IMG/VR virus record: IMGVR_UViG_3300045988_176028
Strand: one strand, 5' to 3'
DNA: 64,000 nucleotides
From: a virus
Made by a program: the position numbers and the translations under genes. Shown here in pieces: positions 1 through 64,000 of this stretch. The notes below the pieces were generated by a model, which did no database searches, was not told where the DNA came from, and saw only the letters and a list, made by a program, of their open reading frames with translations. How positions within the stretch are numbered: position 1 is the stretch's first letter; every line of letters starts with the position of its first letter.

Positions 1-28
1 ATTTTTTTTGTTTTTCCTTTCTGTTTTT

Positions 29-424
29 TCAGACGTACATTCCCTCATGCCAGCCGTGTAGCAAACCCCATTCGGATAGTTTCCGGAACCATTTCTCGCA
101 TTCGTCAGCCACCTTGTTGGGATAATCCAACGTCGGGTTCACGTTGAGTAAATACTGGTAGTCGTAGGGTTGGCAGAAGTTCTCGTCCAACACGTCTATC
201 TGCCAGTCGCTACCGTCCTTGGCAATCTCGACATTCAATGTCATGTCATGGTCGGGGGAGACTGAACAGCAGAGGTACCAATACCCCTCACGGTGGTCAG
301 TGAACCCCAGTCGGCGCATGGTCGAATCTTCGGCGGGACTCATGCTAAGCGCCGCATTGTTCTGATGCTTCGTGTAGGTGACGCCTATGGTCAAGAATCG
401 GGGCGTGTTCTGAGTGTCGAACAT
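29..424 (-). CDS. hypothetical protein, 131 aa
   Basis: Complete ATG ORF. It begins 9 nt below the stop of 433..804, so it is probably co-transcribed from the box at 841..859. No motif recognised. Confidence 0.55.
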   Translation of the reverse strand: MFDTQNTPRFLTIGVTYTKHQNNAALSMSPAEDSTMRRLGFTDHREGYWYLCCSVSPDHDMTLNVEIAKDGSDWQIDVLDENFCQPYDYQYLLNVNPTLDYPNKVADECEKWFRKLSEWGLLHGWHEGMYV

Positions 425-432
425 GTTCTCTC

Positions 433-804
433 CTATTCTTCGCTTTCGCGCAGGTCGATTACCGGAATATGTGTATCGGTGGAATAGTGGACGGAATAAG
501 GGTCGATTGTCCTATGCCGCCAGCTGACGCCACCTTCCACCGGCCAAGCCAGCCAGCCTATGCCGTCCAAATAGTTCAGAATGCTGACGTGGACAATCCA
601 ACGGCACCATCTTGCAGGGCATATCACGTCGAACATGGGAGTATCCTCGGTTCCCGGTCGGCAGGAATGCCGTTGCCAAGAACGCAGATACACGCGATAA
701 AGCGCATAGGAATCATCTGTTGGCAGTTCCTCAGTGTCGAACACCGCGCGAGTTGGGTGGTCATCGAAGAGGATTCGTTTGCCGAATTTAGTTGCTTGAT
801 TCAA
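433..804 (-). CDS. hypothetical protein, ~123 aa (TTG start)
   Basis: Track ORF 433..855 runs through the promoter box. AAGGAGG sits 5 nt upstream of the TTG at 804, so the start is trimmed to 804. Confidence 0.5.
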   Translation of the reverse strand: MNQATKFGKRILFDDHPTRAVFDTEELPTDDSYALYRVYLRSWQRHSCRPGTEDTPMFDVICPARWCRWIVHVSILNYLDGIGWLAWPVEGGVSWRHRTIDPYSVHYSTDTHIPVIDLRESEE

Positions 805-840
805 TGCGTCCTCCTTTTTGGTTTTTGTCTTTGTTTTTGT

Positions 841-859
841 TGTGAACAATCCCACTATA
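841..859 (-). promoter_or_regulatory. conserved promoter/leader box copy
   Basis: Coding-strand text is tatagtgggattgttcaca, preceded by TGT (extended -10). Lies upstream of the start at 804. Confidence 0.6.
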
Positions 860-893
860 ACACAAGGGGGGTAGAAAAACGCAACACGAAAAC

Positions 894-1349
894 CTAAGCC
901 AGCGTTCGATTAAAAAAGAACTCCCTCTTCCCACCTCGATACAAACCCACACGCGAGCCAGACAAACGAAAACCAAAACGACGGAAGAAACCCTCATACA
1001 CCGGCAACAGTTCCTCCGGCACCGTCACCAGAGGAAACTGCTCGCACAGCAAACCCAACGCATATTCGACCAGAGCGGAACCGACTCCTCGATTCCGAAA
1101 GCCCTCGTAAACGCATAAAGTGCAAATCTTCCGTTCCGATGAAGTTCTCTTGAGAACGCAAAACCCCGCCAACCCATCATCCGTGCGGGCTAAAAGAATC
1201 GCACGGTCTTTCCCCAAGGAGGGGAGAACCGTGCGGTCGAACCACGTATCAAAGCCGGGATAATACGTTCGGATTATCTCCGGAATAGGAATAGAAGCCG
1301 CAGTTTCAGCATCCCGAACTACGTCAATCCTCAACGAAACTGAACACAT
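894..1349 (-). CDS. GNAT-family N-acetyltransferase
   Basis: 151-aa ORF with an acetyl-CoA motif A-like segment, FRNRGVGSALVEYAL (R-x-x-G-x-G/A). Size is typical of GNAT proteins. Confidence 0.7.
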   Translation of the reverse strand: MCSVSLRIDVVRDAETAASIPIPEIIRTYYPGFDTWFDRTVLPSLGKDRAILLARTDDGLAGFCVLKRTSSERKICTLCVYEGFRNRGVGSALVEYALGLLCEQFPLVTVPEELLPVYEGFFRRFGFRLSGSRVGLYRGGKREFFFNRTLA

Positions 1350-1569
1350 GAAAATCCGTCACACACTCGACATTGACATGAGTCGTATCATCCGGCCAAA
1401 CATATAAAACCGGCATATAGCCGGACAGTTCTCGAACGGCGAGATTGCTAAAACCGTCCAAGTAGAGGGTTCCGGCCATGGGTTTGCCGTTCCAGTTGAA
1501 AATTGCGGGCTTGCCTTCGAGTTCCTTCCAGTTAATTCCGTCTTGGTAGGGGAGTTCTTTTAAGGTCAT
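1324..1569 (-). CDS. hypothetical protein, 81 aa
   Basis: Complete ATG ORF with GGAAAACCA before the ATG. Overlaps the downstream GNAT start by 26 nt. Confidence 0.5.
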   Translation of the reverse strand: MTLKELPYQDGINWKELEGKPAIFNWNGKPMAGTLYLDGFSNLAVRELSGYMPVLYVWPDDTTHVNVECVTDFHVFSFVED

Positions 1570-1586
1570 TGGTTTTCCTTCTTTGG

Positions 1587-1605
1587 TGTGGACTATCTCA
1601 CTCTA
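1587..1605 (-). promoter_or_regulatory. degenerate copy of the promoter/leader box
   Basis: Coding-strand text is tagagtgagatagtccaca. It keeps the GTCCACA end and the position upstream of the start at 1569, but the -10 hexamer is poor. Confidence 0.3.
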
Positions 1606-1650
1606 ACACAACCGGAGTGGCGTGAAGAAGAAAAATCCCCCTCCCCACAT

Positions 1651-1866
1651 TCAGAATTCCGGCTCCTCGACATTCAGCAACACCAGTTTCGGACGGCGGC
1701 GCAGAATCCTGCAATCCTCTGCCCACGCGTCCAAAATTTCGCAAGCCAATACGGGTGCTTCCGGAGCCAGAGTAGGCATGGTGTTCAGAATCGACTGGAC
1801 GGAGTCTAAGTCTGCGAAGGGAAGTTCTGTCGCATTATTGGCTGCATCCAAAAAATAGTGGGGCAT
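1651..1866 (-). CDS. hypothetical protein, 71 aa
   Basis: Track ORF 1651..1926 trimmed to the ATG at 1866 (MPHYF...), which is preceded by GGAAGGAG. Confidence 0.45.
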   Translation of the reverse strand: MPHYFLDAANNATELPFADLDSVQSILNTMPTLAPEAPVLACEILDAWAEDCRILRRRPKLVLLNVEEPEF

Positions 1867-1869
1867 TCG

Positions 1870-1913
1870 TGCTCCTTCCAAAAATTGAAAAGAAAAAGCC
1901 TGTGGGTAACGAT
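1870..1913 (-). terminator. rho-independent terminator candidate
   Basis: Stem gcctgtgg (1887..1894) pairs with ccacaggc (1906..1913). It is followed on the minus strand by TTTTTCTTTTCAATTTTT. Confidence 0.5.
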
Positions 1914-2017
1914 TTTCCACAGGCATTCTTGGCTTATTATTCGATTTCGCGAGGCTTCAGAACTTTGTCTGAAACACCAGCGCAATCGCGCTCAATAATA
2001 GACTTTTTTACCGACTT

Positions 2018-2182
2018 TTATTCGTCGCACAAGTCGGTGTTGCGTCTGCCATATTTGTTTCGTTTCTTGGCTTGCGGATTCCAAGCGCTACCTGCATCCC
2101 ATTCGATGTGAGTGGAACGGTTTTCCCTGTGAGTGTTGTTCTTGTTGGCATTGCCGGTGTTAATCCAGTCGTGGTTGCTCAT
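2018..2182 (-). CDS. small basic ORF, 54 aa (not in the ORF track)
   Basis: Hand translation gives MSNHDWINTGNANKNNTHRENRSTHIEWDAGSAWNPQAKKRNKYGRRNTDLCDE. It starts 12 nt after the stop of 2195..2569. RBS is weak. Confidence 0.3.
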   Translation of the reverse strand: MSNHDWINTGNANKNNTHRENRSTHIEWDAGSAWNPQAKKRNKYGRRNTDLCDE

Positions 2183-2194
2183 TTTTTTCTACTT

Positions 2195-2569
2195 TCAGTA
2201 GCAGTCATCGCACCAACCGGTGTCCCCGCACGGATTCTCGTTTTCGTCGGTTAGCAGACAACCGCAACCGATGCAATACATGTTGTCCGGATTGTCGGAC
2301 GAAGCGAAAAAACCTTCCCCGACAATGTTACCAGCCAAGTCGGTGATGGTGTAGATTGCCCGAGTATCGGCTTCCGGTGCGGGATAGCCGGACATGCCTA
2401 GAATCCTGTTGTACACGTTCGTCAGTAGAGTGCGAACGTTTCCCGCCTGACGAGTCCCATTCACAATGGGAGCCGTCAAATGGTCGAAGAATCCTACCGT
2501 CGTATCCCAAGAATGCTGACCTTCGTGGATTTCAATTTCCAGCTTTTCCCTACCGTCGGTGAATCGCAT
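2195..2569 (-). CDS. hypothetical protein with Cys-rich C-terminus, 124 aa
   Basis: Complete ATG ORF. C-terminal CIGCGC...CGDTGWCDDCY suggests a small metal-binding knuckle. Starts 10 nt after the stop of 2580..2942. Confidence 0.55.
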   Translation of the reverse strand: MRFTDGREKLEIEIHEGQHSWDTTVGFFDHLTAPIVNGTRQAGNVRTLLTNVYNRILGMSGYPAPEADTRAIYTITDLAGNIVGEGFFASSDNPDNMYCIGCGCLLTDENENPCGDTGWCDDCY

Positions 2570-2579
2570 TTTCGTTTTC

Positions 2580-2942
2580 CTACAATTCCCTCATGGCCTT
2601 GTCTAAATCGGACACAATCGCGTCATACAGTCCGTCAACGTTCAACGATTCCAGCTTGTGCGACGGCAAATCCACGGGAGCGTATTCCCCGTCGTCGAAA
2701 GTCCAATGCTCGACCGAAACCGTGTATACTCCTCCACTCCAACGGTAGGAACGTCTGCCGTTATGTTGCGAGTCTGCCACAAGATAGTATTCGAACATCT
2801 TGCCCATGTATGGGCATTGGAATGCGACTTCGATTCCGTCTCCGAAGATGGCGTGGGTGGCGTGTGCGCCGGTCACGTATGGGATTTTGACGAGCTTGTC
2901 AATGAGTTTCCGGTAGGTGTCTTCGCTGATTTTCGAGTACAT
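2580..2942 (-). CDS. hypothetical protein, 120 aa
   Basis: Track ORF 2580..2969 trimmed to the ATG at 2942 (MYSKISEDTYRK), downstream of the box at 2981..2999. Confidence 0.55.
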   Translation of the reverse strand: MYSKISEDTYRKLIDKLVKIPYVTGAHATHAIFGDGIEVAFQCPYMGKMFEYYLVADSQHNGRRSYRWSGGVYTVSVEHWTFDDGEYAPVDLPSHKLESLNVDGLYDAIVSDLDKAMREL

Positions 2943-2980
2943 TCTTTTTCCTTTTTCTGTATGGGTCAAACCCTTGTTTG

Positions 2981-2999
2981 TGTGGACGGTTCCAGTATA
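2981..2999 (-). promoter_or_regulatory. conserved promoter/leader box copy
   Basis: Coding-strand text is tatactggaaccgtccaca, preceded by TGA (TGn extended -10). Confidence 0.6.
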
Positions 3000-3138
3000 T
3001 CATACAAATGACGACATCCCCAAAAAACAGCACACGCCCTACTTGACCTCAGCCTTCAATGTTTGTTGGAAGATACTTTGCGACGGGGCCAGTCGAAGGA
3101 CGGCTCCCCTTGACTGACCCGTGAGGTGCCGGATGGTT

Positions 3139-3993
3139 TCAGCCGTGCAACGCGGTGATGATTTCGTCAGCGGCCTTACGGACATGCTCGGCGGTGGAAC
3201 GTACAAGCTTGGGGTCGGCATCGCTCCACCCCGCCACGTAGCGGATGGAATACTCGCCGGTGTCCATTCCCATGTATTTGGCCACCACGTACGCGACGCT
3301 TTCCGCCTCGGTCTCATAGATGCCGCGATGCCGACCGTATTCACCTTCCGGCAACCCCTGATGGAGAAGCATGTGGGCCGTTTCATGCAGGATGGTCTTG
3401 GCGTCCTGCCTCGGGCTGTTCTGCTCGTTGAGCATGATTCGTCTGCTTCCATCCATCGTGGTGTAGCCTTTGACGTCCCTTCCCATCGACTCATGCCCCA
3501 CTCGCCAATGTTTGGATTCGAGCCAAGCGGTCATGCGTCCGACGAGTCCGAGCGCGTCTGCGCCTTCAAGCTCGGACGGCTTCATCTGTTCGATGGGGTC
3601 GGTCTCCTTGTCGATGGGGTCGGTCTGGGATACGTCGAACACCGTCAAGATGGGATACCAGACTTTTTGGATAGGGTCGCCGTTCTCGTCTAACTGTGGG
3701 TTGCCGTCTTCGTCCTTGACGGTTCTGGTGCTGAAGCCGAAGATTTTCATGCCGTGTTCGCCTTTGCGCACGACGCGCCCGCGTGTCTGCCATTGGCGGA
3801 ATCCGGCGACCAGCGATGAGTTGCCGTTCGATTGCATGAGCATTAGCAGGATGTTGTTCCAGCTATATTGGTGGAAACGTCCCATGAAATCGAGGTAGCG
3901 CTGCCAAGTGCCGGAGTTTCGCAGCTCCTTCACGCCGGTTTCGATGTCCTTGCGCAGTTCTTCGATTCGTTCCCCGTGTTGTTTGCTTGCCAT
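3139..3993 (-). CDS. ardC: ArdC-like antirestriction protein (ssDNA-binding N-domain plus HExxH metalloprotease domain)
   Basis: N-terminal ArdC/DUF1738-type motifs (YSWNNILLMLMQ, FRQWQTRGRVVRKGEHGMKIFGF). C-terminal zinc motif ILHETAHMLLH. 284 aa is typical of the family. Confidence 0.8.
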   Translation of the reverse strand: MASKQHGERIEELRKDIETGVKELRNSGTWQRYLDFMGRFHQYSWNNILLMLMQSNGNSSLVAGFRQWQTRGRVVRKGEHGMKIFGFSTRTVKDEDGNPQLDENGDPIQKVWYPILTVFDVSQTDPIDKETDPIEQMKPSELEGADALGLVGRMTAWLESKHWRVGHESMGRDVKGYTTMDGSRRIMLNEQNSPRQDAKTILHETAHMLLHQGLPEGEYGRHRGIYETEAESVAYVVAKYMGMDTGEYSIRYVAGWSDADPKLVRSTAEHVRKAADEIITALHG

Positions 3994-4036
3994 TTCGTTG
4001 TTCCTTTTCGGTCACGTACGGGAGGTGTCAGCGCGG

Positions 4037-4297
4037 TCAGCAGCAGTATTCGTTGACTGCGTTGACGAGTTCAGCCATGCTCATGCCGTACACGTCGCTG
4101 TGGCGGGGGTAGATGTCTTTTGCGAAGAGTCTGTTTTGCATGATAGTGCGGGCTTCGGGACTTTGAACGAGTTTCACGCTTTCGGGGAAGGTGCTTGAGA
4201 GGGCGTTGTCGTTGATTTGTTTGGCGTATTCGGCTGCTTGTTTTTTGGGCATTTTCTTGACGTTGATTGCGCCGCCGATGTAGTGGATTGCGTACAT
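4037..4297 (-). CDS. hypothetical protein, 86 aa
   Basis: Track ORF 4037..4354 trimmed to the ATG at 4297 (MYAIHYIGG), preceded by AAAAGGAG. The removed N-terminus is just the translated promoter box. Confidence 0.55.
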   Translation of the reverse strand: MYAIHYIGGAINVKKMPKKQAAEYAKQINDNALSSTFPESVKLVQSPEARTIMQNRLFAKDIYPRHSDVYGMSMAELVNAVNEYCC

Positions 4298-4329
4298 GTT
4301 ATGTGCTCCTTTTTGCCTATCGCTCTTTA

Positions 4330-4348
4330 TGTGAACAATTCCACTATA
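4330..4348 (-). promoter_or_regulatory. conserved promoter/leader box copy
   Basis: Coding-strand text is tatagtggaattgttcaca, preceded by TGC. Upstream of the 4297 start; ardC follows with no box of its own. Confidence 0.6.
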
Positions 4349-4430
4349 GCACACTTGAGTGAAACCTCAAAACCCCAAAAAAACAAAAGCGGGACACCAA
4401 AACAGCATCCCGCCTTCCCTCCGTCAAACC

Positions 4431-5397
4431 TTAATCAGACAAACCGGCACGGGCACGCATCTTGCGTTTAATCTCGCTACCCTTGGCGAACAGGCGCTCC
4501 ATACGGGCCACGGTCTGCAACGCCTTCTTATACTCCTCCAATCGAGAAGAGATTTGCCAATTACGAGGTTCCGCCAACGACTCCTCAATCAGAGAATCGG
4601 GAACATCCCACATAAAGGACATAATCCAACGGCGGTTTTCCCCGCCCATGCGACGCCACAAGCGCACGGCACGCTTACCTTTGACCCATTCCGGATTATT
4701 AAACAAGACTTGGATGGCGGATTCGTCGGAGAGGGAGTCCAGCAATGGGTCTATGTCCGTTTCTTCCGCCAACGGTGCTGATAGGATGCGGATGGTTTCA
4801 TCATCGCTTTTCACCCAATGCTCGAAGCAGAGCCTATCGGCCAGCTTGTTTTCCACCATGTAGCGGATAACGTCGTAATCCGTTTCCTCCCAGTACAGGC
4901 TTGCAACGGTATGCTTTGCGGCGAGCTTGCGTAGTTCGGGGTCTTTGTCCTTAGCGAGGCTGGTCGCGGTCTTGTAGTTGAGTTTTCCCCTTGTATTCCA
5001 AATATTCGGCCACTTTGCGGCGAACGTCCCGACTCCGGTCTTTCAACACGGTTTCGCGTAATCCGTCGTATACGTTTCCGTCCTTGACTTCCATGTTGTA
5101 TTCCAGTTTGCAGTTGACGTAGTAGTGGCGGAACGGTAGGGGGAGAGGGAATATTCTTCCACTCTGGTAGATGTTCTTAATGCTTTCCAGCAGGTCGATT
5201 CCCTTGTTGGTAAGCTTCCAACGGTCGCGTTCCTTGTTTAGTTCGATTAGGTTGGCTTCCTTGAATTTATCTAAGGGCTTCTGGTCGATGTATGCGCTCA
5301 GTCGTTGTGAATGGGTTTCATTGTCGAAGTCTTCGAAGCAGTAAACGAGGTTGGCAGTCCACTTTTTGGTAAGACTGTTGATTGCGTCGTTGTCCAT
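4431..5397 (-). pseudogene. frameshifted paralog of the 6312..7235 repeat protein
   Basis: ORF 4951..5397 (...RRKVAEYLEYKGK) and the frame containing ORF 4431..4859 join to align colinearly with 6312..7235. The frames switch at an A4 run on the coding strand (plus tttt, 4983..4986). Confidence 0.6.
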
Positions 5398-5422
5398 GGT
5401 TTCTCCTTCTCGGCATATCTTG

Positions 5423-5441
5423 TGTGAACAATTCCAGTATA
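5423..5441 (-). promoter_or_regulatory. conserved promoter/leader box copy
   Basis: Coding-strand text is tatactggaattgttcaca. Upstream of the ATG at 5397 (RBS GAGAAGGAG). Confidence 0.6.
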
Positions 5442-5557
5442 GCCTAAGTTGAGATAAAACACAACACGCAACCAAGCCAAAACGAAGACGCAATCCCCGC
5501 CCATACGAAAAAAAGGAATACGCCCACATGATTTTCCTGCGGGCGTATTCCCATGTT

Positions 5558-5866
5558 TTAGTTCAGAAGTCCGGAGCGATACAGAATCCTGCGGATATTG
5601 ATACTGTGGACGAAAGCGGTGTCAGGCTGTCCAACGAAGTCGGCAAGCTGCTCGTCGGAGCACGTCTCGTCAACGGCGGCATCCAAAAACACCTCAGTCG
5701 GAGAGTCGAACATCCTACAGCCGACGCCAGCATGACCCTCGATGTGCTCAAACAAGGCGAAGTAGGTCATGTTCTCGTCCGCAACGCGCAACATGACATA
5801 GGAGGCATTGCCGTTGTGGAAGATGTTGTAGTCCTCTGCTCCGAATCGTGCGAAATACTCGTTCAT
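5558..5866 (-). CDS. hypothetical protein, 102 aa (paralog of 11231..11572)
   Basis: Trimmed to the ATG at 5866 (MNEYFARFGAEDYNIF...). Shares GAEDYNIF, LFEH[IV]EG and IRR[IL]L blocks with 11231..11572. Confidence 0.6.
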   Translation of the reverse strand: MNEYFARFGAEDYNIFHNGNASYVMLRVADENMTYFALFEHIEGHAGVGCRMFDSPTEVFLDAAVDETCSDEQLADFVGQPDTAFVHSINIRRILYRSGLLN

Positions 5867-5889
5867 TGTGGCTCTTTCTCTCATATTTG

Positions 5890-5908
5890 TGTGAACAATT
5901 CCAGTATA
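5890..5908 (-). promoter_or_regulatory. conserved promoter/leader box copy
   Basis: Coding-strand text is tatactggaattgttcaca, preceded by TGA. Confidence 0.6.
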
Positions 5909-6003
5909 TCATATTTAAGAGAAAGCGCAAAAGCGCAAAAAAACAAAAAGCCGTGCAAATACAAAAAGCATTCACACGACTCGGAAATTTTTACCACTAT
6001 TAG

Positions 6004-6300
6004 TTAGTCAAAGTCCGACGGTTCACCATTGACGTAGTTCAAAAACTGGTCGAAGGCATATTGCGCGGTATCCTCATAACGGCATGGCTTCGGCTGTGCG
6101 TTCTTTTCCCGCTCTTTCTGCTCTATTAACTGGTCTATTTGGCTTTGCTCATTGCGGTGTTGCCACGCGAGAGGCTCGTTGCCTTGGGCTAGGTTCTCAT
6201 ACACCGTGTATTCGTGCCCACGATAGCTGTAGACAAGATAGACCATATGTGCGTCATATCCGTGCCCGTAGTATTTCCTAATGAATGTCGCTTTTCGCAT
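6004..6300 (-). CDS. hypothetical protein, 98 aa
   Basis: Track ORF trimmed to the ATG at 6300 (MRKATFIRKYYGHGYD). Starts 12 nt after the stop of 6312..7235. Confidence 0.5.
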   Translation of the reverse strand: MRKATFIRKYYGHGYDAHMVYLVYSYRGHEYTVYENLAQGNEPLAWQHRNEQSQIDQLIEQKEREKNAQPKPCRYEDTAQYAFDQFLNYVNGEPSDFD

Positions 6301-6311
6301 TGCTGCCCCTT

Positions 6312-7235
6312 TCAGCCAATCTCGTGCTCGGCACGCTCCCAAATCTTCCGGCGAATCTCACTGTCCTCGGAAAACATGAAGCCAAGCTCCAACACTTGAC
6401 GGACGGCTTCTCGGTATTCCTCCAAACGGTCATGCAAGGCCATGTACGCGTCGCTCTTGAACGCCTGATTGATGAACGAGTCCGGCATGTCGCGCATGAC
6501 CTTGACCAGTCTGTAACATCCCACCTCGTCCGCGTTCTCCCAAGCGTTCATGACACGCTCACAAGTGGCCCACTGCGGCTCGTCGGCCAGCACATGCGCC
6601 ACATCCTGCGGGTTAAGACGGGCCAACACTTCATCCACCTTGCCGTCTTCGGTCAGGAGAGCCGCCTGAACGCGAATCTGACTGTTGGGATTGTCCAGCC
6701 AATGTTCGACGCATTCCTTATCGAAGTTATGGTTATAGATAAGGGTTTTGACCACACGCTCGTCCGACTCCTCGAAGAAGAGGTGAGGGTCTGCGTTCTT
6801 TGCCGCCATGAGTCGAATCTGATAATCCTCGTCGTGGGCCAAACCGTTCGACGTTTCCTTGTCGAGCTTGCTGAACTTGTTGAGCATTGTGGCCGCTTTC
6901 TTGCGAATCTCGGCGCTCCTGTCATGTAGGGCCACTTTGGATAGTTCCTTGACGGGTAGTTTCTTTTCGTCGTATACGCGCCAGTCGAAGTAGTAGTTAC
7001 GGACTTTCAGGGGTAGTTCGGAGAGTTTGCCGGAGTTGAAATGCTGTCTAATGTTGGCGAGTTCGTCTTCGCCTGTTTGGGTGAGAGTCCAGTCGCCCGT
7101 CTCGTTTTCCTGAATGAGTCCGGCTTTGGCGAGTTTGGTGATGTCGCGGTCGGGGAATACTCGGCGTTCGGGTTCGCGCTCGAATCGCATGAATTCGTAG
7201 ATTGCGGTTTCGTTCCAGTTGATGTTGTCGCTCAT
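6312..7235 (-). CDS. helical-repeat (HEAT/LRV-like) protein, 307 aa
   Basis: Trimmed to the ATG at 7235 (MSDNINWNE), RBS AAGGAG. Recurrent H/D-x-D/S-x-x-[IV]R-x-x-AA segments (HDRSAEIRKKAA, HDEDYQIRLMAAKN, NPNSQIRVQAA) resemble HEAT/LRV repeats. Confidence 0.65.
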   Translation of the reverse strand: MSDNINWNETAIYEFMRFEREPERRVFPDRDITKLAKAGLIQENETGDWTLTQTGEDELANIRQHFNSGKLSELPLKVRNYYFDWRVYDEKKLPVKELSKVALHDRSAEIRKKAATMLNKFSKLDKETSNGLAHDEDYQIRLMAAKNADPHLFFEESDERVVKTLIYNHNFDKECVEHWLDNPNSQIRVQAALLTEDGKVDEVLARLNPQDVAHVLADEPQWATCERVMNAWENADEVGCYRLVKVMRDMPDSFINQAFKSDAYMALHDRLEEYREAVRQVLELGFMFSEDSEIRRKIWERAEHEIG

Positions 7236-7261
7236 TTCTGCTCCTTTTGGTTTCCTGTTTG

Positions 7262-7280
7262 TGTGAACAGTTCCAGTATA
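7262..7280 (-). promoter_or_regulatory. conserved promoter/leader box copy
   Basis: Coding-strand text is tatactggaactgttcaca. Upstream of the ATG at 7235. Confidence 0.6.
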
Positions 7281-7299
7281 GTACAGAATAGAGAAATGC

Positions 7300-7677
7300 T
7301 CAACCCCGAACCCAATCAACCAAACGCCCGAAACCATCAAACGGAACCAACGAATACACCAACCAGCCAACAAGCGCCAGCAATGCAAGCGCCGCAATCG
7401 CATACACCAGCGTACCTACGAACAAGCCAGCCAAAAACACGTTCATCTGCCGTTTGCGTTGCTCCAGCAGCTCATACCATTCGCTTTCGCACCGGTCGAA
7501 TGCGTCAGCATCCATGCCGGTGCCTCCATGGGCTTGAAGCCAATCGCGTACGGTCGGCATGGGAGGCAGCGGGTCGGATATGCAAGCGTGCGGTACAAGC
7601 GCGGTTTTAAGCCCTTGCCAAACGCCGTTGAAAAAGAACGCGGGAAAACGTGCGGCCTTCACCGTGCTGGGTATCAT
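7300..7677 (-). CDS. membrane protein, 125 aa
   Basis: The ATG at 7677 overlaps the TGA of 7674..8393 (ATGA coupling). C-terminal hydrophobic stretch VFLAGLFVGTLVYAIAALALLALVGWLVY. Confidence 0.5.
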   Translation of the reverse strand: MIPSTVKAARFPAFFFNGVWQGLKTALVPHACISDPLPPMPTVRDWLQAHGGTGMDADAFDRCESEWYELLEQRKRQMNVFLAGLFVGTLVYAIAALALLALVGWLVYSLVPFDGFGRLVDWVRG

Positions 7678-8393
7678 TTTTTCACCTGCTGCCTTCGTCC
7701 GACAATCTTCTTGCCGCCCACGCTCCGCAACCATGCCAAGCCATGACCATAGGAGACCATACCGGCTTCGACGGTTGGATTCTGCTGGAACATGTAATGC
7801 ACTTCCGCGAGTCCATTGCCTCCGTTTGTTTGCAGAATACGAATCCCGTAATCCTTTTCGACTGCCTTGACCGCCATGTCCCGTTCGAGTTCGTCGAACC
7901 AGCCGTAGAGCGGGAGCATGGCGAATGCGGTCAATGCGCCTACGGCGATGAACCGCCAACATGTTTTCGCTCCTACCAACAATGCGATTGCCGCCACGAG
8001 AATTCCAATGACGGCGATTCCCGTCAACAGTTGACGCCATTTGCCGTTGCAGTCGTATTCGACGGGCGCGTACGGGTTGGTGGGGGTTGGTGTTGGAGGT
8101 GCGGTTTTGTTGGTTTTGCGTGTGGCGGGCTTGTAGGCTTTCGGAGCGGTTTTGTTTACTGTTGAAGTGGTTTTCTCGCTCGTCTTGCTGGCGGTTTCGT
8201 CGGTGTTTTCGGTGGACTTGTCCGCTGTTTTCGGTTCGAATTTCAATGGTGGTGCCGGTGGGTTCAACATCTTTCGTTCCGTCTTCTTCACGATTTCTTG
8301 CAGTTCGATGGTGGTGGACGAGTCGGGTTCATCCATCGGTTCCTGACCTAACATCATGAGGTCGTTTTCCAGTGAGATGTTCCGTTCTTTCAT
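7674..8393 (-). CDS. membrane protein with Thr/Pro/Lys-rich linker, 239 aa
   Basis: Trimmed to the ATG at 8393 (MKERNISLEND), RBS GAAAGGAAG. Two predicted TM helices (LLTGIAVIGILVAAIALLVGA, FIAVGALTAFAMLPLYGW). Confidence 0.55.
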   Translation of the reverse strand: MKERNISLENDLMMLGQEPMDEPDSSTTIELQEIVKKTERKMLNPPAPPLKFEPKTADKSTENTDETASKTSEKTTSTVNKTAPKAYKPATRKTNKTAPPTPTPTNPYAPVEYDCNGKWRQLLTGIAVIGILVAAIALLVGAKTCWRFIAVGALTAFAMLPLYGWFDELERDMAVKAVEKDYGIRILQTNGGNGLAEVHYMFQQNPTVEAGMVSYGHGLAWLRSVGGKKIVGRRQQVKK

Positions 8394-8425
8394 GTAATTC
8401 TTCCTTTCTTTTTTGCCAAATATGA

Positions 8426-8463
8426 GAGAAGTAGAAGGAAGGAGTAATACGGCAGTCTTCCAA
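8426..8463 (-). repeat. 38-nt repeat family, copy A
   Basis: Coding-strand text is ttggaagactgccgtattactccttccttctacttctc. 35/38 identical to copy B at 33890..33927. Confidence 0.75.
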
Positions 8464-8481
8464 TTCCAATCTTGGTGTGGG

Positions 8482-8790
8482 TCAGAGGATTCGGGTTCCC
8501 TTGCGGGTGACGAGCATGATTCTGTTTTCGTGACGGTTCTCGAAAACGTCCCAATTGCCACTCAGGACAGCCAAGCACACGTTGCCTTTGATGAGGTTCC
8601 AACGTTCGTCGCAGTTGGATACGACGTGCTTCCAGTTGATTGGATTGGGCTTGTGGTGGGAGGTTTCCACGATAGCTTCGTTCATGGGCTTGTCCGCGTA
8701 GGTGTGGTCGTAGGTGTTGTCTCCGGCGACTACGCTGATGGTGCCGTTGTCGTGGAAGATTGGCTGGTAGTAGGTTTTGGTGTCGTTCAT
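8482..8790 (-). CDS. hypothetical protein, 102 aa
   Basis: Trimmed to the ATG at 8790 (MNDTKTYYQPIF), RBS AAGGAG. Confidence 0.55.
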   Translation of the reverse strand: MNDTKTYYQPIFHDNGTISVVAGDNTYDHTYADKPMNEAIVETSHHKPNPINWKHVVSNCDERWNLIKGNVCLAVLSGNWDVFENRHENRIMLVTRKGTRIL

Positions 8791-8821
8791 TTGTTCTCCT
8801 TGGTTGGCTCCGCCTGTTTTA

Positions 8822-8840
8822 TGTGGACATTTCCAGTATA
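8822..8840 (-). promoter_or_regulatory. conserved promoter/leader box copy
   Basis: Coding-strand text is tatactggaaatgtccaca, preceded by TGC. Confidence 0.6.
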
Positions 8841-8918
8841 GCACGTTTGGATAAATATACAAAACAAGACACGTCCACACAAAAAGCCCCGCCAAAACGA
8901 CGGGGCCACAAACCAAAA

Positions 8919-9119
8919 CTATCGATTCATGCTCAATCGAATCTTGACCGCGACGACCAGCAACGCGACTATGAGGGCGCAGACCGACACGACGCCGAAC
9001 GTGCGGCCAAACGTGAACAGCCAAGTGCCGAACGAGTAGATGCCGAACGCGACTGCGGTGGTCACTCCACAGAACGCGATGGTGACGAGCGTCATGAGCA
9101 GAACATCCTTGATATGCAT
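8919..9119 (-). CDS. small two-TM membrane protein, 66 aa
   Basis: Trimmed to the ATG at 9119 (MHIKDVLLMTLVTIAF...), RBS AAAGGAG. Two hydrophobic helices. Confidence 0.5.
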   Translation of the reverse strand: MHIKDVLLMTLVTIAFCGVTTAVAFGIYSFGTWLFTFGRTFGVVSVCALIVALLVVAVKIRLSMNR

Positions 9120-9159
9120 TTTTCTCCTTTTGGTGACGGGTTTTGCGAACCCTTGTTTG

Positions 9160-9178
9160 TGTGAACAATTCCAGTATA
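9160..9178 (-). promoter_or_regulatory. conserved promoter/leader box copy
   Basis: Coding-strand text is tatactggaattgttcaca. Confidence 0.6.
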
Positions 9179-9252
9179 CATCATGGTGGGATACGACACG
9201 CCAAACAAAAAGCGCCCCACCCATCCAAGGGAGAGGCGCTAAAACCCGACGG

Positions 9253-9630
9253 TCAGAACTCATACTCGCAATCGGAATCGAGATACCATTTGTCGCCGTA
9301 ACCCCAAAGAACACGACGGATGGTCGCAGGGTCGTTCAGCTCCACGAACTTGGACGCCAATTCATCCACCGGCATGGCGGAAAAAGCCTTATCCACGGAA
9401 CCGTAGAATCTATCCCATTCCGCCTGTTCGGCGTCGGAATCGACAAGCTCATGGAACCGTTCGGCAAGCTTTTTGTCCGGTAGGGTGACTTCCGCAAAAT
9501 TCGTATCCTCTATGTCCAGCCAAGCGTTGAAACACTTGTCGGCCAAGGCTTCGACTGGGATGGTGAGGATGCTGGAATACGTGCCTTTCCACGCGTTCCT
9601 TTTGAAGAAGCTAACGTCTCTTGCCTTCAT
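9253..9630 (-). CDS. acidic hypothetical protein, 125 aa
   Basis: Trimmed to the ATG at 9630 (MKARDVSFFKRN), RBS AGGAGG. Asp/Glu-rich. Confidence 0.55.
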   Translation of the reverse strand: MKARDVSFFKRNAWKGTYSSILTIPVEALADKCFNAWLDIEDTNFAEVTLPDKKLAERFHELVDSDAEQAEWDRFYGSVDKAFSAMPVDELASKFVELNDPATIRRVLWGYGDKWYLDSDCEYEF

Positions 9631-9643
9631 TTTCCCGTTCCTC

Positions 9644-10137
9644 CTATTCTTCCTCGCCGTCCGTCTGACGGAGCGGGACGATACGGTTCCACTGTTCCTC
9701 ATACTCGTCCTCCGCGTCCTTGGAACCATTGTCCAGCAGTTTGTTCAACGTGGCTCGTCCTACGTCGCTGAGACGGCTGATGCTGCGGAGGATGCTCGCC
9801 ACGTCGTCGGCTTCGTATAATTTGTTGCGATTGTCCAAAAGTTCCTGATACTTCGAGTCGGTGAGGTTCCAGAGATAGTCTTCCAGTAGTTTCCAGTCTT
9901 CTTTTTCGGCAGAGGGTACTGGAATCGGCTTGGTGAGCCGCCAATCTTCGAGAATGTCCGCCCAAGGGTCGGTCTTGACATTGTATTCGCCAAGGTCTTC
10001 CTCGTGGGTGAGTTTTTCGATTCGCTGTTCTTCGCCATCCTCGTCCAAGTAGTCTATTGTGAGATATTCACTATCCACTGACAAGGTGGAGAGTTCGCGT
10101 AGTTTGGTGATTTTGAGGTTGGTGATTGTCTTAATCA
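9644..10137 (-). CDS. highly acidic hypothetical protein, 164 aa
   Basis: Trimmed to the ATG at 10137 (MIKTITNLK), RBS AAGGAGG. Very Asp/Glu-rich and ends in DGEEE. Confidence 0.55.
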
Positions 10138-10170
10138 TTTTTGTTCCTCCTTGTTGGAATCTATCTTTTG

Positions 10171-10189
10171 TGTGAACAATCCCAGTATA
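10171..10189 (-). promoter_or_regulatory. conserved promoter/leader box copy
   Basis: Coding-strand text is tatactgggattgttcaca, preceded by TGG. Confidence 0.6.
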
Positions 10190-10250
10190 CCATGTTTGGT
10201 AGAAAAACAAAAACAGCCCACCTCCCAAATCAGGAAGACGGGCTGAAAAG

Positions 10251-11075
10251 TCAGGCATTCAGCAAAGCATGGGACGAAACACCCATTTCAGACAAGCCCA
10301 AACCCACATTGTTCGCGTCGCTCACACCACAAACGAACCCAGCCTTGCTACCACGGGCGGTGGCGACGCGAGCTGCTTCCAGTTCGAGATTGTCGAAATA
10401 GTCGTTGACACGCTGGCTCTTGCGGGCCACAAGCTCACGACCGGAGGGAATGTCCAAGCTCTGCTTGCGAAGCTCCTCGAAACGTTCGCTTAAACGTTCG
10501 TTGAATCCACCGCGATAACCATAGTAGAACTTGGCGCGTGGATAATCACGACGCATGTACTGTTTGCATTCCGTCAGCGTCGGATAGGATTCATGTCCGT
10601 AATGCGTTTCGACGTATTCCTTGTTGTCCTCATAGTACGCTTTGGCGTGCTGGTCAATCATGTCCGCGTAGCTAGTGCGGGCGTGGACTGAGCAGTACAG
10701 GTCGATGCTTTGGAAGAGAATGACTGCGGCGTTCACATCGTCCTCCTCGCCTACGAACATGACGGCACGTTCCTCAATCCTTCCGCCACACCGGCTTTCG
10801 TGAAGGTAGGCGCGGCATTCGTTAGCTTGGGCGATGATGGTCGCAAGGTAGCCTTGCTGATGGTAGATGGTGGTTTTGCTTACGTTCACGCCACGTTCGA
10901 TGATTGGCTTGTTCGTGCGGGTGCGGTCGCGTTTCCAGTCTTCGATACGATATTCGTTGATGAGTTTCTGTGCCCGCTCGAACGCCATTTGCGCCTCATT
11001 GTCACTGGAAGCTTCGTTTTCGGCTATTGCCATAAGGTTGTTGATACGTTCGATGATGGTGTTGATGTCGCTCAT
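10251..11075 (-). CDS. DUF2786-like domain protein, 274 aa
   Basis: N-terminus IERINNLMAIAENEASSDNEAQMAFERAQKLINEY matches the DUF2786 pattern common in plasmid and phage genes (from memory). Confidence 0.6.
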   Translation of the reverse strand: MSDINTIIERINNLMAIAENEASSDNEAQMAFERAQKLINEYRIEDWKRDRTRTNKPIIERGVNVSKTTIYHQQGYLATIIAQANECRAYLHESRCGGRIEERAVMFVGEEDDVNAAVILFQSIDLYCSVHARTSYADMIDQHAKAYYEDNKEYVETHYGHESYPTLTECKQYMRRDYPRAKFYYGYRGGFNERLSERFEELRKQSLDIPSGRELVARKSQRVNDYFDNLELEAARVATARGSKAGFVCGVSDANNVGLGLSEMGVSSHALLNA

Positions 11076-11107
11076 TTTTTACTCCTTGTGTTTCAGACTT
11101 CTTTTTG

Positions 11108-11126
11108 TGTAAACAATTCCAGTATA
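11108..11126 (-). promoter_or_regulatory. conserved promoter/leader box copy
   Basis: Coding-strand text is tatactggaattgtttaca. Confidence 0.55.
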
Positions 11127-11230
11127 CCTGAGTATGAACACAACACGCCCAAAAACACGCAAACAACCCTCAGAAAAACAAAAACGCTCCCCAGTCCAAA
11201 AGGCAAGAAGAACGCTATCCGACAAAAACC

Positions 11231-11572
11231 TCAGGCACCAAGCTTGGAATGGTGCAGAAGCCTACGGATATGGATATTGTGAACGAACCGACTATGACCA
11301 TTAATCCTCTTGGCGAACTCCCCATCGGAATACTCACCATCCGGAATACCATTCAGAACGTTCTCCGGAATGTCTGGAAGGGACTCCGGAAGACGCTCAA
11401 ACATGTAATAGTTGACACCCTCACATCCTTCGACATGCTCGAAAAGCATGAAGTAGGCACCCTCGGGGTCGTCCATGAAACGGCTCAGAACATAGGACTT
11501 GGACTTGTTAGCGTTGGCGAAGATGTTGTAATCCTCGGCACCATATTGGGTGAAATATGTGGACTTGTTCAT
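11231..11572 (-). CDS. hypothetical protein, 113 aa (paralog of 5558..5866)
   Basis: Complete ATG ORF, RBS AAGGAG. Shares the YGAEDYNIF and LFEHVEG blocks with 5558..5866. Confidence 0.6.
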   Translation of the reverse strand: MNKSTYFTQYGAEDYNIFANANKSKSYVLSRFMDDPEGAYFMLFEHVEGCEGVNYYMFERLPESLPDIPENVLNGIPDGEYSDGEFAKRINGHSRFVHNIHIRRLLHHSKLGA

Positions 11573-11604
11573 TTTTTCTCCTTATGTCCTTCAACTTACT
11601 TTTG

Positions 11605-11623
11605 TGTGAACGATTCCAGTATA
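11605..11623 (-). promoter_or_regulatory. conserved promoter/leader box copy
   Basis: Coding-strand text is tatactggaatcgttcaca. Confidence 0.6.
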
Positions 11624-11738
11624 CCTCAAGAGAGGATAAAACACAAAAAGAGAGACGGGAACCAAAACGAAAACTGTTCCTCATTAACTTTTAAAGCATT
11701 ATACTTATTATAATTATTATAAAATCAAGGAGACAGCA

Positions 11739-12896
11739 ATGACCAACCCATTCAAACCAACCGCCGGACGCATACCCCCAATTCTTGTTGGACGAGAAGA
11801 AATCATCGAAGACTTCGACTACGCCCTAAAAGACGGAGTAGGAAGCCCCGGACGACTGATGTTTCTCACCGGAGCCAGAGGAGTCGGCAAAACCGTAATG
11901 CTGGACACATTGGGAACACACGCTCAAAAACAAGGATGGCAAGTCTACAACGAAAGCGCTGACAGCGGTTTTACACAAAGACTCGTGGACTCACTTACCG
12001 GCAAAGATACCACCCGCATATCTGCATACGACATGCCCAGTGTCGGACTGACGGGAAACACCGGAAACCTCGAACTGAGTCTGGGAAGAATCGAACTCGA
12101 ACGCAAAGAGGAACGTTCCTTGACATTGCGCCAAGCAGTCGGCAAGCGTCTAGACAAAATGAACGAAAACAGGCAAGGAATCCTCATCACCTTGGACGAA
12201 GTGCAATCCGGTTCCATGGATGAAATCAGAGCAATGTCTACCGCCGTGCAACATCTCATACGAGAGGGACGGAATATAGCTTTTATTTTCGCAGGACTAC
12301 CCTCAGCCGTAAACGACGTGCTGTCAGACAACGCCATCACATTCCTCCAACGGGCAGAACGATACCATTTAGGTTCCGTGCCCACGGAGAAGGTTCTGAA
12401 AGCATTCGAGGAATCGTTCAGCGGGGAAAAGAAAGCCGGAATGGAAACCTTGATACGGTTGACCAATGCCACTCATGGTTATCCGTTCATGATTCAGCTG
12501 GTGGGTTATTGGGCTTGGAGGGTTTCCGAAACCAACGGCCATGTGAATCAAGTGACCGAGGAGGACGCGGTCAAGGGTATCGAAAAAGCCCAAGCCAAAC
12601 TAGGGGATATGGTTCACGCCCCAGCATTGCATGGCTTGCCATCCCATGCGGTGAACTATCTGCTTGCCATGTCGGTGGATGATACGGTGTCGAATACAGG
12701 TGAAATCGCCCGTCGGTTGAACCGTTCGCCACAGTTCGCCAACGTGTATAGAACCAAGCTGATTGAGAACGATTTGATTGAGCCGGTCGGTTACGGTGAA
12801 GTCGCTTTCAAAATGCCGTATTTGCGGGATTACTTGCGTGAGCATGGGGCTTATTTGCAGATGCGGGAGAATATCAGCGAACGCTCGGAGAACTAG
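11739..12896 (+). CDS. P-loop ATPase with C-terminal winged-helix-like region (AAA/ORC-like, archaeal-ATPase type)
   Basis: Walker A LTGARGVGKTVML and Walker B-like GILITLDEVQ. C-terminal NTGEIARRLNRSPQFANVYRTKLIENDLIE looks like a wHTH. RBS AAGGAG. The upstream 60 nt is very AT-rich. Confidence 0.7.
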   Translation: MTNPFKPTAGRIPPILVGREEIIEDFDYALKDGVGSPGRLMFLTGARGVGKTVMLDTLGTHAQKQGWQVYNESADSGFTQRLVDSLTGKDTTRISAYDMPSVGLTGNTGNLELSLGRIELERKEERSLTLRQAVGKRLDKMNENRQGILITLDEVQSGSMDEIRAMSTAVQHLIREGRNIAFIFAGLPSAVNDVLSDNAITFLQRAERYHLGSVPTEKVLKAFEESFSGEKKAGMETLIRLTNATHGYPFMIQLVGYWAWRVSETNGHVNQVTEEDAVKGIEKAQAKLGDMVHAPALHGLPSHAVNYLLAMSVDDTVSNTGEIARRLNRSPQFANVYRTKLIENDLIEPVGYGEVAFKMPYLRDYLREHGAYLQMRENISERSEN

Positions 12897-12969
12897 GTTT
12901 TGTTGTTCTGGGCGGTTTAGCATGGACAAGCTGGAAGAATTCAAGCTTGCCACCATTTGACATTTACCA

Positions 12970-13003
12970 GAAAGCCCCTCAACTAAGGGGGCTTTCCTCT
13001 TTT
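12970..13003 (+). terminator. rho-independent terminator
   Basis: Stem gaaagcccc pairs with ggggctttc, followed by ctcttttg. Lies between the convergent genes ending at 12896 and 13005. Confidence 0.65.
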
Positions 13004-13004
13004 G

Positions 13005-14012
13005 CTATCCCTTGTGCGTTTTCTCATACCATTCCACGAATCCCAGCATGGCTTGCTGGAATGATGGTTTGAATTCGCCGTTTACGGGAATGTTTCTGTT
13101 GAGTGGCGTGGTCTTATAGTTTTCCGGTAAGGGTGTGGCGCACCATTCGGGTGGTATCCGGTCGGTGAATGGTTCCTCGCAATCGTCGCTGAACATGAGT
13201 CCTACGGGCTTGCCGTTGAGGAGGATTGTTGCGTGGGGGCTGATTTGTCCTTTCGCCAACCGGTATTCGCCTTTTGTCGTGTGTATTGGATAGTGGAAGG
13301 TTTCAGGTAGTCCTCCCCGCCGGTATTCGTCGCGTAATAGTCGAATCGGATTATAGTAGCGTTCCAATGCGGGGTATGCCCATTCGCATCCGCTCCAACA
13401 GTCGCGTACCCTGTCCATTCCGTCCCAGTTTTCTTTCGGATTGGGTTGGATGCTGAGTTTGCGGTATCGGTCGGTTTGGCACCAGCGGGTGGGATTGTTC
13501 AGGGCATAGTTTGGCGTGGTTTGTTCGGCTAACCGTATGAGAGTGCTGAGGGTGCATGAAGCATAATGTTGCTTGTCGTATCGTGCGACAAGCCGATACG
13601 GGTCGGCATCATCCTTGTTAAACACAGGCTTCAACACGCGTAAATGTTCCTCCGTTACGGGAATATCAAGGTCGGCTGGTAAACCCAACACTTCCATCCA
13701 ACCTCCAAGCCTGTTCGTATCCCACTTGTAATCCTTGCAGTATTGCGCTTGCAACAGCCAAACCATCCAACGGCGCACATTCCGCATCAGTACGGGATGG
13801 GACGCGAATTCGAGAGGACGCCCCAGCATGTCATGATTCACATTATCCGGCGTGGTAATACTGGTTCGATTACCGTACTCGTCCACTGCCGTCACGACGA
13901 TATTGTGTCCGGCGTCCACAGCCTTGAACATGTCGCTGATGTTGTCTTCCACGAACGTGGGCAGAATGAGACGCGACTGGACTTGACCATTAATCGGCAC
14001 GGAGAGCATCAT
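13005..14012 (-). CDS. hypothetical protein, 335 aa
   Basis: Complete ATG ORF. Its start overlaps the stop of 14009..14620 by 4 nt. Trp/Cys/Pro-rich, no family recognised. Confidence 0.6.
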   Translation of the reverse strand: MMLSVPINGQVQSRLILPTFVEDNISDMFKAVDAGHNIVVTAVDEYGNRTSITTPDNVNHDMLGRPLEFASHPVLMRNVRRWMVWLLQAQYCKDYKWDTNRLGGWMEVLGLPADLDIPVTEEHLRVLKPVFNKDDADPYRLVARYDKQHYASCTLSTLIRLAEQTTPNYALNNPTRWCQTDRYRKLSIQPNPKENWDGMDRVRDCWSGCEWAYPALERYYNPIRLLRDEYRRGGLPETFHYPIHTTKGEYRLAKGQISPHATILLNGKPVGLMFSDDCEEPFTDRIPPEWCATPLPENYKTTPLNRNIPVNGEFKPSFQQAMLGFVEWYEKTHKG

Positions 14013-14620
14013 TCACCATCCTCACTATTAGAGGCGAGTCGGGTTCGGAGTTCCCTCAACCGGCCTAACCGTTCCTCCATAGCCTGAATACGAACGTCAA
14101 CCGCAGTCAACGTGTCACCATCCGGCTCAGACAACTCATACTTGCCGGACGACAGTCGTTCCAGAAAACTGGTTGGAACATCCCATACCAATAATCGGAG
14201 TTTGTCGGGACTGAGATTCAACCCCGTGTACAAGCCGGTTTTAGGCCACATGCCATCCACGAGAGCCACATTCGGCATCATGCGCGGTGGACGGTCGGGC
14301 TGATATTTTTCGACTAGGATTCGACCAGCGAACCAGATAATGTCGCTATCCTGCTTGGAGTACGCGTACAAGTAGTCGTAGGGGTCGATGGTGACTGTGA
14401 CACGCTTTTCAGCGTCCACGCCCTTATGCCACCAGAAGTATTTGTCTAAAGCTTCGAACACCAGCCTTTCCACACGCATATCGAACGTCCAAGTCTTCAA
14501 CTTGTCATCAAACGTTCCACCCAACGCGCGGGAGCGACGGGCGAACAACGGATTATATGGAGCCTTAACCTTCAAACGGCCATCACTGCGAGTGACCGTA
14601 ATATCATCAAAACCTGCCAT
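14009..14620 (-). CDS. hypothetical protein, 203 aa
   Basis: Complete ATG ORF, RBS GAAAGGAA. C-terminal coiled-coil-like IQAMEERLGRLRELRTRL. Confidence 0.6.
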   Translation of the reverse strand: MAGFDDITVTRSDGRLKVKAPYNPLFARRSRALGGTFDDKLKTWTFDMRVERLVFEALDKYFWWHKGVDAEKRVTVTIDPYDYLYAYSKQDSDIIWFAGRILVEKYQPDRPPRMMPNVALVDGMWPKTGLYTGLNLSPDKLRLLVWDVPTSFLERLSSGKYELSEPDGDTLTAVDVRIQAMEERLGRLRELRTRLASNSEDGE

Positions 14621-14889
14621 GACAGTTTCCTTTCACTCAAACGGCATACTCTGACCAATGCGCTGATAACCTCTAAAGCCCCACATGGGCGAAGTCCCGA
14701 GGAAGGAAATGCAAGTAAACCCAGTGTAACACCAAGCTGGGAAGAAAAACTAGCCGACAAGCATGCCGAGTGAAATACGATACAATCCAAGCCTCACGAA
14801 ATCTCATCCAAACGATTGAGGAAGCGGAAGATTCTGCGCCACCGCTTCCAGCAGATTACACCCCTCCACCAATCTGGAAAGTCCGGAAA

Positions 14890-16119
14890 TCACGGGTGAA
14901 AAGCCAGCTTCCGCATTTCACAATGCCTCCGATACCACGCTTTCTCCCGAGCGCACAGTCCACGACGGTGAGTTAGACCCGACAGTGTGCTCTCATGGCT
15001 CGTCCAAGAATCCTGAACTGTCCGCAATCCCACATGCACGCCATCATATGAGCGGATAAGGTTACGCGCATGCCGTCGGCTTGCACGCAACGCCTTATGG
15101 TGCATGCGGATAAGAATACTGCCGTCATCCTGTACGCTGTATACGCGTTTCAGGAATGTGAGTTGACCGGTGCGACAGTCCACTATGCGGGTCTTGCGCT
15201 TGTTCAACCGCAATCCCAATTGATTGACATGCCGCTCGTAACCGGCCAGCACACGTTCGGCCTGTTCACGATTCTTGCAGAAACAGTAGGCATCATCCAT
15301 ATACCGTCCGTAGAATCCTTGCGACATGCACCAGTGGTCAACCTTGTTCAAATACCAGATAGCCATGGTTTGGCTTGTCTGATTGCCTAAACCCAAGTGA
15401 GGTTCGTCCAATACGAAGATTCTCAATACGGTTAGAATCCGTTCCACATCCTGCTTCTCCCGTCCGGTGCGGGCGATGCTCCGGTACAGGGTGGAAATCA
15501 TATCGAACGCTCGTTGGGAGCTGATACTTCCGAAATAGTTGGAACAGTCGAAGATGACAGCATACGGATGCTCCCATTTGCCCAAAGCCCGCTTATAGTG
15601 TAGTTCGAACCGTTTTCGGGCGAACGATGTTCCACGTTTCGGTAGGCTTGCCGCATTATCGTATATCAGTTGGCTTTCCACGATGGGGACGAGACTGTTG
15701 TCGCATAAGGCGCGTTGCACCACCCGGTCTCGGAAGGATACCGCGCTGATGTGGCGGAGTTTGCCTCGTTCGGAAATGTCGAATCGGATTGGCGCTCTCT
15801 TCTTGTATGTGCCGTCCTCTAATTCTTGGGCGAGTTTCCAACAGTTGACGGCACGCCTATTGTCGAAGTTCAACACTGTGTTTTCCCATGTGACGCCGCG
15901 TTTGCATTTTCTTGCGGCTTGGTAGAGCGCGTCGAATCCGAATGTTTGTTGGAAGTCGATGTAACGGTGGAGCTTCCTGTACTTATCATCCGAGCGTTGT
16001 TGCAGTCTGCGTTGGCGTCTTCTACGTCTTTGACTCGCATTCACGATTTTAATGCTTCCTTCACTAGGGAAAGAGAAAAGAATGGTTGAGGGCAGGTCGT
16101 CGGCAACAACCCAAGACAT
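14890..16119 (-). CDS. DGR-type reverse transcriptase
   Basis: RT motifs SFRDRVVQRAL and the YxDD box GRYMDDAY. Also the DGR-typical [ILV]GxxxSQ motif (LGLGNQTSQ). Lies about 195 nt downstream of the TR. The N-terminal ~40 aa (poly-Arg) may be over-extension. Confidence 0.88.
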   Translation of the reverse strand: MSWVVADDLPSTILFSFPSEGSIKIVNASQRRRRRQRRLQQRSDDKYRKLHRYIDFQQTFGFDALYQAARKCKRGVTWENTVLNFDNRRAVNCWKLAQELEDGTYKKRAPIRFDISERGKLRHISAVSFRDRVVQRALCDNSLVPIVESQLIYDNAASLPKRGTSFARKRFELHYKRALGKWEHPYAVIFDCSNYFGSISSQRAFDMISTLYRSIARTGREKQDVERILTVLRIFVLDEPHLGLGNQTSQTMAIWYLNKVDHWCMSQGFYGRYMDDAYCFCKNREQAERVLAGYERHVNQLGLRLNKRKTRIVDCRTGQLTFLKRVYSVQDDGSILIRMHHKALRASRRHARNLIRSYDGVHVGLRTVQDSWTSHESTLSGLTHRRGLCAREKAWYRRHCEMRKLAFHP

Positions 16120-16313
16120 GCAATGATGTTGGACGCCCAGCTTAAGGGGCGAGTATCCGTCGTTCCCGACAGTCTTAATATCTCCCTCAACCTATTTCAC
16201 ACGCAACCCATTTTTCGAGGGGCCGCGCATTCGACCATATCCCCTTCCCCTTCGGGAGGCTTTCACCCATTGGGCTACTGGCCTATCTGATGTTAGTTTT
16301 TGGTAAGAGGAAT
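16120..16313 (-). other. non-coding spacer between TR and RT (possible DGR RNA 3' region)
   Basis: No credible ORF. In characterised DGRs the segment between TR and the RT gene is part of the template/primer RNA. This is inferred from position only. Confidence 0.35.
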
Positions 16314-16467
16314 CGGGGACAACGGAGTAGCGATTGTTGGCATTGTTGTTGTAGCTGGGGTCGCCGTTCGAGTTCACTTGGAGGAAATTGTTGTTGTTGT
16401 TCGGGTTGGGCGAACGCTCCCACCAATTGTTGTTGTTAGCACCAAGAGGAGTGGAACCGGAAACGGT
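16314..16467 (-). repeat. DGR template repeat (TR)
   Basis: 154 nt colinear with 17112..17265 at a constant offset of 798 nt, no indels. Non-coding location. Translates in the VR frame as Asn-rich (ANNNNWWERSPNPNNNNNFLQVNSNGDPSYNNNANNRYSVVP). Confidence 0.9.
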
Positions 16468-16509
16468 GTCACCATAGTTTGGATATGGCCGATTTTGTTC
16501 AATTATATT

Positions 16510-17025
16510 TTAGGCTTGCGCCCGAGTATCCATTATAGTGTTCGTTTTCGACTCGGCGTTTTTAGCTTTCTTCAACTGGTCTCGCTCATACTTGACGGCT
16601 CCGGTGAACACGCCCATCGCCTTGTAGAGGGTTCCCGCATAGTTCACGAATTTCTTCTCCTTGACGACGGGATTGTATCTGGGGTCGCCTTCCGGATATT
16701 TCCTGTAGGCTTCCAAGTCTTTTTCCCGTGGAGGAAACTCCATCCAATCGTCCACAAGACCGGAGAGTGAGTTCAGCATGCCTTGGGCCTTGCACAACAG
16801 TTGCAGTTTCATCTCATGCTCTTCTACAGTGCTTGCATAAATGATGTCGGCACTGTAGGCGGAGGAGTACATTTCGTAGGCGATATGCATGACATGCACG
16901 GTTTCAATGCAGTTACGGCTTTTAGGCCATTTGCGGAACAGATTTCTGGTAGCCAAGAGCACGATTCTGGCCTGATTCGCATATTCGCTTTTGGCTTTTG
17001 TACGTTTGCTTGCGGGAACCGTCAT
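16510..17025 (-). CDS. accessory variability determinant (Avd)-like protein, by position
   Basis: 171-aa basic, apparently helical protein sitting exactly between the target gene and the TR, the canonical Avd slot. No sequence motif verified. Confidence 0.5.
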   Translation of the reverse strand: MTVPASKRTKAKSEYANQARIVLLATRNLFRKWPKSRNCIETVHVMHIAYEMYSSAYSADIIYASTVEEHEMKLQLLCKAQGMLNSLSGLVDDWMEFPPREKDLEAYRKYPEGDPRYNPVVKEKKFVNYAGTLYKAMGVFTGAVKYERDQLKKAKNAESKTNTIMDTRAQA

Positions 17026-17097
17026 AGGACTCCTTTTGTGTGAGATTTGAGTTTGGAGGGGTGGTGGGGATGAACCCCACCACCCAAGGATTGGGGA

Positions 17098-18030
17098 TTA
17101 GAAGGAGAAAGCGGGGACAACGGAGTAGCGATAGTCGGCACTGCTGATGCAGCTGGGGTCGCCGCCCGAGTCCACTCGGAGGAAATCGCTGTTGTAGTCC
17201 GGGTTGGGCGAACGCTCCCACCAAAAGTTGTAGTTAGCACCAAGAGGAGTGGAACCGGAAACGGTCTTGTAGATGCCGGAGAGAATGCTATTACCCGACC
17301 GGTTATTTGTCACCTTACCGTGGAAATACTCGTATTGGCTTCCCTCCTGATTCAACGCTTGGAAACCACCAGAGGTCTTCCAACCATCGTATAAGGTTGG
17401 TACGAGTTCACGGTAGGAGACGAGCCATACTTTGTCTGCCGTGGCTGACGCGCTTGAACCGACTGTGCTTCCGTAGGCCATGTTGTTGGTTTGTTTCAGC
17501 ACGGTTGTGACGTTGTTTTGGAAGTCGGTTGGGAATTGGTTCCAGATTTCACCATTGTTCATCTGATTGCGGAGAAGACTGTCACGCCAGCCGCCATTAT
17601 TGGTGTGACTATTGTTCATGGCATACGCTTTCGGTAACGCGTTCCAAGCCATGAACGTCAATCCTGCTTTTCGTCCACTTCCGTCGGTTTTGTCGTCGTG
17701 GAGGATGCCGATGAGTCGGAATGGGAGGTTCGAGCCGTCTGATAGGGTGAGCGTGCCTTTGACCCCGTCGGTCAGGTTCTTTTCCATTGCGGCATAGTAT
17801 GTGCTTCCTTTGCCTTTCTCGCTTAAATCGTCGGCAATCTGTTTCAATCCCGCCGCGTTATAGCCCGCGTAGCAAACCTTGTCCACGCCAGTATTGCATT
17901 TGGCTGGTTCGGCGGCTATTGCACTACCGGTGAGGAAGCCGCCGCAGACCGCGCTCATGATGGCGAGGGTGGCGAGGAGCCGCCGAACCATGTGACGGCT
18001 CCCGTGTGATTGTGTGGCGTGTTCGCCCAT
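17098..18030 (-). CDS. DGR target: secreted protein with variable C-terminal ligand-binding (C-type-lectin-fold-like) domain
   Basis: Trimmed to the ATG at 18030 (RBS AAGGAA, 12 nt after the adhesin stop). Signal-peptide-like MVRRLLATLAIMSAVCGGFLTGSAIAAEP. The VR covers roughly the last 55 codons (...NFWWERSPNPDYNSDFLRVDSGGDPSCISSADYRYSVVPAFSF). Confidence 0.8.
   Translation of the reverse strand: MGEHATQSHGSRHMVRRLLATLAIMSAVCGGFLTGSAIAAEPAKCNTGVDKVCYAGYNAAGLKQIADDLSEKGKGSTYYAAMEKNLTDGVKGTLTLSDGSNLPFRLIGILHDDKTDGSGRKAGLTFMAWNALPKAYAMNNSHTNNGGWRDSLLRNQMNNGEIWNQFPTDFQNNVTTVLKQTNNMAYGSTVGSSASATADKVWLVSYRELVPTLYDGWKTSGGFQALNQEGSQYEYFHGKVTNNRSGNSILSGIYKTVSGSTPLGANYNFWWERSPNPDYNSDFLRVDSGGDPSCISSADYRYSVVPAFSF
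17112..17265 (-). repeat. DGR variable repeat (VR)
   Basis: Differs from the TR at 17 positions by hand alignment. All are T in the TR on the plus strand, i.e. A on the coding strand. The VR ends 12 nt before the stop codon. Confidence 0.9.
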
Positions 18031-18041
18031 TCTTGTTCCTT

Positions 18042-21000
18042 TCACTGTTCTTCCTTCTTTCGTAGGAGGATGATTGCCGCGACGAGTCCGCTGATGCTGA
18101 CGAGCATGAGGAGCGGCAACAGCAATCCCATGCCCGTGTGCGGCATGGTCGCCAACCATGTTTCAGGCAGGACACCCGCATCCACATGCTCCTTGGTTGG
18201 AGCATCTTGGGTGAGGGTGATGGTCAGCTTGTTGGCTTCATCCGTGTAAGCATCCGAATCAGTGGAGCTTCCATCCGTCGCAGGAGTCTTGTCTCCCACA
18301 TCCGGCGTGGTGAAGTCCCGGTGGTTCACTTTGGTGAATTGGATACGGTATTTGTTGCCGTTCGCGTCCAGACGTTCGAAAATGTACTTGCCATCCTTGT
18401 CGGTCTTGGTGGTTGCCAACTGTTTGCCGTTCTCGTCAGTCAGAATGACCGTCTGACCGGCGAAATGCGTGTTCTCACCTTCATCTTGAATGCCGTTCTT
18501 GTTGGTATCCTCCCAATACAGGCCGCTGATGGAACCGAGTTTCTTCGCGGTGGTGGTTGGTGTGATGATGGTGCCGACTTGGTCGCAGGAGTCCTCATCG
18601 GACGTGCTGAACCAGTGTTGGCGTCCTTCCTCCGTATAGTCGGTGTCGGTGCGGCATGTCGGATTGCCGGTCACGTCATTCGTGTTCGTATCCAGTTTGG
18701 ATGCGTTCGGAGGGTCCGGCTTGGTTTTGCCGCTTGCATGTGGCGTGCCTGAGTATGGCGTGTGTTCGGAGGTGAACCATGCTTGGTTGAGAATGGTCTT
18801 CGTATTCTTCTTGACCCACTCGTCTTTCTCAGTTGGAGACCACTTGGTAGTATCCGCAGTTTCACGGTCAACGGTGCCAGTGAAATGGTAGATGACATAG
18901 CCGCCCGACTCAATCGCATACGGCAGATTGTACGTGCGGGTCGTCAACCCCTTCTCCGTGGACTCGCTCAACGGTTCGACCGGTACGGCGGTCGGGTCGG
19001 ACGATACGACCATTCCCTTCAAACCGGTGGAACGTGCGCCACCCGTCTTGCCGTCACCATACGGGTCGAAGCCCGCAATCATGACCTGCTTGCCGACAAT
19101 GAGCACGTCACGGTCGCCGCCCGCAACGTCGGATGCGGTAATGCCCGTATCGATTGGCGTGGAAACAATATCCGCGTTGCCGCTCGTACTGCCGTTGGTC
19201 CAATACCTGCCTGTACCGGTCTTACCGTTCGCTAATTGGCCGTCACCATTCCAGCCAGCCGCCCACAAGTGTTGGTTCTTGTCGATGGCGTAGAAAGTGT
19301 TGTATCCGCCACCGATACGGGTGATGTACCTCAGATTAGACACATTGGACTGGCCGATACCGCTATCACCTCCGCCGACGAGCACTATCACTGTACCCGC
19401 GTCAGTCAACCCGTAGGCGTTGCCGAATGAGGCGACAACTTGCGTGAAACCAATAGAGAAAAACTCGTCGCCGTCCACCACACAACCGCCGTAGGACGTC
19501 AACGCGACCCACCTGTACGTGCTGGCGCTGACCTGCGTGAACGTTTTACCCGACTGGATTTGCGTCCACGTTGAATACGAGGTGGAACTGACTTTTCCGA
19601 CCACCCACAAGGTGCCGTCACTTGCTATCGCCACAGTGAACTGGTTGCCGCACGCCACGTCAACAAACGTCTTATCTTCTGCGACTAGAGTCCACTGGTC
19701 ACGATTATCCGTATCACCCGTACCCAATTGGCCTTTACCGTTCCAACCAGTCGTGTACAAGTGGCCGTCCGTGCTGATGGCGGCGGAATGCTTGCCACCG
19801 GCGGCGACTTTCAGCCAACTACCGTTGACGATGGTCGGCTTGTTCACGTTCGTTGGGGTAGCGGTATTCGTCGTGTCAGGCTTGAAACCTAATTGACCAT
19901 ACTGGTTGTTACCCCACGCATACAACAAGCCCTCGTTCGTCAACACAAACTTATGGTCGCCACTCGTCGCAACCTGCTTCGCACCACCAGACTCGATAGA
20001 AACCGTACCGGCGGTAGCGGAAACATCATGCACGTCGGCGCTCATACGGTCAGAAACGACACTGGAAGTATCAAAACGACTAGTGCCAGAATTCTGTACT
20101 TTGACATCCCAGTTGATGACGCATTTCGTATCGGTGCAACTGGTGCCGGTGACGGTTTTGTCCACGGTGGCTTTCGGGTCTGGTTTCGCATACCCGTAGT
20201 CCACGTTCTTCTGGTCTGCGCCGATGCCTAGGTGGATGTCGTCGGACGTGTCTTTCGCGTTGGACTTGATTTTGTTCGACCAGCTTCGCGTGTTCGTCAC
20301 GTTTTCGAGCTTGCCATAGTAGGTTTTGACCTGCGTCTGCACGCCATCACCCGTACTGGTGCCAGTGTTGCGTTTCACCGAAGTACGGTAGGTGCCGGAG
20401 TGGAGCAGGTTGAACTCGTAGTAGCCGTCCTTGTCGGTCTTCACCGTTTTGACGGCCTGCCAGCCGCCGCTTGAATCCTGCTTGCCGAGGGTGACTTCCA
20501 CTCCTTCGATACGTTCTTCACTGTCACCGATGAGCGTGTTCTCATCCTTATCCCACCAGACGGTGCCGCTGATGCTACCGGCCACTACCTTCGCCACGTC
20601 AGGCCACGGCTGGTTGCCCGCCGGTTTGTCGGAAGCGTCGGAATAATAGTTACGGCCAAGCCACAGCGTGTACTTGTCGTCTTTCACATTGTCGGATGGG
20701 GTGAGCGTGATGGCGCCGTTCACCGCCGAATAGGACAGTTTATCGTCGGACGCGACGACTGTGCTGGTCAGTCGGATGGCGATGATGTTCTTCTTCTCGA
20801 TGGAGGACAATTCATCCCATGTCTTCCACTCGTAGTCAGCCGGATTATCCGACTTCTTTCCGGTGGTGGTTGAATAGTAGACGGTCGTACTGGTCGAATT
20901 GTCCATATTGACCGTGACGGGCTGGGTCAGTTCGTAGGAGCCATGATAGTTGCTGTATCCACGCTCATATTCGACCAGCTTGTCCTGCACGTACTTCTCA

Positions 21001-23420
21001 TCACCATTCGCAGGAAGCAGTAGCATGCTATCCATGGTGCCGGTATGTCCGCCGCCCTTGCCGTACACGTTGAACTCCCAAGTAAGCGGGTCACTGATTT
21101 CAGCCTTCGTGGTCTTCACACGCATGATGCCACTGTTGGTTTCCGCATTGGAGACAGGGAATGGGACGCTGGGCGTATTGCTTTTGATGGTTTGGGCTTG
21201 CAATGCGCCGTTCTCGTCAACGTCCACGCTCATATTCGCACTGGCGGTCACAGTCCCGGTGGCGAGATTGGATACGATGCCACTGAAATGCAGGTCAGGC
21301 AAAGTGGCCGACCCCATACGGTCTACTTCCGGCGTGACTTTGCCGGAACGTGGCGTGAACACGAGATTATTCCCGTCCACTTTCATCTGCCAGAACGAAT
21401 CATCACAGGTCGGATTGTACAAGCCTTTCGGTTTCGGCACCGTGATGGTCGGCGTCATGCTCGTATTGGACAGGAGAATGGTGCGCAATTGTTCCGTGAC
21501 CGTATAATCCACTCGCATGCCGGGAGTCAAATCGACTGCGCTTCCGGACGGGTGATTGGAACTGTTGTTCGCATACACTTGATTGCCTTCACCATCGTAG
21601 GCTTTTAGACTGATGTCGATACTGGTGGTCGGGTCTACCGGCTTGGCAATCCACACCCAATTGGTGACGCTCGCCTTATCGTCTTCGGTAAGCCATGCGG
21701 TCAGCGTATCCAAAGCTTCCACATTGCCTTTGGACACGTCGGCTATGGCGAGCGTGTTGAACGTGACCTGAACGTTCGGCGCACCCTTTCCCAAAGTCAA
21801 AGTGTCGGGGTTGAACGTCACCCGAATCTTCTTGACGTTCGGAGCGTCTGTGTCGGATGGTTCCCCGTCATGCCAATTGTCTTTGCTATCATCCCATTGA
21901 ACTTTGTAGTCGGAAACCGGAGCGCCGTTCTGGGTGACTTCCAAGCTTCCATCCCACCGCATGCGCGTATTATCCCACTCGTCCTGCATGGTCGGCGTAG
22001 TGTTTTTAAGCTTGTCCGCCGTAACGTTCGCCGCATACATTTCCAAAATGGTTTTGACTTGCGTTCCACGGGACACGGTGTCGCCGGAACCGTCGGAATA
22101 GTAATGGTAGATGTCGGCTTTGCCTTCGGCGGCGTCGAACGTCAGATTCTCCTTGTCGAACATGGTCTTGGACGCAGTGTTAGGACGTTGCAGTCCTTTG
22201 CCGAACAGTGGAATCTTGCCAGCTGGAGTCGGCTTGAGCCGTTGGATGATGGCTCGTGACCAGTCATTATTCGCGTACGGGTAGCCGACGCGGGCACCCG
22301 TATCCTTGTTGTAGGTGCTCTTGTCCCGTCCAATGTTCCAGCCGGGTTCTCCACCTTTGCCCATGTTCAACAGTGCGTCGCCGTTATCGTCTTTGACGCT
22401 GAACACGGTTTCGTCGGGAACAAGGTGGACATCGTAATATTTGACGTCTCCTTCTTTCATGTTTTTGAGCGCGTCGGTTCCGGCGGGAATCCTGTAGCTG
22501 ATTGTCGCCGCCGCACCGTTCTTGCCACTGGATACGGTCAGATACTGTTCTTTATCACTGTTACGGGTAATCCGCTGACCGCCTACAGTCCACACGGTGT
22601 TCTGCGGGAAGTCGGAAATATCCACTTTGGTAGTCCAATCGATGCTGGTGGACGCGCCCTTCGTGGACGAATAACCCGGATAGGTCAACGCGTCGGCACG
22701 AATAGTGAAATCGCCGGTCGCGTCGGTGTTCTGACTCCAATAAGTACGATGCTCATACGAGTATTGGCCTTTCACCGGATTGCCGCCATTGTCAATGACC
22801 AAGTCAGCCGCCGGAGCGGATACTACAGTCAGCTCATCCGTACGATACGTGGTTGACGTTCCACCTTCGCGGGCGACGACGATTTTCGGAATCTGACCCG
22901 GCTTGACCAAGCCTCCCGTGTCTTTTGCTTTCAGATAGAAGGTTTGGGTCATGGTTTCCACGCCACCGGCTGGAACCGTGTAGGAGCAGGAGCCGTCACT
23001 GTTTTTCTTCGCGGTGACGAGTTGTCCCGGCTGGCAGAAGCCACCACCGTCAGCAGTCTGCAAATACGGCGCGTCGTCCAAGTCGAACTTCACGTTGATG
23101 GTACGCTTGCCCGCCGCGTTGAAGTTCAACGTCAATGAATATTCGACCGTATCACCGGATGCGACCACGCCATCGGTAGGGGAATCATCGCCCGTGGCGA
23201 ACCCGTTCTTCGAATTCACGAACGTTTGCGAACTCGTGCCATGCCCCGTACCGTCGGCTTTCTTAACGATTTTCGCAGTAGCATACGCAGGTTTCAACTC
23301 GTCCGCATGCGCTTTTGGAGAGGCTACCGGATTGGTCATGCATGTCAGGCCGGATGCCAGTGTGGCGATTGCGGCCAATAATGCTACCGGATGTGCCACA
23401 TGCTTTTTGAGAATACCCAT
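18042..23420 (-). CDS. giant cell-wall-anchored adhesin (1792 aa) with RCC1-like repeats and SdrD-B/Cna-B-like domains
   Basis: N-terminal signal peptide. RCC1-like repeats (WGNNQYGQLG, GWNGKGQLGTGD, GWNGDGQLANG). Two SdrD-B-like modules (ISGTVWWDKDEN...DKDGYYEF; ISGLYWEDTNKNGIQD...DKDGKYIF). C-terminal MPHTG, a hydrophobic helix and RKKEEQ. Confidence 0.85.
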   Translation of the reverse strand: MGILKKHVAHPVALLAAIATLASGLTCMTNPVASPKAHADELKPAYATAKIVKKADGTGHGTSSQTFVNSKNGFATGDDSPTDGVVASGDTVEYSLTLNFNAAGKRTINVKFDLDDAPYLQTADGGGFCQPGQLVTAKKNSDGSCSYTVPAGGVETMTQTFYLKAKDTGGLVKPGQIPKIVVAREGGTSTTYRTDELTVVSAPAADLVIDNGGNPVKGQYSYEHRTYWSQNTDATGDFTIRADALTYPGYSSTKGASTSIDWTTKVDISDFPQNTVWTVGGQRITRNSDKEQYLTVSSGKNGAAATISYRIPAGTDALKNMKEGDVKYYDVHLVPDETVFSVKDDNGDALLNMGKGGEPGWNIGRDKSTYNKDTGARVGYPYANNDWSRAIIQRLKPTPAGKIPLFGKGLQRPNTASKTMFDKENLTFDAAEGKADIYHYYSDGSGDTVSRGTQVKTILEMYAANVTADKLKNTTPTMQDEWDNTRMRWDGSLEVTQNGAPVSDYKVQWDDSKDNWHDGEPSDTDAPNVKKIRVTFNPDTLTLGKGAPNVQVTFNTLAIADVSKGNVEALDTLTAWLTEDDKASVTNWVWIAKPVDPTTSIDISLKAYDGEGNQVYANNSSNHPSGSAVDLTPGMRVDYTVTEQLRTILLSNTSMTPTITVPKPKGLYNPTCDDSFWQMKVDGNNLVFTPRSGKVTPEVDRMGSATLPDLHFSGIVSNLATGTVTASANMSVDVDENGALQAQTIKSNTPSVPFPVSNAETNSGIMRVKTTKAEISDPLTWEFNVYGKGGGHTGTMDSMLLLPANGDEKYVQDKLVEYERGYSNYHGSYELTQPVTVNMDNSTSTTVYYSTTTGKKSDNPADYEWKTWDELSSIEKKNIIAIRLTSTVVASDDKLSYSAVNGAITLTPSDNVKDDKYTLWLGRNYYSDASDKPAGNQPWPDVAKVVAGSISGTVWWDKDENTLIGDSEERIEGVEVTLGKQDSSGGWQAVKTVKTDKDGYYEFNLLHSGTYRTSVKRNTGTSTGDGVQTQVKTYYGKLENVTNTRSWSNKIKSNAKDTSDDIHLGIGADQKNVDYGYAKPDPKATVDKTVTGTSCTDTKCVINWDVKVQNSGTSRFDTSSVVSDRMSADVHDVSATAGTVSIESGGAKQVATSGDHKFVLTNEGLLYAWGNNQYGQLGFKPDTTNTATPTNVNKPTIVNGSWLKVAAGGKHSAAISTDGHLYTTGWNGKGQLGTGDTDNRDQWTLVAEDKTFVDVACGNQFTVAIASDGTLWVVGKVSSTSYSTWTQIQSGKTFTQVSASTYRWVALTSYGGCVVDGDEFFSIGFTQVVASFGNAYGLTDAGTVIVLVGGGDSGIGQSNVSNLRYITRIGGGYNTFYAIDKNQHLWAAGWNGDGQLANGKTGTGRYWTNGSTSGNADIVSTPIDTGITASDVAGGDRDVLIVGKQVMIAGFDPYGDGKTGGARSTGLKGMVVSSDPTAVPVEPLSESTEKGLTTRTYNLPYAIESGGYVIYHFTGTVDRETADTTKWSPTEKDEWVKKNTKTILNQAWFTSEHTPYSGTPHASGKTKPDPPNASKLDTNTNDVTGNPTCRTDTDYTEEGRQHWFSTSDEDSCDQVGTIITPTTTAKKLGSISGLYWEDTNKNGIQDEGENTHFAGQTVILTDENGKQLATTKTDKDGKYIFERLDANGNKYRIQFTKVNHRDFTTPDVGDKTPATDGSSTDSDAYTDEANKLTITLTQDAPTKEHVDAGVLPETWLATMPHTGMGLLLPLLMLVSISGLVAAIILLRKKEEQ

Positions 23421-24325
23421 TAGTGTTCCTTCTTTGCGTGGTTTTTTCTACGGATGATGAGAATGGTGATGATGATTACCGCAAGCCAGAAGCCGCCGAC
23501 GTACAGCATGAGCCATTGGTTCGTGTGGTCTTTCGGCGCGTTTTCGGGTTTGGGCGCGGGGTGTGGCATGCTGGCGCGCGTGCCGGTCACCAAGAGTCGC
23601 TTGTTGTTGATGCCGTATGGCGTGCAGGTCAATAGTGTGGAGAGGTCTTTTCCGGCGACGATTTTCAGTTTAGAAAAGTCGGATGGGTCTACCACACTAA
23701 TATCCGTGACCTTGTAAGCGAGCATATGTCCGGCGGTTATCAAATAGAAGACGTCTCCCTTTTTGGCTTCACTGCCGAAGCCTCGCAGCTTGTCGAACAT
23801 GAGCTGGTCGGCCAAACCCGTGTGAGCGGATATGACAGTATGCGTGTTCTTGCCACCGACGGGGAGACTGGAACCGTATAAGTGTCCAGCTCCAGCGGCC
23901 AACACATTTTGCGACGTGCCATGCCGGATGGGCAGGTTGATGCCCAAGCGTGGATATTTGATGGTAGCCATGACCCCATCCTTGGGGGTGGATAGTTGCT
24001 TCCGATACGTGTTGTCCGTTTCGGACTTGTTGACGCCCGTCCAAGGGTCTTCCGCCTCACCAAGAATGGGCTGGCCTTCCTCGTATAGGCGTTGATTGTA
24101 GGCTTGCGCGTCCGCATACTCTTGGGCGATTCGTTTCACGTCAGTGTTTTCCACGGCTTGCGCGTGGGAGTCGGTCAACCGGTTGGATTGGCTGCTGTTC
24201 GAAATCATGAGAATGAATGGGATGGTTCCGGACAGGGCGGATAGGATTAGGCAGAGAAGTCCCGCTATGGCTCGATTTCCCAAGCCTTTCGGTTTCGCCG
24301 TATGTTTTCCCAAAACCCCTCCCAT
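23420..24325 (-). CDS. class C (pilus-assembly) sortase
   Basis: Catalytic motifs HTVISAHTG and TLLTCTPYG...R. N-terminal and C-terminal TM helices, as is typical for class C sortases. Confidence 0.88.
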   Translation of the reverse strand: MGGVLGKHTAKPKGLGNRAIAGLLCLILSALSGTIPFILMISNSSQSNRLTDSHAQAVENTDVKRIAQEYADAQAYNQRLYEEGQPILGEAEDPWTGVNKSETDNTYRKQLSTPKDGVMATIKYPRLGINLPIRHGTSQNVLAAGAGHLYGSSLPVGGKNTHTVISAHTGLADQLMFDKLRGFGSEAKKGDVFYLITAGHMLAYKVTDISVVDPSDFSKLKIVAGKDLSTLLTCTPYGINNKRLLVTGTRASMPHPAPKPENAPKDHTNQWLMLYVGGFWLAVIIITILIIRRKNHAKKEH

Positions 24326-24339
24326 GCGGTTATAAAGAA

Positions 24340-24380
24340 TCTAAAAAGTGGCGTGTCGATATTTGGGTTCCCGACACGCC
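24340..24380 (-). terminator. intra-operon terminator/attenuator candidate between pilin and sortase
   Basis: Stem ggcgtgtcg (24350..24358) pairs with cgacacgcc (24372..24380). Followed on the minus strand by ACTTTTTAG. Confidence 0.5.
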
Positions 24381-24459
24381 AAGCGGAACATTTCATGCTT
24401 TTCCAACCGTCAAACGGTCAGAAAAGTTTTCTCATACGGCAGTATTCCAATCTCCAATC

Positions 24460-26190
24460 TCACGCCTTGCGACGAAGCAGCAGGGCGGAAGCGCCAGCCA
24501 ACAGGACGGTCATCACGCCGAAGATGGACAGCCAGACCGCACCGGTCTTCGGCATGTCAGCGATGTTGCGGGCGTTGATGACGGTCACTCCATCGTCACT
24601 GGTCTTGGAGGCCAGATGGTTGGCATCATCCTTGAACTTGGTGAGGGACGAAGTGCTGGTGTTATGGTCTTTGGACTGGGCCACGCCAACGGTCAGAGTG
24701 AACTCCGGCAGAATGCTGCCGCCGAACGGACTCTTGGTTTCAGTCACCGTGTAGGCACCGTACAAGCCCTTCAAGGTGATGACGCCATTGTTCTTATCGG
24801 TGGTGGTGATGTCGGCGCTTGCGGTAGCGGCCTCAGTCGAGTCGGCAACACGATACTCGTTATCACCCACCTTGACGAACTTGACGATATTGCTCTTGGC
24901 ATCCTTGATGTTGAACACGGCACCCGCGAGCGGAGCATTGTTCGTATCGGTCTTGGTCAGAGTGAACTTGCCGACGTACACGTAGTTGGTGTCGCCCGGA
25001 GTCTTCTCATGGTCGGTGACGGTGTTCGGATTATGGGAGTATTCGACCTCGCTCGTGTTGGTGTCAACACCGTCCACGTGGGCGTTCTTGTTCACGGTCA
25101 TGTCATAAGTGACAAGCACTTCCGCATCGACCGGGAACGTGGTCTTGGCGGCGATGATGTCGGAAGAACCATCAGCGGTCGGGGCGAACAGGATATGGAA
25201 CTTGCCCGCCTCGGTCGTCACCTTGTAATCCTTGCCAGCAGTCAAAGCCTTACCACCGACAGTGACATTCACACTATCCGGGTTGAAAGTCAGACCATCC
25301 GAATACGTATCGTTGAGCGCATAATAATAATGGTCGTAGCCAGTCCAAACAGGCACCGCGCCGCCCATCGTGAAAGAGACCTTCTTGCCGATGGAGGTCT
25401 TGGCTACCGCATAATATTTCTTCCCTGCTTGGCGAGCCCCCTCATCCTCATGGTCCTCACCGATTTTCTCATCCACATCACCATTCTCAACAGAGGTGAT
25501 AGCCTTCCTGACTGCGGCGTCATGCACCTTATAGTCCACGGTGCCCAGCGTGTAGGTCTTGTCGCCGTTCTTCAACGTGGTCTTGCCGTCGATGCCGGTG
25601 CCGTTGAACATGACGATGGACGCCTGACCGGCCGTGGTGGTGTCCACGACCGCATACACGCCCGGACGGACTGATGCGGTCATATGCTTGGCGTCGGCGC
25701 CCTTGGCGAACGCGGTGCCCTTGTCGCCGGTGACGGCGGCCTCGTTCTTCAACTGGTCGATGAAGTCACGAAGCTTGCCAGCCCACGGGCTGTTCTCGGA
25801 ATCAAGGAGATTCTGCACGACCCACACCATCGGATTGGACGCATTATAGTCGTATCCGGCAGTCTGGTCTTTCTTGGACTGGGTGTCAATATGGGCTTTA
25901 GTCAGTGCGTCAGCAATGGCAGAAGCCTTGCCCGCGTCAATCAGGTCAAAGCCGGTAATATTAGTACCATCAGTCTGCGCATACGAATAGTAGGCGAGCG
26001 GCACAGCCTTCAACGTGCGATTGCTAATATCACCATTAGCAGCGACGGTCAACGTCTGACGAGCAGCCTCACCAAGCTTGGATGCGTCAACACGAGTATC
26101 AGCCGCCATGGCGGAGCCAACTCCAGCCAAACCCATGGCACCGGCCACAAGCGTGGCGACCGTTGCCTTCAACAGGTTTTTGGTTTTCAC
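24460..26190 (-). CDS. sortase-dependent major pilin (576 aa)
   Basis: Signal peptide MKTKNLLKATVATLVAGAMGLAGVGSAMA. E-box-like YTVTETKSPFGG. C-terminal MPKTG, a hydrophobic helix and RRKA. Confidence 0.8.
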   Translation of the reverse strand: MKTKNLLKATVATLVAGAMGLAGVGSAMAADTRVDASKLGEAARQTLTVAANGDISNRTLKAVPLAYYSYAQTDGTNITGFDLIDAGKASAIADALTKAHIDTQSKKDQTAGYDYNASNPMVWVVQNLLDSENSPWAGKLRDFIDQLKNEAAVTGDKGTAFAKGADAKHMTASVRPGVYAVVDTTTAGQASIVMFNGTGIDGKTTLKNGDKTYTLGTVDYKVHDAAVRKAITSVENGDVDEKIGEDHEDEGARQAGKKYYAVAKTSIGKKVSFTMGGAVPVWTGYDHYYYALNDTYSDGLTFNPDSVNVTVGGKALTAGKDYKVTTEAGKFHILFAPTADGSSDIIAAKTTFPVDAEVLVTYDMTVNKNAHVDGVDTNTSEVEYSHNPNTVTDHEKTPGDTNYVYVGKFTLTKTDTNNAPLAGAVFNIKDAKSNIVKFVKVGDNEYRVADSTEAATASADITTTDKNNGVITLKGLYGAYTVTETKSPFGGSILPEFTLTVGVAQSKDHNTSTSSLTKFKDDANHLASKTSDDGVTVINARNIADMPKTGAVWLSIFGVMTVLLAGASALLLRRKA

Positions 26191-26312
26191 CTTTGTTTTC
26201 CTTTCCTTACTAGACCCGGCGCGCGTTCATTCCTCGAACGGGGTCAATATCGGATTACATTCCTAATATACCGCACGCACCCTCATTAAAAACCTTGAAA
26301 GAATGCTTTCAG

Positions 26313-26351
26313 CCCTTAAAAATAAGGAGGGCATGGCTTCCCATACCCTCC
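26313..26351 (-). terminator. rho-independent terminator after the flotillin gene
   Basis: Stem ggagggcatgg pairs with ccataccctcc (10/11). Followed on the minus strand by TTATTTTTAAG. Confidence 0.6.
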
Positions 26352-26369
26352 AACATATCCCTGAACGGG

Positions 26370-27767
26370 TTAGTTTCCGGACTGTTCGGAACCTTTCCCA
26401 CCTAGTGCGGAACCGGCGGCATGACCGGCCACCATACTGTTCAGCAAGGCTTTCAAATCGATGCCCAAGGATTGAGACAATCCCTCACTCAACTGGCTCA
26501 CACTGTTCACCGTGTCGCCCACGAGCTTCGTGCTGTTTCCGTCGCCATACATGGTGATGTGGTCAACCTTGGTGAGCGGTTCGGCGGCGGCTCGAACCAT
26601 GTCGGGGAGAATCTGAATGTACTGTTGGGCGAGGATGTACGTGTTGTTCATCGAGTTGTACGCCTCGCCCTGAGCGCGGATTGCCTCCGCCTCGCCCACG
26701 CCCTTGGCCTGTGCGGCGGAACCTTCAGCCTTGCCTTTGACCTCGGTCGCGTGCGCGTCCGCGTCGGCGGTGGATTGGGTGGCCTGAGCCTCCTGCTGGC
26801 GTAGATACAGTTCCGCATCCGCATGCTTGCGGGTCGTGTACACTTGCGCGTCGGCCTGCTGTTCGGCGGCGTATCTGTCGGCGTCGGCCTTCTTGCGGAT
26901 GGTCGCGTTCAGTTTTTGCTCTTCGATTTCGGCGTTCTTCTGTTCGAGGACTGCCTTCTTTTCGGCGGCGGCGATTTCCGCCTCCTGCTCCTTGACCTTG
27001 AGGGTCTTGGACTGTTCGGCGGCGGTGATGCCCTTCACCGCGTCAGCCTCGGCCTGCGCCTTGTCGGAGATGGATTGGAGTTCGGCTCGTTTCAGGTCGA
27101 GCTGGTTCTGACGGACGGCCACATCCTGTTCCGCGTTGATGGACGCGAGCTTCGCATTCCGGCTGATTTCGGCGGCCATTTCAGCGCCCATGTTGGCGAT
27201 GACGTTCTGACGGTCGGTGAAGTCTTGAATGTTGAACGTGGTCAATTGAAGGCCAAGCCGTTCCATGTCCACGCGGGCGGATTCGGCCACGGTCGCAGCG
27301 AACGTGTCCCTGTTCTCCATGAGCTCCTTCAACTCGGTCTTGCCGATGACCTCGCGCAGCTTGCCCAAAAGCACCTGCGTCACGTCCTTCTCCATGCGCT
27401 CCTTGGACTGGTTCAGATAGTTCTTGGCGGCGTTCTCCAACGCCTTCACCTGTTTACCGTTCTCGTCCACGGTCATGGTCTCGGATGCTATCTGGAAGTT
27501 CGCGACGGCGTTCACGTCGATGAGGATTGCGTCCTTCGTCGGAATCGGCGTGTCGGTTCTCAGGAGCGACTGCACCGCTCCGAGGGAGAGCTAGTCCACG
27601 CGCATGATGAAGGGTATGATGAACGCGCTTCCGCCGGAAACGAAGCGTCGTCCACCCGGCCCGGTGATGACCATGACTCGGTCGGCGGGGCAGACCTTGT
27701 AGCTTGCGGTTGCGAGCAGGATGATGAGTATCGCCACTGCCGCGACGATTATCAATGTTGTTGGCAT
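26370..27767 (-). pseudogene. SPFH/flotillin-family gene interrupted by an in-frame TAG
   Basis: The ATG at 27767 gives MPTTLIIVAAVAILIILLATASYKVCPADRVMVITGPGGRRFVSGGSAFIIPFIMRVD. A TAG follows (plus cta, 27591..27593). The same frame then continues LSLGAVQSLLRTD... into track ORF 26370..27575, which has long Ala/Glu/Gln coiled-coil repeats typical of flotillins. Confidence 0.7.
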
Positions 27768-27818
27768 TGACTTTTTCCTTTCTTTTTTGTGGGAGTACCC
27801 ACTATGACAGAACTTGTT

Positions 27819-29159
27819 TCAGAACTCGTTTTCGAAACCTGCGGCCATGTCCGCGAATTTGGAGCATTCGCCCATGAACGCAAGGTTGAACGTTTCGGTA
27901 GGCCCGTTGCGATGTTTGGCGAGAATCACGTCGGCTTCGCCCGGACGTTCCTCACGGTCGTAGTATTCGGGACGATGCACGAGAAACACCATGTCGGCGT
28001 CCTGTTCGATGGAACCGGACTCTCGCAGGTCGGACAGTTCCGGCTTCTTGTCGGCACGCTGTTCCGCATTACGGTTCAACTGGGACAGCACGACCACGGG
28101 ACATTGCAGTTCCTTGGCGAGCATTTTGCATTGGCGGGAGAAGTTCGACACTTCCTGCTGACGGTTCTCGACGGTTTTACCGGAGGACATGAGTTGCAGG
28201 TAGTCGATGACGATAAGCTTCAACCCGTTGACCTTGCGGCTGAGAGCACGGCATTTCGCACGGATGGTGCTCATGTTGATGATGGCGGAATCATCAACCC
28301 ACAATGGTGCCTTCTCGACCTGATGGCAGAGCGCGTTGAGTTTGTTCCAATCATTCGAGTTCAGATTCTCGGGATGTTGGAACGATGCGAGACGGATGCC
28401 TGTTTCGGCTGCGAACATGCGTTGCATGAGTTCGTGACCGCCCATTTCCAGACTGAAAATCACAGTCGGCAGACCCTTGTGCAGTGCGGCGTTACGGGCG
28501 AAATCCATGCCGAGAGTACTCTTGCCCATGCCCGGACGTCCCGCGACTATGACCATTTGTCCGGCTTGCAATCCGTGTGTCAACGCGTCGATGTCACGGA
28601 AGCCGGTGGGTGTTCCGAACTCGTTCGGATTCTGTGACATTTCATCCAACTGTTGGAGCATTTCGTCGGACAGACGGTATGCGGTCTTCAACTCGTCGTC
28701 TTCGGAACGACTCGAATCCTCCAACGAGAACGCGGCCTCCAACGACTTGCTGAGCACATCTTCGGCTGACGCGTCGGACACGTTGCTCATCTGCTGCAAC
28801 TGTTGTCCGACCACGTTGATGTGGCGGAGGATGGCCGCGTCACGAATCTGCTTGATGAAATAGTCACTGTTGTTCGACGTGGGCGCGGAGCCGACAAGCT
28901 GGGCGATATAGTCGATACCGCCGACCTGTTCCAACTGTCCGTTGTCCATCATGTGCGAGGACAGCATTTGCGCGTCCACACGGTTATTGTCTGCGGCCAG
29001 TTCCTTTATATTATGAAAGATGGTCTGGTTGGTCGGCTGGTAGAAGTCCTCTTCGGAAAGTTGGCTGATGACCTTGTCCAACGTTTCCGAGTCTTGAAGC
29101 ATGGCCCCCAACAATACTTGTTCGGCCATATCCTTGTGGATTGGTGTGGGGACGCTCAC
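27819..29159 (-). CDS. dnaB: replicative DNA helicase DnaB
   Basis: 446 aa. DnaB N-domain start (AEQVLLGAML), Walker A GRPGMGKSTLGMDFA, and IDYLQLM, VVVLSQLNR and SGSIEQDAD motifs. Confidence 0.9.
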   Translation of the reverse strand: MSVPTPIHKDMAEQVLLGAMLQDSETLDKVISQLSEEDFYQPTNQTIFHNIKELAADNNRVDAQMLSSHMMDNGQLEQVGGIDYIAQLVGSAPTSNNSDYFIKQIRDAAILRHINVVGQQLQQMSNVSDASAEDVLSKSLEAAFSLEDSSRSEDDELKTAYRLSDEMLQQLDEMSQNPNEFGTPTGFRDIDALTHGLQAGQMVIVAGRPGMGKSTLGMDFARNAALHKGLPTVIFSLEMGGHELMQRMFAAETGIRLASFQHPENLNSNDWNKLNALCHQVEKAPLWVDDSAIINMSTIRAKCRALSRKVNGLKLIVIDYLQLMSSGKTVENRQQEVSNFSRQCKMLAKELQCPVVVLSQLNRNAEQRADKKPELSDLRESGSIEQDADMVFLVHRPEYYDREERPGEADVILAKHRNGPTETFNLAFMGECSKFADMAAGFENEF

Positions 29160-29533
29160 TTGTCGCCGTTCTCCTTCTTGCCGGTGTTGGTCTGATTCTT
29201 GTTCAACGTCTCATACAGGCGGTGTTCCGCTTGCCAACGTTTGACACGGGATTTGCTGGGATGGTTGACCCACCGGTATACGCAACGTTCTATGCGCTTG
29301 TATCCGAGGACTTCCGGCCCGAGATTGTGACTGCGGAATATCTCCGAGGGACGTTCCCCTTGCAGATATCGGAGGGTCACTTCGTCTTGGAATTGGGTGG
29401 TGAAGATTACCCACCATCCGTGCTTGTTTTTCAAGACGTTGACGACTTCCGGTCGTCTTCCCAAGGCCAAAGCTTCGTCTGCGGTCAGAAGCTTCGCCGG
29501 GGATGTGTTCGGTTTTTTCGGTTTTTCGACCAT
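29156..29533 (-). CDS. HTH-domain protein (IS3 OrfA-like helix-turn-helix repeat), 125 aa
   Basis: Segment TLRYLQGERPSEIFRSHNLGPEVLGYKRIERCVYRW resembles transposase-N-terminal-like HTH repeats. Overlaps the dnaB start by 4 nt. Confidence 0.45.
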   Translation of the reverse strand: MVEKPKKPNTSPAKLLTADEALALGRRPEVVNVLKNKHGWWVIFTTQFQDEVTLRYLQGERPSEIFRSHNLGPEVLGYKRIERCVYRWVNHPSKSRVKRWQAEHRLYETLNKNQTNTGKKENGDK

Positions 29534-29555
29534 GCTTTGTTTGTCCTTTCCAAGG

Positions 29556-31319
29556 TCAGATTGCGTCCGGGAACTGTTCGTTCGGAGAGAATTTGAGGAG
29601 TTTCACAGTCGCTCCCTCACGCCATTTGTTCCACGCTTTGATGGTGATTCCGACGATGCGTCGGCGGGTTGGACGGTCGCTGTGCGCTCCACGCTTGTTG
29701 ATGTCGAACAGCGTGTTGCGGAGTACGAGAATGGGGCTTCCCTCGTCAAGGTTGGCGCCGGTGGCGAGCATGTCGAAGAACCGTTCGCACGCCTCACCGT
29801 CGATTTCGTTGAACGTCCAGTAGAGGAGCGCGGCCATGCTGATGGACATGAGATGGTTGCTTTTCGTGTAGAACGTGCTGGCCTGTCGTAGCGTATCCTC
29901 CAATTGCGGAGTGCTTTCGATGAATGCCAACAGTTCATTTCGGGTCGGTGACATGTTGTTGACGCATGCGGCTTCCACACCCAACTGTTCGCTCAGATAG
30001 ATGGAACGGGCCACGGTGGAAAGCTGTTTGGCGTTGTTACGGCCTTTCAGTTCGAGCACGTTAGCCATGGTGCGGCTCTTGCCCGCATCCATGGTCTCCT
30101 GCGTGTCTTCGGGCAGTCCGCGAATGACCAGAGTGCGGAACGGAACACCGGATTCGACGCATGCGAGGAGCCTGTGCTGGCCGTCCAACAAGCGTCCCGT
30201 GTTGCTGAATTTGATGGCTTCGCCGTTCATTTTCCAAGCCTTCTGCGCCATGGTTCGGGCGAACAGTTCGACCTGTGTGCGGCTCACGTTGCGGTTGTTG
30301 GTGTTCACGCCGAGCATTTCCTTGGCAACGTCCGGAGTGATGGTTTCGACCCGTCCGGTGATGCTATCCCAATCGTATTCGTCGGTTTCACCGGCATAGG
30401 ATGGCGTGGCCTTGGGTGCTGGCTCTTCCGGTTTCAAATGGATGAGCAACGTGGTTTTCGGAGCGCCGGAATGACGTCTGATTTCGGTTTTCGGTGGTTT
30501 CACTTCGACCGTCTCGTACTGTTCGGATTCCTCGACCTGATTCATGGCGAACGCGAACGCTGTCATGGTGAAAGCGAGCATGAACCTGTCCACGCTACGT
30601 TTCGGAGGGAACTGTCTCATCCCGTCGATGATGCGGGTGGCGTCCGAATGGGTGATGTATGGGCAGTGGTTCACAACCGTGTCCAGTCCGTCCTCGTATT
30701 CCTTATGGGTGAGGAAGACGAATGGTGCGAGGGGAGTACGCGCCTGTGCCATTCCCCTGAAGCATTGGCCGACCTCATTGTAGATTTCACCAACCTGACG
30801 GTAACGTGAAACAGTGTCGATGCCGTACTCGTCCACGGGATTCGTGTACTCGTATTCGTTGCTTTTGAAGATGCGTTCGTTGTATCGACTGGCTTCGCGT
30901 AGTCCGGGGCAACGTCCGAAACCGAGTGTGGTTCCGCTGCTTTTCGTACCGTCAGTCCGTTTCAGATTGTTCTTGCTCAGCCAGTAGGCTTCCATGTCCG
31001 CGATGAATGTTTTCGCCGCGACTTTCTTGTCGAGGTTTCGTCCGGTCATACGGGCGAAGTATTCGCCTTCGACGCCGGTGAGTACCGGCAGTCCGGTTCC
31101 GACGAACAGATTATCAGGCAGTAGGCCGTACCATTCGGGGTTGATTTCATGGTCGCTCATGTAGGAGAGAATCCGTCCTACGCTGTCACGGTCGATGAAC
31201 ACGGTTCGCGCGTTGGCGAACGGGTCAACGTCGAGATTCAACGCCTTGCATGTCGGGAGGAGGTCTTTCTGAATCATGGTCATGAACCGTGGTTCGGTTT
31301 TAATGTCTTTATTAGGCAT
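29556..31319 (-). CDS. ParB/Srx-like nuclease-domain protein, 587 aa
   Basis: Central NNRNVSRTQVELFARTMAQKAWKMNGEAIKFSNTGRLLDGQHRLLA matches the ParB N-terminal-like DGQHR family. Confidence 0.7.
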   Translation of the reverse strand: MPNKDIKTEPRFMTMIQKDLLPTCKALNLDVDPFANARTVFIDRDSVGRILSYMSDHEINPEWYGLLPDNLFVGTGLPVLTGVEGEYFARMTGRNLDKKVAAKTFIADMEAYWLSKNNLKRTDGTKSSGTTLGFGRCPGLREASRYNERIFKSNEYEYTNPVDEYGIDTVSRYRQVGEIYNEVGQCFRGMAQARTPLAPFVFLTHKEYEDGLDTVVNHCPYITHSDATRIIDGMRQFPPKRSVDRFMLAFTMTAFAFAMNQVEESEQYETVEVKPPKTEIRRHSGAPKTTLLIHLKPEEPAPKATPSYAGETDEYDWDSITGRVETITPDVAKEMLGVNTNNRNVSRTQVELFARTMAQKAWKMNGEAIKFSNTGRLLDGQHRLLACVESGVPFRTLVIRGLPEDTQETMDAGKSRTMANVLELKGRNNAKQLSTVARSIYLSEQLGVEAACVNNMSPTRNELLAFIESTPQLEDTLRQASTFYTKSNHLMSISMAALLYWTFNEIDGEACERFFDMLATGANLDEGSPILVLRNTLFDINKRGAHSDRPTRRRIVGITIKAWNKWREGATVKLLKFSPNEQFPDAI

Positions 31320-31863
31320 GGTTTCCTTCCTTCAATCGTTTCAGCATCCGGTAGGTTTTGGGAGCGCAACCGGATGGATTGTGTTCCTCTTTCCGATACT
31401 GTTTTTCGAGTTCGCTCCAATGGTCGATGATGGTTTTCCAATCGTCCGACACGTCGCGCATGAGACTCAGATAGGCACGTGCGACTGGCACCATGTCGAA
31501 CATTCCGAGTATCCGACGTAGGTCTCCGGGGTCTTTCGGAGTGTCCTCGCAACCATGTTCGCGCGTGCCGTTCACGGTCATTGTGATTCCGGTGAGCCGT
31601 TGGACGATGGCGAGCGAGCTGAGGCCCACGTCACCGTTGGCGAGCCATGCGGCGAACAGTTCCAACGGAAGTCTGGGACTGTCCGTCATGCCGTCGGAGG
31701 CTGGGTTGAGGTTGGCAACGAGCCTGTTCTTCGGAACGTCCGCGATGATGTCCGGCTGGGTTTCGGAGTCGGGCATCCGACCGTAGACGAGATGGTTATT
31801 GACGAGTATGGATGGTTGTCGGCCACCATATACGCCGATGGTGCAAACGGTGTCTTCGACCAT
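31312..31863 (-). CDS. hypothetical protein, 183 aa
   Basis: Complete ATG ORF. Overlaps the downstream gene start by 8 nt. Confidence 0.55.
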   Translation of the reverse strand: MVEDTVCTIGVYGGRQPSILVNNHLVYGRMPDSETQPDIIADVPKNRLVANLNPASDGMTDSPRLPLELFAAWLANGDVGLSSLAIVQRLTGITMTVNGTREHGCEDTPKDPGDLRRILGMFDMVPVARAYLSLMRDVSDDWKTIIDHWSELEKQYRKEEHNPSGCAPKTYRMLKRLKEGNHA

Positions 31864-31866
31864 GGT

Positions 31867-32091
31867 TCACGCTTCCATCCAGTGGATGCTTTCGTTGAGG
31901 AAGTCTCTGATTTTGCGGAGGGTTTCTATGTCGTTGACGACGACGCTGGTCGCGGTGTCGCTGTCGGTGATGGTGAACATGAGTTCCTTGCCGAAGCTGG
32001 GGGATTGGAGGATGGTGAGCTTGTTTGTTCCCTCGTTGTCGATGACTTGGAGTGTGGATGTGTTGCCGTTGTCGTATTTGGTTGCGCTCAT
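31867..32091 (-). CDS. hypothetical protein, 74 aa
   Basis: Complete ATG ORF and the first gene of the long minus-strand block. Its stop lies 3 nt before the next start. Confidence 0.5.
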   Translation of the reverse strand: MSATKYDNGNTSTLQVIDNEGTNKLTILQSPSFGKELMFTITDSDTATSVVVNDIETLRKIRDFLNESIHWMEA

Positions 32092-32221
32092 TGTTTCTGT
32101 GGTCTTTCCCGTTCTTGTGGAATGTTCTGTGTGGGCGAGGTCAGCTTAACACATTAGGTGGGGGTGTGCAACCGTTCGGGGATTCGCGGTCGGATGATTT
32201 GCGTTCGACCATACCCTTTGT

Positions 32222-32240
32222 TATACTGGAATCGTCCACA
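32222..32240 (+). promoter_or_regulatory. conserved promoter/leader box copy
   Basis: Text is tatactggaatcgtccaca, preceded by TGT. Sits in the divergent intergenic region upstream of the ATG at 32292. Confidence 0.6.
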
Positions 32241-32291
32241 AAAAAAGGGAGCCACACACTCCCAACCACGCCAGAAAAAAAAGAAGAAACC

Positions 32292-32468
32292 ATGAGCAAA
32301 CAGACGGAAAACAACATCAACCTGACATTGACACTCATCACAATCGTCAGCGCACTCCTCATGTGGAGACAGGATTACGGCCACGTGGTAATGGCAATCA
32401 CCAGCATCACATTTCTACTCAGCTCCACCGCACTGTTCGCTCACTTCATCAAGAAACTCGACGCCTAA
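32292..32468 (+). CDS. small two-TM membrane protein, 58 aa
   Basis: Internal ATG of track ORF 32052..32468 (MSKQTENNINLTLTLITIVSALLMW...ITFLLSSTALFAHFI). Confidence 0.5.
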   Translation: MSKQTENNINLTLTLITIVSALLMWRQDYGHVVMAITSITFLLSSTALFAHFIKKLDA

Positions 32469-32538
32469 AAAACAAAAAGGAATGCCCCAGCCCGAACGGA
32501 CTGGGGCATAGGCATGTTCGCAAGAACGAAGGAAACCA

Positions 32539-32919
32539 ATGGACGATAAAAACAACACCGAACGAGAGCCGAGAACCGAAGTGGAACGACTCCTGTTCAA
32601 AAACGAACGCATGCAGGACGCGTTACTCAGCCTCAAGGACACCATGAGCAGAATGATTGGCGAAGGCCGACTGCCAAACGACGACGAGGTACACCAATGG
32701 TTTGAGGGAATCGACCGCAAACTCGAACACGAGGCCGCTGACCGTGAGGTGTTGCTGTTCAACCATGGGGCCATGACCACAGTGCTCCCGAAGTCCACTG
32801 AACGATACCAACCCGACCTTCAAGTCCGATATCAGGAAATTCTCACCACATGCAACAAAGCGTATGCGGACGCCGACTACAAATATTGGATTGGCCGTTT
32901 CCAACAGGCCGGACTCTGA
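32539..32919 (+). CDS. hypothetical protein, 126 aa
   Basis: Complete ATG ORF, RBS GAAGGAAA. Confidence 0.55.
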   Translation: MDDKNNTEREPRTEVERLLFKNERMQDALLSLKDTMSRMIGEGRLPNDDEVHQWFEGIDRKLEHEAADREVLLFNHGAMTTVLPKSTERYQPDLQVRYQEILTTCNKAYADADYKYWIGRFQQAGL

Positions 32920-32978
32920 CCTGAAAAACGCAATCCGAGCACAGTGGACAACACTGAAAGGAGTATTCGGACAGGACA

Positions 32979-33320
32979 ATGCCGGAAACCATACAGACAT
33001 ACCATCCAACGTTCGAGAAGGCCAAGAAGCTCTTCAACCTGCGTAAAAGATTGTGGGAGATAGCCGACGGTAAAAGCGACGGAACAATCTCATATGAGGA
33101 GGCGAACCATCTCGCCGTGGACGCGGTGGCGACCGCCAACGGAGGAATGCCACGCGCCACGAGCGGCCCCATGGTACGACTCTGCAAGCTTTGCACCAAC
33201 GGTTGGATTCGTGAAGCGGCAAACGAGATGGGCTTGGTTTACCCGGACTTGGACTGCCCGGAACGGTGGGGCAAACATCGAGACCATAGCCGTAAAAAGG
33301 AAAGGAAGGCAACGGTTTGA
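32979..33320 (+). CDS. hypothetical protein, 113 aa (WIREA family, copy 1)
   Basis: Complete ATG ORF. Shares ...G[KT]I[ST][FY][EQ][EQ]AN... and C-x-NGWIREA-x(6)-[LV]YP-x-LD-x-P with the next gene. Confidence 0.6.
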   Translation: MPETIQTYHPTFEKAKKLFNLRKRLWEIADGKSDGTISYEEANHLAVDAVATANGGMPRATSGPMVRLCKLCTNGWIREAANEMGLVYPDLDCPERWGKHRDHSRKKERKATV

Positions 33321-33658
33321 GCGGCAACGGATTCGGCAAGGAAGACATAAGCAGAACAGCCATTCCGGCACGCCCATACGCCAAGGATATGGCTACCATC
33401 AACCGTCTGATAGCAAGGTTGCAAACCATTTCGGACGATAAGGCCAAAGGGAAAATCACATTCCAACAGGCGAACAAGAAGGCTGTGGAAGCAATCCACA
33501 AGGCACGGAACACCAAGTCGAAGTCCCTGCAACGCAAGCCATTAGATTATTTAGAACGTATCTGCGAGAACGGTTGGATTCGGGAAGCTGTGCGAAAGAT
33601 TCCCGAACTGTACCCGTATCTCGACCATCCAGATTTGTGGCTTCGTAAAGGCGTCTGA
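33317..33658 (+). CDS. hypothetical protein, 113 aa (WIREA family, copy 2)
   Basis: The TTG start overlaps the previous stop. Tandem paralog of 32979..33320 (ICENGWIREAVRKIPELYPYLDHP). Confidence 0.55.
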   Translation: MSGNGFGKEDISRTAIPARPYAKDMATINRLIARLQTISDDKAKGKITFQQANKKAVEAIHKARNTKSKSLQRKPLDYLERICENGWIREAVRKIPELYPYLDHPDLWLRKGV

Positions 33659-33888
33659 TGTATTCCAAAGAGCAGATATGTTGCATGGTTTCTCTCATAA
33701 TATTGTCGGCGTTGAGCTTGGCCGCGCTGGTGCATTACGCTCGACTGTCGATAGGGAGAATGAGTCGGATGCCTGACGAGAAATCCCGTTCAGACCTGTT
33801 CAACTATCGGCTGATGACCGTCGTGTCACTGCTGGTGTTGTCGGTTTCGGTGGGTTCCATCATCGTCTACGGTTCCTCTCTCAAATAG
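33658..33888 (+). CDS. two-TM membrane protein, 76 aa
   Basis: The ATG overlaps the previous stop. Hydrophobic helices MVSLIILSALSLAALV and VVSLLVLSVSVGSIIVY. Confidence 0.5.
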   Translation: MYSKEQICCMVSLIILSALSLAALVHYARLSIGRMSRMPDEKSRSDLFNYRLMTVVSLLVLSVSVGSIIVYGSSLK

Positions 33889-33889
33889 A

Positions 33890-33927
33890 TTGGAAGACTG
33901 CCATATTACTAATTCCTTCTACTTCTC
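33890..33927 (+). repeat. 38-nt repeat family, copy B
   Basis: Text is ttggaagactgccatattactaattccttctacttctc. Starts 2 nt after the stop at 33888 and lies 22 nt upstream of the 33949 start. Confidence 0.75.
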
Positions 33928-33948
33928 AAACATTGACCATAACGTTTA

Positions 33949-34941
33949 TTGACAAAAATCATTTTCAGAAAGCAGGAAGGTCAGTTGTTAAACAGCACGG
34001 AAATGCTTCGACTGGTCAGAGCCGCATGCAACGGAGACCATTTGAAACTGTCCCAGCAAATCGACTTGCTGGCCGACTCGGTGGAGAAAGCCAAGCCGAC
34101 CGCCTACACTACGAATCTGCGTCGGCTGGCAGAGTCGGAACGAGAGAAGGGACTGTCCGTCAACACGAATCTGGCACCGGTTGACGGGTTGACCGAACCG
34201 TTGCTCCCACCGGACGGTACTCATAAGCCTGTGTGGGATAAGACCATGCGGGGATTGTTGGACGGACTGGTTGCCGAATATGGGAAACTGGATGTCCTGA
34301 CCGCGCATAATCTCGCTCCCCGTAATCGAATCATGCTCACGGGAGCGCCCGGCACAGGCAAGACCACCTTCGCTTCCATCCTGTCGGAGAGGCTTGGACT
34401 GGACGGGGTCATCCTTCGTGCAGACCGTGTTATCAGCAGTCAGCTCGGTAAGACGTTAACCAATATCGCCTTGGTGTTCGACCGGCTCCACATGGAACGC
34501 AAGCTCCTGTTCATAGACGAATGCGACATGCTTCTGGCACGACGCGACAACTCCCATGACGTTGCCGAAATGCGTCGGGCAACCAATCTCATGTTACAGA
34601 AAATAGACCTGCTTCCGGAGGATTGCATTCTCATCTGCGCGACCAACATGGACGGTCTCATCGACCGTGCCGCATGGCGTCGGTTCGACGTTCGAGTTCG
34701 CATGACACTTCCCGACAAGACTACGACAAGGCTTATTATCATGCACCGGCTTAAGGAGTTGAATATCCAAGCCGACGTTCGACCATGCGACATCAATGTA
34801 GAGAACATAAGTCCAGCCCTTATCGTCCAAACAGTGGACAATCTTGCCCGTAAGACTTTGATTTCCGGTTCGGAAACCATTCCGGCCGACCTGTTCGTCA
34901 ATGCTTTCAACTCTCTGAAGATGGAGGTTTCCAACCAGTGA
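33949..34941 (+). CDS. AAA+ family ATPase, ~330 aa
   Basis: Walker A LTGAPGTGKTTFA, Walker B LLFIDECDML, sensor/arginine region ICATNMDGLIDRAAWRRFD. The start is uncertain (TTG 33949 or later). Confidence 0.75.
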   Translation: MTKIIFRKQEGQLLNSTEMLRLVRAACNGDHLKLSQQIDLLADSVEKAKPTAYTTNLRRLAESEREKGLSVNTNLAPVDGLTEPLLPPDGTHKPVWDKTMRGLLDGLVAEYGKLDVLTAHNLAPRNRIMLTGAPGTGKTTFASILSERLGLDGVILRADRVISSQLGKTLTNIALVFDRLHMERKLLFIDECDMLLARRDNSHDVAEMRRATNLMLQKIDLLPEDCILICATNMDGLIDRAAWRRFDVRVRMTLPDKTTTRLIIMHRLKELNIQADVRPCDINVENISPALIVQTVDNLARKTLISGSETIPADLFVNAFNSLKMEVSNQ

Positions 34942-35204
34942 ACCGTGACGGATACAAGTTCGATATCAATGTCCGCAGAAACGGTTTCATGTCATATCTG
35001 TGGAGTGCTGAAGTGGAAGATGAAGGATTCTTCACTCCCATTGCGAACGGTACTGCCCACACTCTCAACGGCGGCAAGAAAGCCGCTATGAAACAAGCGA
35101 GAAAGTGGGCGCAACACCAGCTCGCCCACCCCAGTGAAAAGGAAAGGTGGGCGGAATGTACGACGATGAGCAACACCAAAACCAGACACCGGCGAAGTCA
35201 CTGA
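34938..35204 (+). CDS. hypothetical protein, 88 aa
   Basis: The GTG start overlaps the AAA+ stop (GTGA). Confidence 0.4.
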   Translation: MNRDGYKFDINVRRNGFMSYLWSAEVEDEGFFTPIANGTAHTLNGGKKAAMKQARKWAQHQLAHPSEKERWAECTTMSNTKTRHRRSH

Positions 35205-35455
35205 AACGTTCCGGAAGGCAACCGAAACTATCCGACGTCGTCATGCTCGACCGGGGTTGTCAACTGTGGATTCGTGAAGCCCGTAAAGGGAACATCACTG
35301 ACACGTCGAAGACCTTGGAGAAGATTCGGTATCAGCTTCGATTGGAACGTCGTGTGGCCGGACAATCCGGTTCTGGACTTCGTAGACCTGTGGGTAGGGA
35401 TAAAAAACCCGATACGGATGGGAACGGTTCAAAGCCGGATAGGAAAGACTTGTAA
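35156..35455 (+). CDS. hypothetical basic protein, 99 aa (contains CQLWIREA)
   Basis: ATG at 35156 (MYDDEQHQ), RBS GGAAAGG. Carries a third copy of the C-x-x-WIREA motif. Confidence 0.45.
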   Translation: MYDDEQHQNQTPAKSLKRSGRQPKLSDVVMLDRGCQLWIREARKGNITDTSKTLEKIRYQLRLERRVAGQSGSGLRRPVGRDKKPDTDGNGSKPDRKDL

Positions 35456-35463
35456 CCCATTAG

Positions 35464-35499
35464 GGTGCCGGTGGACGGTGCTGTCAACCGGCACCTTTT
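35464..35499 (+). terminator. rho-independent terminator
   Basis: Stem ggtgccgg (35464..35471) pairs with ccggcacc (35488..35495), followed by tttt. Confidence 0.65.
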
Positions 35500-35579
35500 G
35501 GTATCCGACCTCACAATACTGGGGGTATCATTGTGTTATCGACGGAACCACACGCCCGTCATTTTTATAAGGAGACACA

Positions 35580-36344
35580 ATGAACGAAGGAACCTATGGG
35601 CTGGAGACCCTGAAAGCCGACTATCATACGATACTCGGCTACGATATCGGCTATCTCACCGCGGAATCCTATCCACTGTTCGCACCCTATCGTGCGAAAA
35701 CCAAGAACAGTTTCTCCGGTAGAGTACCGAGACTGTTAAGCATAATCATCACCACTCTCATTAACACGCCAAGCCGCGAATGGGATGCGGAAACCCGCAC
35801 GCTCACCATCGGCGACGACTTCTTCTTCCTCGCCAACAAATGCGGTTTGAACAGTGGAGGAGACGGACGCACTACCGTCCGGAACCAGCTTCTCATGCTC
35901 TCGTCAATCCAGTTCACCGGAGCGGACGGAGTCAAAGTCACGCCGGTCGAACACACCGAAATCACCGCCGACAGTCTCACTATCGAGCATCGGAAAATCA
36001 CGTTCACGGAACCGTTCGTAAAAATGATGACAAGGAACGTCCGGCAGATGCCGTTGAAGTGTCTGTACCCCAACGCGGGTAGCGCCATAGCGATAGACCT
36101 GCTCGCATTGGCGGCATTGTATTGTCCGAACGACCATAGGCTCATCATCGAACGGGCAGACCTTCCATCACTGCTTCCAGCAAGCAGGCAAAGCCTCTCC
36201 AAGCAGAATCTTCTAAATAGATTCAAGGAGTTAAACGACAGTCAGAACGAGTGGACGTATCGTATAACGAAATACAGTGTGACCATCAGCCCGTTCGGAG
36301 TGTACTCATCCGAAGACGCTTTGAGATTACGTCGCAGACAATAG
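35580..36344 (+). CDS. hypothetical protein, 254 aa; weak resemblance to RepA-family initiators
   Basis: Complete ATG ORF, RBS AAGGAG. GRVPRLLSIIITTLIN...FFFLANKCGL...GGDGRTTVRNQLLMLSSIQF loosely parallels the YG-x-PR-x(4)-I...GG...L...L layout of the RepA at 50525..51394. Confidence 0.4.
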   Translation: MNEGTYGLETLKADYHTILGYDIGYLTAESYPLFAPYRAKTKNSFSGRVPRLLSIIITTLINTPSREWDAETRTLTIGDDFFFLANKCGLNSGGDGRTTVRNQLLMLSSIQFTGADGVKVTPVEHTEITADSLTIEHRKITFTEPFVKMMTRNVRQMPLKCLYPNAGSAIAIDLLALAALYCPNDHRLIIERADLPSLLPASRQSLSKQNLLNRFKELNDSQNEWTYRITKYSVTISPFGVYSSEDALRLRRRQ

Positions 36345-36410
36345 TCCAAGCATGAAAAGAGGGGAGCCGACCGTAAGGCCGACTCCCCTCAATGATGTCG
36401 GGTTGGAAAC

Positions 36411-37133
36411 TCAGATTTTCAGCTCATCGATAACGGAAAGGTCAACACCGTCACCCCAATTATCGACAATCTTGCTCAGGTTCTTACGCATTCCGGCAGG
36501 AGACTGGTCGTCAACCGGACGTCCGAAATTCTTCTCCGGCGCGACCGCGTTCAGCACGGAGAACAGCAGGTTGGTCATATCCTTGCCCTGCGCGAACACC
36601 AACGTCACCTCTGCGGCAATCATGCCCGGCTCGGCTGTAGCCAACCCTTCCAACGCGGACGCGAACTCAGAGATTCGACGTTGGTTCTTCGGCTCAGTCA
36701 ATGCGTCCAGCACTGCTTCCGGAGTGCTCTTCTTCGTATCAGTCAACGCCTTGGCGAGAGAAACCACACGCTCGTCATCCAACGATTTGACAAGAGGAAT
36801 CAGCTTCTTGCCGAACTGTTCCTCGATGTGCGGCATGGTCTTCTCACGCGGTTTGCGATTGGAACGGCCCTTACCCTTCCCCCTCGGCTTGTCTTCGGTT
36901 TCAGTGGACTCAGCGTCCACGTTCACATCCTCACCATCAGCCGGTGCGGACACGTCAGAGACAGGCTCCGAACTCTCCTGATTAAGAGAATCGGATTCCG
37001 TCTGCGACTCCTCGACAGAAGACTGCTCCGGTTCAGCATAATTGTCGGAACCGTAACCATTGTCCTGCTCCGACTGCTGGTTGTTGTTGAATCCCCAATT
37101 GGTGAAGTCTGGCATCATACCTTCTTTCGTCAT
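36411..37133 (-). CDS. acidic low-complexity N-terminus plus helical C-domain protein, 240 aa
   Basis: Complete ATG ORF convergent with 35580..36344. The N-terminal ~110 aa is rich in Asp, Glu, Ser and Gln. Confidence 0.6.
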   Translation of the reverse strand: MTKEGMMPDFTNWGFNNNQQSEQDNGYGSDNYAEPEQSSVEESQTESDSLNQESSEPVSDVSAPADGEDVNVDAESTETEDKPRGKGKGRSNRKPREKTMPHIEEQFGKKLIPLVKSLDDERVVSLAKALTDTKKSTPEAVLDALTEPKNQRRISEFASALEGLATAEPGMIAAEVTLVFAQGKDMTNLLFSVLNAVAPEKNFGRPVDDQSPAGMRKNLSKIVDNWGDGVDLSVIDELKI

Positions 37134-37279
37134 ATCCAGCGAACACTCCGGTCGTACAGGCTGTTAACAGTCGGAACGAGGTGTTCTGTATTTTCAATTC
37201 ACGAGTGTAACGCCCGACAGCATCCCTAAACGGGGAAAACGGGAAAAACAATTCCCCGCGCCGCCCGCGCCGGTAGTTC

Positions 37280-38010
37280 CAACAGAAAAGCGGAACCAAA
37301 AAGAGTCCCCAACAAATATGAAAAAAGGAACAACACCCGACCATTATCAGAAAAAACATGAAAACCATCCAGTCCACGCCGGTAGGTCAACATGAATAGC
37401 AGACTCAAAAAAAAGAGAAAAACCAAAAATCAAAAAGACTAAAAGAAAGGAAGCACTACCCACCAAAAAATCAGAAAAAGAAACCAAACACCATCACATC
37501 AAAAAAGAATAACCAAGAAAATCAGAAAGAAAAGAAAAACCAAAAGGAAGAAAAGGAGAATATAAGAGCAGCAATCTTAATCAAATAGAAGCAACAGAAG
37601 AACAGGACAATAAAAGAAGAAACACCTACCCCTAAATCGGGAATACAACGTATGAAAACAACAGAAGCAACGCAACCATCCACAAAGGAACAGCACATCA
37701 ACCCATATGGCATACAAAACAGAAGAACAACAGCACCAAACACCCCAAGAAACAAGAAAAGCCAAGCAACAGCACCACAAGGCAACAGGTCAAGCACCAG
37801 CACCAGCACAAACAACAACCAACAGCCACTACAACAACAAAAACAACAAAAAGGTCAATAGTCTCACTAACAAGGTCAACGACAATCAAAACAAGGTAAC
37901 ATCAATACAGGAACAGCCAATGCAATGAAAAAAGCAACAGCAAAACCAACAAAAAACTAAATATCAAAAAACTATAAATGCCAGAACTCGGACAAAACCG
38001 TAAACGTTCC
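37280..38010. other. ~0.75-kb non-coding A/C-rich, T-depleted tract
   Basis: Hand count gives 15 T in the 240 nt of 37621..37860 (about 6%). G is also scarce, there is no clear tandem periodicity, and no credible ORF. Confidence 0.8.
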
Positions 38011-38027
38011 GATGAAAACAACGGAAC

Positions 38028-39242
38028 ATGACCCATCAGGAGGCGGTCTTATTGGAAAAACGAACGATTTCCCTGATAATCGGCTCCGGAGGGCTTCTCA
38101 CAACTATCAAAAAGGCCCTTACGAGAGCTGGAAACATGCGTTGGCAGGTGCCCGCCGCAGACAATATTCAAGCACAGGCCGACTATCTGGTAAGACATCC
38201 GGTGCCCTCCGGGTTCAAGGGAATCATCTTCACTGACAGGGCTGGAAACTGGCTTCCGATAGCCAACGCCGGATACATGGTCTACTGGTGCAACACCGGT
38301 CAGATACCGGTCGGAGCCATAGGCATGAGCGAACAGATGTTACGCATGAGCGTGGCTGATTTCGCACGGACTTATTGGGGAATCCAGCTTGCGGACAAGC
38401 GTCTCGTAGTCGATATCCTCCAAAACAAAGTGAAGGAAACTGCGGTTCTCCTACCCATCACATCCAACACCGGAGGAGTGGGGAAGACCACGTCCAGCCG
38501 ACAGTTGGCAGACCGTGCGTCGCAAGCCGGATTGCGTGTTCTGCTCATCGACGGCAACATCAGACAGTCCAGTCAACGTAGTTTTTTCGACCCGAGACAG
38601 GACAAGCCATTGCATACGATAGCCGACTGGCGACCGGGCATGCAGGTGCAGGTCGGAGCCAATCGAGGACGTGACCTTGGGGTTCCATACGACATCTGTT
38701 TCGCACCTCCAGCAGGCGTCGGAGTGGACTGGCAGATATACCGTCAGTACATCCAAGCGGCACGCCGACTGTGGGATTTCGTCGTGCTCGACCTTGACCG
38801 AATCAGCGCGGACGATTTGGATGATAGGGAGAATATCGCCAACGGTTTACTGCTTCCATACATTCAATCGGGAGACCCTTGTCTGGTTATCATCAAGGCT
38901 GGAAGGCAGACGCAGATAGACGCGTTGAATCTGCTGACGGCCTTGGCTGAGCATCATCTTCCGAAGGAACTCATCGGAATCAAGGACACCGTTCCGGTCG
39001 GACTGCAAGGTTACAGACGACTCGACTATACGAGATACGGAACGTTTCTCGGAACCGAATATCAGACGGTCGAGGCAAGCAACCATATCGCCAACGGTGA
39101 TGTCAGATGGGATGACCCCGGTCTTGCTTTTGCTAGGGAGAACATTCTTAACTGGGCTTTGCCCGACCGTGGTTTCAATCCGGAAAGATTCAATCCGAAC
39201 GCTAAGAACAGTGAAGGAAAGAAAGGTCGTGGGCGTAAGTGA
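38028..39242 (+). CDS. ParA/MinD-superfamily P-loop ATPase with N-terminal extra domain (CpaE/TadZ-like layout)
   Basis: Deviant Walker A context ITSNTGGVGKTTSSRQLA...LLIDGN around residue 150. An alternative start is the TTG at 38052, 8 nt after AGGAGG. Confidence 0.65.
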   Translation: MTHQEAVLLEKRTISLIIGSGGLLTTIKKALTRAGNMRWQVPAADNIQAQADYLVRHPVPSGFKGIIFTDRAGNWLPIANAGYMVYWCNTGQIPVGAIGMSEQMLRMSVADFARTYWGIQLADKRLVVDILQNKVKETAVLLPITSNTGGVGKTTSSRQLADRASQAGLRVLLIDGNIRQSSQRSFFDPRQDKPLHTIADWRPGMQVQVGANRGRDLGVPYDICFAPPAGVGVDWQIYRQYIQAARRLWDFVVLDLDRISADDLDDRENIANGLLLPYIQSGDPCLVIIKAGRQTQIDALNLLTALAEHHLPKELIGIKDTVPVGLQGYRRLDYTRYGTFLGTEYQTVEASNHIANGDVRWDDPGLAFARENILNWALPDRGFNPERFNPNAKNSEGKKGRGRK

Positions 39243-40435
39243 CATTCGATGACCGTTTTCTTTTCGACCCGAACGACGAGAATCTTTGGAAGACCGGAAG
39301 CATTGCCGACTGGTATAAAGGCAACGACATGTTCGAGATGGAGCATCCCGGATTGTTCGCGCAGACCCACCCGTGGTTCGTTGCGAACAAACTGTTCGCG
39401 GAGACAATGGTGAAAGCGAACAGCGAACTCGTTTCGAGTATCCTCGGCGCATTGTTCACTTGGAAGACATGCACGGTTGACCAACTACGTGCGGGACTTT
39501 CCATCAAAGGCGCTCCCGCTTTCGAACGTGACGAACCGAACCTGTATGGTGCGATGAACCGTTTGGGAATCATCAACGTCGGTTTCAGTCAGGCGGAACG
39601 ATTGTACGGTCAGACCGTGAATCATGTTTGGCTTTCACCGTCGAACAGTCCACGTCTTATCAACCGTGCGATGAAATTGTACGGGATGGAAAAGTGGATG
39701 CGTGAGACGATGGCGGTTTCCTATTACGCGGGGAATCGTTTCCATGTTCGGCATAACACTTATGCGGCGCACGCGGGATTGATGTTGGCACGCGATTCAC
39801 GCGTGAAATTCTCATCCGGTGATGGTTGGGGAAAATTCCGTAGCGTTGACCCACAGGCTGTTGCCGAGTCGAAGGTCGGCAAGGCTTGCGCGACCGACGT
39901 GGTGACGTTGTGCCGGAACAATGTGTTGGCGGGTATCGAAATCCAAACGTCCAACAGCGAATTGGATAAGAAGATGCAGAACTGGGCTAAGATGCTCGCC
40001 TATTCTCCGATGAAGCGTCGCGGACTCATCTGCGTATGGTTGCAGATACCGAAGGCAAACGAAGGTTACGAATCGTTCAACGCGGTGGTACAACGCACGC
40101 AAGGCATGACGGAAATGGTCGTGGGCAATCCTACCGTGTCGCAACGAATGGGAATCGCGGTCTGGGACGAATGGTTCGAGCATGGGATGCCGACCGACAG
40201 GTTCGGTGACTATACGGATATGAGTGGAACACGACGCAACATTTTCTCCGACGAGTGGGCGCAATATACTCCGCAGGTTCGTGACGTTCGCAAAGTCAGC
40301 GAATGGGGTTGGGACGTGACGCGAGACATCATAAAGAAGGATTGGGGTTGGGATGTTTCCGGTTGGACAATGCCGGAAGCGTACCGTGGCGGTTTCTACG
40401 GTTTCATTGGAAAGGATTGCGATGGTCTCCACTGA
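39239..40435 (+). CDS. replication-relaxation (Replic_Relax)-like protein, candidate relaxase
   Basis: N-terminal wHTH-like ILGALFTWKTCTVDQLRAGL. Later H...D...E-x-Q arrangement (HVRHNTYAAHAGL; ATDVVTL; GIEIQTSNSELDKK), as I recall for PF13814. Unverified. Confidence 0.45.
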   Translation: MTFDDRFLFDPNDENLWKTGSIADWYKGNDMFEMEHPGLFAQTHPWFVANKLFAETMVKANSELVSSILGALFTWKTCTVDQLRAGLSIKGAPAFERDEPNLYGAMNRLGIINVGFSQAERLYGQTVNHVWLSPSNSPRLINRAMKLYGMEKWMRETMAVSYYAGNRFHVRHNTYAAHAGLMLARDSRVKFSSGDGWGKFRSVDPQAVAESKVGKACATDVVTLCRNNVLAGIEIQTSNSELDKKMQNWAKMLAYSPMKRRGLICVWLQIPKANEGYESFNAVVQRTQGMTEMVVGNPTVSQRMGIAVWDEWFEHGMPTDRFGDYTDMSGTRRNIFSDEWAQYTPQVRDVRKVSEWGWDVTRDIIKKDWGWDVSGWTMPEAYRGGFYGFIGKDCDGLH

Positions 40436-40862
40436 GGAATCATTCCAACAGACGCAGGACGCGTTGGATGTAGCAAGATTGGAACGTGCGCGGGCTTTGC
40501 AACAGGTTCAGACATTATGTGAGACGGGACGTAGACATTTGGTCATTCCGTTTCTGATGGCGAACATGCAACGTGTTCCCGCATTACGGAAGATACGACT
40601 CTGGCAATTGGATTCGATAATGTTCAACACTTCCCGGCGGATTGCGAACAAAACAATCCGCGTCATGCGTGAAACCATCAACGATGATTCGAGCGTGAAC
40701 GACGGTTACGTGACATTGGGTTGGGCTTTGGAGTCGAAGGAGAAAACCGTCCGTATGACTACATGGCTTCTCCAATTGTCGTTACGTGAGAAGCTTTCCA
40801 CTTTCCAGAAGCCGGAAGGTTTCCCATACGCGCAGTTGTATCAGCAGAGCACGAATGATTAA
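40422..40862 (+). CDS. hypothetical protein, 146 aa
   Basis: Internal ATG at 40422 (MVSTEESFQQ), RBS AAAGGA. Overlaps the previous gene end by 14 nt. Confidence 0.45.
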   Translation: MVSTEESFQQTQDALDVARLERARALQQVQTLCETGRRHLVIPFLMANMQRVPALRKIRLWQLDSIMFNTSRRIANKTIRVMRETINDDSSVNDGYVTLGWALESKEKTVRMTTWLLQLSLREKLSTFQKPEGFPYAQLYQQSTND

Positions 40863-40887
40863 ACAAAAAAGGAAAGGAAGGTAAAAC

Positions 40888-43548
40888 ATGGGTAATCCGA
40901 ACTGGTATCAGATAACCAGAACGTTGCAACAGTTAGACCCGGACGAGCAACGTTCTAAAGTGGAGAGCATTCCAGCCGAACTGGATGGTTGCACCCTTCT
41001 CCTCATCAAGAAGGGCGAGGAGCCGGTCAAGGAATATATTTACGGTGACGGCGAGGGAATCGTCAACGCCGGACAGTTGGCTGGTTTTGACGCGAGACTG
41101 GTCGAAGACGACGACGGGCCGGTGTTGCCGGATGGCGTGAACAGTGCGGCGCATCCTCTTGTACCATTTCGCGCCCGGTTGAACTCGAAAAGCAACATGG
41201 AGAAGATGCGGACGAACTATTCCGGCGTTCGTACAAGCATCGAGAAGGTCATGCCGCCGGACAGTTATGTGAGCGTCACGCTTCGCAATCAGGGATACTT
41301 CGAGCAGATTCGCATTCGTAATTGGATTAGCGACGAATACAATGCGGTGGAGGATTCAAGCGAACTCGCTTCGACCAACACGATGTGCGCCCGTGTGAGT
41401 TTCGGTTGCCGTCAGGCTTCGCGTAACCGACAGCTTGCGCAGAAGATTGGTCAAATCATCTGTCCGCTCATATCCAACATGTCCAGTCATGCGAGCCGTC
41501 CGAAATTCGGTTTGCTGTTCGTCAGCATGCTGTTGGAAGTGTTGTCCGTGATTTGGAGTGTGTGCGGTCTTGCAAGAGGATACGTGATGGATGGCGTGTT
41601 CCCATTGTTCCATTCCGCTTGGGGTTTCGGAATCGCGCTTCCACTGCTTGCGGTGACGTTGGTCGTGTTCCTGTTCCTCATGCTGTTGTCGTGCATTCCG
41701 TTCGTTTACATTCCGCGACCTCAGATTGCCGGTGGCGCGGTGGCTCTCATGCTTTACCTGCTGTTGGGGTTGCTTCCGCTCCCGACATTCATTCCGATTC
41801 TTTTCGTTCCTCTTCTTGTATTCGCGTTCATCCGTTGGAAGAATTGGACGTTGTGGGATGACATTTTCCAAACGCCACGCAGATATTATGCGATTGCGAA
41901 CGACCGTGGCGCGAACGAGTCCGATAATCAGACCCGTCTTGGCGTGCGAACTCATAAGGAGCGTGTGTCGGCTTATGGTGCGCAACGTACCACGTTGATT
42001 CTTTCCCCGATTATCGTGAGTTCCGTGTTCACTCCGGTCACTCAGGGAGTGGCGATGAAGCAGGAGTTGCATCCGGTTCCGGAAGTATTGTCTCATGATG
42101 GCATCTTCCTCGGGAAAGACGATACGGGACGTAACTGTTATCTCGACCCGTCGCAATTGTTCGGCGGTATCGCCATCAACGGTGAAGCCGGTTCCGGTAA
42201 GACAGTTCTCACTCATGGCATCAGCCAGTGGGCAATCAGCGCACGAGAAACCACCAGTCCGAAAATCTGGGGGCGCGACTCCCGTATCATCCATTTTTGG
42301 ATGAAGGATGATACCGGCGTCAACGTGTTGGAACGTTATCGCAAACGTCACGGTTTCACCAGTCCGCAGCGAGTCGTCTACTTGGCAGACCCGAACAGTG
42401 TATGTTTGGACATGCTTGGCATGAAGGACGGGAACAATGCGATGGAGACTGCGGCGAGCGTGGCGAAAACCATGCGCTACTCGTTCGATGACGGTGATAT
42501 TCTGAACGACTCGCAGAACATCATCACCCAAGCGTTGACCATCGGCGTGGCGGTTGACCGTTACGTGCAGGAGGAGCGCAAGCATAATCCCGAATCCGCG
42601 AACAAGGATTGGGAAAGCGAGATTGTGAAACGTTGCCACCAGCTCGAACAATCGTATCCGGGTGCGGAACAGTTGCGAATGCAGTTGAGTCCAATCGGAT
42701 GGGCCGTCGTCGCATTATGCGGTTCCGACGGTCAGGCCGGTTCCGCGAAAGCGTTGGGCCATGTGTGCCGCGCGTTGAGCATGGAGTTGAAGAGTGGCTA
42801 CATGTTCGAGGAGATGACGTATGCGGCTCGTGCGGCCGAACAATTGTATGGCCGTCCGGATGCGGCTGGTCATACGGTTCGTTCCGACCGTGACATTCTT
42901 ACGAAGACGAACGCTTCGTTGAACAAGGTGAACCAGTTCCTTCCCATCGAACACATGTTCACCGCACGCCGTGGCAAGGTGACTTGGACGAACATTCTCG
43001 ACCATGCTGGCGATTATCACATTGTGCTCGCACCACATAATGGTTATTCGTTGCCGGAACGTATGGATAAGATTCTCGGCGGCTGGCTCATGTACCGTTT
43101 CTGGAATACGGTGTTCGCGCATTGCAAGGATTGGGACAAGGCGGGCAAGTGGACGATGCTCGTGTGCGACGAGTTGAGCCTGTTGGCTAACGGCAATGAT
43201 GGCATCATGCCCGCATTGCGCGAGCAGGGCCGTTCGTTCGGTCTTCTTCTCGTGTTCGCCACCCAGTATCCGACCCAGTTGTCCGACGCGATGTTGGATT
43301 CGTTCATCGGCTATTCGACGTTCATCACATACAATACGACGATTCCGCGTATCGCCGATATGACGGCGAAGCGTCTGACGAACAATGACGGGGAGGATGG
43401 TTGGCGTTCAGGTGCGGTCATGAATCTTCCGCGTTATGCGGCGGCTGTTCGCACTCGAACCCAAGAACAGTTGCAGCCGACATTCCTTGTCCATGTGAAC
43501 GATTTCGATAACGGTTATCGCAATGGTGACATGGACGATGATGACTAG
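40888..43548 (+). CDS. membrane-anchored P-loop ATPase of the transfer apparatus (VirD4/TcpA-type coupling protein or VirB4-type; not discriminated)
   Basis: 886 aa. Four to five hydrophobic helices around residues 200-330. Walker A INGEAGSGKTVL and Walker B MLVCDELSLL. RBS GGAAAGGAAGG. Confidence 0.65.
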   Translation: MGNPNWYQITRTLQQLDPDEQRSKVESIPAELDGCTLLLIKKGEEPVKEYIYGDGEGIVNAGQLAGFDARLVEDDDGPVLPDGVNSAAHPLVPFRARLNSKSNMEKMRTNYSGVRTSIEKVMPPDSYVSVTLRNQGYFEQIRIRNWISDEYNAVEDSSELASTNTMCARVSFGCRQASRNRQLAQKIGQIICPLISNMSSHASRPKFGLLFVSMLLEVLSVIWSVCGLARGYVMDGVFPLFHSAWGFGIALPLLAVTLVVFLFLMLLSCIPFVYIPRPQIAGGAVALMLYLLLGLLPLPTFIPILFVPLLVFAFIRWKNWTLWDDIFQTPRRYYAIANDRGANESDNQTRLGVRTHKERVSAYGAQRTTLILSPIIVSSVFTPVTQGVAMKQELHPVPEVLSHDGIFLGKDDTGRNCYLDPSQLFGGIAINGEAGSGKTVLTHGISQWAISARETTSPKIWGRDSRIIHFWMKDDTGVNVLERYRKRHGFTSPQRVVYLADPNSVCLDMLGMKDGNNAMETAASVAKTMRYSFDDGDILNDSQNIITQALTIGVAVDRYVQEERKHNPESANKDWESEIVKRCHQLEQSYPGAEQLRMQLSPIGWAVVALCGSDGQAGSAKALGHVCRALSMELKSGYMFEEMTYAARAAEQLYGRPDAAGHTVRSDRDILTKTNASLNKVNQFLPIEHMFTARRGKVTWTNILDHAGDYHIVLAPHNGYSLPERMDKILGGWLMYRFWNTVFAHCKDWDKAGKWTMLVCDELSLLANGNDGIMPALREQGRSFGLLLVFATQYPTQLSDAMLDSFIGYSTFITYNTTIPRIADMTAKRLTNNDGEDGWRSGAVMNLPRYAAAVRTRTQEQLQPTFLVHVNDFDNGYRNGDMDDDD

Positions 43549-43578
43549 CTTTTAGCGTTCATCATATTGCTTTTCAAA

Positions 43579-43615
43579 ATCCGTTCGGAACTTTCAACTT
43601 CCGGACGGATTTTTT
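43579..43615 (+). terminator. rho-independent terminator
   Basis: Stem atccgttcgg pairs with ccggacggat (one mismatch), followed by ttttt. Confidence 0.6.
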
Positions 43616-43714
43616 ATACCTAAAAACCTCGCTATGACTGTAAACAACCGCGTAGGTTGATAGGATGAAAAATGCAGGAGAGTTCCGTTTGGAAAACGAA
43701 AGGGAACTCAAAAA

Positions 43715-44059
43715 ATGGGTGGAACCATTACCTTGGCTGGAAGCAGCCTTGAGAGCACCTATCATAAGATGTTCGACACCATTTTGAGCAGTAGCGCGGG
43801 AACCGTGTTGACCAACATCGGTCTTGCCGCCGCAGTGCTTCTCGCACTCGGCCTTATCGTCGGTGGCATTTGCAAGGCGTTGGGACGCCAAAACAAGCTC
43901 GTGCAGATGTTCTGCCCGAACATCGGACGTATTCTCGTCGTCCTCGCAGTCGGATTCATTCTCGCTGGCCCGACCTTCACCATTCCGGCAATTCTTAAGT
44001 TGATTGACTGGTTCGTTGACGCGGTTGGCGGCAGTGGAAAGACCTATCTGGGAATCTGA
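43715..44059 (+). CDS. small membrane protein, 114 aa (VirB2/TrbC-like topology)
   Basis: Complete ATG ORF with two long hydrophobic helices. Function is inferred from position in the transfer block only. Confidence 0.5.
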   Translation: MGGTITLAGSSLESTYHKMFDTILSSSAGTVLTNIGLAAAVLLALGLIVGGICKALGRQNKLVQMFCPNIGRILVVLAVGFILAGPTFTIPAILKLIDWFVDAVGGSGKTYLGI

Positions 44060-44164
44060 CATCCGCAGAAGGAAAACCGGAGTGGATATGCGAAGAGGAC
44101 CTTTCCGGTTCTGTTCCCACTCCGGTTTTCTTTTAAGAACCTTACGTACGAAAAGAGTTGAATC

Positions 44165-44587
44165 ATGAGCGATGAGGAAGACGAAGGATACAAAGGCCCC
44201 TTGCATCCGAGGTTGACAATGGACGACATCACGGAAGTGTCCGGCCCGGAGGAAATCGAACGGAAGAACACGTTCCAGATAACCAAGAACACTGAGGCCC
44301 GTTCCAAAACCGTGTTCTCCGTTATCGTCGGCGCATTGGCGGGCTTGGCTCTTTGCCTCATATTCGCCCCGTTGCTCGGATACATGTTCAGCTCGTTCTT
44401 CGTACTGTTGGGCGGAATACTGGCTCCGTTCTTCGCAGTCGGCACCATTAGAGACCGCACCCAACAGACACGGTGGAAGAGAACCTTGCAGGATATGAAG
44501 AGCCGCAAGATTGAAGGGCAGGTCTTCTACCCGAATTCCACTCAGCCGGAAAACATTATCGACCTTCAAGAAATGGAAATCCGTTGA
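44165..44587 (+). CDS. membrane protein, 140 aa
   Basis: Complete ATG ORF with a central pair of hydrophobic helices (VFSVIVGALAGLALCLIFAPLLGYMFSSFFVLLGGILAPFFAV). Confidence 0.55.
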   Translation: MSDEEDEGYKGPLHPRLTMDDITEVSGPEEIERKNTFQITKNTEARSKTVFSVIVGALAGLALCLIFAPLLGYMFSSFFVLLGGILAPFFAVGTIRDRTQQTRWKRTLQDMKSRKIEGQVFYPNSTQPENIIDLQEMEIR

Positions 44588-47500
44588 ATACAAAATATCG
44601 AGACCCAGTGAAACGGGCGGGTAGAAGGAACCTGCTCGTCATTCTGATGTTGTGCGTGGTCATGACATTGTTCGTCTTGCCGTCCAGCGTGTTCGCCGCA
44701 CAGGTCAACGATTCGACCACGACGATAACATGCGCCAACGGCGGGACTGACAGTGCTACATCAGACATCTCTAGTTGTCTTCCTTCCGGACGTTGGGGAA
44801 ACTACGTTGGGGAAATCACTTCGCGTACGGAACCGTACAGTGGCAGCGATGTCGCCGGTTGGTTCTCGAACGTCAAGCAGACCATCAGCTCGCAGACCCA
44901 TATCGTCCTTCCCAACATTCTGATGCAGTTGACTCAGGTCTGCTGGTCTTCCGCATTGTCCATCAGCCAGTTCGCCGCTTCGTTCGAACCGATGAAACAG
45001 GCTGGTGCGAACATCGACTCCGCAGTGTCCACCATGGTGACGAGTCTGATGGACGGCGGTATCCCCGCCACCATCGCAGTGCTCGGCATCGTGGCTTGGG
45101 TTGGCGCGGCTGGATTCCAAATCGGCACCGTCAAAGAGGCGAGCAAACGAATCGTCATCATGGTTCTCTGCTTCGCTTCAATCACGATGCTTGGAGCTGG
45201 AGCGGCCAAAACCGGAAAGAACGCCACAGAACCGGCGACCGGAAGCCCATGGTGGGTCGTGCAGACAATCAACAACACCATCAACAAGCTTTCGGTCAAC
45301 CTCGACCTTGACGGCATGGCAGACAGTGATAAAAACATGATGTCCTACCATCATGCGGCGAACGGTGCGAAAACCAATTGTCAGGATTACCTGTACTTCA
45401 TGCATCAGGCGTATGACGAACAGGCGAAGTCCAACGGCAATCAGGATACAAGCAACATCACCAAGGCCATCAACCGTATTTGGGAGGAGACCTCCCTTCG
45501 CTCGTTCGTGACCATGCAGTACGGAAACCCGCAGACCACCGGAACATCCTCGTTCCGTATCGCGGAAAACGCCCGGCAAGGTTACTGCCACGTGTTGGAG
45601 ATGAAAGCCAACACGAACACGACCATCCAGAAGGATTTGACCAACAAGGCCATGGCGTTGCACATCAGCGACCAGCGAGCCAAATGGTTGTTCTCCGTGG
45701 ACGGTTGGGTAGACCCGCGTAATCCTTACTTCACCGACAAACCGTTGGAAAGGGAGAACGCGACATATCTCAGCCGTGCGGGCGTGTTCTGGGAAACCTG
45801 TGGCACGAAACGCAATCAGGAAATCTACGCGCGAGCCGGATGGGCGACACTCATCAACAACCTCGGTGACACAGGAACCAAGAACATCAAGAACGGCAGT
45901 ACGAAAGTACGTGTCAAGATTGACGACTTGGACAATGTGAAACCGACCAACGGTGGCAAAGGCGTGATGGACGCGAAACAGAACGGCAGTGAAGACGAAA
46001 CCATCCAACAGACCACTTCGGTCTGCCAGACGATTCTCAAACAGGGTTCCGTAATCTTCTCCCGTTCCACCGATATCAACAAGGAGGATGACGGAACATA
46101 TAAAGACCAGCAGAACGACACCAACTGGGGCGACTCCGCTACGGTCGGATGGCGTTTCGACGTGCCGAACGTTTCCGGAACTTGGAGTGAGGCGAATCTT
46201 CGTGACGCTCAGGATGATTCCACTGTCACGGGCGGTGCGAAGAAAACCATCGACTACATGTATGGCAACAACAACGTCGATACGTTGGGTGCTTGCGGAA
46301 CACTTATCGGAGGCATCGTCAATCTCGTGGTCTGGGGATTGTTGAGCCTTGTTCTAATACTGACGAAGCTCATGCTGATAATGATGGCGTTGTTCCTCGT
46401 GGTCACGTTCCTTGTCCAAGCGTTCCCGATTGGCGAGAAGCCGAAGAACGCGTTGAAGAACTGGGCGACGTACACCTGCCAGTTGAGTATGGTAGGAGCG
46501 TTGTACGGTGCGCTCGGTACTCTCGCAACATTCATTTGTGGCCTGACGTTGAAGTTCACCTCTGCCAGCAGTGGTTCGTTCACCTACCAGTTGATTGCGG
46601 GATTGAGTCCGGTGTTGGCTATCGCCGCAATCGGCATGTTCTGTTCGAAAGTGTTGAAGTGGGGTAATCCGTTCAGCATCAACGCTCTCATGGGAATGGC
46701 GGGTGGAACCGCAATGGCTTCCGGTCTTCGCAAGGGAATGCACATGATTGGACAGCACCGTATGATTCGCGCCATGCGTGGCGGATTCCGTCGTGGCGGC
46801 AATGGTGTCGGACGTTTGTCCACGAACGGTACCGGCGCTGGCATGGCCCATAACGGAGCACGTCAAAGCGAGACCGTCCTAAGCAAGATGAGCCGCGCAC
46901 AACAGGATTCGTTGAGTCAGGGCGATAGGAATCTGATGAATCGTAACGCCAAGGAGTTCGAGGCGATTCAGACGCGTGGACGCGGAAGCAAGAACTGGGC
47001 ACGAATGGACAAGAGCACAGTGAGAGGAAGTCTTGCCGGTGCGAAACTCCATTTTGAGGATTCCACGGGCAAGTTCAAGGGACGGTTGAACAAAGCCGTT
47101 TCCAAGTTCCATGGCGAGGACAATACGGAGGCGTTCGCCCATAGTATCGCCCAACGTCACCCGGGCATGTCCCTCAACGATGTGCAACGCAAAGCACAAA
47201 GGATGAACCATCTGAACAATGCCGGACGCAAACTCCAAGGTGCGGCAAGAGTCGCCGGAGCCGGAGCCGCAATGGCCGGTGCCGGTCTCGCTTTCGCCGC
47301 ACGAGCCGCGAAGAGCGCACCGTTGCGTAACGTCGTAGCACGTGGCGCGAAGGTCGCCGCGAAAGCCGCTGTCACCGGAGCTTTGTTCTCCAATCCGATT
47401 ACCGCACCGTTGGGATTGATTGCCGCTGGAAAGCTGGCCGCCGACCGTAACCTGCATCATGGTATAGCGGTGGGTGCGGGAGCCGCGATGGATAAAATCC

Positions 47501-48591
47501 GCGACATCAGGAACGCCGCTCCCGGCAGTATGAGAGAACGCGACCAGTGGCGTCGCGACGTGTTGGGCATGGCTAATGGTGACGCTCCGTTGTCGTCTCC
47601 GTTCTCCGGCGCCGGTGACGGTGGTTCCGACAATGGTGACAGTCCTATGCCTTCTCCGTCGGCTCCGAATCCGGATGTCCCAACCCAAACCGGTGGTGTC
47701 GGTGGCGCGTCGCCGATTCCGACGGACGCGCAGACTGAGACGATTCCGATTGGCGCTCCGACTGGTCCGATTCCAGCGGACGCCCAAGGACAGCATGCTC
47801 CGGTGTTGACTGAACAGTCCGCGTTCAATCAGGTTCGTGAGGGAATGATGGCCGACTTCGTGGATAACCAGCACATGTCCCAAGAGGATGCGGAACAGGC
47901 TTTCCAAGAGGCCGTCTCCTCCGGCGAGGTCGATAATTCCGTCCAAGCGTATATGAGCCAGAACAATCAATCTCCTAATGAGAATGCGACAGCTCAACCC
48001 GAAACGAACGCCAACCAGCCGGTGTACAACACTGAGACAGGTGAGATTGTTGGTGAGACCCTACCCTCCGGAACGATGGACGCCGCCGTGTCCTCCGCCT
48101 CCACTTGGCAGAAGGCAACCGACAATGCGACTCCGATGCCTGAATCGGTGAACAATTCACTGCAACAGGCGTACATGCGCGAGAATCCGGTGCAACAGTC
48201 TCCGGAGGAGCATTTGCGGATGGCTCAGGAGGAATGGACTGCGACGACCGGACTGCCGGGGTCTACGATGCCGTCGGGTGCCGAACGGGCTATGAACCCG
48301 AATGGAATTCAGCCGAGTAGAAAATTCACGGTGGATTCCGGGCAGACGCAACAGCAGGGTTCGGTACAGGCGCAAGCTCCGCGACAGCAGTCTCAACCGC
48401 AGCCACAAGCTCAGGTAAGACAACAGCCGTCGGTTCGAATGCAACCGCCAACCACACCTTCCCCGACCGTCAAACAGCCGGTGGACGCCAACCCGTCAAA
48501 CCTGACAGGTTTCCCCTCCGTAGGCAATCTTCGTATGAAGAAACCGCCGACCGGAGGACAGCCGACACCCAAACCGCCGTTCATGAAGTGA
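44584..48591 (+). CDS. large polytopic membrane protein (1335 aa), VirB6/TrbL-like candidate with Pro/Gln/Ala-rich tail
   Basis: The TTG start overlaps the previous stop. Signal-like N-terminus and multiple TM helices (residues ~150-200 and ~570-700). The last ~450 aa are low-complexity. Confidence 0.7.
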   Translation: MNTKYRDPVKRAGRRNLLVILMLCVVMTLFVLPSSVFAAQVNDSTTTITCANGGTDSATSDISSCLPSGRWGNYVGEITSRTEPYSGSDVAGWFSNVKQTISSQTHIVLPNILMQLTQVCWSSALSISQFAASFEPMKQAGANIDSAVSTMVTSLMDGGIPATIAVLGIVAWVGAAGFQIGTVKEASKRIVIMVLCFASITMLGAGAAKTGKNATEPATGSPWWVVQTINNTINKLSVNLDLDGMADSDKNMMSYHHAANGAKTNCQDYLYFMHQAYDEQAKSNGNQDTSNITKAINRIWEETSLRSFVTMQYGNPQTTGTSSFRIAENARQGYCHVLEMKANTNTTIQKDLTNKAMALHISDQRAKWLFSVDGWVDPRNPYFTDKPLERENATYLSRAGVFWETCGTKRNQEIYARAGWATLINNLGDTGTKNIKNGSTKVRVKIDDLDNVKPTNGGKGVMDAKQNGSEDETIQQTTSVCQTILKQGSVIFSRSTDINKEDDGTYKDQQNDTNWGDSATVGWRFDVPNVSGTWSEANLRDAQDDSTVTGGAKKTIDYMYGNNNVDTLGACGTLIGGIVNLVVWGLLSLVLILTKLMLIMMALFLVVTFLVQAFPIGEKPKNALKNWATYTCQLSMVGALYGALGTLATFICGLTLKFTSASSGSFTYQLIAGLSPVLAIAAIGMFCSKVLKWGNPFSINALMGMAGGTAMASGLRKGMHMIGQHRMIRAMRGGFRRGGNGVGRLSTNGTGAGMAHNGARQSETVLSKMSRAQQDSLSQGDRNLMNRNAKEFEAIQTRGRGSKNWARMDKSTVRGSLAGAKLHFEDSTGKFKGRLNKAVSKFHGEDNTEAFAHSIAQRHPGMSLNDVQRKAQRMNHLNNAGRKLQGAARVAGAGAAMAGAGLAFAARAAKSAPLRNVVARGAKVAAKAAVTGALFSNPITAPLGLIAAGKLAADRNLHHGIAVGAGAAMDKIRDIRNAAPGSMRERDQWRRDVLGMANGDAPLSSPFSGAGDGGSDNGDSPMPSPSAPNPDVPTQTGGVGGASPIPTDAQTETIPIGAPTGPIPADAQGQHAPVLTEQSAFNQVREGMMADFVDNQHMSQEDAEQAFQEAVSSGEVDNSVQAYMSQNNQSPNENATAQPETNANQPVYNTETGEIVGETLPSGTMDAAVSSASTWQKATDNATPMPESVNNSLQQAYMRENPVQQSPEEHLRMAQEEWTATTGLPGSTMPSGAERAMNPNGIQPSRKFTVDSGQTQQQGSVQAQAPRQQSQPQPQAQVRQQPSVRMQPPTTPSPTVKQPVDANPSNLTGFPSVGNLRMKKPPTGGQPTPKPPFMK

Positions 48592-48606
48592 CGTCGGTTT
48601 GACCAT

Positions 48607-48660
48607 CCGGCGTCGAATGTTTTGAGCATCTTCCACAGCATTCGACGCCGGTTTCCCTTT
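48607..48660 (+). terminator. rho-independent terminator
   Basis: Perfect 13-bp stem: ccggcgtcgaatg (48607..48619) pairs with cattcgacgccgg (48639..48651). Followed by tttcccttt. Confidence 0.6.
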
Positions 48661-48694
48661 CGAAAAACCTTCCAACGTCAAGGAGATTAGAAAA

Positions 48695-49048
48695 ATGGAA
48701 GAGGTAGGAAACCAAGCCGCTGACACTGCGGGACGAACGTTGGGTGACGTGCTCACTGTGTTCTTCTCTTGGGTGTTCACGCCGACGGGCGCAATCCTCA
48801 CTTTGTTGATGATTATTATTTGCGCCGGTAGTGTCGTGTTCGCCATCTTGCAGAAAAGCACCCGCGCGTTGATGACCGCGTTGACCATCTGCGCGTTCCT
48901 GTTGTTCGTGTGGATTATCACCGGTGTCTTGGAGGTCATGGGTTTGCCCGTGCGTGAATGGATGAAGGATATCGCGGCCCAGATGCCTGATATCGGTTCA
49001 CTGTTCATGGAGTTCCTTCGCAAACTGGTGTTCACTGCTACCGAGTAA
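48695..49048 (+). CDS. membrane protein, 117 aa
   Basis: Complete ATG ORF, RBS AAGGAG. Three hydrophobic helices. Confidence 0.55.
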   Translation: MEEVGNQAADTAGRTLGDVLTVFFSWVFTPTGAILTLLMIIICAGSVVFAILQKSTRALMTALTICAFLLFVWIITGVLEVMGLPVREWMKDIAAQMPDIGSLFMEFLRKLVFTATE

Positions 49049-49055
49049 AAACGAA

Positions 49056-49099
49056 AGAAAGCCGTATCCGTTTCATCGCGGACGCGGCTTTCTGTTTTT
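49056..49099 (+). terminator. rho-independent terminator
   Basis: Stem agaaagccg pairs with cggctttct, with an inner tccg/cgga pairing. Followed by gttttt. Confidence 0.65.
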
Positions 49100-49135
49100 C
49101 TGTTCCGCCTGTAAACCTGTACGCCGTTCCATTGT

Positions 49136-49154
49136 TTTACTGGAATGTTTCTCC
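49136..49154 (+). promoter_or_regulatory. degenerate copy of the promoter/leader box
   Basis: Text is tttactggaatgtttctcc. It keeps the ACTGGAATGTT core. Upstream of parA. Confidence 0.35.
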
Positions 49155-49267
49155 GAACGGTTTTCCAGTTCGGCGTGCCGACTTTTCGCCGTTGTTATCA
49201 TCGAAACAAAAAACATACCCCCACCATGATTCCGTCCACACCGGAAGCAGAAAAAGGAAACCAGAAC

Positions 49268-49930
49268 ATGAGAGTCAAAAACCATACGGTCATCATCACC
49301 GTCGCAATCATCAAAGGCGGTTCAGGAAAAACAACCACATCAATGGCATTGGCCGAACTATTGCACAAACGCGGGGAACAAGTCACAGTCTTGGACTCCG
49401 ACAACACGGGCGGCGCGACCATGTGGGAAATGTACGTCGAACAGGAAAACCGCAGACGCAGACAGGACAATCCGGACGCGAAACCATACACGCTCGGCTT
49501 CCCCGTCGTGCAAACCAACGAAGCCGTATTGAACAATCCGGAACTCATCCGCGAAAAATATTCAGGCTGGGTCATCATCGACACCCCACCGTCCGACGCG
49601 GGAGTGGTACAGGCGGCGATAAACGCGGGCGACGTGGTGATAATCCCATGCCAGCCATCCGTATCCGATTTGACTCACGCGGGACGCACATACGCGGCGG
49701 CACGCAACGGCATCGTCCTGTTGACACGCGTGAAGCCGAGAACGAAACTCGCCCGGAACAGCATCAGCGAACTGGATGAGGAAGGCATCGCACGGTTCGA
49801 AACCGTCATCACGGAACGTGAAGCCGTCAAGAACATGTACGGCACAACCGAAATCGACAACAAGGAATATTCCAGCGTCGTGCAGGAACTCATCGACTAT
49901 CTGTCTGAAATCAATCTGGTGGAAGAATAA
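49268..49930 (+). CDS. parA: ParA-family partition ATPase
   Basis: Trimmed to the ATG at 49268 (MRVKNHTVIITVAIIKGGSGKTTTSMALA), a deviant Walker A right at the N-terminus as in small ParAs. VIIDTPPS is the Walker B region. Confidence 0.85.
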   Translation: MRVKNHTVIITVAIIKGGSGKTTTSMALAELLHKRGEQVTVLDSDNTGGATMWEMYVEQENRRRRQDNPDAKPYTLGFPVVQTNEAVLNNPELIREKYSGWVIIDTPPSDAGVVQAAINAGDVVIIPCQPSVSDLTHAGRTYAAARNGIVLLTRVKPRTKLARNSISELDEEGIARFETVITEREAVKNMYGTTEIDNKEYSSVVQELIDYLSEINLVEE

Positions 49931-49960
49931 AAACAGGAGCAGGGGAGTAAGTAGGCAATC

Positions 49961-50416
49961 ATGGTCAAGAACATCAAACGCAACGCTTTCGCAACAGGAA
50001 TGCAGGACAAGCGTGACATGCGCCCATTGGAATCACCGGAAAACATTAGCGAACCGAACACGGAGCAGGAACCGACACAGGCCGTTTCTGAAACGCGGGA
50101 ACCGTCAGACCAGTCAGTCCAAACGTCCGCCGACATGCACGCCCAAACGCTCACGGAGGAAGAAGCCGACCGTCGGGCACGGCTCATCACCGACATAACC
50201 CATCCTGAAACACCGGCACCATCCGAAACGCATCAGCCGCCGAAAGAGAAAAGAATCGGCAGCAACGTCACCGTCGAGAACTGGCGGGCATGGAAATTGA
50301 AAAGCATCGAATACGGGACGAAACAGGCTGTATTGTTGAATGCCGCGATGGACTACTGCTTCCAGCAGGGACACTTCGACCAGACGCTCATCGACAAGTA
50401 CGAGCAGAAGGAATAG
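49961..50416 (+). CDS. putative partition adaptor (ParB/ParG-like by position), 151 aa
   Basis: Immediately follows parA. Acidic disordered N-half and a short helical C-domain. No motif verified. Confidence 0.45.
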   Translation: MVKNIKRNAFATGMQDKRDMRPLESPENISEPNTEQEPTQAVSETREPSDQSVQTSADMHAQTLTEEEADRRARLITDITHPETPAPSETHQPPKEKRIGSNVTVENWRAWKLKSIEYGTKQAVLLNAAMDYCFQQGHFDQTLIDKYEQKE

Positions 50417-50444
50417 GTTCCGGTATACTAATATTCGGATGAAC

Positions 50445-50470
50445 AAAAAGACTTCACCGAAGTCTTCCAG
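50445..50470 (-). terminator. terminator candidate after repA
   Basis: Stem agacttc pairs with gaagtct, followed on the minus strand by TTTTTG. Lies between convergent genes. Confidence 0.45.
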
Positions 50471-50524
50471 ATGGGGCGACACTCACAACAGAGCGGACGC
50501 CCCATTGGTTTCTCTAAAACACAG

Positions 50525-51394
50525 TTAGGATACGAACGGGTTCATCGGCTCTTCATCGTCTGCCACGCCCGCGTCCGTGTCGGCATCATCGTTAGCCGAC
50601 TGGATGGAAGGGAGACTGGGACGGACTATGACACCGGTTTCCGTGACTTCGACTTTCAATTCCGGCCATGCGAGCTGAATCTTCTCCAACGCTCTCTTGA
50701 ACTTGCGTCTGAATTCACGCATCGGATACCCGTCATACTTGAACTGCATCAACAGGGCTTCCCATGTCACGCGCGTCTCATGGCGCATGGCATGGGCACG
50801 GAACGCGAGCCACTGGTATACGTCCAACGCGAGGGCATCGTTGCGAAGCTGGCGAACGATGGATGGGTTGAGAGGAACGCAGTTCTCCGTCAGCAGTGCC
50901 CACATCTCGGGGGAGAACTTTATGTAAGACTTCTTCGCCCCGTCATCGTCGTAGTTGAGTGACACTATGTTGGCAACGAAGAAAGAGTGGGCTGTGAATC
51001 CGCCAGTGGACCAGTTTTCAAGGACGATGGAGGTTGTCGCTAGATTCCTGACCATGTTCATTACCGTCTCCTTGCTGGACCCTGAATAGTGGATTCCAGT
51101 GCTCTTGCAGAATGAACGATAGGTGTCGTCCAAGTAGACGGTATGATTCTCTGCGTCCACACAGTCGCTACTGTTCTTGATGAGAGAACGGATGTGGATG
51201 AGGAACATTCTGGGGGCTGCTCCGTATGCCCATTCTCCGGTGGAGGCCGAGACTGTGATTGACGAGTTTCCGTTAATTTTTCTCATGGACTGAGATTCCG
51301 GTTTCGACTGCGGCAGGAAACTCAGCTTAGACATAACCGACGGCGTGTAGTTGTATGTATTCGACTTGTAGAGGTCTTTGCTATGATTGGTCAT
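50525..51394 (-). CDS. repA: plasmid replication initiator, RepA family (RepA_C-type)
   Basis: Layout YGAAPRMFLIHIRSL...SIVRQLRNDALALDVYQWLAFRA...VTWEALLMQFKYDGYPMREFRRKFKRALEKIQLAWPEL matches the plasmid-encoded RepA pattern I recall. Iterons lie about 240 nt upstream. Confidence 0.75.
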   Translation of the reverse strand: MTNHSKDLYKSNTYNYTPSVMSKLSFLPQSKPESQSMRKINGNSSITVSASTGEWAYGAAPRMFLIHIRSLIKNSSDCVDAENHTVYLDDTYRSFCKSTGIHYSGSSKETVMNMVRNLATTSIVLENWSTGGFTAHSFFVANIVSLNYDDDGAKKSYIKFSPEMWALLTENCVPLNPSIVRQLRNDALALDVYQWLAFRAHAMRHETRVTWEALLMQFKYDGYPMREFRRKFKRALEKIQLAWPELKVEVTETGVIVRPSLPSIQSANDDADTDAGVADDEEPMNPFVS

Positions 51395-51634
51395 GTGACC
51401 ACGACTCCTTCAGTGTTAGGTGGTTGCCATTCCCCGGCTGGTTCCAACAGTGCGGGGATTTTCTTTTCTCAGAACAGTATACGTCACTACCTACCCCTTA
51501 TAGATTCTTTTCTACCCTCCGTCTTTTTGTAGCTTCGAACTGCTTGCGAAAAAGGTCGAACGGGGCATGAGGAAGTGCCACAGAACGTGAGAAAGCGGAA
51601 CCAAAAGTTGGAACTTCTGACACACATAGACAAA

Positions 51635-51700
51635 AAAGTGGGCACTTTCGACACGGAAAGTGGGCACTTTCGACACGGAAAGTGGGCACTTTCGACACGC
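51635..51700. repeat. iterons: three tandem 22-bp direct repeats (origin of replication)
   Basis: Unit aagtgggcactttcgacacgga at 51635, 51657 and 51679 (third copy 20/22). A tttcgacac half-site recurs at about 51732. Confidence 0.85.
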
Positions 51701-51744
51701 TTTCAACCCGAAACGCCTACTCCCATAAGGGATTTCGACACCTG

Positions 51745-51870
51745 CAAAAGGTATACAAAAGATTACAAAAGATATTAATATCCCTTGTATTCCCTTCTTT
51801 TTCAAAAAACAAGTTTTTCAAAAAGAAGCAAAAAATCAAAAAATTAGAATAAAACCATTTTTTGATTCTA
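51745..51870. other. AT-rich stretch next to the iterons (candidate DNA-unwinding element)
   Basis: Markedly AT-rich with short repeats (acaaaag x2; tttttcaaaaa x2). Sits beside the iterons and repA. Confidence 0.45.
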
Positions 51871-52125
51871 CGTTCAGACAGGGTGAACCCTGAGCAACGA
51901 TTATCCTCAATGCTGTTTTTCGTTTCAACAACGTTGACGTTTAGACAGGTCTGAATGTTTTCGAGGGAAGAGAGAAAAAGAAAAGTTCCGGAAAAAGAAA
52001 AACAGAGAAGCCGACACCGCCGGTGGATGCATGTAGAAAACCCCGAAGCCGATATAGGAAACCTCGGACGGAAGGTAGACTTGAAGACAGTGCATGACAA
52101 GCGGAAATGAATTCGGAGCGGAACT

Positions 52126-53406
52126 GTGTTCGGAAGCAAGAAAGACAAGAACGGCAAACAGCCGATGGGCCAGCAGAAGGCGAAGCAGAACCCGAACAAT
52201 GAGACCGACCTGTTCGCTGATGAAAAAGAACGCAAGGACGAGATAGAACTCACCGCGTGGAAGAAGGCGTTGAAGAACACACAGAAGTGGAAGGTTCTCA
52301 TCATCCTGTTCATCTGCACCGGTCTGGTCGCCCCGATGATTTCCGTCCGCGCAATCAACACGTTGAACGAAATGGGTTCCTACCTGACGGAGAAGTACAA
52401 GGAAATCAGCGGCGACAAGCCCGGCAAGCAGGTCGCATTGCAAGCCGTGTACAGTTGGCTGGATGATGACAAGGGCGCTTTCCAATATGGGTATGCGAAT
52501 TTGTGGTGGAATGGTGCCACTGAAGTCAGCACTTCCACGTCGGATGATTCCGATGGTGCCACGACTCAGTATTGGAGCCATCAGATGTCCCTCACCGATA
52601 AGTCGGATGGAAGCACGAGGGATATCACCCAGCTTGTCGCCGTCACCGATGGTGTGGCTACTGCGGTGGGAACGCCGACCGTGCTTCCCAAGACCGTCAC
52701 TTCGAACAGCAATACGGACACGTACCGTCCCGACGGTTACATTCAGCTTGACCAGAACACAAGCCTGACGAACGTGGTCAGCGCTTGGTCTAAAGCGTAC
52801 ATCGGCAAAGACGCCAACGCTTTGACGGTACTTGTCGGAGACCCGAACAGCGACCACATGTACCAGCCAGCAAGCTTGGGTTCGTATCTGAACTCGTCCC
52901 TCGACTGGCTTGTGCAATGCACCAAGGACGGCAAGACCGTTGACAAGCAGAACAAGTCCGACAATCCCGAATGGGCGGCGGCGAGCGTCAGCATCTCGTT
53001 CAAACCCTACGAGAAGAAGGTTGACGCAAGCACCGCCAACGACCCGAACGCGGACACTGGTTCAACGAGCAACGTGGAGACGAGCGTCACCGTCCTCATC
53101 CATAATCCGACCCGTGGTAGCGCGAAAATCGTTGACTGGGGTGCCGAAGGCAGTCTGACCACGTTGAAGGCGTTCAGCAATGCCATCGACCGTTCGCTGA
53201 TTGGCTCTTCCAGCAGTGATGACGATGATGATTCTTCCGATTCCAGTTCATCGGATTCCGATAGCGGTTCCGGTGATGACGGTTCCGACAATGACGATTC
53301 CGACTCCTCCGATTCGGATTCGTCCGACAACAACGGCAGTAGTTCATCCCAGAATTCCGATGACGGTTCCGTAACCGGCGACCCCAATGAGGGGCCGAAC
53401 GACTAA
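52126..53406 (+). CDS. membrane-anchored extracytoplasmic protein with Ser/Asp-rich tail, 426 aa (TcpC/VirB8-like position)
   Basis: GTG start 7 nt after GGAG. One N-terminal TM helix (WKVLIILFICTGLVAPMISV). C-terminal SSSDDDDDSSDSSSSDSDSGSGDD... The functional analogy is positional only. Confidence 0.6.
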   Translation: MFGSKKDKNGKQPMGQQKAKQNPNNETDLFADEKERKDEIELTAWKKALKNTQKWKVLIILFICTGLVAPMISVRAINTLNEMGSYLTEKYKEISGDKPGKQVALQAVYSWLDDDKGAFQYGYANLWWNGATEVSTSTSDDSDGATTQYWSHQMSLTDKSDGSTRDITQLVAVTDGVATAVGTPTVLPKTVTSNSNTDTYRPDGYIQLDQNTSLTNVVSAWSKAYIGKDANALTVLVGDPNSDHMYQPASLGSYLNSSLDWLVQCTKDGKTVDKQNKSDNPEWAAASVSISFKPYEKKVDASTANDPNADTGSTSNVETSVTVLIHNPTRGSAKIVDWGAEGSLTTLKAFSNAIDRSLIGSSSSDDDDDSSDSSSSDSDSGSGDDGSDNDDSDSSDSDSSDNNGSSSSQNSDDGSVTGDPNEGPND

Positions 53407-53424
53407 TCCGAAAGGAAAACTAAA

Positions 53425-53559
53425 TTGACAGGACATAACAAGCCCAGTGAGGGTGACAAGTTCGCTGAGTTCATCAACAGCAATGGCCCGTTGACCGGTG
53501 CGATTATCGCCATCGCGTTCATCGTGTGTCTCGTCATCAGCATCATCTTGAACCTGTGA
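53425..53559 (+). CDS. small single-TM protein, 44 aa (not in the ORF track)
   Basis: TTG after AAAGGAAAA. Hand translation ends ...GPLTGAIIAIAFIVCLVISIILNL. Confidence 0.3.
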   Translation: MTGHNKPSEGDKFAEFINSNGPLTGAIIAIAFIVCLVISIILNL

Positions 53560-53581
53560 TGAGATTTTTTGGAGGTTTCCT

Positions 53582-54607
53582 ATGGCTAAGAAGAAAGGCG
53601 GAATGTCCGCCGGTTCCCTGCTTGGCGGCATTCTGGTCGTGTTGACGGCCATGGTGCTCATCGTGAATCTTGGATTGTGGACTCCCATGTCGAAGATTTT
53701 CGGATTGCCGGAAATCAACAGTCTATCCCAGTTGATGCCGGGTGAGGATTCCAAGGTGAAGCCGGATGTGAAATTAGGGTTGAAGGAGCCTTCCTTGAAG
53801 TCGTCCGGCTCCAATTCGCAAACCAATACTCCAGAAGCCGCAGAAACGCCCTCAGAAACGACGCAGACACAAAATGGGGACAATTCCTCAAGTCAAGCAC
53901 AAAAAGCCTCCACAAGCGTTCCTGAAGGTGCTTTAAGCCCTATCAGCACGAAACAGGCGCTTGACAAACTCGCTGACATCGAAACCGCAACCCCGCACAC
54001 CAAAGGATACAATCGCAAAACCGACTTCGGCACATGGCAGAACAGCAACCAGCTCTGCGGATACGGCACCACCCGCGACTACATCCTCAAACGCGACATG
54101 ACCGACGTGACCATGGACAAGAACTGCAAGGTGCTCACCGGCACCCTCCAAGACCCATATACAGGCAATGCCATCAAATTCCAGCGCGACACCTACGAGA
54201 CCGTCAACGGCAAACAGAAGAAAACAGGCGGAGACAGCATGGCCGTCCAAATCGACCATGTGGTGGCTGTCAACGACGCTTGGGCCAGCGGACTGTGGAA
54301 GGACTCGCGCAAGGGCGACCGCATCACCTATGCGAACGACCCGGAAGTGCTCGTCGCGTCCGAAGGAGAAGCGAACAACATCAAACAGCAGGGCGTGAAC
54401 CTTGTTAAGGACGAGGCGTTGAACGGTTCCTCGACCAGGTGGAAGGACGCAACGCCCAGCATTTGGCTCCCGTCCAACAAGACGTACCAATGCTCGTATA
54501 TGGCTAAACGCGTGTACATCAAAGACAAGTACAAACTGTCCATGAGCAGTTGGGAAAAAGCCGAAACGAAGTCGTTCCTCACGCAATGCGTGGCCGACGG
54601 GAACTGA
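53582..54607 (+). CDS. membrane-anchored extracellular DUF1524/HNH-type nuclease
   Basis: N-terminal TM helix. C-domain GYNRKTDFGTWQ...CGYGTTRDYILKRD...DPYTGNAIKF...VQIDHVVAVNDAW...YANDPEVLVASEGEANNIKQ...WLPSNKTYQC matches the actinobacterial DUF1524 nuclease pattern. Confidence 0.7.
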   Translation: MAKKKGGMSAGSLLGGILVVLTAMVLIVNLGLWTPMSKIFGLPEINSLSQLMPGEDSKVKPDVKLGLKEPSLKSSGSNSQTNTPEAAETPSETTQTQNGDNSSSQAQKASTSVPEGALSPISTKQALDKLADIETATPHTKGYNRKTDFGTWQNSNQLCGYGTTRDYILKRDMTDVTMDKNCKVLTGTLQDPYTGNAIKFQRDTYETVNGKQKKTGGDSMAVQIDHVVAVNDAWASGLWKDSRKGDRITYANDPEVLVASEGEANNIKQQGVNLVKDEALNGSSTRWKDATPSIWLPSNKTYQCSYMAKRVYIKDKYKLSMSSWEKAETKSFLTQCVADGN

Positions 54608-54625
54608 TAGCCGGTTTCTCCATGA

Positions 54626-54687
54626 GACCCGTCGCCTGTAATCTATGGTTATAGAGATTCCATATGAGGGCGGCGGGTCGTCTTTTT
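54626..54687 (+). terminator. terminator candidate after the nuclease gene
   Basis: 11-bp stem: gacccgtcgcc pairs with ggcggcgggtc (one G-U pair). The loop is long, and gtcttttt follows. Confidence 0.4.
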
Positions 54688-54895
54688 GCGCGAGAGATAA
54701 GGGTTCATCTAGAAGAGAAAAACACCCGTTAAACCCCTTGTTGGGAAAATTTTTCCTGTTTTTCCGGTTTTTCACCAGATGAATGTTCGAGGTCGTTTAC
54801 TGTAACAGTTGAGACCGGGTTTTCGTGGTATATCTTCCACCATCTGGTTTCTTTCCCGGTCTCTGTGGAACGCTCCTCACGGGGAGTGTGTTTCG

Positions 54896-54940
54896 GGTTC
54901 CGCCACCCGTGTGTGGATTCTTTTTTTGGGTGGCGGAACC
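54896..54940. repeat. perfect 13-bp inverted repeat (hairpin)
   Basis: ggttccgccaccc (54896..54908) pairs with gggtggcggaacc (54928..54940). The loop is 19 nt and T-rich, and attttctttt follows. Confidence 0.8.
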
Positions 54941-54988
54941 ATTTTCTTTTCTAATCGACATTGTGGCGATTTGAGAAGAGAATGATGT

Positions 54989-55007
54989 TATACTAGAAGC
55001 GTTCACA
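54989..55007 (+). promoter_or_regulatory. conserved promoter/leader box copy
   Basis: Text is tatactagaagcgttcaca, preceded by TGT. Confidence 0.55.
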
Positions 55008-55040
55008 CAATAACAGAAAAAGCCAGCCAAGGAGAAAAAC

Positions 55041-55412
55041 ATGAGCAACTACTTCAACAGCATCGAACATCAAATCAACCTCATGCTCGACAGGGAACAA
55101 GACCTCCAAGACGAACAGGAACAGCGCCTACGGGATATTCACGACGGCATCGGAGACTACGTGCTGTTGCCCGAAGGCGACCCGTGGAACATCGATGACT
55201 ACGAGCAAGACCCACAGCCCACCAACGTCAACAACACTTGCAGTCACGGACTCTATGTTGACGAAGGTGTGAAATCTGGAACCATGTATCATCTCAACCC
55301 TGACCTCGGACTGTGGGCGGCTTGTGACGACTACGAGGACATAGAAAAAATGGTCAGGGAAGGCAAAACGCTCACCCAGCCCATCGACGATTACGATTCG
55401 AAGCTCGCCTGA
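55041..55412 (+). CDS. acidic hypothetical protein, 123 aa
   Basis: Complete ATG ORF, RBS AAGGAG. Asp/Glu-rich. Confidence 0.6.
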   Translation: MSNYFNSIEHQINLMLDREQDLQDEQEQRLRDIHDGIGDYVLLPEGDPWNIDDYEQDPQPTNVNNTCSHGLYVDEGVKSGTMYHLNPDLGLWAACDDYEDIEKMVREGKTLTQPIDDYDSKLA

Positions 55413-55457
55413 GAAAGAATTTTTCCTGCAACCTTCCTTGTTTGCGAAAAACTACGT

Positions 55458-55476
55458 TATAGTGGAACCAGTCACA
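55458..55476 (+). promoter_or_regulatory. conserved promoter/leader box copy
   Basis: Text is tatagtggaaccagtcaca. Confidence 0.5.
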
Positions 55477-55494
55477 AACAAGGAAGGTTCCTTT

Positions 55495-55827
55495 TTGAAC
55501 ACCGAAACGGACATCACGGACAGTCAAACCCAAGAACGTTCCCGTCCGCGCAAAGACCTTGACACCGTAGGAGGGTTCCTTGACTCCTGCAAGGACGAGA
55601 CGCCAATCCTGCTTTACTTCAACACAAACGACGGAATACAAAGAATCCCCCACATCCTAGGAGACCCGCCCACCGTCGGACAACTCCGACTCAACAAATA
55701 TCTGCGGCCACTGAAAATCCAACGAAGAGTCCGCTACCAGATTGCCGGAACCAGCGACACCGGCTGGGTCATCCGGGTCGATGAACGATTCAAGAAAAAG
55801 AAATACGTCAAAGCGTCGAAAGCCTGA
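55495..55827 (+). CDS. hypothetical protein, ~110 aa (TTG start)
   Basis: Track ORF 55438..55827 contains the box. AAGGAAGG lies 7 nt before the TTG at 55495. Confidence 0.45.
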   Translation: MNTETDITDSQTQERSRPRKDLDTVGGFLDSCKDETPILLYFNTNDGIQRIPHILGDPPTVGQLRLNKYLRPLKIQRRVRYQIAGTSDTGWVIRVDERFKKKKYVKASKA

Positions 55828-56581
55828 ATACTTGGAATATCAGAACAACACCGTGAACAAAAACTGCCTATACTCCAACGGAGACCGGGAAGCAGTCTTG
55901 CAGACCATCTTCCGTAGGGGAGTCCTCCCACAGGTCGTGGTGTACGCGCTCGGACTACTGGTGGCGGTATGGCTTCTCGCATATTCGAACTCCCTGACGG
56001 GAGGATGGAAAATCATCTTCCTGTTCCTGTCCATCCTGAACTTCGTGTCCGGAATCCGAGGACTCGTCAAGGTAAGCGCCAGCTGGACAACGCTCCGTGA
56101 CTGCGCGTATCCGAACATCGACGCGAACGCGGCTGAAACATGGGATTTGGCAGTATGGCTCGCCAACAGTCCGCAATTCGGAGGAACCCCAATCCGGGAT
56201 ATGCGACAGCAGGAACTACGTGAGGCATTGGATGAGTACGGGCCACTGTTCCAAGCGAACAATCTCGAAGACGTGACCATCCAACTGAACCGGTTGGAAC
56301 GGCTCATGCACGAAGTGGATTGGACAGGCCAATACGTTCATGCTCTCCTTCTATTCCGACAGTTGAAAGACTCGCATCTCAAATATTGGAGCCAACTGGA
56401 CGGAGCCTACCGTCAAACGTTAATAAAACTGACGTCAGGCATGCGTTTGGAAAACCTACGCGAAGACGTGCAACTCTCCCCACACCGCATGGTCATCTTG
56501 GACGGATTGCAGATTAACTGCGGACTGCACGGTACCGCAGGAAAGTACACCGTCGGCTATGAGGACGGCGGTGTACTGTGA
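55742..56581 (+). CDS. membrane protein, up to 279 aa (start uncertain)
   Basis: Two TM helices (VVVYALGLLVAVWLLAY, IIFLFLSILNFVSGI). Candidate starts are 55742, 55781, 55853 and the TTG at 55898 (after GGGAAG). Confidence 0.5.
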   Translation: MPEPATPAGSSGSMNDSRKRNTSKRRKPEYLEYQNNTVNKNCLYSNGDREAVLQTIFRRGVLPQVVVYALGLLVAVWLLAYSNSLTGGWKIIFLFLSILNFVSGIRGLVKVSASWTTLRDCAYPNIDANAAETWDLAVWLANSPQFGGTPIRDMRQQELREALDEYGPLFQANNLEDVTIQLNRLERLMHEVDWTGQYVHALLLFRQLKDSHLKYWSQLDGAYRQTLIKLTSGMRLENLREDVQLSPHRMVILDGLQINCGLHGTAGKYTVGYEDGGVL

Positions 56582-56895
56582 ACTATCAGATGCTACGGGA
56601 CGCTCGTAGTGGACGAATCCACATGTTCTCCGACAATTGCTGGATGCTCCGGGACTGGGTGGCGAAAAACATCGGGCTGGAAGAGAACGGCGTAGCACTC
56701 ATACGCAGACTCGACCTGTTGGAAATGGAAAAATACTCCACCAAAATGATGGACAATCCCGAATCGTCCAGCGAGGAATACTGGCAAGCGAAAACCATGC
56801 ATGACGGCGTGGTCAGAACCTTCAAAGAACTATCGCCGGTGGCGCTACTCGAATACTGGGACTGTCTGAACGACACTCCCGTCAACATCCTCTGA
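56578..56895 (+). CDS. hypothetical protein, 105 aa
   Basis: The GTG start overlaps the previous stop (GTGA). Confidence 0.5.
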   Translation: MNYQMLRDARSGRIHMFSDNCWMLRDWVAKNIGLEENGVALIRRLDLLEMEKYSTKMMDNPESSSEEYWQAKTMHDGVVRTFKELSPVALLEYWDCLNDTPVNIL

Positions 56896-56932
56896 GCTTA
56901 GAAAAACCCCAAAACCTCTGAAAGGAGCAGCA

Positions 56933-57376
56933 TTGGACGAAGAATCCTCCACCCAACGTTTCCGTGTCCTCATGGCCGGTATCAGCGAAGGTGAGACCAG
57001 AATCCTCTACAACATCGAAAATGGAAGGTTGACCGCCGACATTCTCAAAAGCAACATCGGCAGACGACTGCTGGATGCCGGACTCATCCGACGTAACGGG
57101 CAATCAGCCCCGTCCCTCACCAAGGATGGCATGCGCCTCGTATCCACGCTCGCCCAAGGCGAGGCAGACCGTCCAATCCGACTATACGAGCGCAACAGCG
57201 AAACGCTGCTCCGCCAAGCCGGACAGGGAACGGCCAACGCATACAAGACCGGTTTCGAAAACGCCGCCGTCGAACTGTTGACCGACCGGCTTGTCCGACT
57301 TGACATCGCCTCCGGAACCCTCACCCTGCTTCCTGCGGGAACGGAACTCCTGTCCAAGCTCGACAAGGCGGCTTGA
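56933..57376 (+). CDS. hypothetical protein, 147 aa (possible winged-helix)
   Basis: TTG start 5 nt after AAAGGAG. Confidence 0.5.
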   Translation: MDEESSTQRFRVLMAGISEGETRILYNIENGRLTADILKSNIGRRLLDAGLIRRNGQSAPSLTKDGMRLVSTLAQGEADRPIRLYERNSETLLRQAGQGTANAYKTGFENAAVELLTDRLVRLDIASGTLTLLPAGTELLSKLDKAA

Positions 57377-57377
57377 C

Positions 57378-57581
57378 ATGCTGGGCTGGCTGACTCAACA
57401 GAACGTGCTTGTGGCGATTGCTATTGGAGCCATCATCCTACTGCTCATGTTCCTCATCCCCGCCGTCGAGGAACTGGTCGGCACGTATACTCCGTTGGGA
57501 GAATTCTGCGAAAGGCCGAACATGAGATGGGCTGTGGTCATCCTGACCATCGTAGCGGTTCTCACGGTAGTGGTCATCTGA
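57378..57581 (+). CDS. small two-TM membrane protein, 67 aa
   Basis: ATG at 57378 (MLGWLTQQNVLVAIAIGAIILLLMFLIP...WAVVILTIVAVLTVVVI). Confidence 0.5.
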   Translation: MLGWLTQQNVLVAIAIGAIILLLMFLIPAVEELVGTYTPLGEFCERPNMRWAVVILTIVAVLTVVVI

Positions 57582-57595
57582 CTTTTTCCCTTGAC

Positions 57596-57623
57596 GGGGA
57601 CGGCTTGATGCCGTCCCTTTTTT
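57596..57623 (+). terminator. rho-independent terminator
   Basis: Stem ggggacggc pairs with gccgtccc, followed by tttttt. Confidence 0.7.
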
Positions 57624-57696
57624 GTTTCCCGCATCAAGTATGGGACAGTGTTCCAGCCGACTAATCTAGGAAAGGAAAGACTCGAAAGGTGGAAAC

Positions 57697-57981
57697 GTGA
57701 AAGGCTTCCTAAAGAACCTATTGGCTTTGACCGGGCTGGCGTCCATCATCACCATGCTCGGCTCCCTCGCATATGTGGATAAGAAACTACATGATGTGGG
57801 CAACGAATACAAGTACGGCCCCGCACGGCATCTGGAGTATTTGAGCGCGCTGTTGCACTCCTTCAACCGTTCTATAGATGTTATTGCCGCCGACACGCAT
57901 CGGAAGGTGTGCGATGAGGAGAATCGGAAGTATGACCGTTTGGAGGATGAGCGGGAGAGGGCTTGGAGCGCGGCCCGCTGA
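57697..57981 (+). CDS. membrane-anchored hypothetical protein, 94 aa
   Basis: GTG start after AAAGGTGGA. N-terminal hydrophobic helix. Confidence 0.5.
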   Translation: MKGFLKNLLALTGLASIITMLGSLAYVDKKLHDVGNEYKYGPARHLEYLSALLHSFNRSIDVIAADTHRKVCDEENRKYDRLEDERERAWSAAR

Positions 57982-58011
57982 GTATTTGGTTTTCTTTGCG
58001 TCTGTCTATGT

Positions 58012-58030
58012 TATAGTGGAACTGTTCACA
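58012..58030 (+). promoter_or_regulatory. conserved promoter/leader box copy
   Basis: Text is tatagtggaactgttcaca, preceded by TGT. Confidence 0.6.
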
Positions 58031-58053
58031 TAAAACAGATTCGAAGGAAGACT

Positions 58054-58311
58054 ATGAACCAAAAAGTCCTCATCACTCTCAACAACGGAGCGAAACGTAT
58101 CGTATACCGTGACGACCTCTGCCACGAGCTGGCCGACCTGCTCCGGCTCTACCTGCACGCCGACGCGTTGCCGGGAACAGGGGAACGTTGGGAACTGTTG
58201 AGGACGCTTGCATCCACTCTCATTGGTCGCGCTATCGAAAAAGGGCTTTTTGAGGACTGCGCCCGCGTGAACGTGTATCCGGTTTCTTTCCAAATGGTTC
58301 GGCCTGATTGA
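58054..58311 (+). CDS. hypothetical protein, 85 aa
   Basis: Complete ATG ORF, RBS GAAGGAAG. Confidence 0.55.
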   Translation: MNQKVLITLNNGAKRIVYRDDLCHELADLLRLYLHADALPGTGERWELLRTLASTLIGRAIEKGLFEDCARVNVYPVSFQMVRPD

Positions 58312-58330
58312 CATATTCAACAAACTGAGT

Positions 58331-58349
58331 TACAGTGGAACTGTTCACA
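58331..58349 (+). promoter_or_regulatory. conserved promoter/leader box copy
   Basis: Text is tacagtggaactgttcaca. Confidence 0.55.
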
Positions 58350-58375
58350 CATATAGACCCAAAGGAGAAAACCAA

Positions 58376-58639
58376 ATGACCGTCAACGAACTCATCGAAC
58401 AATTAAAGAACCTACCCAAGGAAGTACGCGAACGCCCCATCATGGACGGCAATCCGAACAATGAATACTGGTTGGCCGACCTCCGCGCGATTTCAGTCGC
58501 CAAGGTCGTTGTATCCGGCGATGGCGCTTGTAACATGTACGACCCGGTACTTTCCGACGAGGAAAACATCGAAGAACTGGAAGACAGATACGACATGTCA
58601 ATGCATGTCGAACATCGGGCATTGGCATTCTTCAATTGA
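58376..58639 (+). CDS. hypothetical protein, 87 aa
   Basis: Complete ATG ORF, RBS AAAGGAG. Confidence 0.55.
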   Translation: MTVNELIEQLKNLPKEVRERPIMDGNPNNEYWLADLRAISVAKVVVSGDGACNMYDPVLSDEENIEELEDRYDMSMHVEHRALAFFN

Positions 58640-58655
58640 GATAGGGGTCGTACAA

Positions 58656-59105
58656 ATGGACGCGAACACTCCCATTAACATTCCCATCCGTCTTGAACAG
58701 TGGATACATGACAACTACATGGAAGTCGAAACCATTATCATCGATGCCCGGACAATCCTAGACGCAACCGATTTCGATAATCTTCCCGAATGGGAGGATT
58801 GGGATACGGACTTCATCGCGGAGGACGCTCAAAGAATTGGGCTGCTGAAAATGTGGTCTGGGCCATTCACCGTCGAACTATTCAACTGTGACGAGTATCC
58901 CGACTATCTCGAATGGCGCAAAACTCATAAGACCGTCGAAGGTGCCGCAGAACACATTCTCGACTTGAGCAAGAAGGAACTACTGTGGCAAATCGAAGAA
59001 ACCAAGAAGCAACTAGACAAGTATGTTAGCCAATATGAGGCGTTAAGCGGGGAGAATCCGCGTCAAACTTCTAGAACGGCACTGGTTGGCAGACCACTCG
59101 TCTAA
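58656..59105 (+). CDS. acidic hypothetical protein, 149 aa
   Basis: Internal ATG at 58656 (MDANTPINIPIRLEQW). Asp/Glu/Trp-rich (DFDNLPEWEDWDTDFIAED). Confidence 0.5.
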   Translation: MDANTPINIPIRLEQWIHDNYMEVETIIIDARTILDATDFDNLPEWEDWDTDFIAEDAQRIGLLKMWSGPFTVELFNCDEYPDYLEWRKTHKTVEGAAEHILDLSKKELLWQIEETKKQLDKYVSQYEALSGENPRQTSRTALVGRPLV

Positions 59106-59131
59106 CATCCGAGAGAAAAGAAGAAAACCAA

Positions 59132-59500
59132 ATGGTATGCAAAAATACCCCGGACAACTGGGCTACCCGCCGAGTCCTCGCAATCTCATACAGTCCGGAC
59201 GGCAGATATAAGGAAACACTATTCGAGCGTGAAGAAGATGGAAACTATTATGCGGGCTGTGGAAGATTCTACGCCAGCGATATCGAGGATAGAACCAAGT
59301 TCTATCCGATTCCGGACGACGAGAAACTATCTCGCTGGGTGTTGAAGGATGGAACGGTAATCACTTCGTCCGAGAATAGTGACATCCTTAACCCGGAGGC
59401 CATGCGTGTTATGACTTTCGACGGCACTCGTATCGTAATCCCAGCCGAACAGCTTAACTACGTGCAGGACATGTGTGAGGATACCAATGCAGAATACTGA
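59132..59500 (+). CDS. hypothetical protein, 122 aa
   Basis: Complete ATG ORF. Confidence 0.5.
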   Translation: MVCKNTPDNWATRRVLAISYSPDGRYKETLFEREEDGNYYAGCGRFYASDIEDRTKFYPIPDDEKLSRWVLKDGTVITSSENSDILNPEAMRVMTFDGTRIVIPAEQLNYVQDMCEDTNAEY

Positions 59501-59846
59501 ACAAAACCGTTGGATATTACTGGATATGGCTCGTGCCATGGGTGGCTACGGCTACGACGAGATGTGGTGGGCTGACGTTTTTGAGCCGGACGAATTGGAG
59601 TATTCCGCTCCCGACTTGTATGAGAAGTTCGTCAACTCGTCCGACTACGACCCTGCTGCTCATTGGTTCCGTCGTAAGGAATACGGTGTCGGTTTCGAGT
59701 CGGTCACGGACGAGAGCCTGTTGGCGGATGCTTGGCATATGCGGGATGATATTGTCGAATTGGCTTCTCGTAGGGATGTGTGGCTGAATATTCCGGATAT
59801 CGATTTTGTTTCGCGTATTCGGAAGCTTGGGGTTGTGGTTTCTTAG
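59487..59846 (+). CDS. hypothetical protein, 119 aa
   Basis: ATG at 59487 (MQNTEQNRW), 5 nt after GAGGA. Overlaps the previous gene by 14 nt. Confidence 0.5.
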   Translation: MQNTEQNRWILLDMARAMGGYGYDEMWWADVFEPDELEYSAPDLYEKFVNSSDYDPAAHWFRRKEYGVGFESVTDESLLADAWHMRDDIVELASRRDVWLNIPDIDFVSRIRKLGVVVS

Positions 59847-59871
59847 GATTGTCTCTCTGAAAATTCCATGC

Positions 59872-59890
59872 TATACTGGAAACGTTCACA
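59872..59890 (+). promoter_or_regulatory. conserved promoter/leader box copy
   Basis: Text is tatactggaaacgttcaca, preceded by TGC. Confidence 0.6.
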
Positions 59891-59917
59891 AAAAAGTTTT
59901 CGGAAAGAGCAAGAAAA

Positions 59918-60117
59918 ATGAGCGACATCAAGACGCCTGTCACCCCAATAGACGAGGAACGGGTCAAAAAAACTGGTACCCTCGCTACTCGCATTCAGAC
60001 ATGAACGACAATATTCGCCTCCGCTTGAACAAGGCGATTGAAACCACCGATTCTGAGGAATTCGTGGACATTGCCTACAAGCTGGGACTGTTCCTTACGG
60101 AAGGGGAAGACGATTGA
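59918..60117 (+). CDS. two coupled micro-ORFs (28 aa, 59918..60004; 38 aa, 60001..60117), or one gene split at an A7 run
   Basis: MSDIKTPVTPIDEERVKKTGTLATRIQT stop, then an ATGA overlap into MNDNIRLRLNKAIETTDSEEFVDIAYKLGLFLTEGEDD. An A7 run at 59967..59973 could equally hide a frameshift. Confidence 0.3.
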
Positions 60118-60662
60118 GCGTCGAAGAAACAGGAGTTTGGACGGAAACTTATCCAAAAGAACCTTGCCCATTCTGCGGAAAAACGGTTGCTATTCGAATC
60201 AGCGAGATTCTTATTGTGGACAAAAAATACTGGAAAGTCCGTATTTTCGACGATAGTGGTTGCCCGTTGTCCGCAATGTTCGAGCGGGGCTTGCGAATGG
60301 GGTCAGCGGGGGAAGTGTGTGCCGTTCTTAAAAAGGATTGGCATGAGATTGTGGAAACCGTTTCCACTATGCCGGTTTGTCCCGAATGTGGACGCTCCCC
60401 GGTTTGTCGTTATTCCACGAACCTCGACCGTTGGATTATCCTTTGCGAAAAAGGACATTTGAGAACGGATGAGGCTTTCGTTCTCTCTGCCATGAGGAAT
60501 TGGAACAAGAAAGTCGGTCAATATGTTTGCGACAATCAGAACCAACGACTCGGTCAATGTCTGATGGAGTTCTGGCATCAAGGGGATACGTCGGACGAGA
60601 ATCTTCCGGAATTCATGCGGCAAAGTTGGCGGATAAAACACGCCGATTGGGAGAGAAAGTGA
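60114..60662 (+). CDS. tandem Lar-like zinc-ribbon protein (restriction-alleviation family candidate), 182 aa
   Basis: Two modules: EPCPFCGKTV...YWKV...C and MPVCPECGRS...WIILC...AFVLSAMRNWNKK. They resemble the CPFCG...W-x-V-x-C...AWNRR pattern of Lar-family proteins (from memory). Confidence 0.5.
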   Translation: MSVEETGVWTETYPKEPCPFCGKTVAIRISEILIVDKKYWKVRIFDDSGCPLSAMFERGLRMGSAGEVCAVLKKDWHEIVETVSTMPVCPECGRSPVCRYSTNLDRWIILCEKGHLRTDEAFVLSAMRNWNKKVGQYVCDNQNQRLGQCLMEFWHQGDTSDENLPEFMRQSWRIKHADWERK

Positions 60663-61018
60663 ACGAAAACGTAAATTACCATCCGCTACGCCGTTGCGTC
60701 ATCTGCAACGAATCAGTGGAGGCCGACGACCCGACATGCGCGGTCTGCGGCCAACCGGCTTGCAGTAACCACGCTTACGACGTGGGTGGCGGCGAATGGT
60801 ATTGCGCCGACTGCCACCACGGAAAAACTCACCCGTGCGCGGACTGTGGTACGCCATCCCATTGGCGGTGCAAGGATTGCGGCAAATGGGTTTGCAAAAA
60901 CCATTCGACATTCGTCGCGGTTCAAGGTGAGGAATTCTATACTCTTTTCGGCTACTACTGCGATAATGATTTACGTTGGGAACTAGCGGAAGAACAAGCT
61001 AAGGAGGTGACGTTGTGA
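60659..61018 (+). CDS. Cys-rich zinc-finger protein, 119 aa
   Basis: The GTG start overlaps the previous stop. Four CxxC pairs (CVIC, CAVC, CADC, CADC/CKDC). Confidence 0.5.
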   Translation: MNENVNYHPLRRCVICNESVEADDPTCAVCGQPACSNHAYDVGGGEWYCADCHHGKTHPCADCGTPSHWRCKDCGKWVCKNHSTFVAVQGEEFYTLFGYYCDNDLRWELAEEQAKEVTL

Positions 61019-61076
61019 GCGAGAAAACCAGACGGGATAAGACGTTGAAGCTTATCGAGGACGGCGATGACGATGA

Positions 61077-61111
61077 TTGGAAGACTGCCGTATTTATACT
61101 TCCTTCTACTC
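61077..61111 (+). repeat. 38-nt repeat family, copy C
   Basis: Text is ttggaagactgccgtatttatacttccttctactc. Lies just upstream of the terminator at 61124. Confidence 0.65.
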
Positions 61112-61123
61112 GCTTGAGTTTTG

Positions 61124-61156
61124 GCCGCTCCTTTTCTGGGAGCGGCTTTTATTTTT
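61124..61156 (+). terminator. rho-independent terminator
   Basis: Stem gccgctcc pairs with ggagcggc, followed by ttttattttt. Confidence 0.7.
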
Positions 61157-61169
61157 CTCATCCAGATGT

Positions 61170-61188
61170 TATAGTGGAATTGTTCACA
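61170..61188 (+). promoter_or_regulatory. conserved promoter/leader box copy
   Basis: Text is tatagtggaattgttcaca, preceded by TGT. Confidence 0.6.
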
Positions 61189-61210
61189 AAAAATGGTTAA
61201 GGAGAAAAAT

Positions 61211-61939
61211 ATGAGCGACAAAAACACCACACCAAAACTTCCCAAGTACAAGAAGACCATCGACGCTACCGGATTCGGACTATCCTGCGTCACCGAATAC
61301 GGGTTCGATGACGCAGGGCTGTTCCACCACTCATACACGTACAACTACAAGAACAGGAAGGCCGTCATCCAAGTGATGGGAAGCCAGCAGCCCGCCGACT
61401 GGCATACCCGCCAAAGCGCCTACGCCTCCTACTATGAGGATGGGAAACAGGTAGGCCGAACCCGTGCCTATAACATTCTTGAAAACGCTCAAATCAAGGC
61501 AGTCCGTTGGATTATGGGCTTCGGCTCGGATAGCAAGGCGGAAGAAGCCTATCGTGCCGTTCGACTGGAGAAAAGCCATCGCAATCAGCAAATCTGCCGT
61601 CGCATCCCCAAACCATTGCGCATGGAAGTCGAGGGGCTTGCAAATAAGCTGGGTTTGAAAATCCACGGCGACGAAGACAACAGCATTGTGGAAACGTTCG
61701 TGAACACGTATCTCGCCACTGCGGAACAGAATGGTCTGATTGAACTGAGAGAACGTCAATACGGTTACGAAAAGTCGATGACCGTATGGCTGGACGGGGA
61801 TGCGAGCCGCAAAACCGAAGACGCCCCCGACTGGGAGAAGTTCAAGGAAACCGTCGTGGAAATCGTCCCACTCTATTTGGAATGTAGACGGAAAACGGCG
61901 GAAAGCGTTGGTCTGGGGGAGAAGCTGGCTGAAAACTAA
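61211..61939 (+). CDS. hypothetical protein, 242 aa
   Basis: ATG at 61211 (MSDKNTTPKLPKYKK), RBS AAGGAG. Confidence 0.6.
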   Translation: MSDKNTTPKLPKYKKTIDATGFGLSCVTEYGFDDAGLFHHSYTYNYKNRKAVIQVMGSQQPADWHTRQSAYASYYEDGKQVGRTRAYNILENAQIKAVRWIMGFGSDSKAEEAYRAVRLEKSHRNQQICRRIPKPLRMEVEGLANKLGLKIHGDEDNSIVETFVNTYLATAEQNGLIELRERQYGYEKSMTVWLDGDASRKTEDAPDWEKFKETVVEIVPLYLECRRKTAESVGLGEKLAEN

Positions 61940-62429
61940 TCCTGATGGTTGGGACAGAAAACTGCTCCAACCATTTTTGTTGCGTTCTCCAATATCTGCC
62001 TATAATCCTCAAGGACACCTACTGTCACGTTTAAGTCCACGGCCATTGGGAAAAGCTCACCCTCATAGATTCGTTCGGATTGGATATATTCGAACGGATT
62101 GATAAGCAGTATCGCCGTCTCCTTACGAACGTATGATTCAGCCTTGTCATCGTATTGTTTCCAGCAACAAGTATCACCGTGAGTCCAATGGAATAGTTCA
62201 TGCGTTAACGTGCATCGTTTCTGCCGCTCGTTCAACCGTGGGTCTATGACGATGATGCGGGTTTCCTCGTCATATACGCCGTATATACGCCGTTGATGTT
62301 TTCCGGAAGTTCCTCCTCGAAAACGTATGGCGCTTGACGTGTGAGTCCTACCATCCGTTTTATCTCTTCATAGCACATTCGCCGGTCGATGGCGACGCTT
62401 CTGTTGTCTACTGGGGGATGTTTCAGCAA
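61936..62429 (-). pseudogene. ImmA/IrrE-type HExxH metallopeptidase gene disrupted by an 11-bp tandem duplication
   Basis: ORFs 62244..62429 and 61936..62235 are one gene split by atatacgccgt duplicated exactly (62272..62282 and 62283..62293). Removing one copy restores ...ENINGVYDEETRIIVIDPRLNERQKRCTLTHELFHW. Confidence 0.7.
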
Positions 62430-62803
62430 GCGTCCTCGCTTTCCGATTCCGCTTGCTTGTTGGGGTCGTGGTTTGCGGCCAATGTGAGGTCGCCGGAATT
62501 GATTTTACGCAGGACGGCTTGAAGCTGCTGTTCCACAACGGATTGCGTGGAATGGTATCCGTTGTGTCCGGCGATGAGTTCTTCTGGGGTCATGTTCCAT
62601 GCGTGGGCGAGTTTTTCCACGTCGGCGGGGAGCCATTCGACCGTTTCGTTGTATCGTGTGGTGACGTAGCTGGGGCTTTTGCCTAGTTGACGTGCGATGT
62701 CCCGTGCGGAGAGCCGTCGGATTCCGGCTTCCGCTAGGATGCGTTGGTTGATTCTTCTGTTGAATTCGCTGGTTTGGTTTTTTCTTTTTCCCATGTTTTC
62801 CAT
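62423..62803 (-). CDS. XRE-family HTH transcriptional regulator (ImmR-like)
   Basis: HTH segment LSARDIARQLGKSPSYVTTRYNETVEWLPADVEKLAHAWNMTPEELI. Overlaps the ImmA-like start by 7 nt, matching the immR-immA gene order. Confidence 0.75.
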   Translation of the reverse strand: MENMGKRKNQTSEFNRRINQRILAEAGIRRLSARDIARQLGKSPSYVTTRYNETVEWLPADVEKLAHAWNMTPEELIAGHNGYHSTQSVVEQQLQAVLRKINSGDLTLAANHDPNKQAESESEDAC

Positions 62804-62841
62804 GATAACTGATTTTTAACATGAAACGCGTGGTTTTAGAT

Positions 62842-62869
62842 TTGACAGCATACTTTTATATGCTATTGT
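62842..62869 (+). promoter_or_regulatory. sigma-70-like promoter candidate facing the 63116 gene
   Basis: TTGACA (62842..62847), a 16-nt spacer containing the inverted repeat gcata/tatgc, then TATTGT (62864..62869). Confidence 0.4.
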
Positions 62870-62879
62870 CTGTAATTAC

Positions 62880-62891
62880 GAACACTTGTTC
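62880..62891. promoter_or_regulatory. palindromic operator candidate GAACActTGTTC
   Basis: Perfect 5+5 palindrome about 10 nt downstream of the candidate -10. Its right arm plus flank, TTGTTCAC, equals the conserved 8-mer of the promoter/leader box. Confidence 0.4.
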
Positions 62892-63029
62892 ACTCGAAGA
62901 AACAGGAAGTCAATGCATAACATGAGTTACGACAAGGCACGGACGCCCTTGTGGACAGTCAGGTAGACACCTCCAAGAAACCCGTTCCACATACCCCGCC
63001 TCAAAATTGGAGGGACACACCCCCAATTT

Positions 63030-63048
63030 TGTGAATACGCCCAGTATG
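63030..63048 (-). promoter_or_regulatory. degenerate copy of the promoter/leader box
   Basis: Coding-strand text is catactgggcgtattcaca (14/19 to consensus). Directly abuts the 9-bp inverted repeat caaaattgg/ccaattttg (63002..63031). Confidence 0.3.
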
Positions 63049-63115
63049 ACTAGAATAAAAAAACGTCCACACAATATAAGCCAGACTCCACACAGGCCAG
63101 ACCAAAAGGAATGTT

Positions 63116-64000
63116 TTGAGAAAGACAATAGACCAGAAAATCCTCTTGGATAAACACTTCACAAAATTGGACATCCTAGGCCAGCACCTATGGATGATGC
63201 TCCAACTGCATCCGAAGACCAATGCTCTCGGCGTATGTGATTGGACGTTTGGAAAAATCAACGCTTACACTCACGGAAACACTCCCACCCTATTCCAACA
63301 GGCGGGACGGGAACTCGTAAACGAAGGACTACTGGTCATAGACGAGGACACCGAAGAAGCACTCCTCCTCGACCACATCGACCTCACGGCGGACTCCGGA
63401 ACCATCGAATCCGCATACCTTGGAACCGCCAGCCCAAGACTGCGCAGAATCCTAGTCAGTGAACTGAACCGAACCCTCCGACAGGGAAAGCACTTCCCGT
63501 TCGAATGGGAGGAGATTCATGACATCCTCAGTGAATCGAATGCCGACTCCGACGAATATGAGGAGCCGCATCCAAGCGTGGAACCCGTCGAGGATGATTC
63601 CCTAAACACCTCCCAGACAGATAATTCCACCTCCAAAAAGGAAAAAGAACCCGCCAAGCAGGACGATACCGAAACCTCAAGCGTGAAACCCGTAGAAGCG
63701 GAAGACAAGCCCGTCGGGAAGCGTCGCGGTCGCCCACGCAAGAATCCACTCCCTCCGGAAGGAGAAGACAAACCGAAGCGTCGGCGCGGTCGCCCACGCA
63801 AGTACAAACCCGAACCGGTCGAACTGATGGACGGAACCATGGAGCCTCCGTTCGAGGAGCCGATGACCATGGAACAGGTCGAGGTTCTGCCCCAATACGA
63901 TTCCAACGCTCCAATCGACGTGGATGATGACGGGGAACCCAAGTATTTGCAGTGGGATGAAATCCCGCAACAGCTTTGGTTCTGGCATCCTCTGCCGGAA
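63116..64000 (+). CDS. AT-hook-containing protein (5' partial view; runs off the window)
   Basis: Hand translation is open from the TTG at 63116 (after AAAGGAA) to the window end, so it is absent from the ORF track. Two GRPRK AT-hook cores (KRRGRPRKNP, RRRGRPRKYK). Confidence 0.6.
   Translation, partial: MRKTIDQKILLDKHFTKLDILGQHLWMMLQLHPKTNALGVCDWTFGKINAYTHGNTPTLFQQAGRELVNEGLLVIDEDTEEALLLDHIDLTADSGTIESAYLGTASPRLRRILVSELNRTLRQGKHFPFEWEEIHDILSESNADSDEYEEPHPSVEPVEDDSLNTSQTDNSTSKKEKEPAKQDDTETSSVKPVEAEDKPVGKRRGRPRKNPLPPEGEDKPKRRRGRPRKYKPEPVELMDGTMEPPFEEPMTMEQVEVLPQYDSNAPIDVDDDGEPKYLQWDEIPQQLWFWHPLPE

What the first reader, a model, noticed from the sequence alone, without database searches (positions are those of the whole stretch)
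37280..38010. 0.75-kb extremely strand-asymmetric A/C-rich tract upstream of the transfer genes
- An ~890-nt gap separates the divergent genes 36411..37133 (minus) and 38028.. (plus).
- The plus strand there is almost free of T. I count 15 T in the 240 nt of 37621..37860. G is also scarce.
- The window otherwise looks GC-balanced.
- I see no tandem periodicity and no plausible ORF. Plus-strand ORFs are Gln/Thr/Asn/Lys low-complexity. Minus-strand ORFs are Phe/Leu/Val/Cys strings forced by composition.
- Such a long single-strand-biased spacer next to a candidate relaxase (39239..40435) and the T4SS genes could be part of oriT or a single-strand initiation/priming region. It could also encode an unstructured non-coding RNA or act as a nucleoid-protein loading zone.
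Basis: seen in the sequence. Interest (0 to 1): 0.7.

Follow-up and report, generated by a model that had tools for sequence, protein, structure and literature searches.

The report
A-rich T-poor spacer heading transfer operon
A ~0.7-kb non-coding stretch that has almost no T on one strand sits in front of the DNA-transfer genes of a widespread family of Bifidobacterium megaplasmids; relatives keep its odd base composition but not its sequence, so it looks functional, though what it does is still unknown.

Summary
Window 37199-38006 is the longest T-poor stretch, and 37294-37693 the most AT-rich 400 nt, of the 64-kb window. Composition of 37280-38010 is A 53%, C 24%, G 14%, T 9%. The tract is non-coding and non-periodic, and as sense RNA it is almost structure-free.

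The window is a relative of the conjugative Bifidobacterium megaplasmid pMP7017. The same tract lies upstream of the same operon in 52 of 55 distinct relatives and occurs once in pMP7017.

Only three things are conserved: composition, a GC-rich box at the far end, and about 180 nt next to the gene. The body evolves about 11 times faster than the adjacent gene while every haplotype keeps almost the same base frequencies. Rare variants tend to erode the skew (23 vs 9), which points to selection.

The operon encodes a ParA-like ATPase, a possible nuclease-fold protein and a VirD4/TrwB-type coupling protein.

The tract is not the replication origin, a gene, a repeat array, curved DNA or a known RNA. 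My best guess (~0.35) is a long, unfoldable, untranslated leader acting as a Rho entry zone. A close rival (~0.3) is an unwinding or single-strand zone of a still unmapped oriT. Strand-specific RNA-seq and mobilisation assays would decide.

The parts
36411..37133 (-). Divergently oriented 240-aa gene, the conserved left neighbour of the tract. It has an acidic disordered N-terminus, a basic patch (KPRGKGKGRSNRKPREK) and a conserved helical C-terminal domain. Function unknown.
   Evidence: ORF list. No Pfam, NCBIfam or PDB match. Alignment of 13 orthologues.
37164..37194 (+). Weak sense-strand promoter-like element, TTAACA (37164-37169), 19-nt spacer, TATTTT (37189-37194), upstream of the GC box. 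This is a possible distal promoter that would transcribe the tract.
   Evidence: Comparable sense -10-like hexamers lie just upstream of the GC box in 6 of 17 lineages, for example TATACT in L006 and TATAGT in L008. Prediction only; the spacing is non-optimal.
37228..37272 (.). Two short tandem 9-mers: (AAACGGGGA) x2.4 at 37228-37249 and the GC box (CCCGCGCCG) x2 at 37255-37272. CGGGGAA...TTCCCCG forms an inverted repeat. The GC box is the only sequence motif shared by the whole family beyond chance.
   Evidence: TRF. CCCGCGC is found in 9 of 14 non-redundant gaps against 1.3 expected. Position conserved at the 5' edge of the tract in all lineages.
37265..37411 (+). Two copies, 109 nt apart (37265-37302 and 37374-37411), of a box CCGCGCCGGTAG-GTnC-N11-AGCGGA(A/C)-AAAAA. 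The copy number is polymorphic.
   Evidence: Direct repeat D1. Conserved in L012, L014, L003, L005 and L008. L028 and L037 lack exactly one 109-nt unit. The pattern occurs only at these two places in the window.
37412..37620 (+). A/G-rich (purine-rich), T-poor first half of the tract body. Constrained in composition only.
   Evidence: In every locus whose C>G block lies within the tract body, the best G>C 80-nt window lies upstream of it.
37621..37844 (+). A/C-rich, G-poor, T-poor second half of the tract body. The best 80-nt window is 37773-37852 (C 28, G 8, T 2), which is a rut-like composition.
   Evidence: A C>G block of this kind lies 110-540 nt upstream of the gene in 12-13 of 18 lineages (230-540 nt in 11). 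The background maximum of C-G per 700 nt is 14 +/- 5.
37845..38027 (+). Sequence-conserved proximal block. It holds three direct repeats AAGGT(C/A)AA(C/T) ~21-24 nt apart, a sense -10-like TAACAT (37897-37902), an overlapping minus-strand promoter-like element (TTGGCT = rc of 37915-37920, N16 with TG, TACCTT = rc of 37893-37898), and a hairpin GTTCCG (38006-38011) / CGGAAC (38022-38027).
   Evidence: Identity to L014 and L012 is 92-94%, against 65-67% in the tract body. pi is 0.023 against 0.160. Promoter scan. Alignment and fold with only 1 compensatory pair of 24.
38028..39242 (+). ParA/MinD-superfamily ATPase with an N-terminal extension, the first gene of the operon. The real start is probably TTG 38052-38054, 8 nt after AGGAGG (38038-38043).
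   Evidence: Pfam CbiA/AAA_31. NCBIfam hits are below cut-offs. 47 homologues. L020 has a stop in the ATG frame and was called from the TTG.
39239..40435 (+). It may have a PD-(D/E)XK nuclease-like core (invariant D220, E234, Q236, K245).
   Evidence: AF2 model with pLDDT 85. Foldseek best E = 0.045, with weak hits nearly all restriction-endonuclease-fold nucleases. No match to MOB_C TraX.
40888..43548 (+). 886-aa membrane-anchored ATPase with the fold of T4SS coupling proteins (VirD4/TrwB).
   Evidence: Foldseek hits Cagbeta at 2.4e-9 and TrwB at 5.9e-9, with TM 0.57-0.61 on the target. Invariant Walker A GxAGxGK. NCBI name of homologue P0080.

Best explanation
The tract is the non-coding control region at the head of the DNA-transfer (Dtr-like) operon of a pMP7017-family Bifidobacterium megaplasmid. 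The operon encodes a ParA-like ATPase, a possible nuclease-fold protein, a small protein and a T4SS coupling protein.

Shown:
- The body of the tract (~37300-37850) is constrained in base composition and strand, but not in sequence or length.
- The operon-sense strand is kept A-rich and nearly T-free, as an A/G-rich block followed by an A/C-rich block.
- As a single strand it therefore cannot fold, and it shows no conserved ORF.

Inferred, the mechanism I consider most likely:
- The tract is transcribed in the sense direction from a weak promoter next to the GC box, as a long 5' leader of the operon.
- A naked, untranslated, unstructured RNA whose 3' half is C-rich and G-poor is the classical substrate for the termination factor Rho.
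- The leader would therefore act as a Rho entry zone that keeps the costly transfer operon off by default.
- The sequence-conserved proximal block, with its repeats, -10-like element and hairpin before the Shine-Dalgarno site, would be where the decision to read through or re-initiate is taken.
For: Composition and strand:
- 52 of 55 distinct relatives carry a sense-strand T-poor, A-rich block of >=150 nt (42 of >=300 nt) upstream of this gene. This holds down to 43% protein identity.
- The block always has the same orientation relative to the operon.

Sequence-free but composition-fixed:
- The tract body is 65-67% identical between plasmids whose proximal block is 92-94% and whose gene is 87-88% identical. 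It carries dozens of indels that are not multiples of 3.
- Within the 99%-identical clade, pi is 0.160 in the tract against 0.014 in the gene. Composition is nonetheless A 0.52-0.56, C 0.23-0.25, G 0.14-0.17, T 0.06-0.07 in every haplotype. The B. longum clade shows the same trend.
- Rare variants erode the skew 23 times against 9 that reinforce it (p = 0.02). This argues for selection and against mutational equilibrium.

Unfoldable in the sense orientation:
- Sense RNA folds at -13 to -28 kcal/mol per 300 nt. The window background is -93 +/- 16 and the antisense is -33 to -61.
- GC-matched, skew-free random sequence of 600 nt folds at -130, against -38 for the tract.

Untranslated:
- Stops occur in all frames and no ORF is conserved. 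There is no 3-nt periodicity. The ATG of the longest ORF is lost within the closest clade.

Rut-like block:
- Window 37773-37852 has C 28, G 8, T 2. A comparable C>G block lies 110-540 nt upstream of the gene in 12-13 of 18 lineages. L019 has ~700 nt with C 36-48%.

Other points:
- No intrinsic terminator or canonical promoter lies inside the tract.
- Sense -10-like hexamers lie just upstream of the GC box in 6 of 17 lineages.
- Precedent of position: the pLS20 conjugation operon has a 456-nt regulatory leader next to a divergent regulator gene (PMC13401043).
Against: - There is no transcript evidence at all. The pMP7017 transcriptome paper and its supplement give no TSS or coverage for this gap.
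- The most widely conserved promoter-like feature is a sense -10-like hexamer only 104-165 nt upstream of the gene. If that is the operon promoter, the tract lies upstream of it and is not in the mRNA.
- In the window's clade the same motif also reads as a good minus-strand promoter pointing into the tract, so antisense transcription is equally possible.
- The distal sense promoter is weak (19-nt spacer) and was found in only 6 of 17 lineages.
- The C>G skew is absent or weak in the five most distant lineages. The universal feature is A>T, which Rho binding does not require.
- The A/G-rich half is not rut-like.
- RNA unfoldedness does not by itself require low G+C, yet the tract holds the most AT-rich 400 nt in both the window and pMP7017.
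Confidence: 0.35

Rival explanations
1. A DNA-level element of the plasmid's unmapped origin of transfer. The GC-rich inverted-repeat boxes would be the protein-binding or nicking end. The tract would be an easily melted zone whose displaced strand cannot form hairpins. It would serve as an unwinding and loading zone for a helicase, the coupling protein or SSB, or as the first single-stranded DNA to enter the recipient.
For: - There is one such tract in pMP7017, and it is the only long non-coding T-poor stretch in the window.
- It lies directly upstream of a Dtr-like operon with a ParA-like ATPase, a possible PD-(D/E)XK nuclease-fold protein and a T4CP.
- It holds the most AT-rich 400 nt of the window and of pMP7017.
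- It is flanked by conserved GC-rich repeats and inverted repeats.
- It is constrained in composition and not in sequence or length. From general knowledge, DNA unwinding elements behave this way.
- Hypervariability and indels would fit frequent single-strandedness.
- These plasmids are experimentally conjugative, yet MOB-suite types them as non-mobilizable, so both oriT and relaxase are unknown.
Against: - No relaxase was identified, and the adjacent 398-aa protein fails every relaxase test tried.
- To my knowledge, characterised oriT regions are shorter and not strand-skewed over 300-1100 nt.
- L019's extra ~700 nt is T-poor but GC-rich, so it would not melt easily.
- There is no A-tract phasing or curvature.
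- The inverted repeats show no convincing covariation.
- Duplex melting alone does not require A on one strand and T on the other.
Confidence: 0.3
2. An inter-promoter spacer acting on double-stranded DNA. It would separate the divergent gene's promoter from the operon promoter. It could insulate them, allow looping between distal boxes and proximal repeats, or attract or exclude a nucleoid protein such as Lsr2.
For: - Promoter-like elements cluster at both ends of the gap. A minus-strand element lies near the divergent gene in most lineages and a sense element lies 104-165 nt from the operon gene.
- Repeated boxes sit at both ends.
- Length is very variable and the sequence is free.
- G+C is the lowest of the plasmid.
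- pLS20 uses a divergent repressor with operators at its conjugation promoter (PMC13401043).
Against: - A duplex-level role does not explain why A and T are segregated onto opposite strands in the same orientation in 52 of 55 relatives.
- It also does not explain the ordered A/G then A/C blocks.
- The other large divergent gaps of these plasmids are A/T-balanced.
- There is no curvature signal.
- Whether bifidobacteria use Lsr2 was not established.
Confidence: 0.15
3. The tract is transcribed leftward from the proximal bidirectional promoter. It would be a U/G-rich 5' leader of the divergent 240-aa gene, or an antisense RNA. The skew would then partly reflect exposure of the non-template (minus) strand.
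For: - In the window's clade there is a conserved minus-strand element: TTGGCT, N16 with an extended TG, then TACCTT, pointing into the tract.
- Deamination of an exposed minus strand predicts G>A and T>C on the plus strand. These have the highest per-site rates among rare variants (0.097 and 0.065), though on very few events.
- The result, an A+C-rich plus strand, matches the second half of the tract.
Against: - The minus-strand element is not conserved outside the window's clade.
- Most lineages have a separate promoter-like element close to the divergent gene.
- The A/G-rich half contradicts a G>A drive.
- The flux of rare variants erodes the skew and does not maintain it (23 vs 9).
- A 53% U leader would be prone to pausing and termination (general knowledge).
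Confidence: 0.1
4. A neutral, self-perpetuating low-complexity region with no function of its own, arising as a slippage-prone by-product.
For: - It contains many short local repeats, and length polymorphism comes in repeat-sized steps.
- The sequence evolves at or above the neutral rate.
Against: - It persists at the same place, in the same orientation and with the same composition across relatives down to 43% protein identity, on an element whose annotated genes are otherwise mostly closely spaced.
- Rare variants push towards normal composition, so without selection the skew should have decayed.
Confidence: 0.07

Closest known systems
Leader region of the pLS20 conjugation operon (456-nt leader with the zipper-type attenuator cATTpLS20; PMC13401043)
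   Same: A long non-coding region lies between a divergently transcribed gene and the first gene of a Gram-positive-type conjugation operon. The upstream half of the pLS20 leader also lacks stable hairpins. Its role there is to keep a large, costly transfer operon off.
   Different: pLS20 works through defined stem-loops and an intrinsic terminator. Here no terminator-like hairpin with a U-run is present and the tract is almost structure-free. The host phylum differs and there is no sequence relationship. Transcription of the tract is unproven.
Rho utilisation (rut) regions in long untranslated leaders (general knowledge: C-rich, G-poor, unstructured RNA of ~80 nt or more)
   Same: The 3' half of the tract is C-rich, G-poor, unstructured and untranslated (C 28, G 8, T 2 in 37773-37852).
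   Different: The tract is 5-10 times longer than needed. Its 5' half is A/G-rich. The family-wide constant is A>T and not C>G. Rho dependence is untested.
oriT regions of conjugative plasmids (inverted repeats beside nic, an AT-rich flank, location next to relaxase or Dtr genes)
   Same: Single copy, adjacent to a coupling-protein operon, GC-rich inverted repeats next to the most AT-rich DNA of the plasmid.
   Different: No relaxase or nic motif is recognisable. The extreme strand skew over hundreds of bases is not a described oriT feature, to my knowledge.
DNA unwinding elements of replication origins (composition-dependent, strand-asymmetric A/T-rich zones beside initiator boxes)
   Same: Function depends on composition and not sequence. 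Repeated boxes lie beside an AT-rich, strand-asymmetric zone.
   Different: The vegetative origin of the family maps elsewhere (pMP7017 118,220-120,584; PMC8313286). No iterons are present. RepA's demonstrated targets are different repeats.

Membership tests
Rho-dependent attenuator / rut-containing leader | The region is transcribed as an untranslated part of the mRNA upstream of the regulated gene | not testable with these tools
   No RNA data are available, and the pMP7017 transcriptome paper gives no TSS or coverage for this gap. Promoter predictions are ambiguous: distal sense in 6 of 17 lineages, proximal sense in ~12 of 17, and minus-strand in the window's clade.
Rho-dependent attenuator / rut-containing leader | At least ~80 nt of unstructured RNA with C well above G | tested here: met
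   Window 37773-37852 has C 28, G 8, T 2. The background maximum of C-G is 14 +/- 5 per 700 nt. Sense-RNA MFE is -13 to -28 per 300 nt against -93 +/- 16. This is met in 12-13 of 18 lineages and not in the five most distant.
Rho-dependent attenuator / rut-containing leader | Not covered by translating ribosomes (no functional ORF) | tested here: met
   Stops occur in all three frames and no ORF is conserved. There is no 3-nt periodicity. Indels are mostly not multiples of 3.
Rho-dependent attenuator / rut-containing leader | Termination depends on Rho | not testable with these tools
   This needs Rho inhibition or depletion with Term-seq or reporter assays.
oriT (origin of conjugative transfer) | Cis-acting: the fragment confers mobilisation and is nicked strand-specifically by the cognate relaxase | not testable with these tools
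   This is experimental only.
oriT (origin of conjugative transfer) | Located beside the relaxase / Dtr genes | tested here: inconclusive
   A T4CP-fold protein lies 2.9 kb downstream in the same operon. No recognisable relaxase was found. The 398-aa neighbour has no family hit, and its hhalign probability against MOB_C TraX is 0.1%.
oriT (origin of conjugative transfer) | Conserved inverted repeat and nick-region motif | tested here: inconclusive
   The GC box and the GGTTCC-N11-GGAACC type inverted repeats are conserved in position. One possible compensatory change was seen (L004 vs L008), several lineages break the pairing, and no known nic motif is present.
pLS20-type zipper attenuator leader | Stem-loops plus an intrinsic terminator just upstream of the first conjugation gene | tested here: not met
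   No terminator-like site lies on the sense strand between 37200 and 38027. The predicted proximal hairpins lack U-runs, and only 1 compensatory pair of 24 was found.
Iteron-type vegetative origin (oriV) | Iterons bound by the Rep initiator next to an AT-rich DUE, supporting autonomous replication | tested here: not met
   The tract has no iterons. The pMP7017 minimal replicon is at 118,220-120,584, about 65 kb from the tract's counterpart (PMC8313286). RepA's repeats are a different sequence.
Low-complexity protein-coding gene | An ORF with a start codon, conserved in frame among relatives | tested here: not met
   The ORFs called in L019 and annotated in pMP7017 (WP_172685975.1, antisense) lie in sequence where several frames are open by composition.
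Known structured RNA family (Rfam) | Match to a covariance model | tested here: not met
   There were 0 matches at gathering thresholds for the whole window and 0 at E <= 1 for 36900-38300.
MOB_C (restriction-endonuclease-like) relaxase, tested for the 398-aa protein | Sequence or profile similarity to TraX/Replic_Relax proteins | tested here: not met
   hhalign of the 20-sequence profile against pTEF1 TraX-type protein gave probability 0.1%. No Pfam hit was found in any of the 20 members.
MOB_C (restriction-endonuclease-like) relaxase, tested for the 398-aa protein | PD-(D/E)XK nuclease fold | tested here: inconclusive
   The model is confident (pLDDT 85). Foldseek hits to restriction-endonuclease-fold nucleases are weak (best E = 0.045, TM 0.16-0.25). 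Invariant D220, E234, Q236 and K245 lie on the beta-beta-alpha core.
Type IV coupling protein (VirD4/TrwB), tested for the 886-aa protein | TrwB-like ATPase fold with a Walker A motif and an N-terminal membrane anchor | tested here: met
   Foldseek hits Cagbeta at 2.4e-9 and TrwB at 5.9e-9, with TM 0.57-0.61 on the target. The Walker A GxAGxGK is invariant. Long helices span residues 207-318. HerA-type ATPases score similarly, so the call rests also on context and the NCBI name.

The most novel reading that the evidence does not exclude
The tract is a composition-only, strand-specific 'unfoldable single-strand' element of a new kind of oriT. It would be the unwinding and loading zone of the transfer origin of the pMP7017 megaplasmid family. 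That family's conjugation system has no recognisable relaxase, and the adjacent PD-(D/E)XK-like 398-aa protein and ParA-like ATPase would be the DNA-processing proteins. The element would work through the physical state of one DNA strand and not through its sequence.
Probability: 0.2. Interest if true: 0.8.

Novelty: new variant of a known kind. Interest (0 to 1): 0.55.

Why it matters
pMP7017-type megaplasmids are the only conjugative plasmids characterised in Bifidobacterium. They are reported in about 10% of human gut microbiome samples (PMC10832533). Their oriT, their relaxase and the control of their transfer genes are all unknown.

This tract is the most conspicuous non-coding feature of the family. 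It sits exactly where that control, or oriT itself, is expected. It has not been described in the papers I could read.

It is also an unusually clean example of a bacterial element under selection for strand-specific base composition alone. Its sequence turns over about 11 times faster than the neighbouring gene while base frequencies stay almost fixed. Whatever reads it therefore reads a physical property, such as an unfoldable, U/T-free single strand. That makes it a good test case for composition-coded function.

In practice, knowing whether it is oriT or a transfer-operon switch would help in building mobilisable vectors for bifidobacteria and in predicting how these plasmids spread.

Tried and rejected
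1. Protein-coding: rejected. Stops occur in all frames, no ORF is conserved, there is no 3-nt periodicity, and indels are not multiples of 3. ORFs called by others in the tract (L019 372 aa; pMP7017 WP_172685975.1) look like composition artefacts.
2. Tandem repeat, iteron or CRISPR-like array: rejected.
3. Vegetative origin: rejected by homology with pMP7017 (PMC8313286).
4. Known RNA family: none found.
5. Intrinsically curved DNA: no 10-11-bp A-tract phasing.
6. Special TpA or stop-codon avoidance: TpA depletion (rho 0.58) equals the plasmid-wide value of 0.54, so it is not a signal.
7. Shared motifs inside the tract body: none beyond composition.
8. Membership of the published pMP7017 34-bp promoter regulon: the motif occurs only at window 8822-8840.
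9. A general feature of large gaps on these plasmids: no. The RepA-side gaps are A/T-balanced iteron regions, and pMP7017 has a single such non-coding tract.
10. Pure mutation bias from single-strand deamination: it fits the A/C half but not the A/G half, and the rare-variant flux runs against it.
11. The 398-aa protein as a relaxase: no support.
12. RepA binding to the distal box: RepA's known repeats are different.

Dead ends:
- The genome-contig scans found no relatives.
- The CloDF13 record was too frameshifted to provide MobC.
- The discovery paper PMC4272746 is not held.
- The transcriptome supplement has no TSS or UTR table.
Full report
**1.

The gap between ORFs 36411..37133 (-) and 38028..39242 (+) is 894 nt.
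- Window 37280-38010 is A 53.2%, C 23.9%, G 14.0%, T 8.9%. Window 37621-37860 holds exactly 15 T in 240 nt.
- AT skew reaches 0.66-0.77 across ~37200-37900. For 300-nt windows the 64-kb window has mean 0.00 and sd 0.23, and overall it is base-balanced.
- With T <=10% in 100-nt windows as the criterion, the tract is 37199-38006 (808 nt). It is the longest such segment on either strand and the only long non-coding one.
- Window 37294-37693 is also the most AT-rich 400 nt of the window, GC 0.357 against 0.527 +/- 0.038.
- There is no real tandem periodicity, no 3-nt or ~10.5-nt periodicity, and stops occur in all three sense frames.

**2. What the window is**

Part of the query (within the ParA-like gene and the start of the next gene) is ~65-67% identical at nucleotide level to Bifidobacterium megaplasmids, including pMP7017 of B. 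breve JCM 7017. Gene order is conserved: dnaB ... divergent gene | gap | ParA-like, 398 aa, ~150 aa, ~880 aa ....

From the literature:
- pMP7017 is the first conjugative plasmid described in the genus.
- Its minimal replicon is at 118,220-120,584 (PMC8313286). That is ~65 kb from the counterpart of this tract, so the tract is not oriV.
- The transcriptome paper (PMC10832533) mentions neither the tract nor oriT nor a relaxase.
- MOB-suite types these plasmids as non-mobilizable, meaning no known relaxase is recognised.

**3. The neighbours**

- The first gene encodes a ParA/MinD-superfamily ATPase with an N-terminal extension. Its real start is probably TTG 38052, which follows AGGAGG.
- The 886-aa protein has the fold of coupling proteins TrwB and Cagbeta (E ~1e-9, TM up to 0.61 on the target). 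It has an invariant Walker A motif, and a homologue carries a T4SS name at NCBI.
  - Its confident model (pLDDT 85) gives only weak hits, nearly all to restriction-endonuclease-fold nucleases.
  - A direct profile comparison with a MOB_C (TraX-type) relaxase from pTEF1 is negative.

The context is therefore a DNA-transfer-type operon, but no relaxase has been shown.

**4. Anatomy of the gap in window coordinates**

- 37134-37227: mixed sequence with a weak sense promoter-like element, TTAACA-N19-TATTTT.
- 37228-37272: two tandem 9-mers, including the GC box (CCCGCGCCG) x2.
- 37265-37302 and 37374-37411: two copies, 109 nt apart, of a box CCGCGCCGGTAG...AGCGGAAC...AAAAA.
- ~37412-37620: the A/G-rich half of the body.
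- ~37621-37844: the A/C-rich half. Its best 80-nt window, 37773-37852, has C 28, G 8, T 2.
- 37845-38027: a sequence-conserved block. It holds three AAGGT(C/A)AA repeats, a sense -10-like TAACAT, an overlapping minus-strand promoter-like element, and a hairpin just before the start codon.

**5. Comparative evidence**

I gathered 61 related loci from annotated plasmids, public assemblies, metagenomes and IMG/VR.

*Family-wide presence*
- Of 55 distinct upstream regions, 52 have a sense-strand T-poor, A-rich block of >=150 nt, and 42 have one of >=300 nt. This holds down to 43% protein identity. The block is always in the same orientation and 0-450 nt from the gene.
- In the background, the 95th percentile for any strand is 246 nt.
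- In pMP7017 it is the only non-coding tract of its kind in 190 kb. The other large gaps of these plasmids are A/T-balanced iteron regions beside RepA.

*Sequence is not conserved*
- The only motif shared beyond chance is the GC box, found in 9 of 14 gaps against 1.3 expected.
- Between plasmids whose gene is 87-88% and whose proximal block is 92-94% identical, the tract body is 65-67% identical. It carries dozens of indels, mostly not multiples of three.

*Variation within clades*
- Within the clade whose ParA-like proteins are 99% identical (n = 9), pi is 0.014 in the gene, 0.023 in the proximal block and 0.160 in the tract body.
- In that clade 13% of tract columns lie in indels. There is a 109-nt box copy-number polymorphism and a ~45-nt indel.
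- Every haplotype nonetheless has A 0.52-0.56, C 0.23-0.25, G 0.14-0.17, T 0.06-0.07.
- The B. longum clade (24 distinct sequences) shows the same pattern more mildly: pi 0.028 against 0.008, with lengths of 238, 271 and 293 nt.

**6. Selection or mutation?**

Persistent single-strandedness of the minus strand would drive G>A and T>C on the plus strand. That would explain the A/C-rich half and the hypervariability, but not the A/G-rich half.

I polarised rare variants, treating the major allele as ancestral. In the tract, 23 changes erode the A>T skew and 9 reinforce it (binomial p = 0.02). At mutational equilibrium the two fluxes should be equal. The composition is therefore most simply held by selection. 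The numbers are small and the polarisation is crude.

**7. Physical consequence**

- The sense strand as RNA folds at -13 to -28 kcal/mol per 300 nt. The window background is -93 +/- 16 and the antisense is -33 to -61.
- A GC-matched, skew-free 600-mer folds at -130, against -38 for the tract.
- A/G-only and A/C-only segments cannot form Watson-Crick pairs.
- No Rfam family matches, even at E <= 1.

**8. Explanations**

*Best guess, confidence 0.35.* The tract is a long sense leader of the transfer operon. Because it is naked, untranslated, unfoldable and C>G in its 3' half, it would be a Rho entry zone that keeps the operon off by default. The conserved proximal block would be the decision point.

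In favour are the fixed sense orientation, the lower structure of the sense strand compared with the antisense, the rut-like block in 12-13 of 18 lineages, the lack of internal terminators or promoters, and the precedent of long regulatory leaders before conjugation operons (pLS20, PMC13401043).

Against:
- There is no transcript evidence.
- The most conserved promoter-like element is proximal, which would leave the tract untranscribed.
- A minus-strand promoter-like element points into the tract in the window's clade.
- C>G is not universal.
- Unfoldedness does not require low G+C.

*Rivals.*
- Close rival (0.30): a DNA-level unwinding or single-strand zone of the unmapped oriT. It has single copy, adjacency to the T4CP operon, the lowest G+C of the plasmid, GC-rich inverted-repeat boxes, and a constraint on composition and not sequence. 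It lacks a recognisable relaxase or nic motif, and the skew is not a described oriT feature.
- A duplex spacer, looping region or nucleoid-protein zone (0.15).
- A leftward transcript (0.10).
- Neutral low-complexity DNA (0.07).

**9. Novelty**

Long leaders and AT-rich oriT flanks are known kinds. A 0.3-1.1-kb element that is conserved only in strand-specific composition, hypervariable in sequence, and placed at the head of the transfer operon of a prevalent gut megaplasmid family has not been described in the papers I could search. I file it as a new variant of a known kind. The more novel reading, a composition-coded single-strand zone of a new oriT type, is not excluded.

The decisive experiments are simple: strand-specific mapping of existing RNA-seq, reporter constructs with inverted, scrambled and balanced tracts, mobilisation assays, and nick mapping.

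Noticed in passing
L028-L070 (IMG/VR contigs of 17-205 kb): Forty-three relatives of this megaplasmid are catalogued as viral genomes (UViGs) in IMG/VR. The family carries many phage-like genes (DnaB, RNA ligase, DUF3310, tail-tip lysozyme; tRNA array and tmRNA in pMP7017). Its plasmid or phage status in databases is therefore inconsistent.
   Followed up: no
window 38028-38054: The ParA-like gene probably starts at TTG 38052-38054, 8 nt after a perfect AGGAGG (38038-38043), and not at ATG 38028. In L020 the ATG frame is closed by a stop codon, and the gene was called from the TTG.
   Followed up: partly
window 37268-37376; L028 and L037: The 109-nt unit carrying the CCGCGCCGGTAG...AGCGGAAC box is present in two copies in the window. 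It is present in one copy in two plasmids whose ParA-like protein is 99% identical, so this is a copy-number polymorphism.
   Followed up: partly
L033 (upstream 1.1 kb): L033 has a ParA-like gene ~99% identical to the window's. Its tract, however, differs by up to 42% from the others and resembles the L012/L014 type. This suggests recombination that swaps tract alleles.
   Followed up: no
window 37288-37302 and 51593-51607: The 15-mer AAGCGGAACCAAAA(A/G) occurs, with at most one mismatch, only in the tract's distal box and in the iteron-bearing gap beside the RepA_C gene. At the <=2-mismatch setting used, 0.15 matches are expected by chance. It may be a shared protein-binding site.
   Followed up: partly
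window 51395-52125: The second most AT-rich gap lies between the RepA_C gene (50525-51394, -) and the ORF at 52126 (+). It holds three 22-bp direct repeats GGAAAGTGGGCACTTTCGACAC (about 51641-51706). It looks like the counterpart of pMP7017's RepA iteron region, which has different repeats, CTTAGAATTTTGACACC.
   Followed up: partly
pMP7017 record 53034-53309 (L001 7198-7473, -); L019 1870-2988 (+): A RefSeq CDS (WP_172685975.1, 91 aa) and a 372-aa gene call in an assembly both lie inside the tract. Both look like artefacts of a composition that leaves several frames open.
   Followed up: yes
window 8822-8840 (-): This is the only copy in the window of the published 34-bp pMP7017 regulon motif that overlaps a -10 box (TATACTGGAAATGTCCACA, 2 mismatches).
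   Followed up: no
window 39239-40435: A conserved 398-aa protein family (26 homologues) has no annotation and a confident AF2 model. Its weak structural neighbours are nearly all PD-(D/E)XK nucleases. It lies between a ParA-like ATPase and a T4CP on plasmids that lack a recognisable relaxase.
   Followed up: partly
window 18042-23420 (-), 53582-54607 (+): There is a 1792-aa surface-type protein with RCC1-like, SdrD B-like and SpaA-type domains, and a GmrSD_C-domain (restriction endonuclease-like) protein. These are accessory cargo unrelated to the tract.
   Followed up: no
L020 656-3000: In one relative (84% ParA identity) the gap is 2.3 kb. It is only moderately T-poor but has C>G throughout. 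It may contain an insertion and was not analysed further.
   Followed up: no

Follow-up and report, generated by a model that had tools for sequence, protein, structure and literature searches.

Frameshifted ImmA/IrrE-family peptidase gene in an ImmR/ImmA-type module of a human gut plasmid

Introduction

In ICEBs1, an integrated ICE, induction occurs when the peptidase ImmA cleaves the repressor ImmR (PMC8960796). A two-gene module composed of an HTH gene and an HExxH gene is also found in TnSmu1, a Firmicute ICE of Streptococcus mutans, where deletion is possible for immA but not for immR (PMC10233336). The logic of a protease that cleaves an XRE repressor would further be shared with the DdrO/IrrE pair of Deinococcus, where IrrE is a chromosomal stress regulator of ~290 aa, built from three domains, that is not encoded next to ddrO. 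Both ImmR/ImmA-type switches and the frameshift decay of such switches are well understood, and the mechanism considered below adds nothing new to either.

Here, we describe a module of this type found near one end of the window, i.e., the whole stretch of 64,000 nucleotides (64 kb) that was analyzed. The source of the window is a complete, metagenome-assembled plasmid of 221,031 bp, whose plasmid nature is supported by RepA_C, ParA and iterons. The plasmid family (~220 kb) is very prevalent in the human gut and essentially unstudied. The Bifidobacterium pMP7017 megaplasmids are distantly related to this ~221-kb plasmid, with a DnaB that is just 53% identical and no match at the nucleotide level. 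A megablast search of PLSDB with the window nucleotides gave no match, nor did a blastn search against phages.

The locus resembles that of ICEBs1 in that an XRE-type repressor gene (126 aa here, 127 aa in ICEBs1) lies directly upstream of, and co-transcribed with, the gene of an HExxH peptidase, while the genes of the element are divergently transcribed from a regulatory region that bears repeats (PMC8960796). The two differ in that ICEBs1 is integrated, whereas the present module resides on a 221-kb plasmid of actinobacterial type, has no adjacent int/xis genes and faces a divergent operon that begins with a replication-initiator-like gene. Furthermore, the peptidase gene is frameshifted in this copy, and cleavage of the repressor by an intact counterpart would follow by analogy with ICEBs1. 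With immR intact and immA broken, the locus fits the behavior of the TnSmu1 immRA module; there is no detectable close sequence relationship to TnSmu1, and the lesion described here is natural, whereas that in TnSmu1 was engineered.

With regard to DdrO/IrrE, IrrE/PprI is the best sequence match among solved structures, over the segment GxYD...TLxHExxH, and DdrO is the best fold match of the repressor model, although both matches are weak (E-values of 0.002 for sequence and 0.02 for fold). In contrast to IrrE, the peptidase considered here is a single-domain protein of 160 aa that is plasmid-borne and encoded in an operon with the repressor, and its similarity to characterized ImmA/IrrE proteins is confined to the motif region. 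The closest annotated homologues, at 43−49% identity, are found in the pMP7017-family megaplasmids and in the phages PMBT6 and Bbif-1, and these are intact and uncharacterized. In pMP7017 the neighbors of the immA homologue are a small gene on its upstream side and an HTH-like gene that is divergently oriented.

Results

Organization of the module

The features of the module are listed in Table 1. The stop of the immR-like gene and the start of the immA-like gene overlap by 7 nt (TTGCTGA, 62423..62429), both on the minus strand, and an overlapping immA start is also called in the diverged relatives L016, L018, L019 and L030, where it is ATG in the case of L019. The order of the module, i.e., divergent initiator-like operon, palindrome, immR and immA, is conserved in the diverged relatives, and the ImmA proteins of the three that were measured among these four are 61−74% identical to that of the window. 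The position of the convergent 248-aa gene is also conserved in relatives; the protein gave no family match in Pfam, PHROG or NCBIfam, and an NCBIfam search of the module gave no useful matches.

Table 1. Coordinates of the module and its surroundings in the window
Feature	Position	Strand	Description
Convergent 248-aa gene	61193..61939	+	Context only; end overlaps the immA stop by 4 nt
Stranded 3' part of immA-like gene	61936..62271	-	Native frame, D50..D160 and stop
Out-of-frame tail of truncated product	62244..62282	-	TAYMTRKPASSS, then stop
Exact 11-bp tandem duplication	62272..62293		ATATACGCCGT twice on the plus strand, ACGGCGTATAT twice on the coding strand
Native 5' part of immA-like gene	62283..62429	-	TTG start at 62429, codons 1-49 (M1..Y49)
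immR-like gene	62423..62803	-	ORF, intact; predicted XRE-type HTH repressor, 126 aa
Promoter-like site, TG-extended	62842..62869	+	TTGACA-16-TATTGT; consensus match only
Candidate operator	62867..62884		18-bp palindrome TGTCTGTAATTACGAACA; family consensus TGTyyGTAA-TTACrrACA
Inverted pair of CAAAATTGG boxes	63002..63035
Second promoter-like site	63029..63056		-35 overlapped by right-hand CAAAATTGG box
Divergent ~524-aa gene, 5' part	63116..64000	+	Replication-initiation-like; runs off the window
Third CAAAATTGG box	63158..63170

Identity of the two proteins

Public assemblies contain the exact sequence of the immR-like protein in 954 indexed blocks. The protein matched PHROG 4, "transcriptional repressor" (2.8e-5), while its Pfam HTH matches all fell under the cut-off. 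An AF2 model, obtained from a shallow alignment (overall pLDDT 58), displayed a five-helix core with pLDDT values of 63−78. When this model was used in a Foldseek search, the top 50 matches were almost all of the XRE fold, with probabilities of 0.91−1.00; DdrO was first, and ClgR, SinR and the 434 and P22 repressors were also among the leading matches. Superposition on the DdrO HTH domain gave a TM score of 0.73 and an rmsd of 2.3 Å. These model-based matches support assignment of the product as an XRE-type HTH regulator.

The peptidase was analyzed as the continuous 160-aa protein that is obtained when one copy of the 11-mer is removed. This repaired protein scored above the cut-offs of two Pfam families, Peptidase_M78 (PF06114, 25.1 bits, cut-off 22) and DUF6782 (PF20573, 27.9 bits, cut-off 27), and matched PHROG 87, a metallo-protease family (5.7e-17). 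A profile match to the IrrE/PprI structures 8slm and 3dte in the PDB (E-value 0.0021) covers NGVYDE...TLTHELxH, i.e., the alignment runs across the lesion. As encoded, neither of the two fragments taken alone matched Peptidase_M78. Among 11−15 homologues, no variation was seen in HELFH (residues 73-77), D82 or E94, and almost none at E100; one of these downstream acidic residues would supply the third zinc ligand.

Homologues annotated as "ImmA/IrrE family metallo-endopeptidase" are found on Bifidobacterium megaplasmids (43−45% identity) and others in temperate Bifidobacterium phages (41−49%); in PMBT6, the one phage whose gene context was read, the immA homologue is found near an integrase and an HTH regulator. 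A search of genome contigs with the ImmA protein returned one unrelated weak match only. The AF2 model of ImmA was poor (pLDDT 49, shallow alignment), and its Foldseek match to PprI was not significant (E-value 0.68). Taken at the level of sequence, the repaired protein is an ImmA/IrrE-family (Peptidase_M78, COG2856) HExxH metallopeptidase.

A sequence-only reading of the window had described an ImmR/ImmA-like arrangement and had made its interpretation depend on a likeness of the repaired ORF to ImmA/IrrE peptidases. Both were found: overlapping genes of the XRE-type HTH and M78 HExxH kinds on the one hand, and the PF06114, PHROG 87 and IrrE matches, together with the Foldseek XRE matches of the upstream product, on the other.

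The lesion

The letters of the window contain ATATACGCCGT at 62272..62282 and again at 62283..62293, and TRF reported a period of 11 with 2.0 copies and a 100% match. Thus, the duplication that had been proposed to split the HExxH frame stands with the same coordinates and sequence, and removal of one 11-mer restores exactly the 160-aa sequence that had been quoted with it. Not one base can be added to the repeat at either end, flanking microhomology is absent, and a perfect 10-bp palindrome, CGTATATACG, is created at the junction. It is the sole exact tandem duplication of at least 11 bp in the 64-kb window, where by our calculation the chance expectation for an 11-bp tandem duplication is ~64,000 x 4^-11 = 0.015.

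The duplication is located between Y49 and D50, within the conserved N-G-V-Y-D-E motif. The lesioned frame consists of 49 native codons followed by 12 out-of-frame codons, with the stop at 62244. Both HELFH (H73-H77) and the conserved residue E94 are encoded by the stranded 3' part of the gene. Translation could restart in this part at a TTG at 62235 at the earliest, which would yield 99 aa, and no Shine-Dalgarno-like sequence was seen upstream of this TTG. Exact look-ups of both ORF fragments returned no database record, as gene-calling programs had not predicted these ORFs as such. In this copy, the gene is a frameshifted pseudogene of an ImmA/IrrE-family member.

Distribution of the duplication

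The repaired 857-bp immR-immA sequence, i.e., that with one 11-mer deleted, was found with 100% identity in six independent metagenome contigs. A gap-tolerant pattern scan, which allowed 0−22 extra bases at the site, identified nine more metagenome contigs, all of which harbor a single copy. The one-copy contigs are L001/2, L005-L012, L014, L015, L020-L028, L033 and L036, while two copies are found only in L013/L038, i.e., in the window's own source; no three-copy allele was found among the related contigs examined. The nearest relative, L033, differs from the window over 11.6 kb by one SNP and the duplication, with no other indel. An intact 160-aa allele, P0001, is 99% identical and belongs to a cluster of 545 member sequences.

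The comparison with related plasmids, which had been suggested together with the original description, thus confirms an insertion, in that every related contig examined is one-copy. On these alignments the duplication is derived, private to one plasmid copy and very recent. Values of dN/dS were 0.08−0.39 for immA and 0.19−0.29 for immR against diverged relatives, as would be expected for a module that is under purifying selection in these relatives and an immA that is normally functional.

A different lesion of immA is found in an NCBI genome (L005), where 1 bp is deleted within the HELFH codons. The database proteins P0012, P0014 and P0015 are apparently frameshifted. A 2-nt gap in L020 was considered as a further lesion and rejected; it sits in a poly-A run of immR in a contig with a coverage of 1.2 given in its name, and is probably an error. 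One NCBI relative is GCA_039754515.1.

Regulatory region and divergent gene

The 18-bp palindrome is located within the sole strongly conserved block of an intergenic region that is otherwise diverged among six lineages. It is perfect in L016, and in L019 and L030 the bases differ but the symmetry is maintained. The adjoining promoter-like site is directed away from immR, its -10 hexamer overlaps the palindrome, and the positions of both hexamers are conserved in the six-lineage alignment. The CAAAATTGG boxes offer a second set of repeats: all three copies in the 64-kb window are found here, where 0.93 would be expected, and three were reached in 4 of 100 shuffles. They are present in L005, L008 and L018. 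Since L016 and L019, which are more diverged, lack the boxes (as does pMP7017, L004), these were rejected as the main operator, and the conserved palindrome is the better candidate. By analogy with related modules, the ImmR-like repressor may bind at this palindrome.

The divergent ~524-aa protein is of the phage-type replication-initiation-like kind and carries GRPRK (AT-hook-like) repeats. Its full-length orthologue (L006:1114-2688) matched PHROG 3171 (7.8e-15) and PHROG 8064 (1.5e-12), both "replication initiation protein", while Pfam and NCBIfam gave no match for the ~524-aa protein. The RepA/RepB proteins of pMP7017 were rejected as counterparts since no PLSDB homologue of the divergent protein was found. 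This gene presumably heads the target operon of the module.

Discussion

In our assessment, the locus most probably represents an ordinary, recent loss-of-function mutation in an ImmR/ImmA-type module of one copy of a gut plasmid. The intact module would be an immunity module of the phage or ICE type, in which an immR-like repressor is translationally coupled to a 160-aa ImmA/IrrE-family zinc metallopeptidase. By analogy with ICEBs1 and DdrO/IrrE, the repressor would sit on the conserved palindrome over the divergent promoter and keep the replication-initiator-like operon silent, until a signal such as DNA damage leads the peptidase to cleave the repressor and the operon is turned on. The duplication falls inside the NGVYDE strand, which comes shortly before the HExxH helix, and the frameshift would leave a 61-residue stub. 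The catalytic part would then remain untranslated or, at best, be made as an N-terminally truncated fragment, while the repressor is intact.

It is plausible that the module has lost its active protease and with it the means to remove the repressor. If the ImmR-like repressor cannot be cleaved, the target operon would not be inducible, and the expected outcome is a permanently repressed, non-inducible module. Such a lesion would be tolerated because the host would suffer no harm from losing the anti-repressor, in contrast to losing the repressor. A second ImmA-like gene was not found within the 64-kb window of the 221-kb plasmid; its role could be filled by an ImmA paralogue encoded by the rest of the plasmid or by the host.

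An unlikely alternative is that the duplication is an artefact of assembly or polishing, or a minority variant picked by the assembler, and that immA is intact in the population. The sequence is indeed derived from a metagenome assembly, and the two-copy allele is found in one assembly only. However, an exact 11-bp tandem duplication in nonrepetitive coding sequence is atypical as a consensus error of either short or long reads, and the 11.6-kb comparison with L033 indicates that the assembly is not indel-noisy.

Somewhat far-fetched, in our judgment, is the view that inactivation of immA is a recurrent, selected lock-off of the megaplasmid's inducible module by hosts or plasmid lineages, with the duplication allele, which is precisely revertible, serving as a slow bet-hedging switch. 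The L005 deletion and the proteins P0012, P0014 and P0015 are possible further examples of recurrent immA inactivation.

The sequence-only reading had suggested a reversible genetic switch, in which precise loss of one repeat by slippage would reactivate the protease. In a programmed ON/OFF switch of this kind, the copy number of the 11-mer would toggle by slipped-strand mispairing, and the anti-repressor and the inducibility of the element would be turned off and on within the population. We consider this very improbable. It is true that slippage, or recombination between the two copies, can remove an exact tandem duplication of any kind and would here recreate the wild-type gene precisely, and that immA has been hit repeatedly (the L005 allele and the three frameshifted-looking proteins). 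Reversion by slippage is thus possible in principle, but nothing suggests that it is used. As a repeat, the tract shows no conservation, i.e., two copies are confined to the window's own source and the other related contigs examined contain one copy and never three. Unlike the short multicopy tracts of contingency loci, it consists of 2.0 copies of an 11-nt unit without flanking microhomology. Moreover, the other immA lesions differ in kind and site, which points to random inactivation and not to a sequence dedicated to switching.

We attach equally little credence to a module that works despite the split, be it by a 99-aa HExxH fragment reinitiated at the TTG located 8 nt downstream of the premature stop (a fragment that does include the HExxH helix and E94), by ribosomal frameshifting or by another protease: both fragments lack residues 50-61 (DEETRIIVIDPR), which hardly vary within the family, neither fragment scores against Peptidase_M78, the TTG is not preceded by a Shine-Dalgarno-like sequence, an 11-nt insertion requires a ribosomal shift of +1 or -2 and no slippery motif is evident, and the 64-kb window yielded no paralogue.

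Regulation of the CapH/CapP defense type was also considered for the two proteins and rejected, as the adjoining operon is replication-initiator-like and is no known defense system; neither protein gave a PADLOC hit, which is a weak negative in that PADLOC 2.0.0 may lack CapH/CapP models.

Considered as a loss-of-function mutation, the locus provides a natural protease-dead allele beside many isogenic intact alleles, a pairing that lends itself to testing what is under the control of the module. In annotations, the small ORFs that make up 61936..62429 are best entered as one frameshifted ImmA/IrrE-family pseudogene rather than as two hypothetical proteins.

The 11-bp duplication and the split immA frame

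In the window, the immA reading frame is interrupted by two adjacent, identical copies of an 11-bp sequence (see table). According to TRF, the array has a period of 11, 2.0 copies and 100% identity, and the repeat extends by 0 bases beyond the copies on either side, i.e., flanking microhomology is absent. No other exact tandem duplication of at least 11 bp occurs in the 64-kb window, where the chance expectation of one is ~64,000 × 4^-11 = 0.015 (our own calculation). The truncated immA open reading frame (ORF) comprises 49 native codons, to ...NINGVY, then the second 11-mer, which is read out of frame (TAYMTRKPASSS), and a stop at 62244; the native frame is picked up again at D50 (62271), includes HELFH and ends with the stop at 61936. 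Deletion of one 11-mer yields a continuous 160-aa protein (referred to as the repaired protein), exactly as quoted in the sequence-only reading, and coordinates, TRF and ORF reading all agree with the claim made there that the duplication splits the peptidase frame.

Features of the immR-immA module, the adjoining regulatory region and the replicon
Feature	Position	Strand	Remarks
11-bp tandem copies, both ATATACGCCGT	62272..62282 and 62283..62293	+ (as read)	sequence inspection
immR ORF, 126 aa	62803..62423	-	ORF reading
immA start, TTG	62429	-	7-nt overlap with immR end (TTGCTGA)
18-bp palindrome, consensus TGTyyGTAA-TTACrrACA	62867..62884		in conserved intergenic block
CAAAATTGG boxes, all three of the 64-kb window	63002..63035 and 63158..63170		two form an inverted pair
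ParA	49145..49930	+	replicon region 49145..51699
RepA_C-domain initiator	50525..51394	-	Pfam 8.7e-10
Iterons, three perfect 22-bp, AAAGTGGGCACTTTCGACACGG	51635..51699		upstream of repA; repeat finding

Identity of the peptidase and the repressor

The similarity of the repaired ORF to ImmA/IrrE peptidases, proposed earlier, is borne out by database searches. The repaired protein matches Pfam Peptidase_M78 (IrrE N-terminal-like; 25.1 bits, cut-off 22), DUF6782 (27.9 bits, cut-off 27) and PHROG 87 "metallo-protease" (5.7e-17). A profile of the immA family also matches the sequences of the IrrE/PprI crystal structures 8slm and 3dte over NGVYDEETRIIVIDPRLNERQKRCTLTHELxH, which places the duplication within the conserved G-x-Y-D strand, shortly before the catalytic helix. 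The HExxH motif, D82 and E94 are invariant among ImmA homologues. Annotated homologues are found on pMP7017-family megaplasmids of Bifidobacterium ("ImmA/IrrE family metallo-endopeptidase", 43-45% identity) and in temperate Bifidobacterium phages (zinc metalloproteinase, 41-49% identity); that of PMBT6, the sole phage context read, is located near an integrase and an HTH regulator. An AF2 model of ImmA (pLDDT 49) was too poor for a meaningful fold search. On the basis of the sequence matches, the repaired protein is classified as an ImmA/IrrE-family metallopeptidase.

A rival reading is that the split gene retains residual function through reinitiation at a TTG located 8 nt past the premature stop. 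However, both fragments would lack the nearly invariant residues 50-61, no ribosome-binding site accompanies this TTG, and the M78 signal is gone, i.e., neither fragment as encoded obtained an M78 score when searched alone. No ImmA paralogue was found in the 64-kb window.

For the 126-aa upstream protein, Pfam HTH scores were sub-threshold only, and a match to PHROG 4 "transcriptional repressor" was obtained (2.8e-5). The AF2 model obtained for it is of modest quality (pLDDT 58 for the whole chain, 63-78 for the five-helix core) and matches almost only XRE-family regulators in the PDB, the best being DdrO, followed by ClgR, SinR, C.AhdI and the 434/P22 repressors. DdrO is the natural substrate of IrrE. 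The modeled HTH fold, the PHROG 4 match and the overlap with immA together uphold the assignment of an XRE-type HTH gene overlapping a peptidase gene.

Origin of the duplication

An intact 160-aa protein that is 99% identical is found in public data (P0001, from a cluster of 545 member sequences), and the exact ImmR protein occurs in 954 indexed blocks of the assembly collection, in many cases on contigs of 213-262 kb (36 of the 954 hold contigs of 0.2-1 Mb). Six independent contigs (L006, L007, L010, L012, L014 and L015) are 100% identical to the window's 857-bp immR-immA segment once one 11-mer is removed. A scan of the JGI/ENA metagenome collection, using a pattern that tolerates 0-22 additional bases at the duplication site, yielded nine further contigs, all single-copy (9/9). 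Among the loci examined, two copies are found only at L013/L038 (IMG 3300053491 Ga0557493_057133, 221,031 bp), which is the window's own source, as seen from 100% identity over 11,578 bp. The nearest relative, L033 (ENA ERZ27242267), differs over 11.6 kb by one SNP and the 11-bp insertion, which puts the event at the outermost tip of the tree. The comparison with related plasmids indicates that the duplication is derived, private to the window and very recent; it revealed neither a repeat tract nor copy-number variation that could serve a switch. Relative to diverged relatives, dN/dS is 0.08-0.39 for immA (dS near saturation) and 0.19-0.29 for immR; on these values both genes are under purifying selection, with immA normally functional.

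It may be argued that the duplication is an artefact or a minority variant. This explanation is disfavored by the agreement with relatives, which is otherwise indel-free (the L033 comparison shows that the assembly is not indel-noisy), and by the nature of the change, which speaks against error.

The proposal of a reversible genetic switch, i.e., programmed ON/OFF control through the copy number of the 11-mer, is not supported. Precise reversion by slippage is physically possible, as with any tandem duplication, but every other contig of the lineage examined has one copy at the site and none has three, and two copies of an 11-mer are unlike a contingency tract. Furthermore, further candidate lesions of immA within this family differ in kind and place, which points to sporadic decay rather than a switch sequence. 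One locus (L005:6020-6875; NCBI GCA_039754515.1, JBDMKJ010000002.1) harbors an independent 1-bp deletion (TTCC to TTC) in the immA HELFH codons as well as R38C in the ImmR HTH, at a residue that is invariant elsewhere, and its gene call is a spurious 259-aa fusion ORF (P0013). This lesion could be real module decay or, because it is located in a CC run, a sequencing error. The database proteins P0012, P0014 and P0015 also appear frameshifted.

Regulatory region and proposed consequence

The gene order of the module is kept in diverged relatives (ImmA 61-74% identical for three measured): a divergent operon (~520-aa, ~220-aa and ~130-aa genes), an intergenic region, immR, the overlapping immA and a convergent ~240-aa gene. 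For the ~520-aa protein, matches were obtained to two PHROG families annotated as "replication initiation protein" (7.8e-15 and 1.5e-12), and none in Pfam, NCBIfam or PLSDB. This replication-initiator-like protein (63116..64000, +) contains GRPRK (AT-hook-like) motifs and varies from 497 to 544 aa among otherwise near-identical plasmids; in L010 and L012, alignment with the window is interrupted at 63722..63802, suggesting that part of the gene is variable.

The intergenic region is largely diverged between lineages, except for one strongly conserved block containing the palindrome and a promoter-like TTGACA-16-TATTGT directed away from immR, the -10 of which overlaps the palindrome. The palindrome is perfect in L016; in L019 and L030 the symmetry is retained with changed bases. 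In the box cluster, there are two exact occurrences of TTCACAAAATTGG; one box overlaps the -35 of a second promoter-like site (63029..63056) and another falls within the start called for the 524-aa gene. The boxes are present in L005, L008 and L018 and absent from L016, L019 and pMP7017 (L004).

By analogy with known systems, the ImmR-like protein would bind the palindrome and repress the divergent operon, and cleavage by ImmA would relieve this repression. In ICEBs1, DNA damage or RapI signalling leads to cleavage of ImmR (127 aa) at F95-M96 (PMC8960796). A frameshifted immA next to an intact immR should lock the module in a repressed state, and such a "locked off" outcome is a reasonable inference. 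Deletion of immA, but not of immR, is possible in the related TnSmu1 module (PMC10233336), so an immA lesion is expected to be tolerable. The likeness to ImmR/ImmA of ICEBs1 and TnSmu1 and to DdrO/IrrE extends to domain, motif, gene order and HTH fold; cleavage and operator are putative here. In contrast to ICEBs1, the module is carried by a large plasmid of actinobacterial type and lies opposite a phage-type replication-initiator-like operon instead of xis and conjugation genes. The protease gene of the window copy is interrupted, and the module is a broken case of the known ImmR/ImmA-type kind. The most useful by-product is a natural isogenic allele pair, intact and protease-dead, on a highly prevalent, uncharacterised gut megaplasmid.

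Some relatives have a small HTH-like gene in a Cro-like position between the palindrome and the divergent operon (L016:3188-3508 and pMP7017, L004:4927-5214), in place of which the window's lineage has a ~245-nt gap. All matches are weak and fall short of the cut-off; the L016 protein matches HTH_3 (E 0.0019) and three PHROG regulator families, that of pMP7017 only HTH_23 (E 0.023). Locus L018:3329-4230 is a mosaic, where the intergenic region and immR start are almost identical to the window in the stretches compared, ImmR differs in its C-terminal half only, and immA is just 72-75% identical (protein); this pattern indicates recombination within the module.

Plasmid family and other gene content

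The element is a plasmid, as seen from the RepA_C initiator, iterons and ParA. Its family (~215-230 kb) is extremely common in human-gut metagenome assemblies. Judged by protein identity (ImmA 45%, DnaB 53% to pMP7017 DnaB), the pMP7017 megaplasmids of Bifidobacterium are only distant relatives of this family. The window had no nucleotide match in PLSDB, and no publication describing the family was found. A 1-bp indel at ~59546 separates the window from L001/L002; the closest relatives L033 and L036 have the window's state, which assigns the variant to the L001 side.

A 409-aa reverse transcriptase (14890..16119, -; Pfam RVT_1 3.3e-13, generic RT/DRT-type PADLOC matches up to 6.3e-26) adjoins unannotated genes and an AAA_16 ATPase (11739..12896), and may represent a defence-type RT system. 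A 341-aa protein (53582..54607, +) contains a GmrSD_C restriction-endonuclease domain (Pfam 1e-6) and is kept in all relatives. The window also encodes sortase-type pilins and large surface proteins; the surface-protein cluster 18042..26190 (-) includes a 1792-aa protein with RCC1-like and SdrD B-like domains and a 576-aa Gram-positive backbone pilin (GramPos_pilinBB, SpaA).
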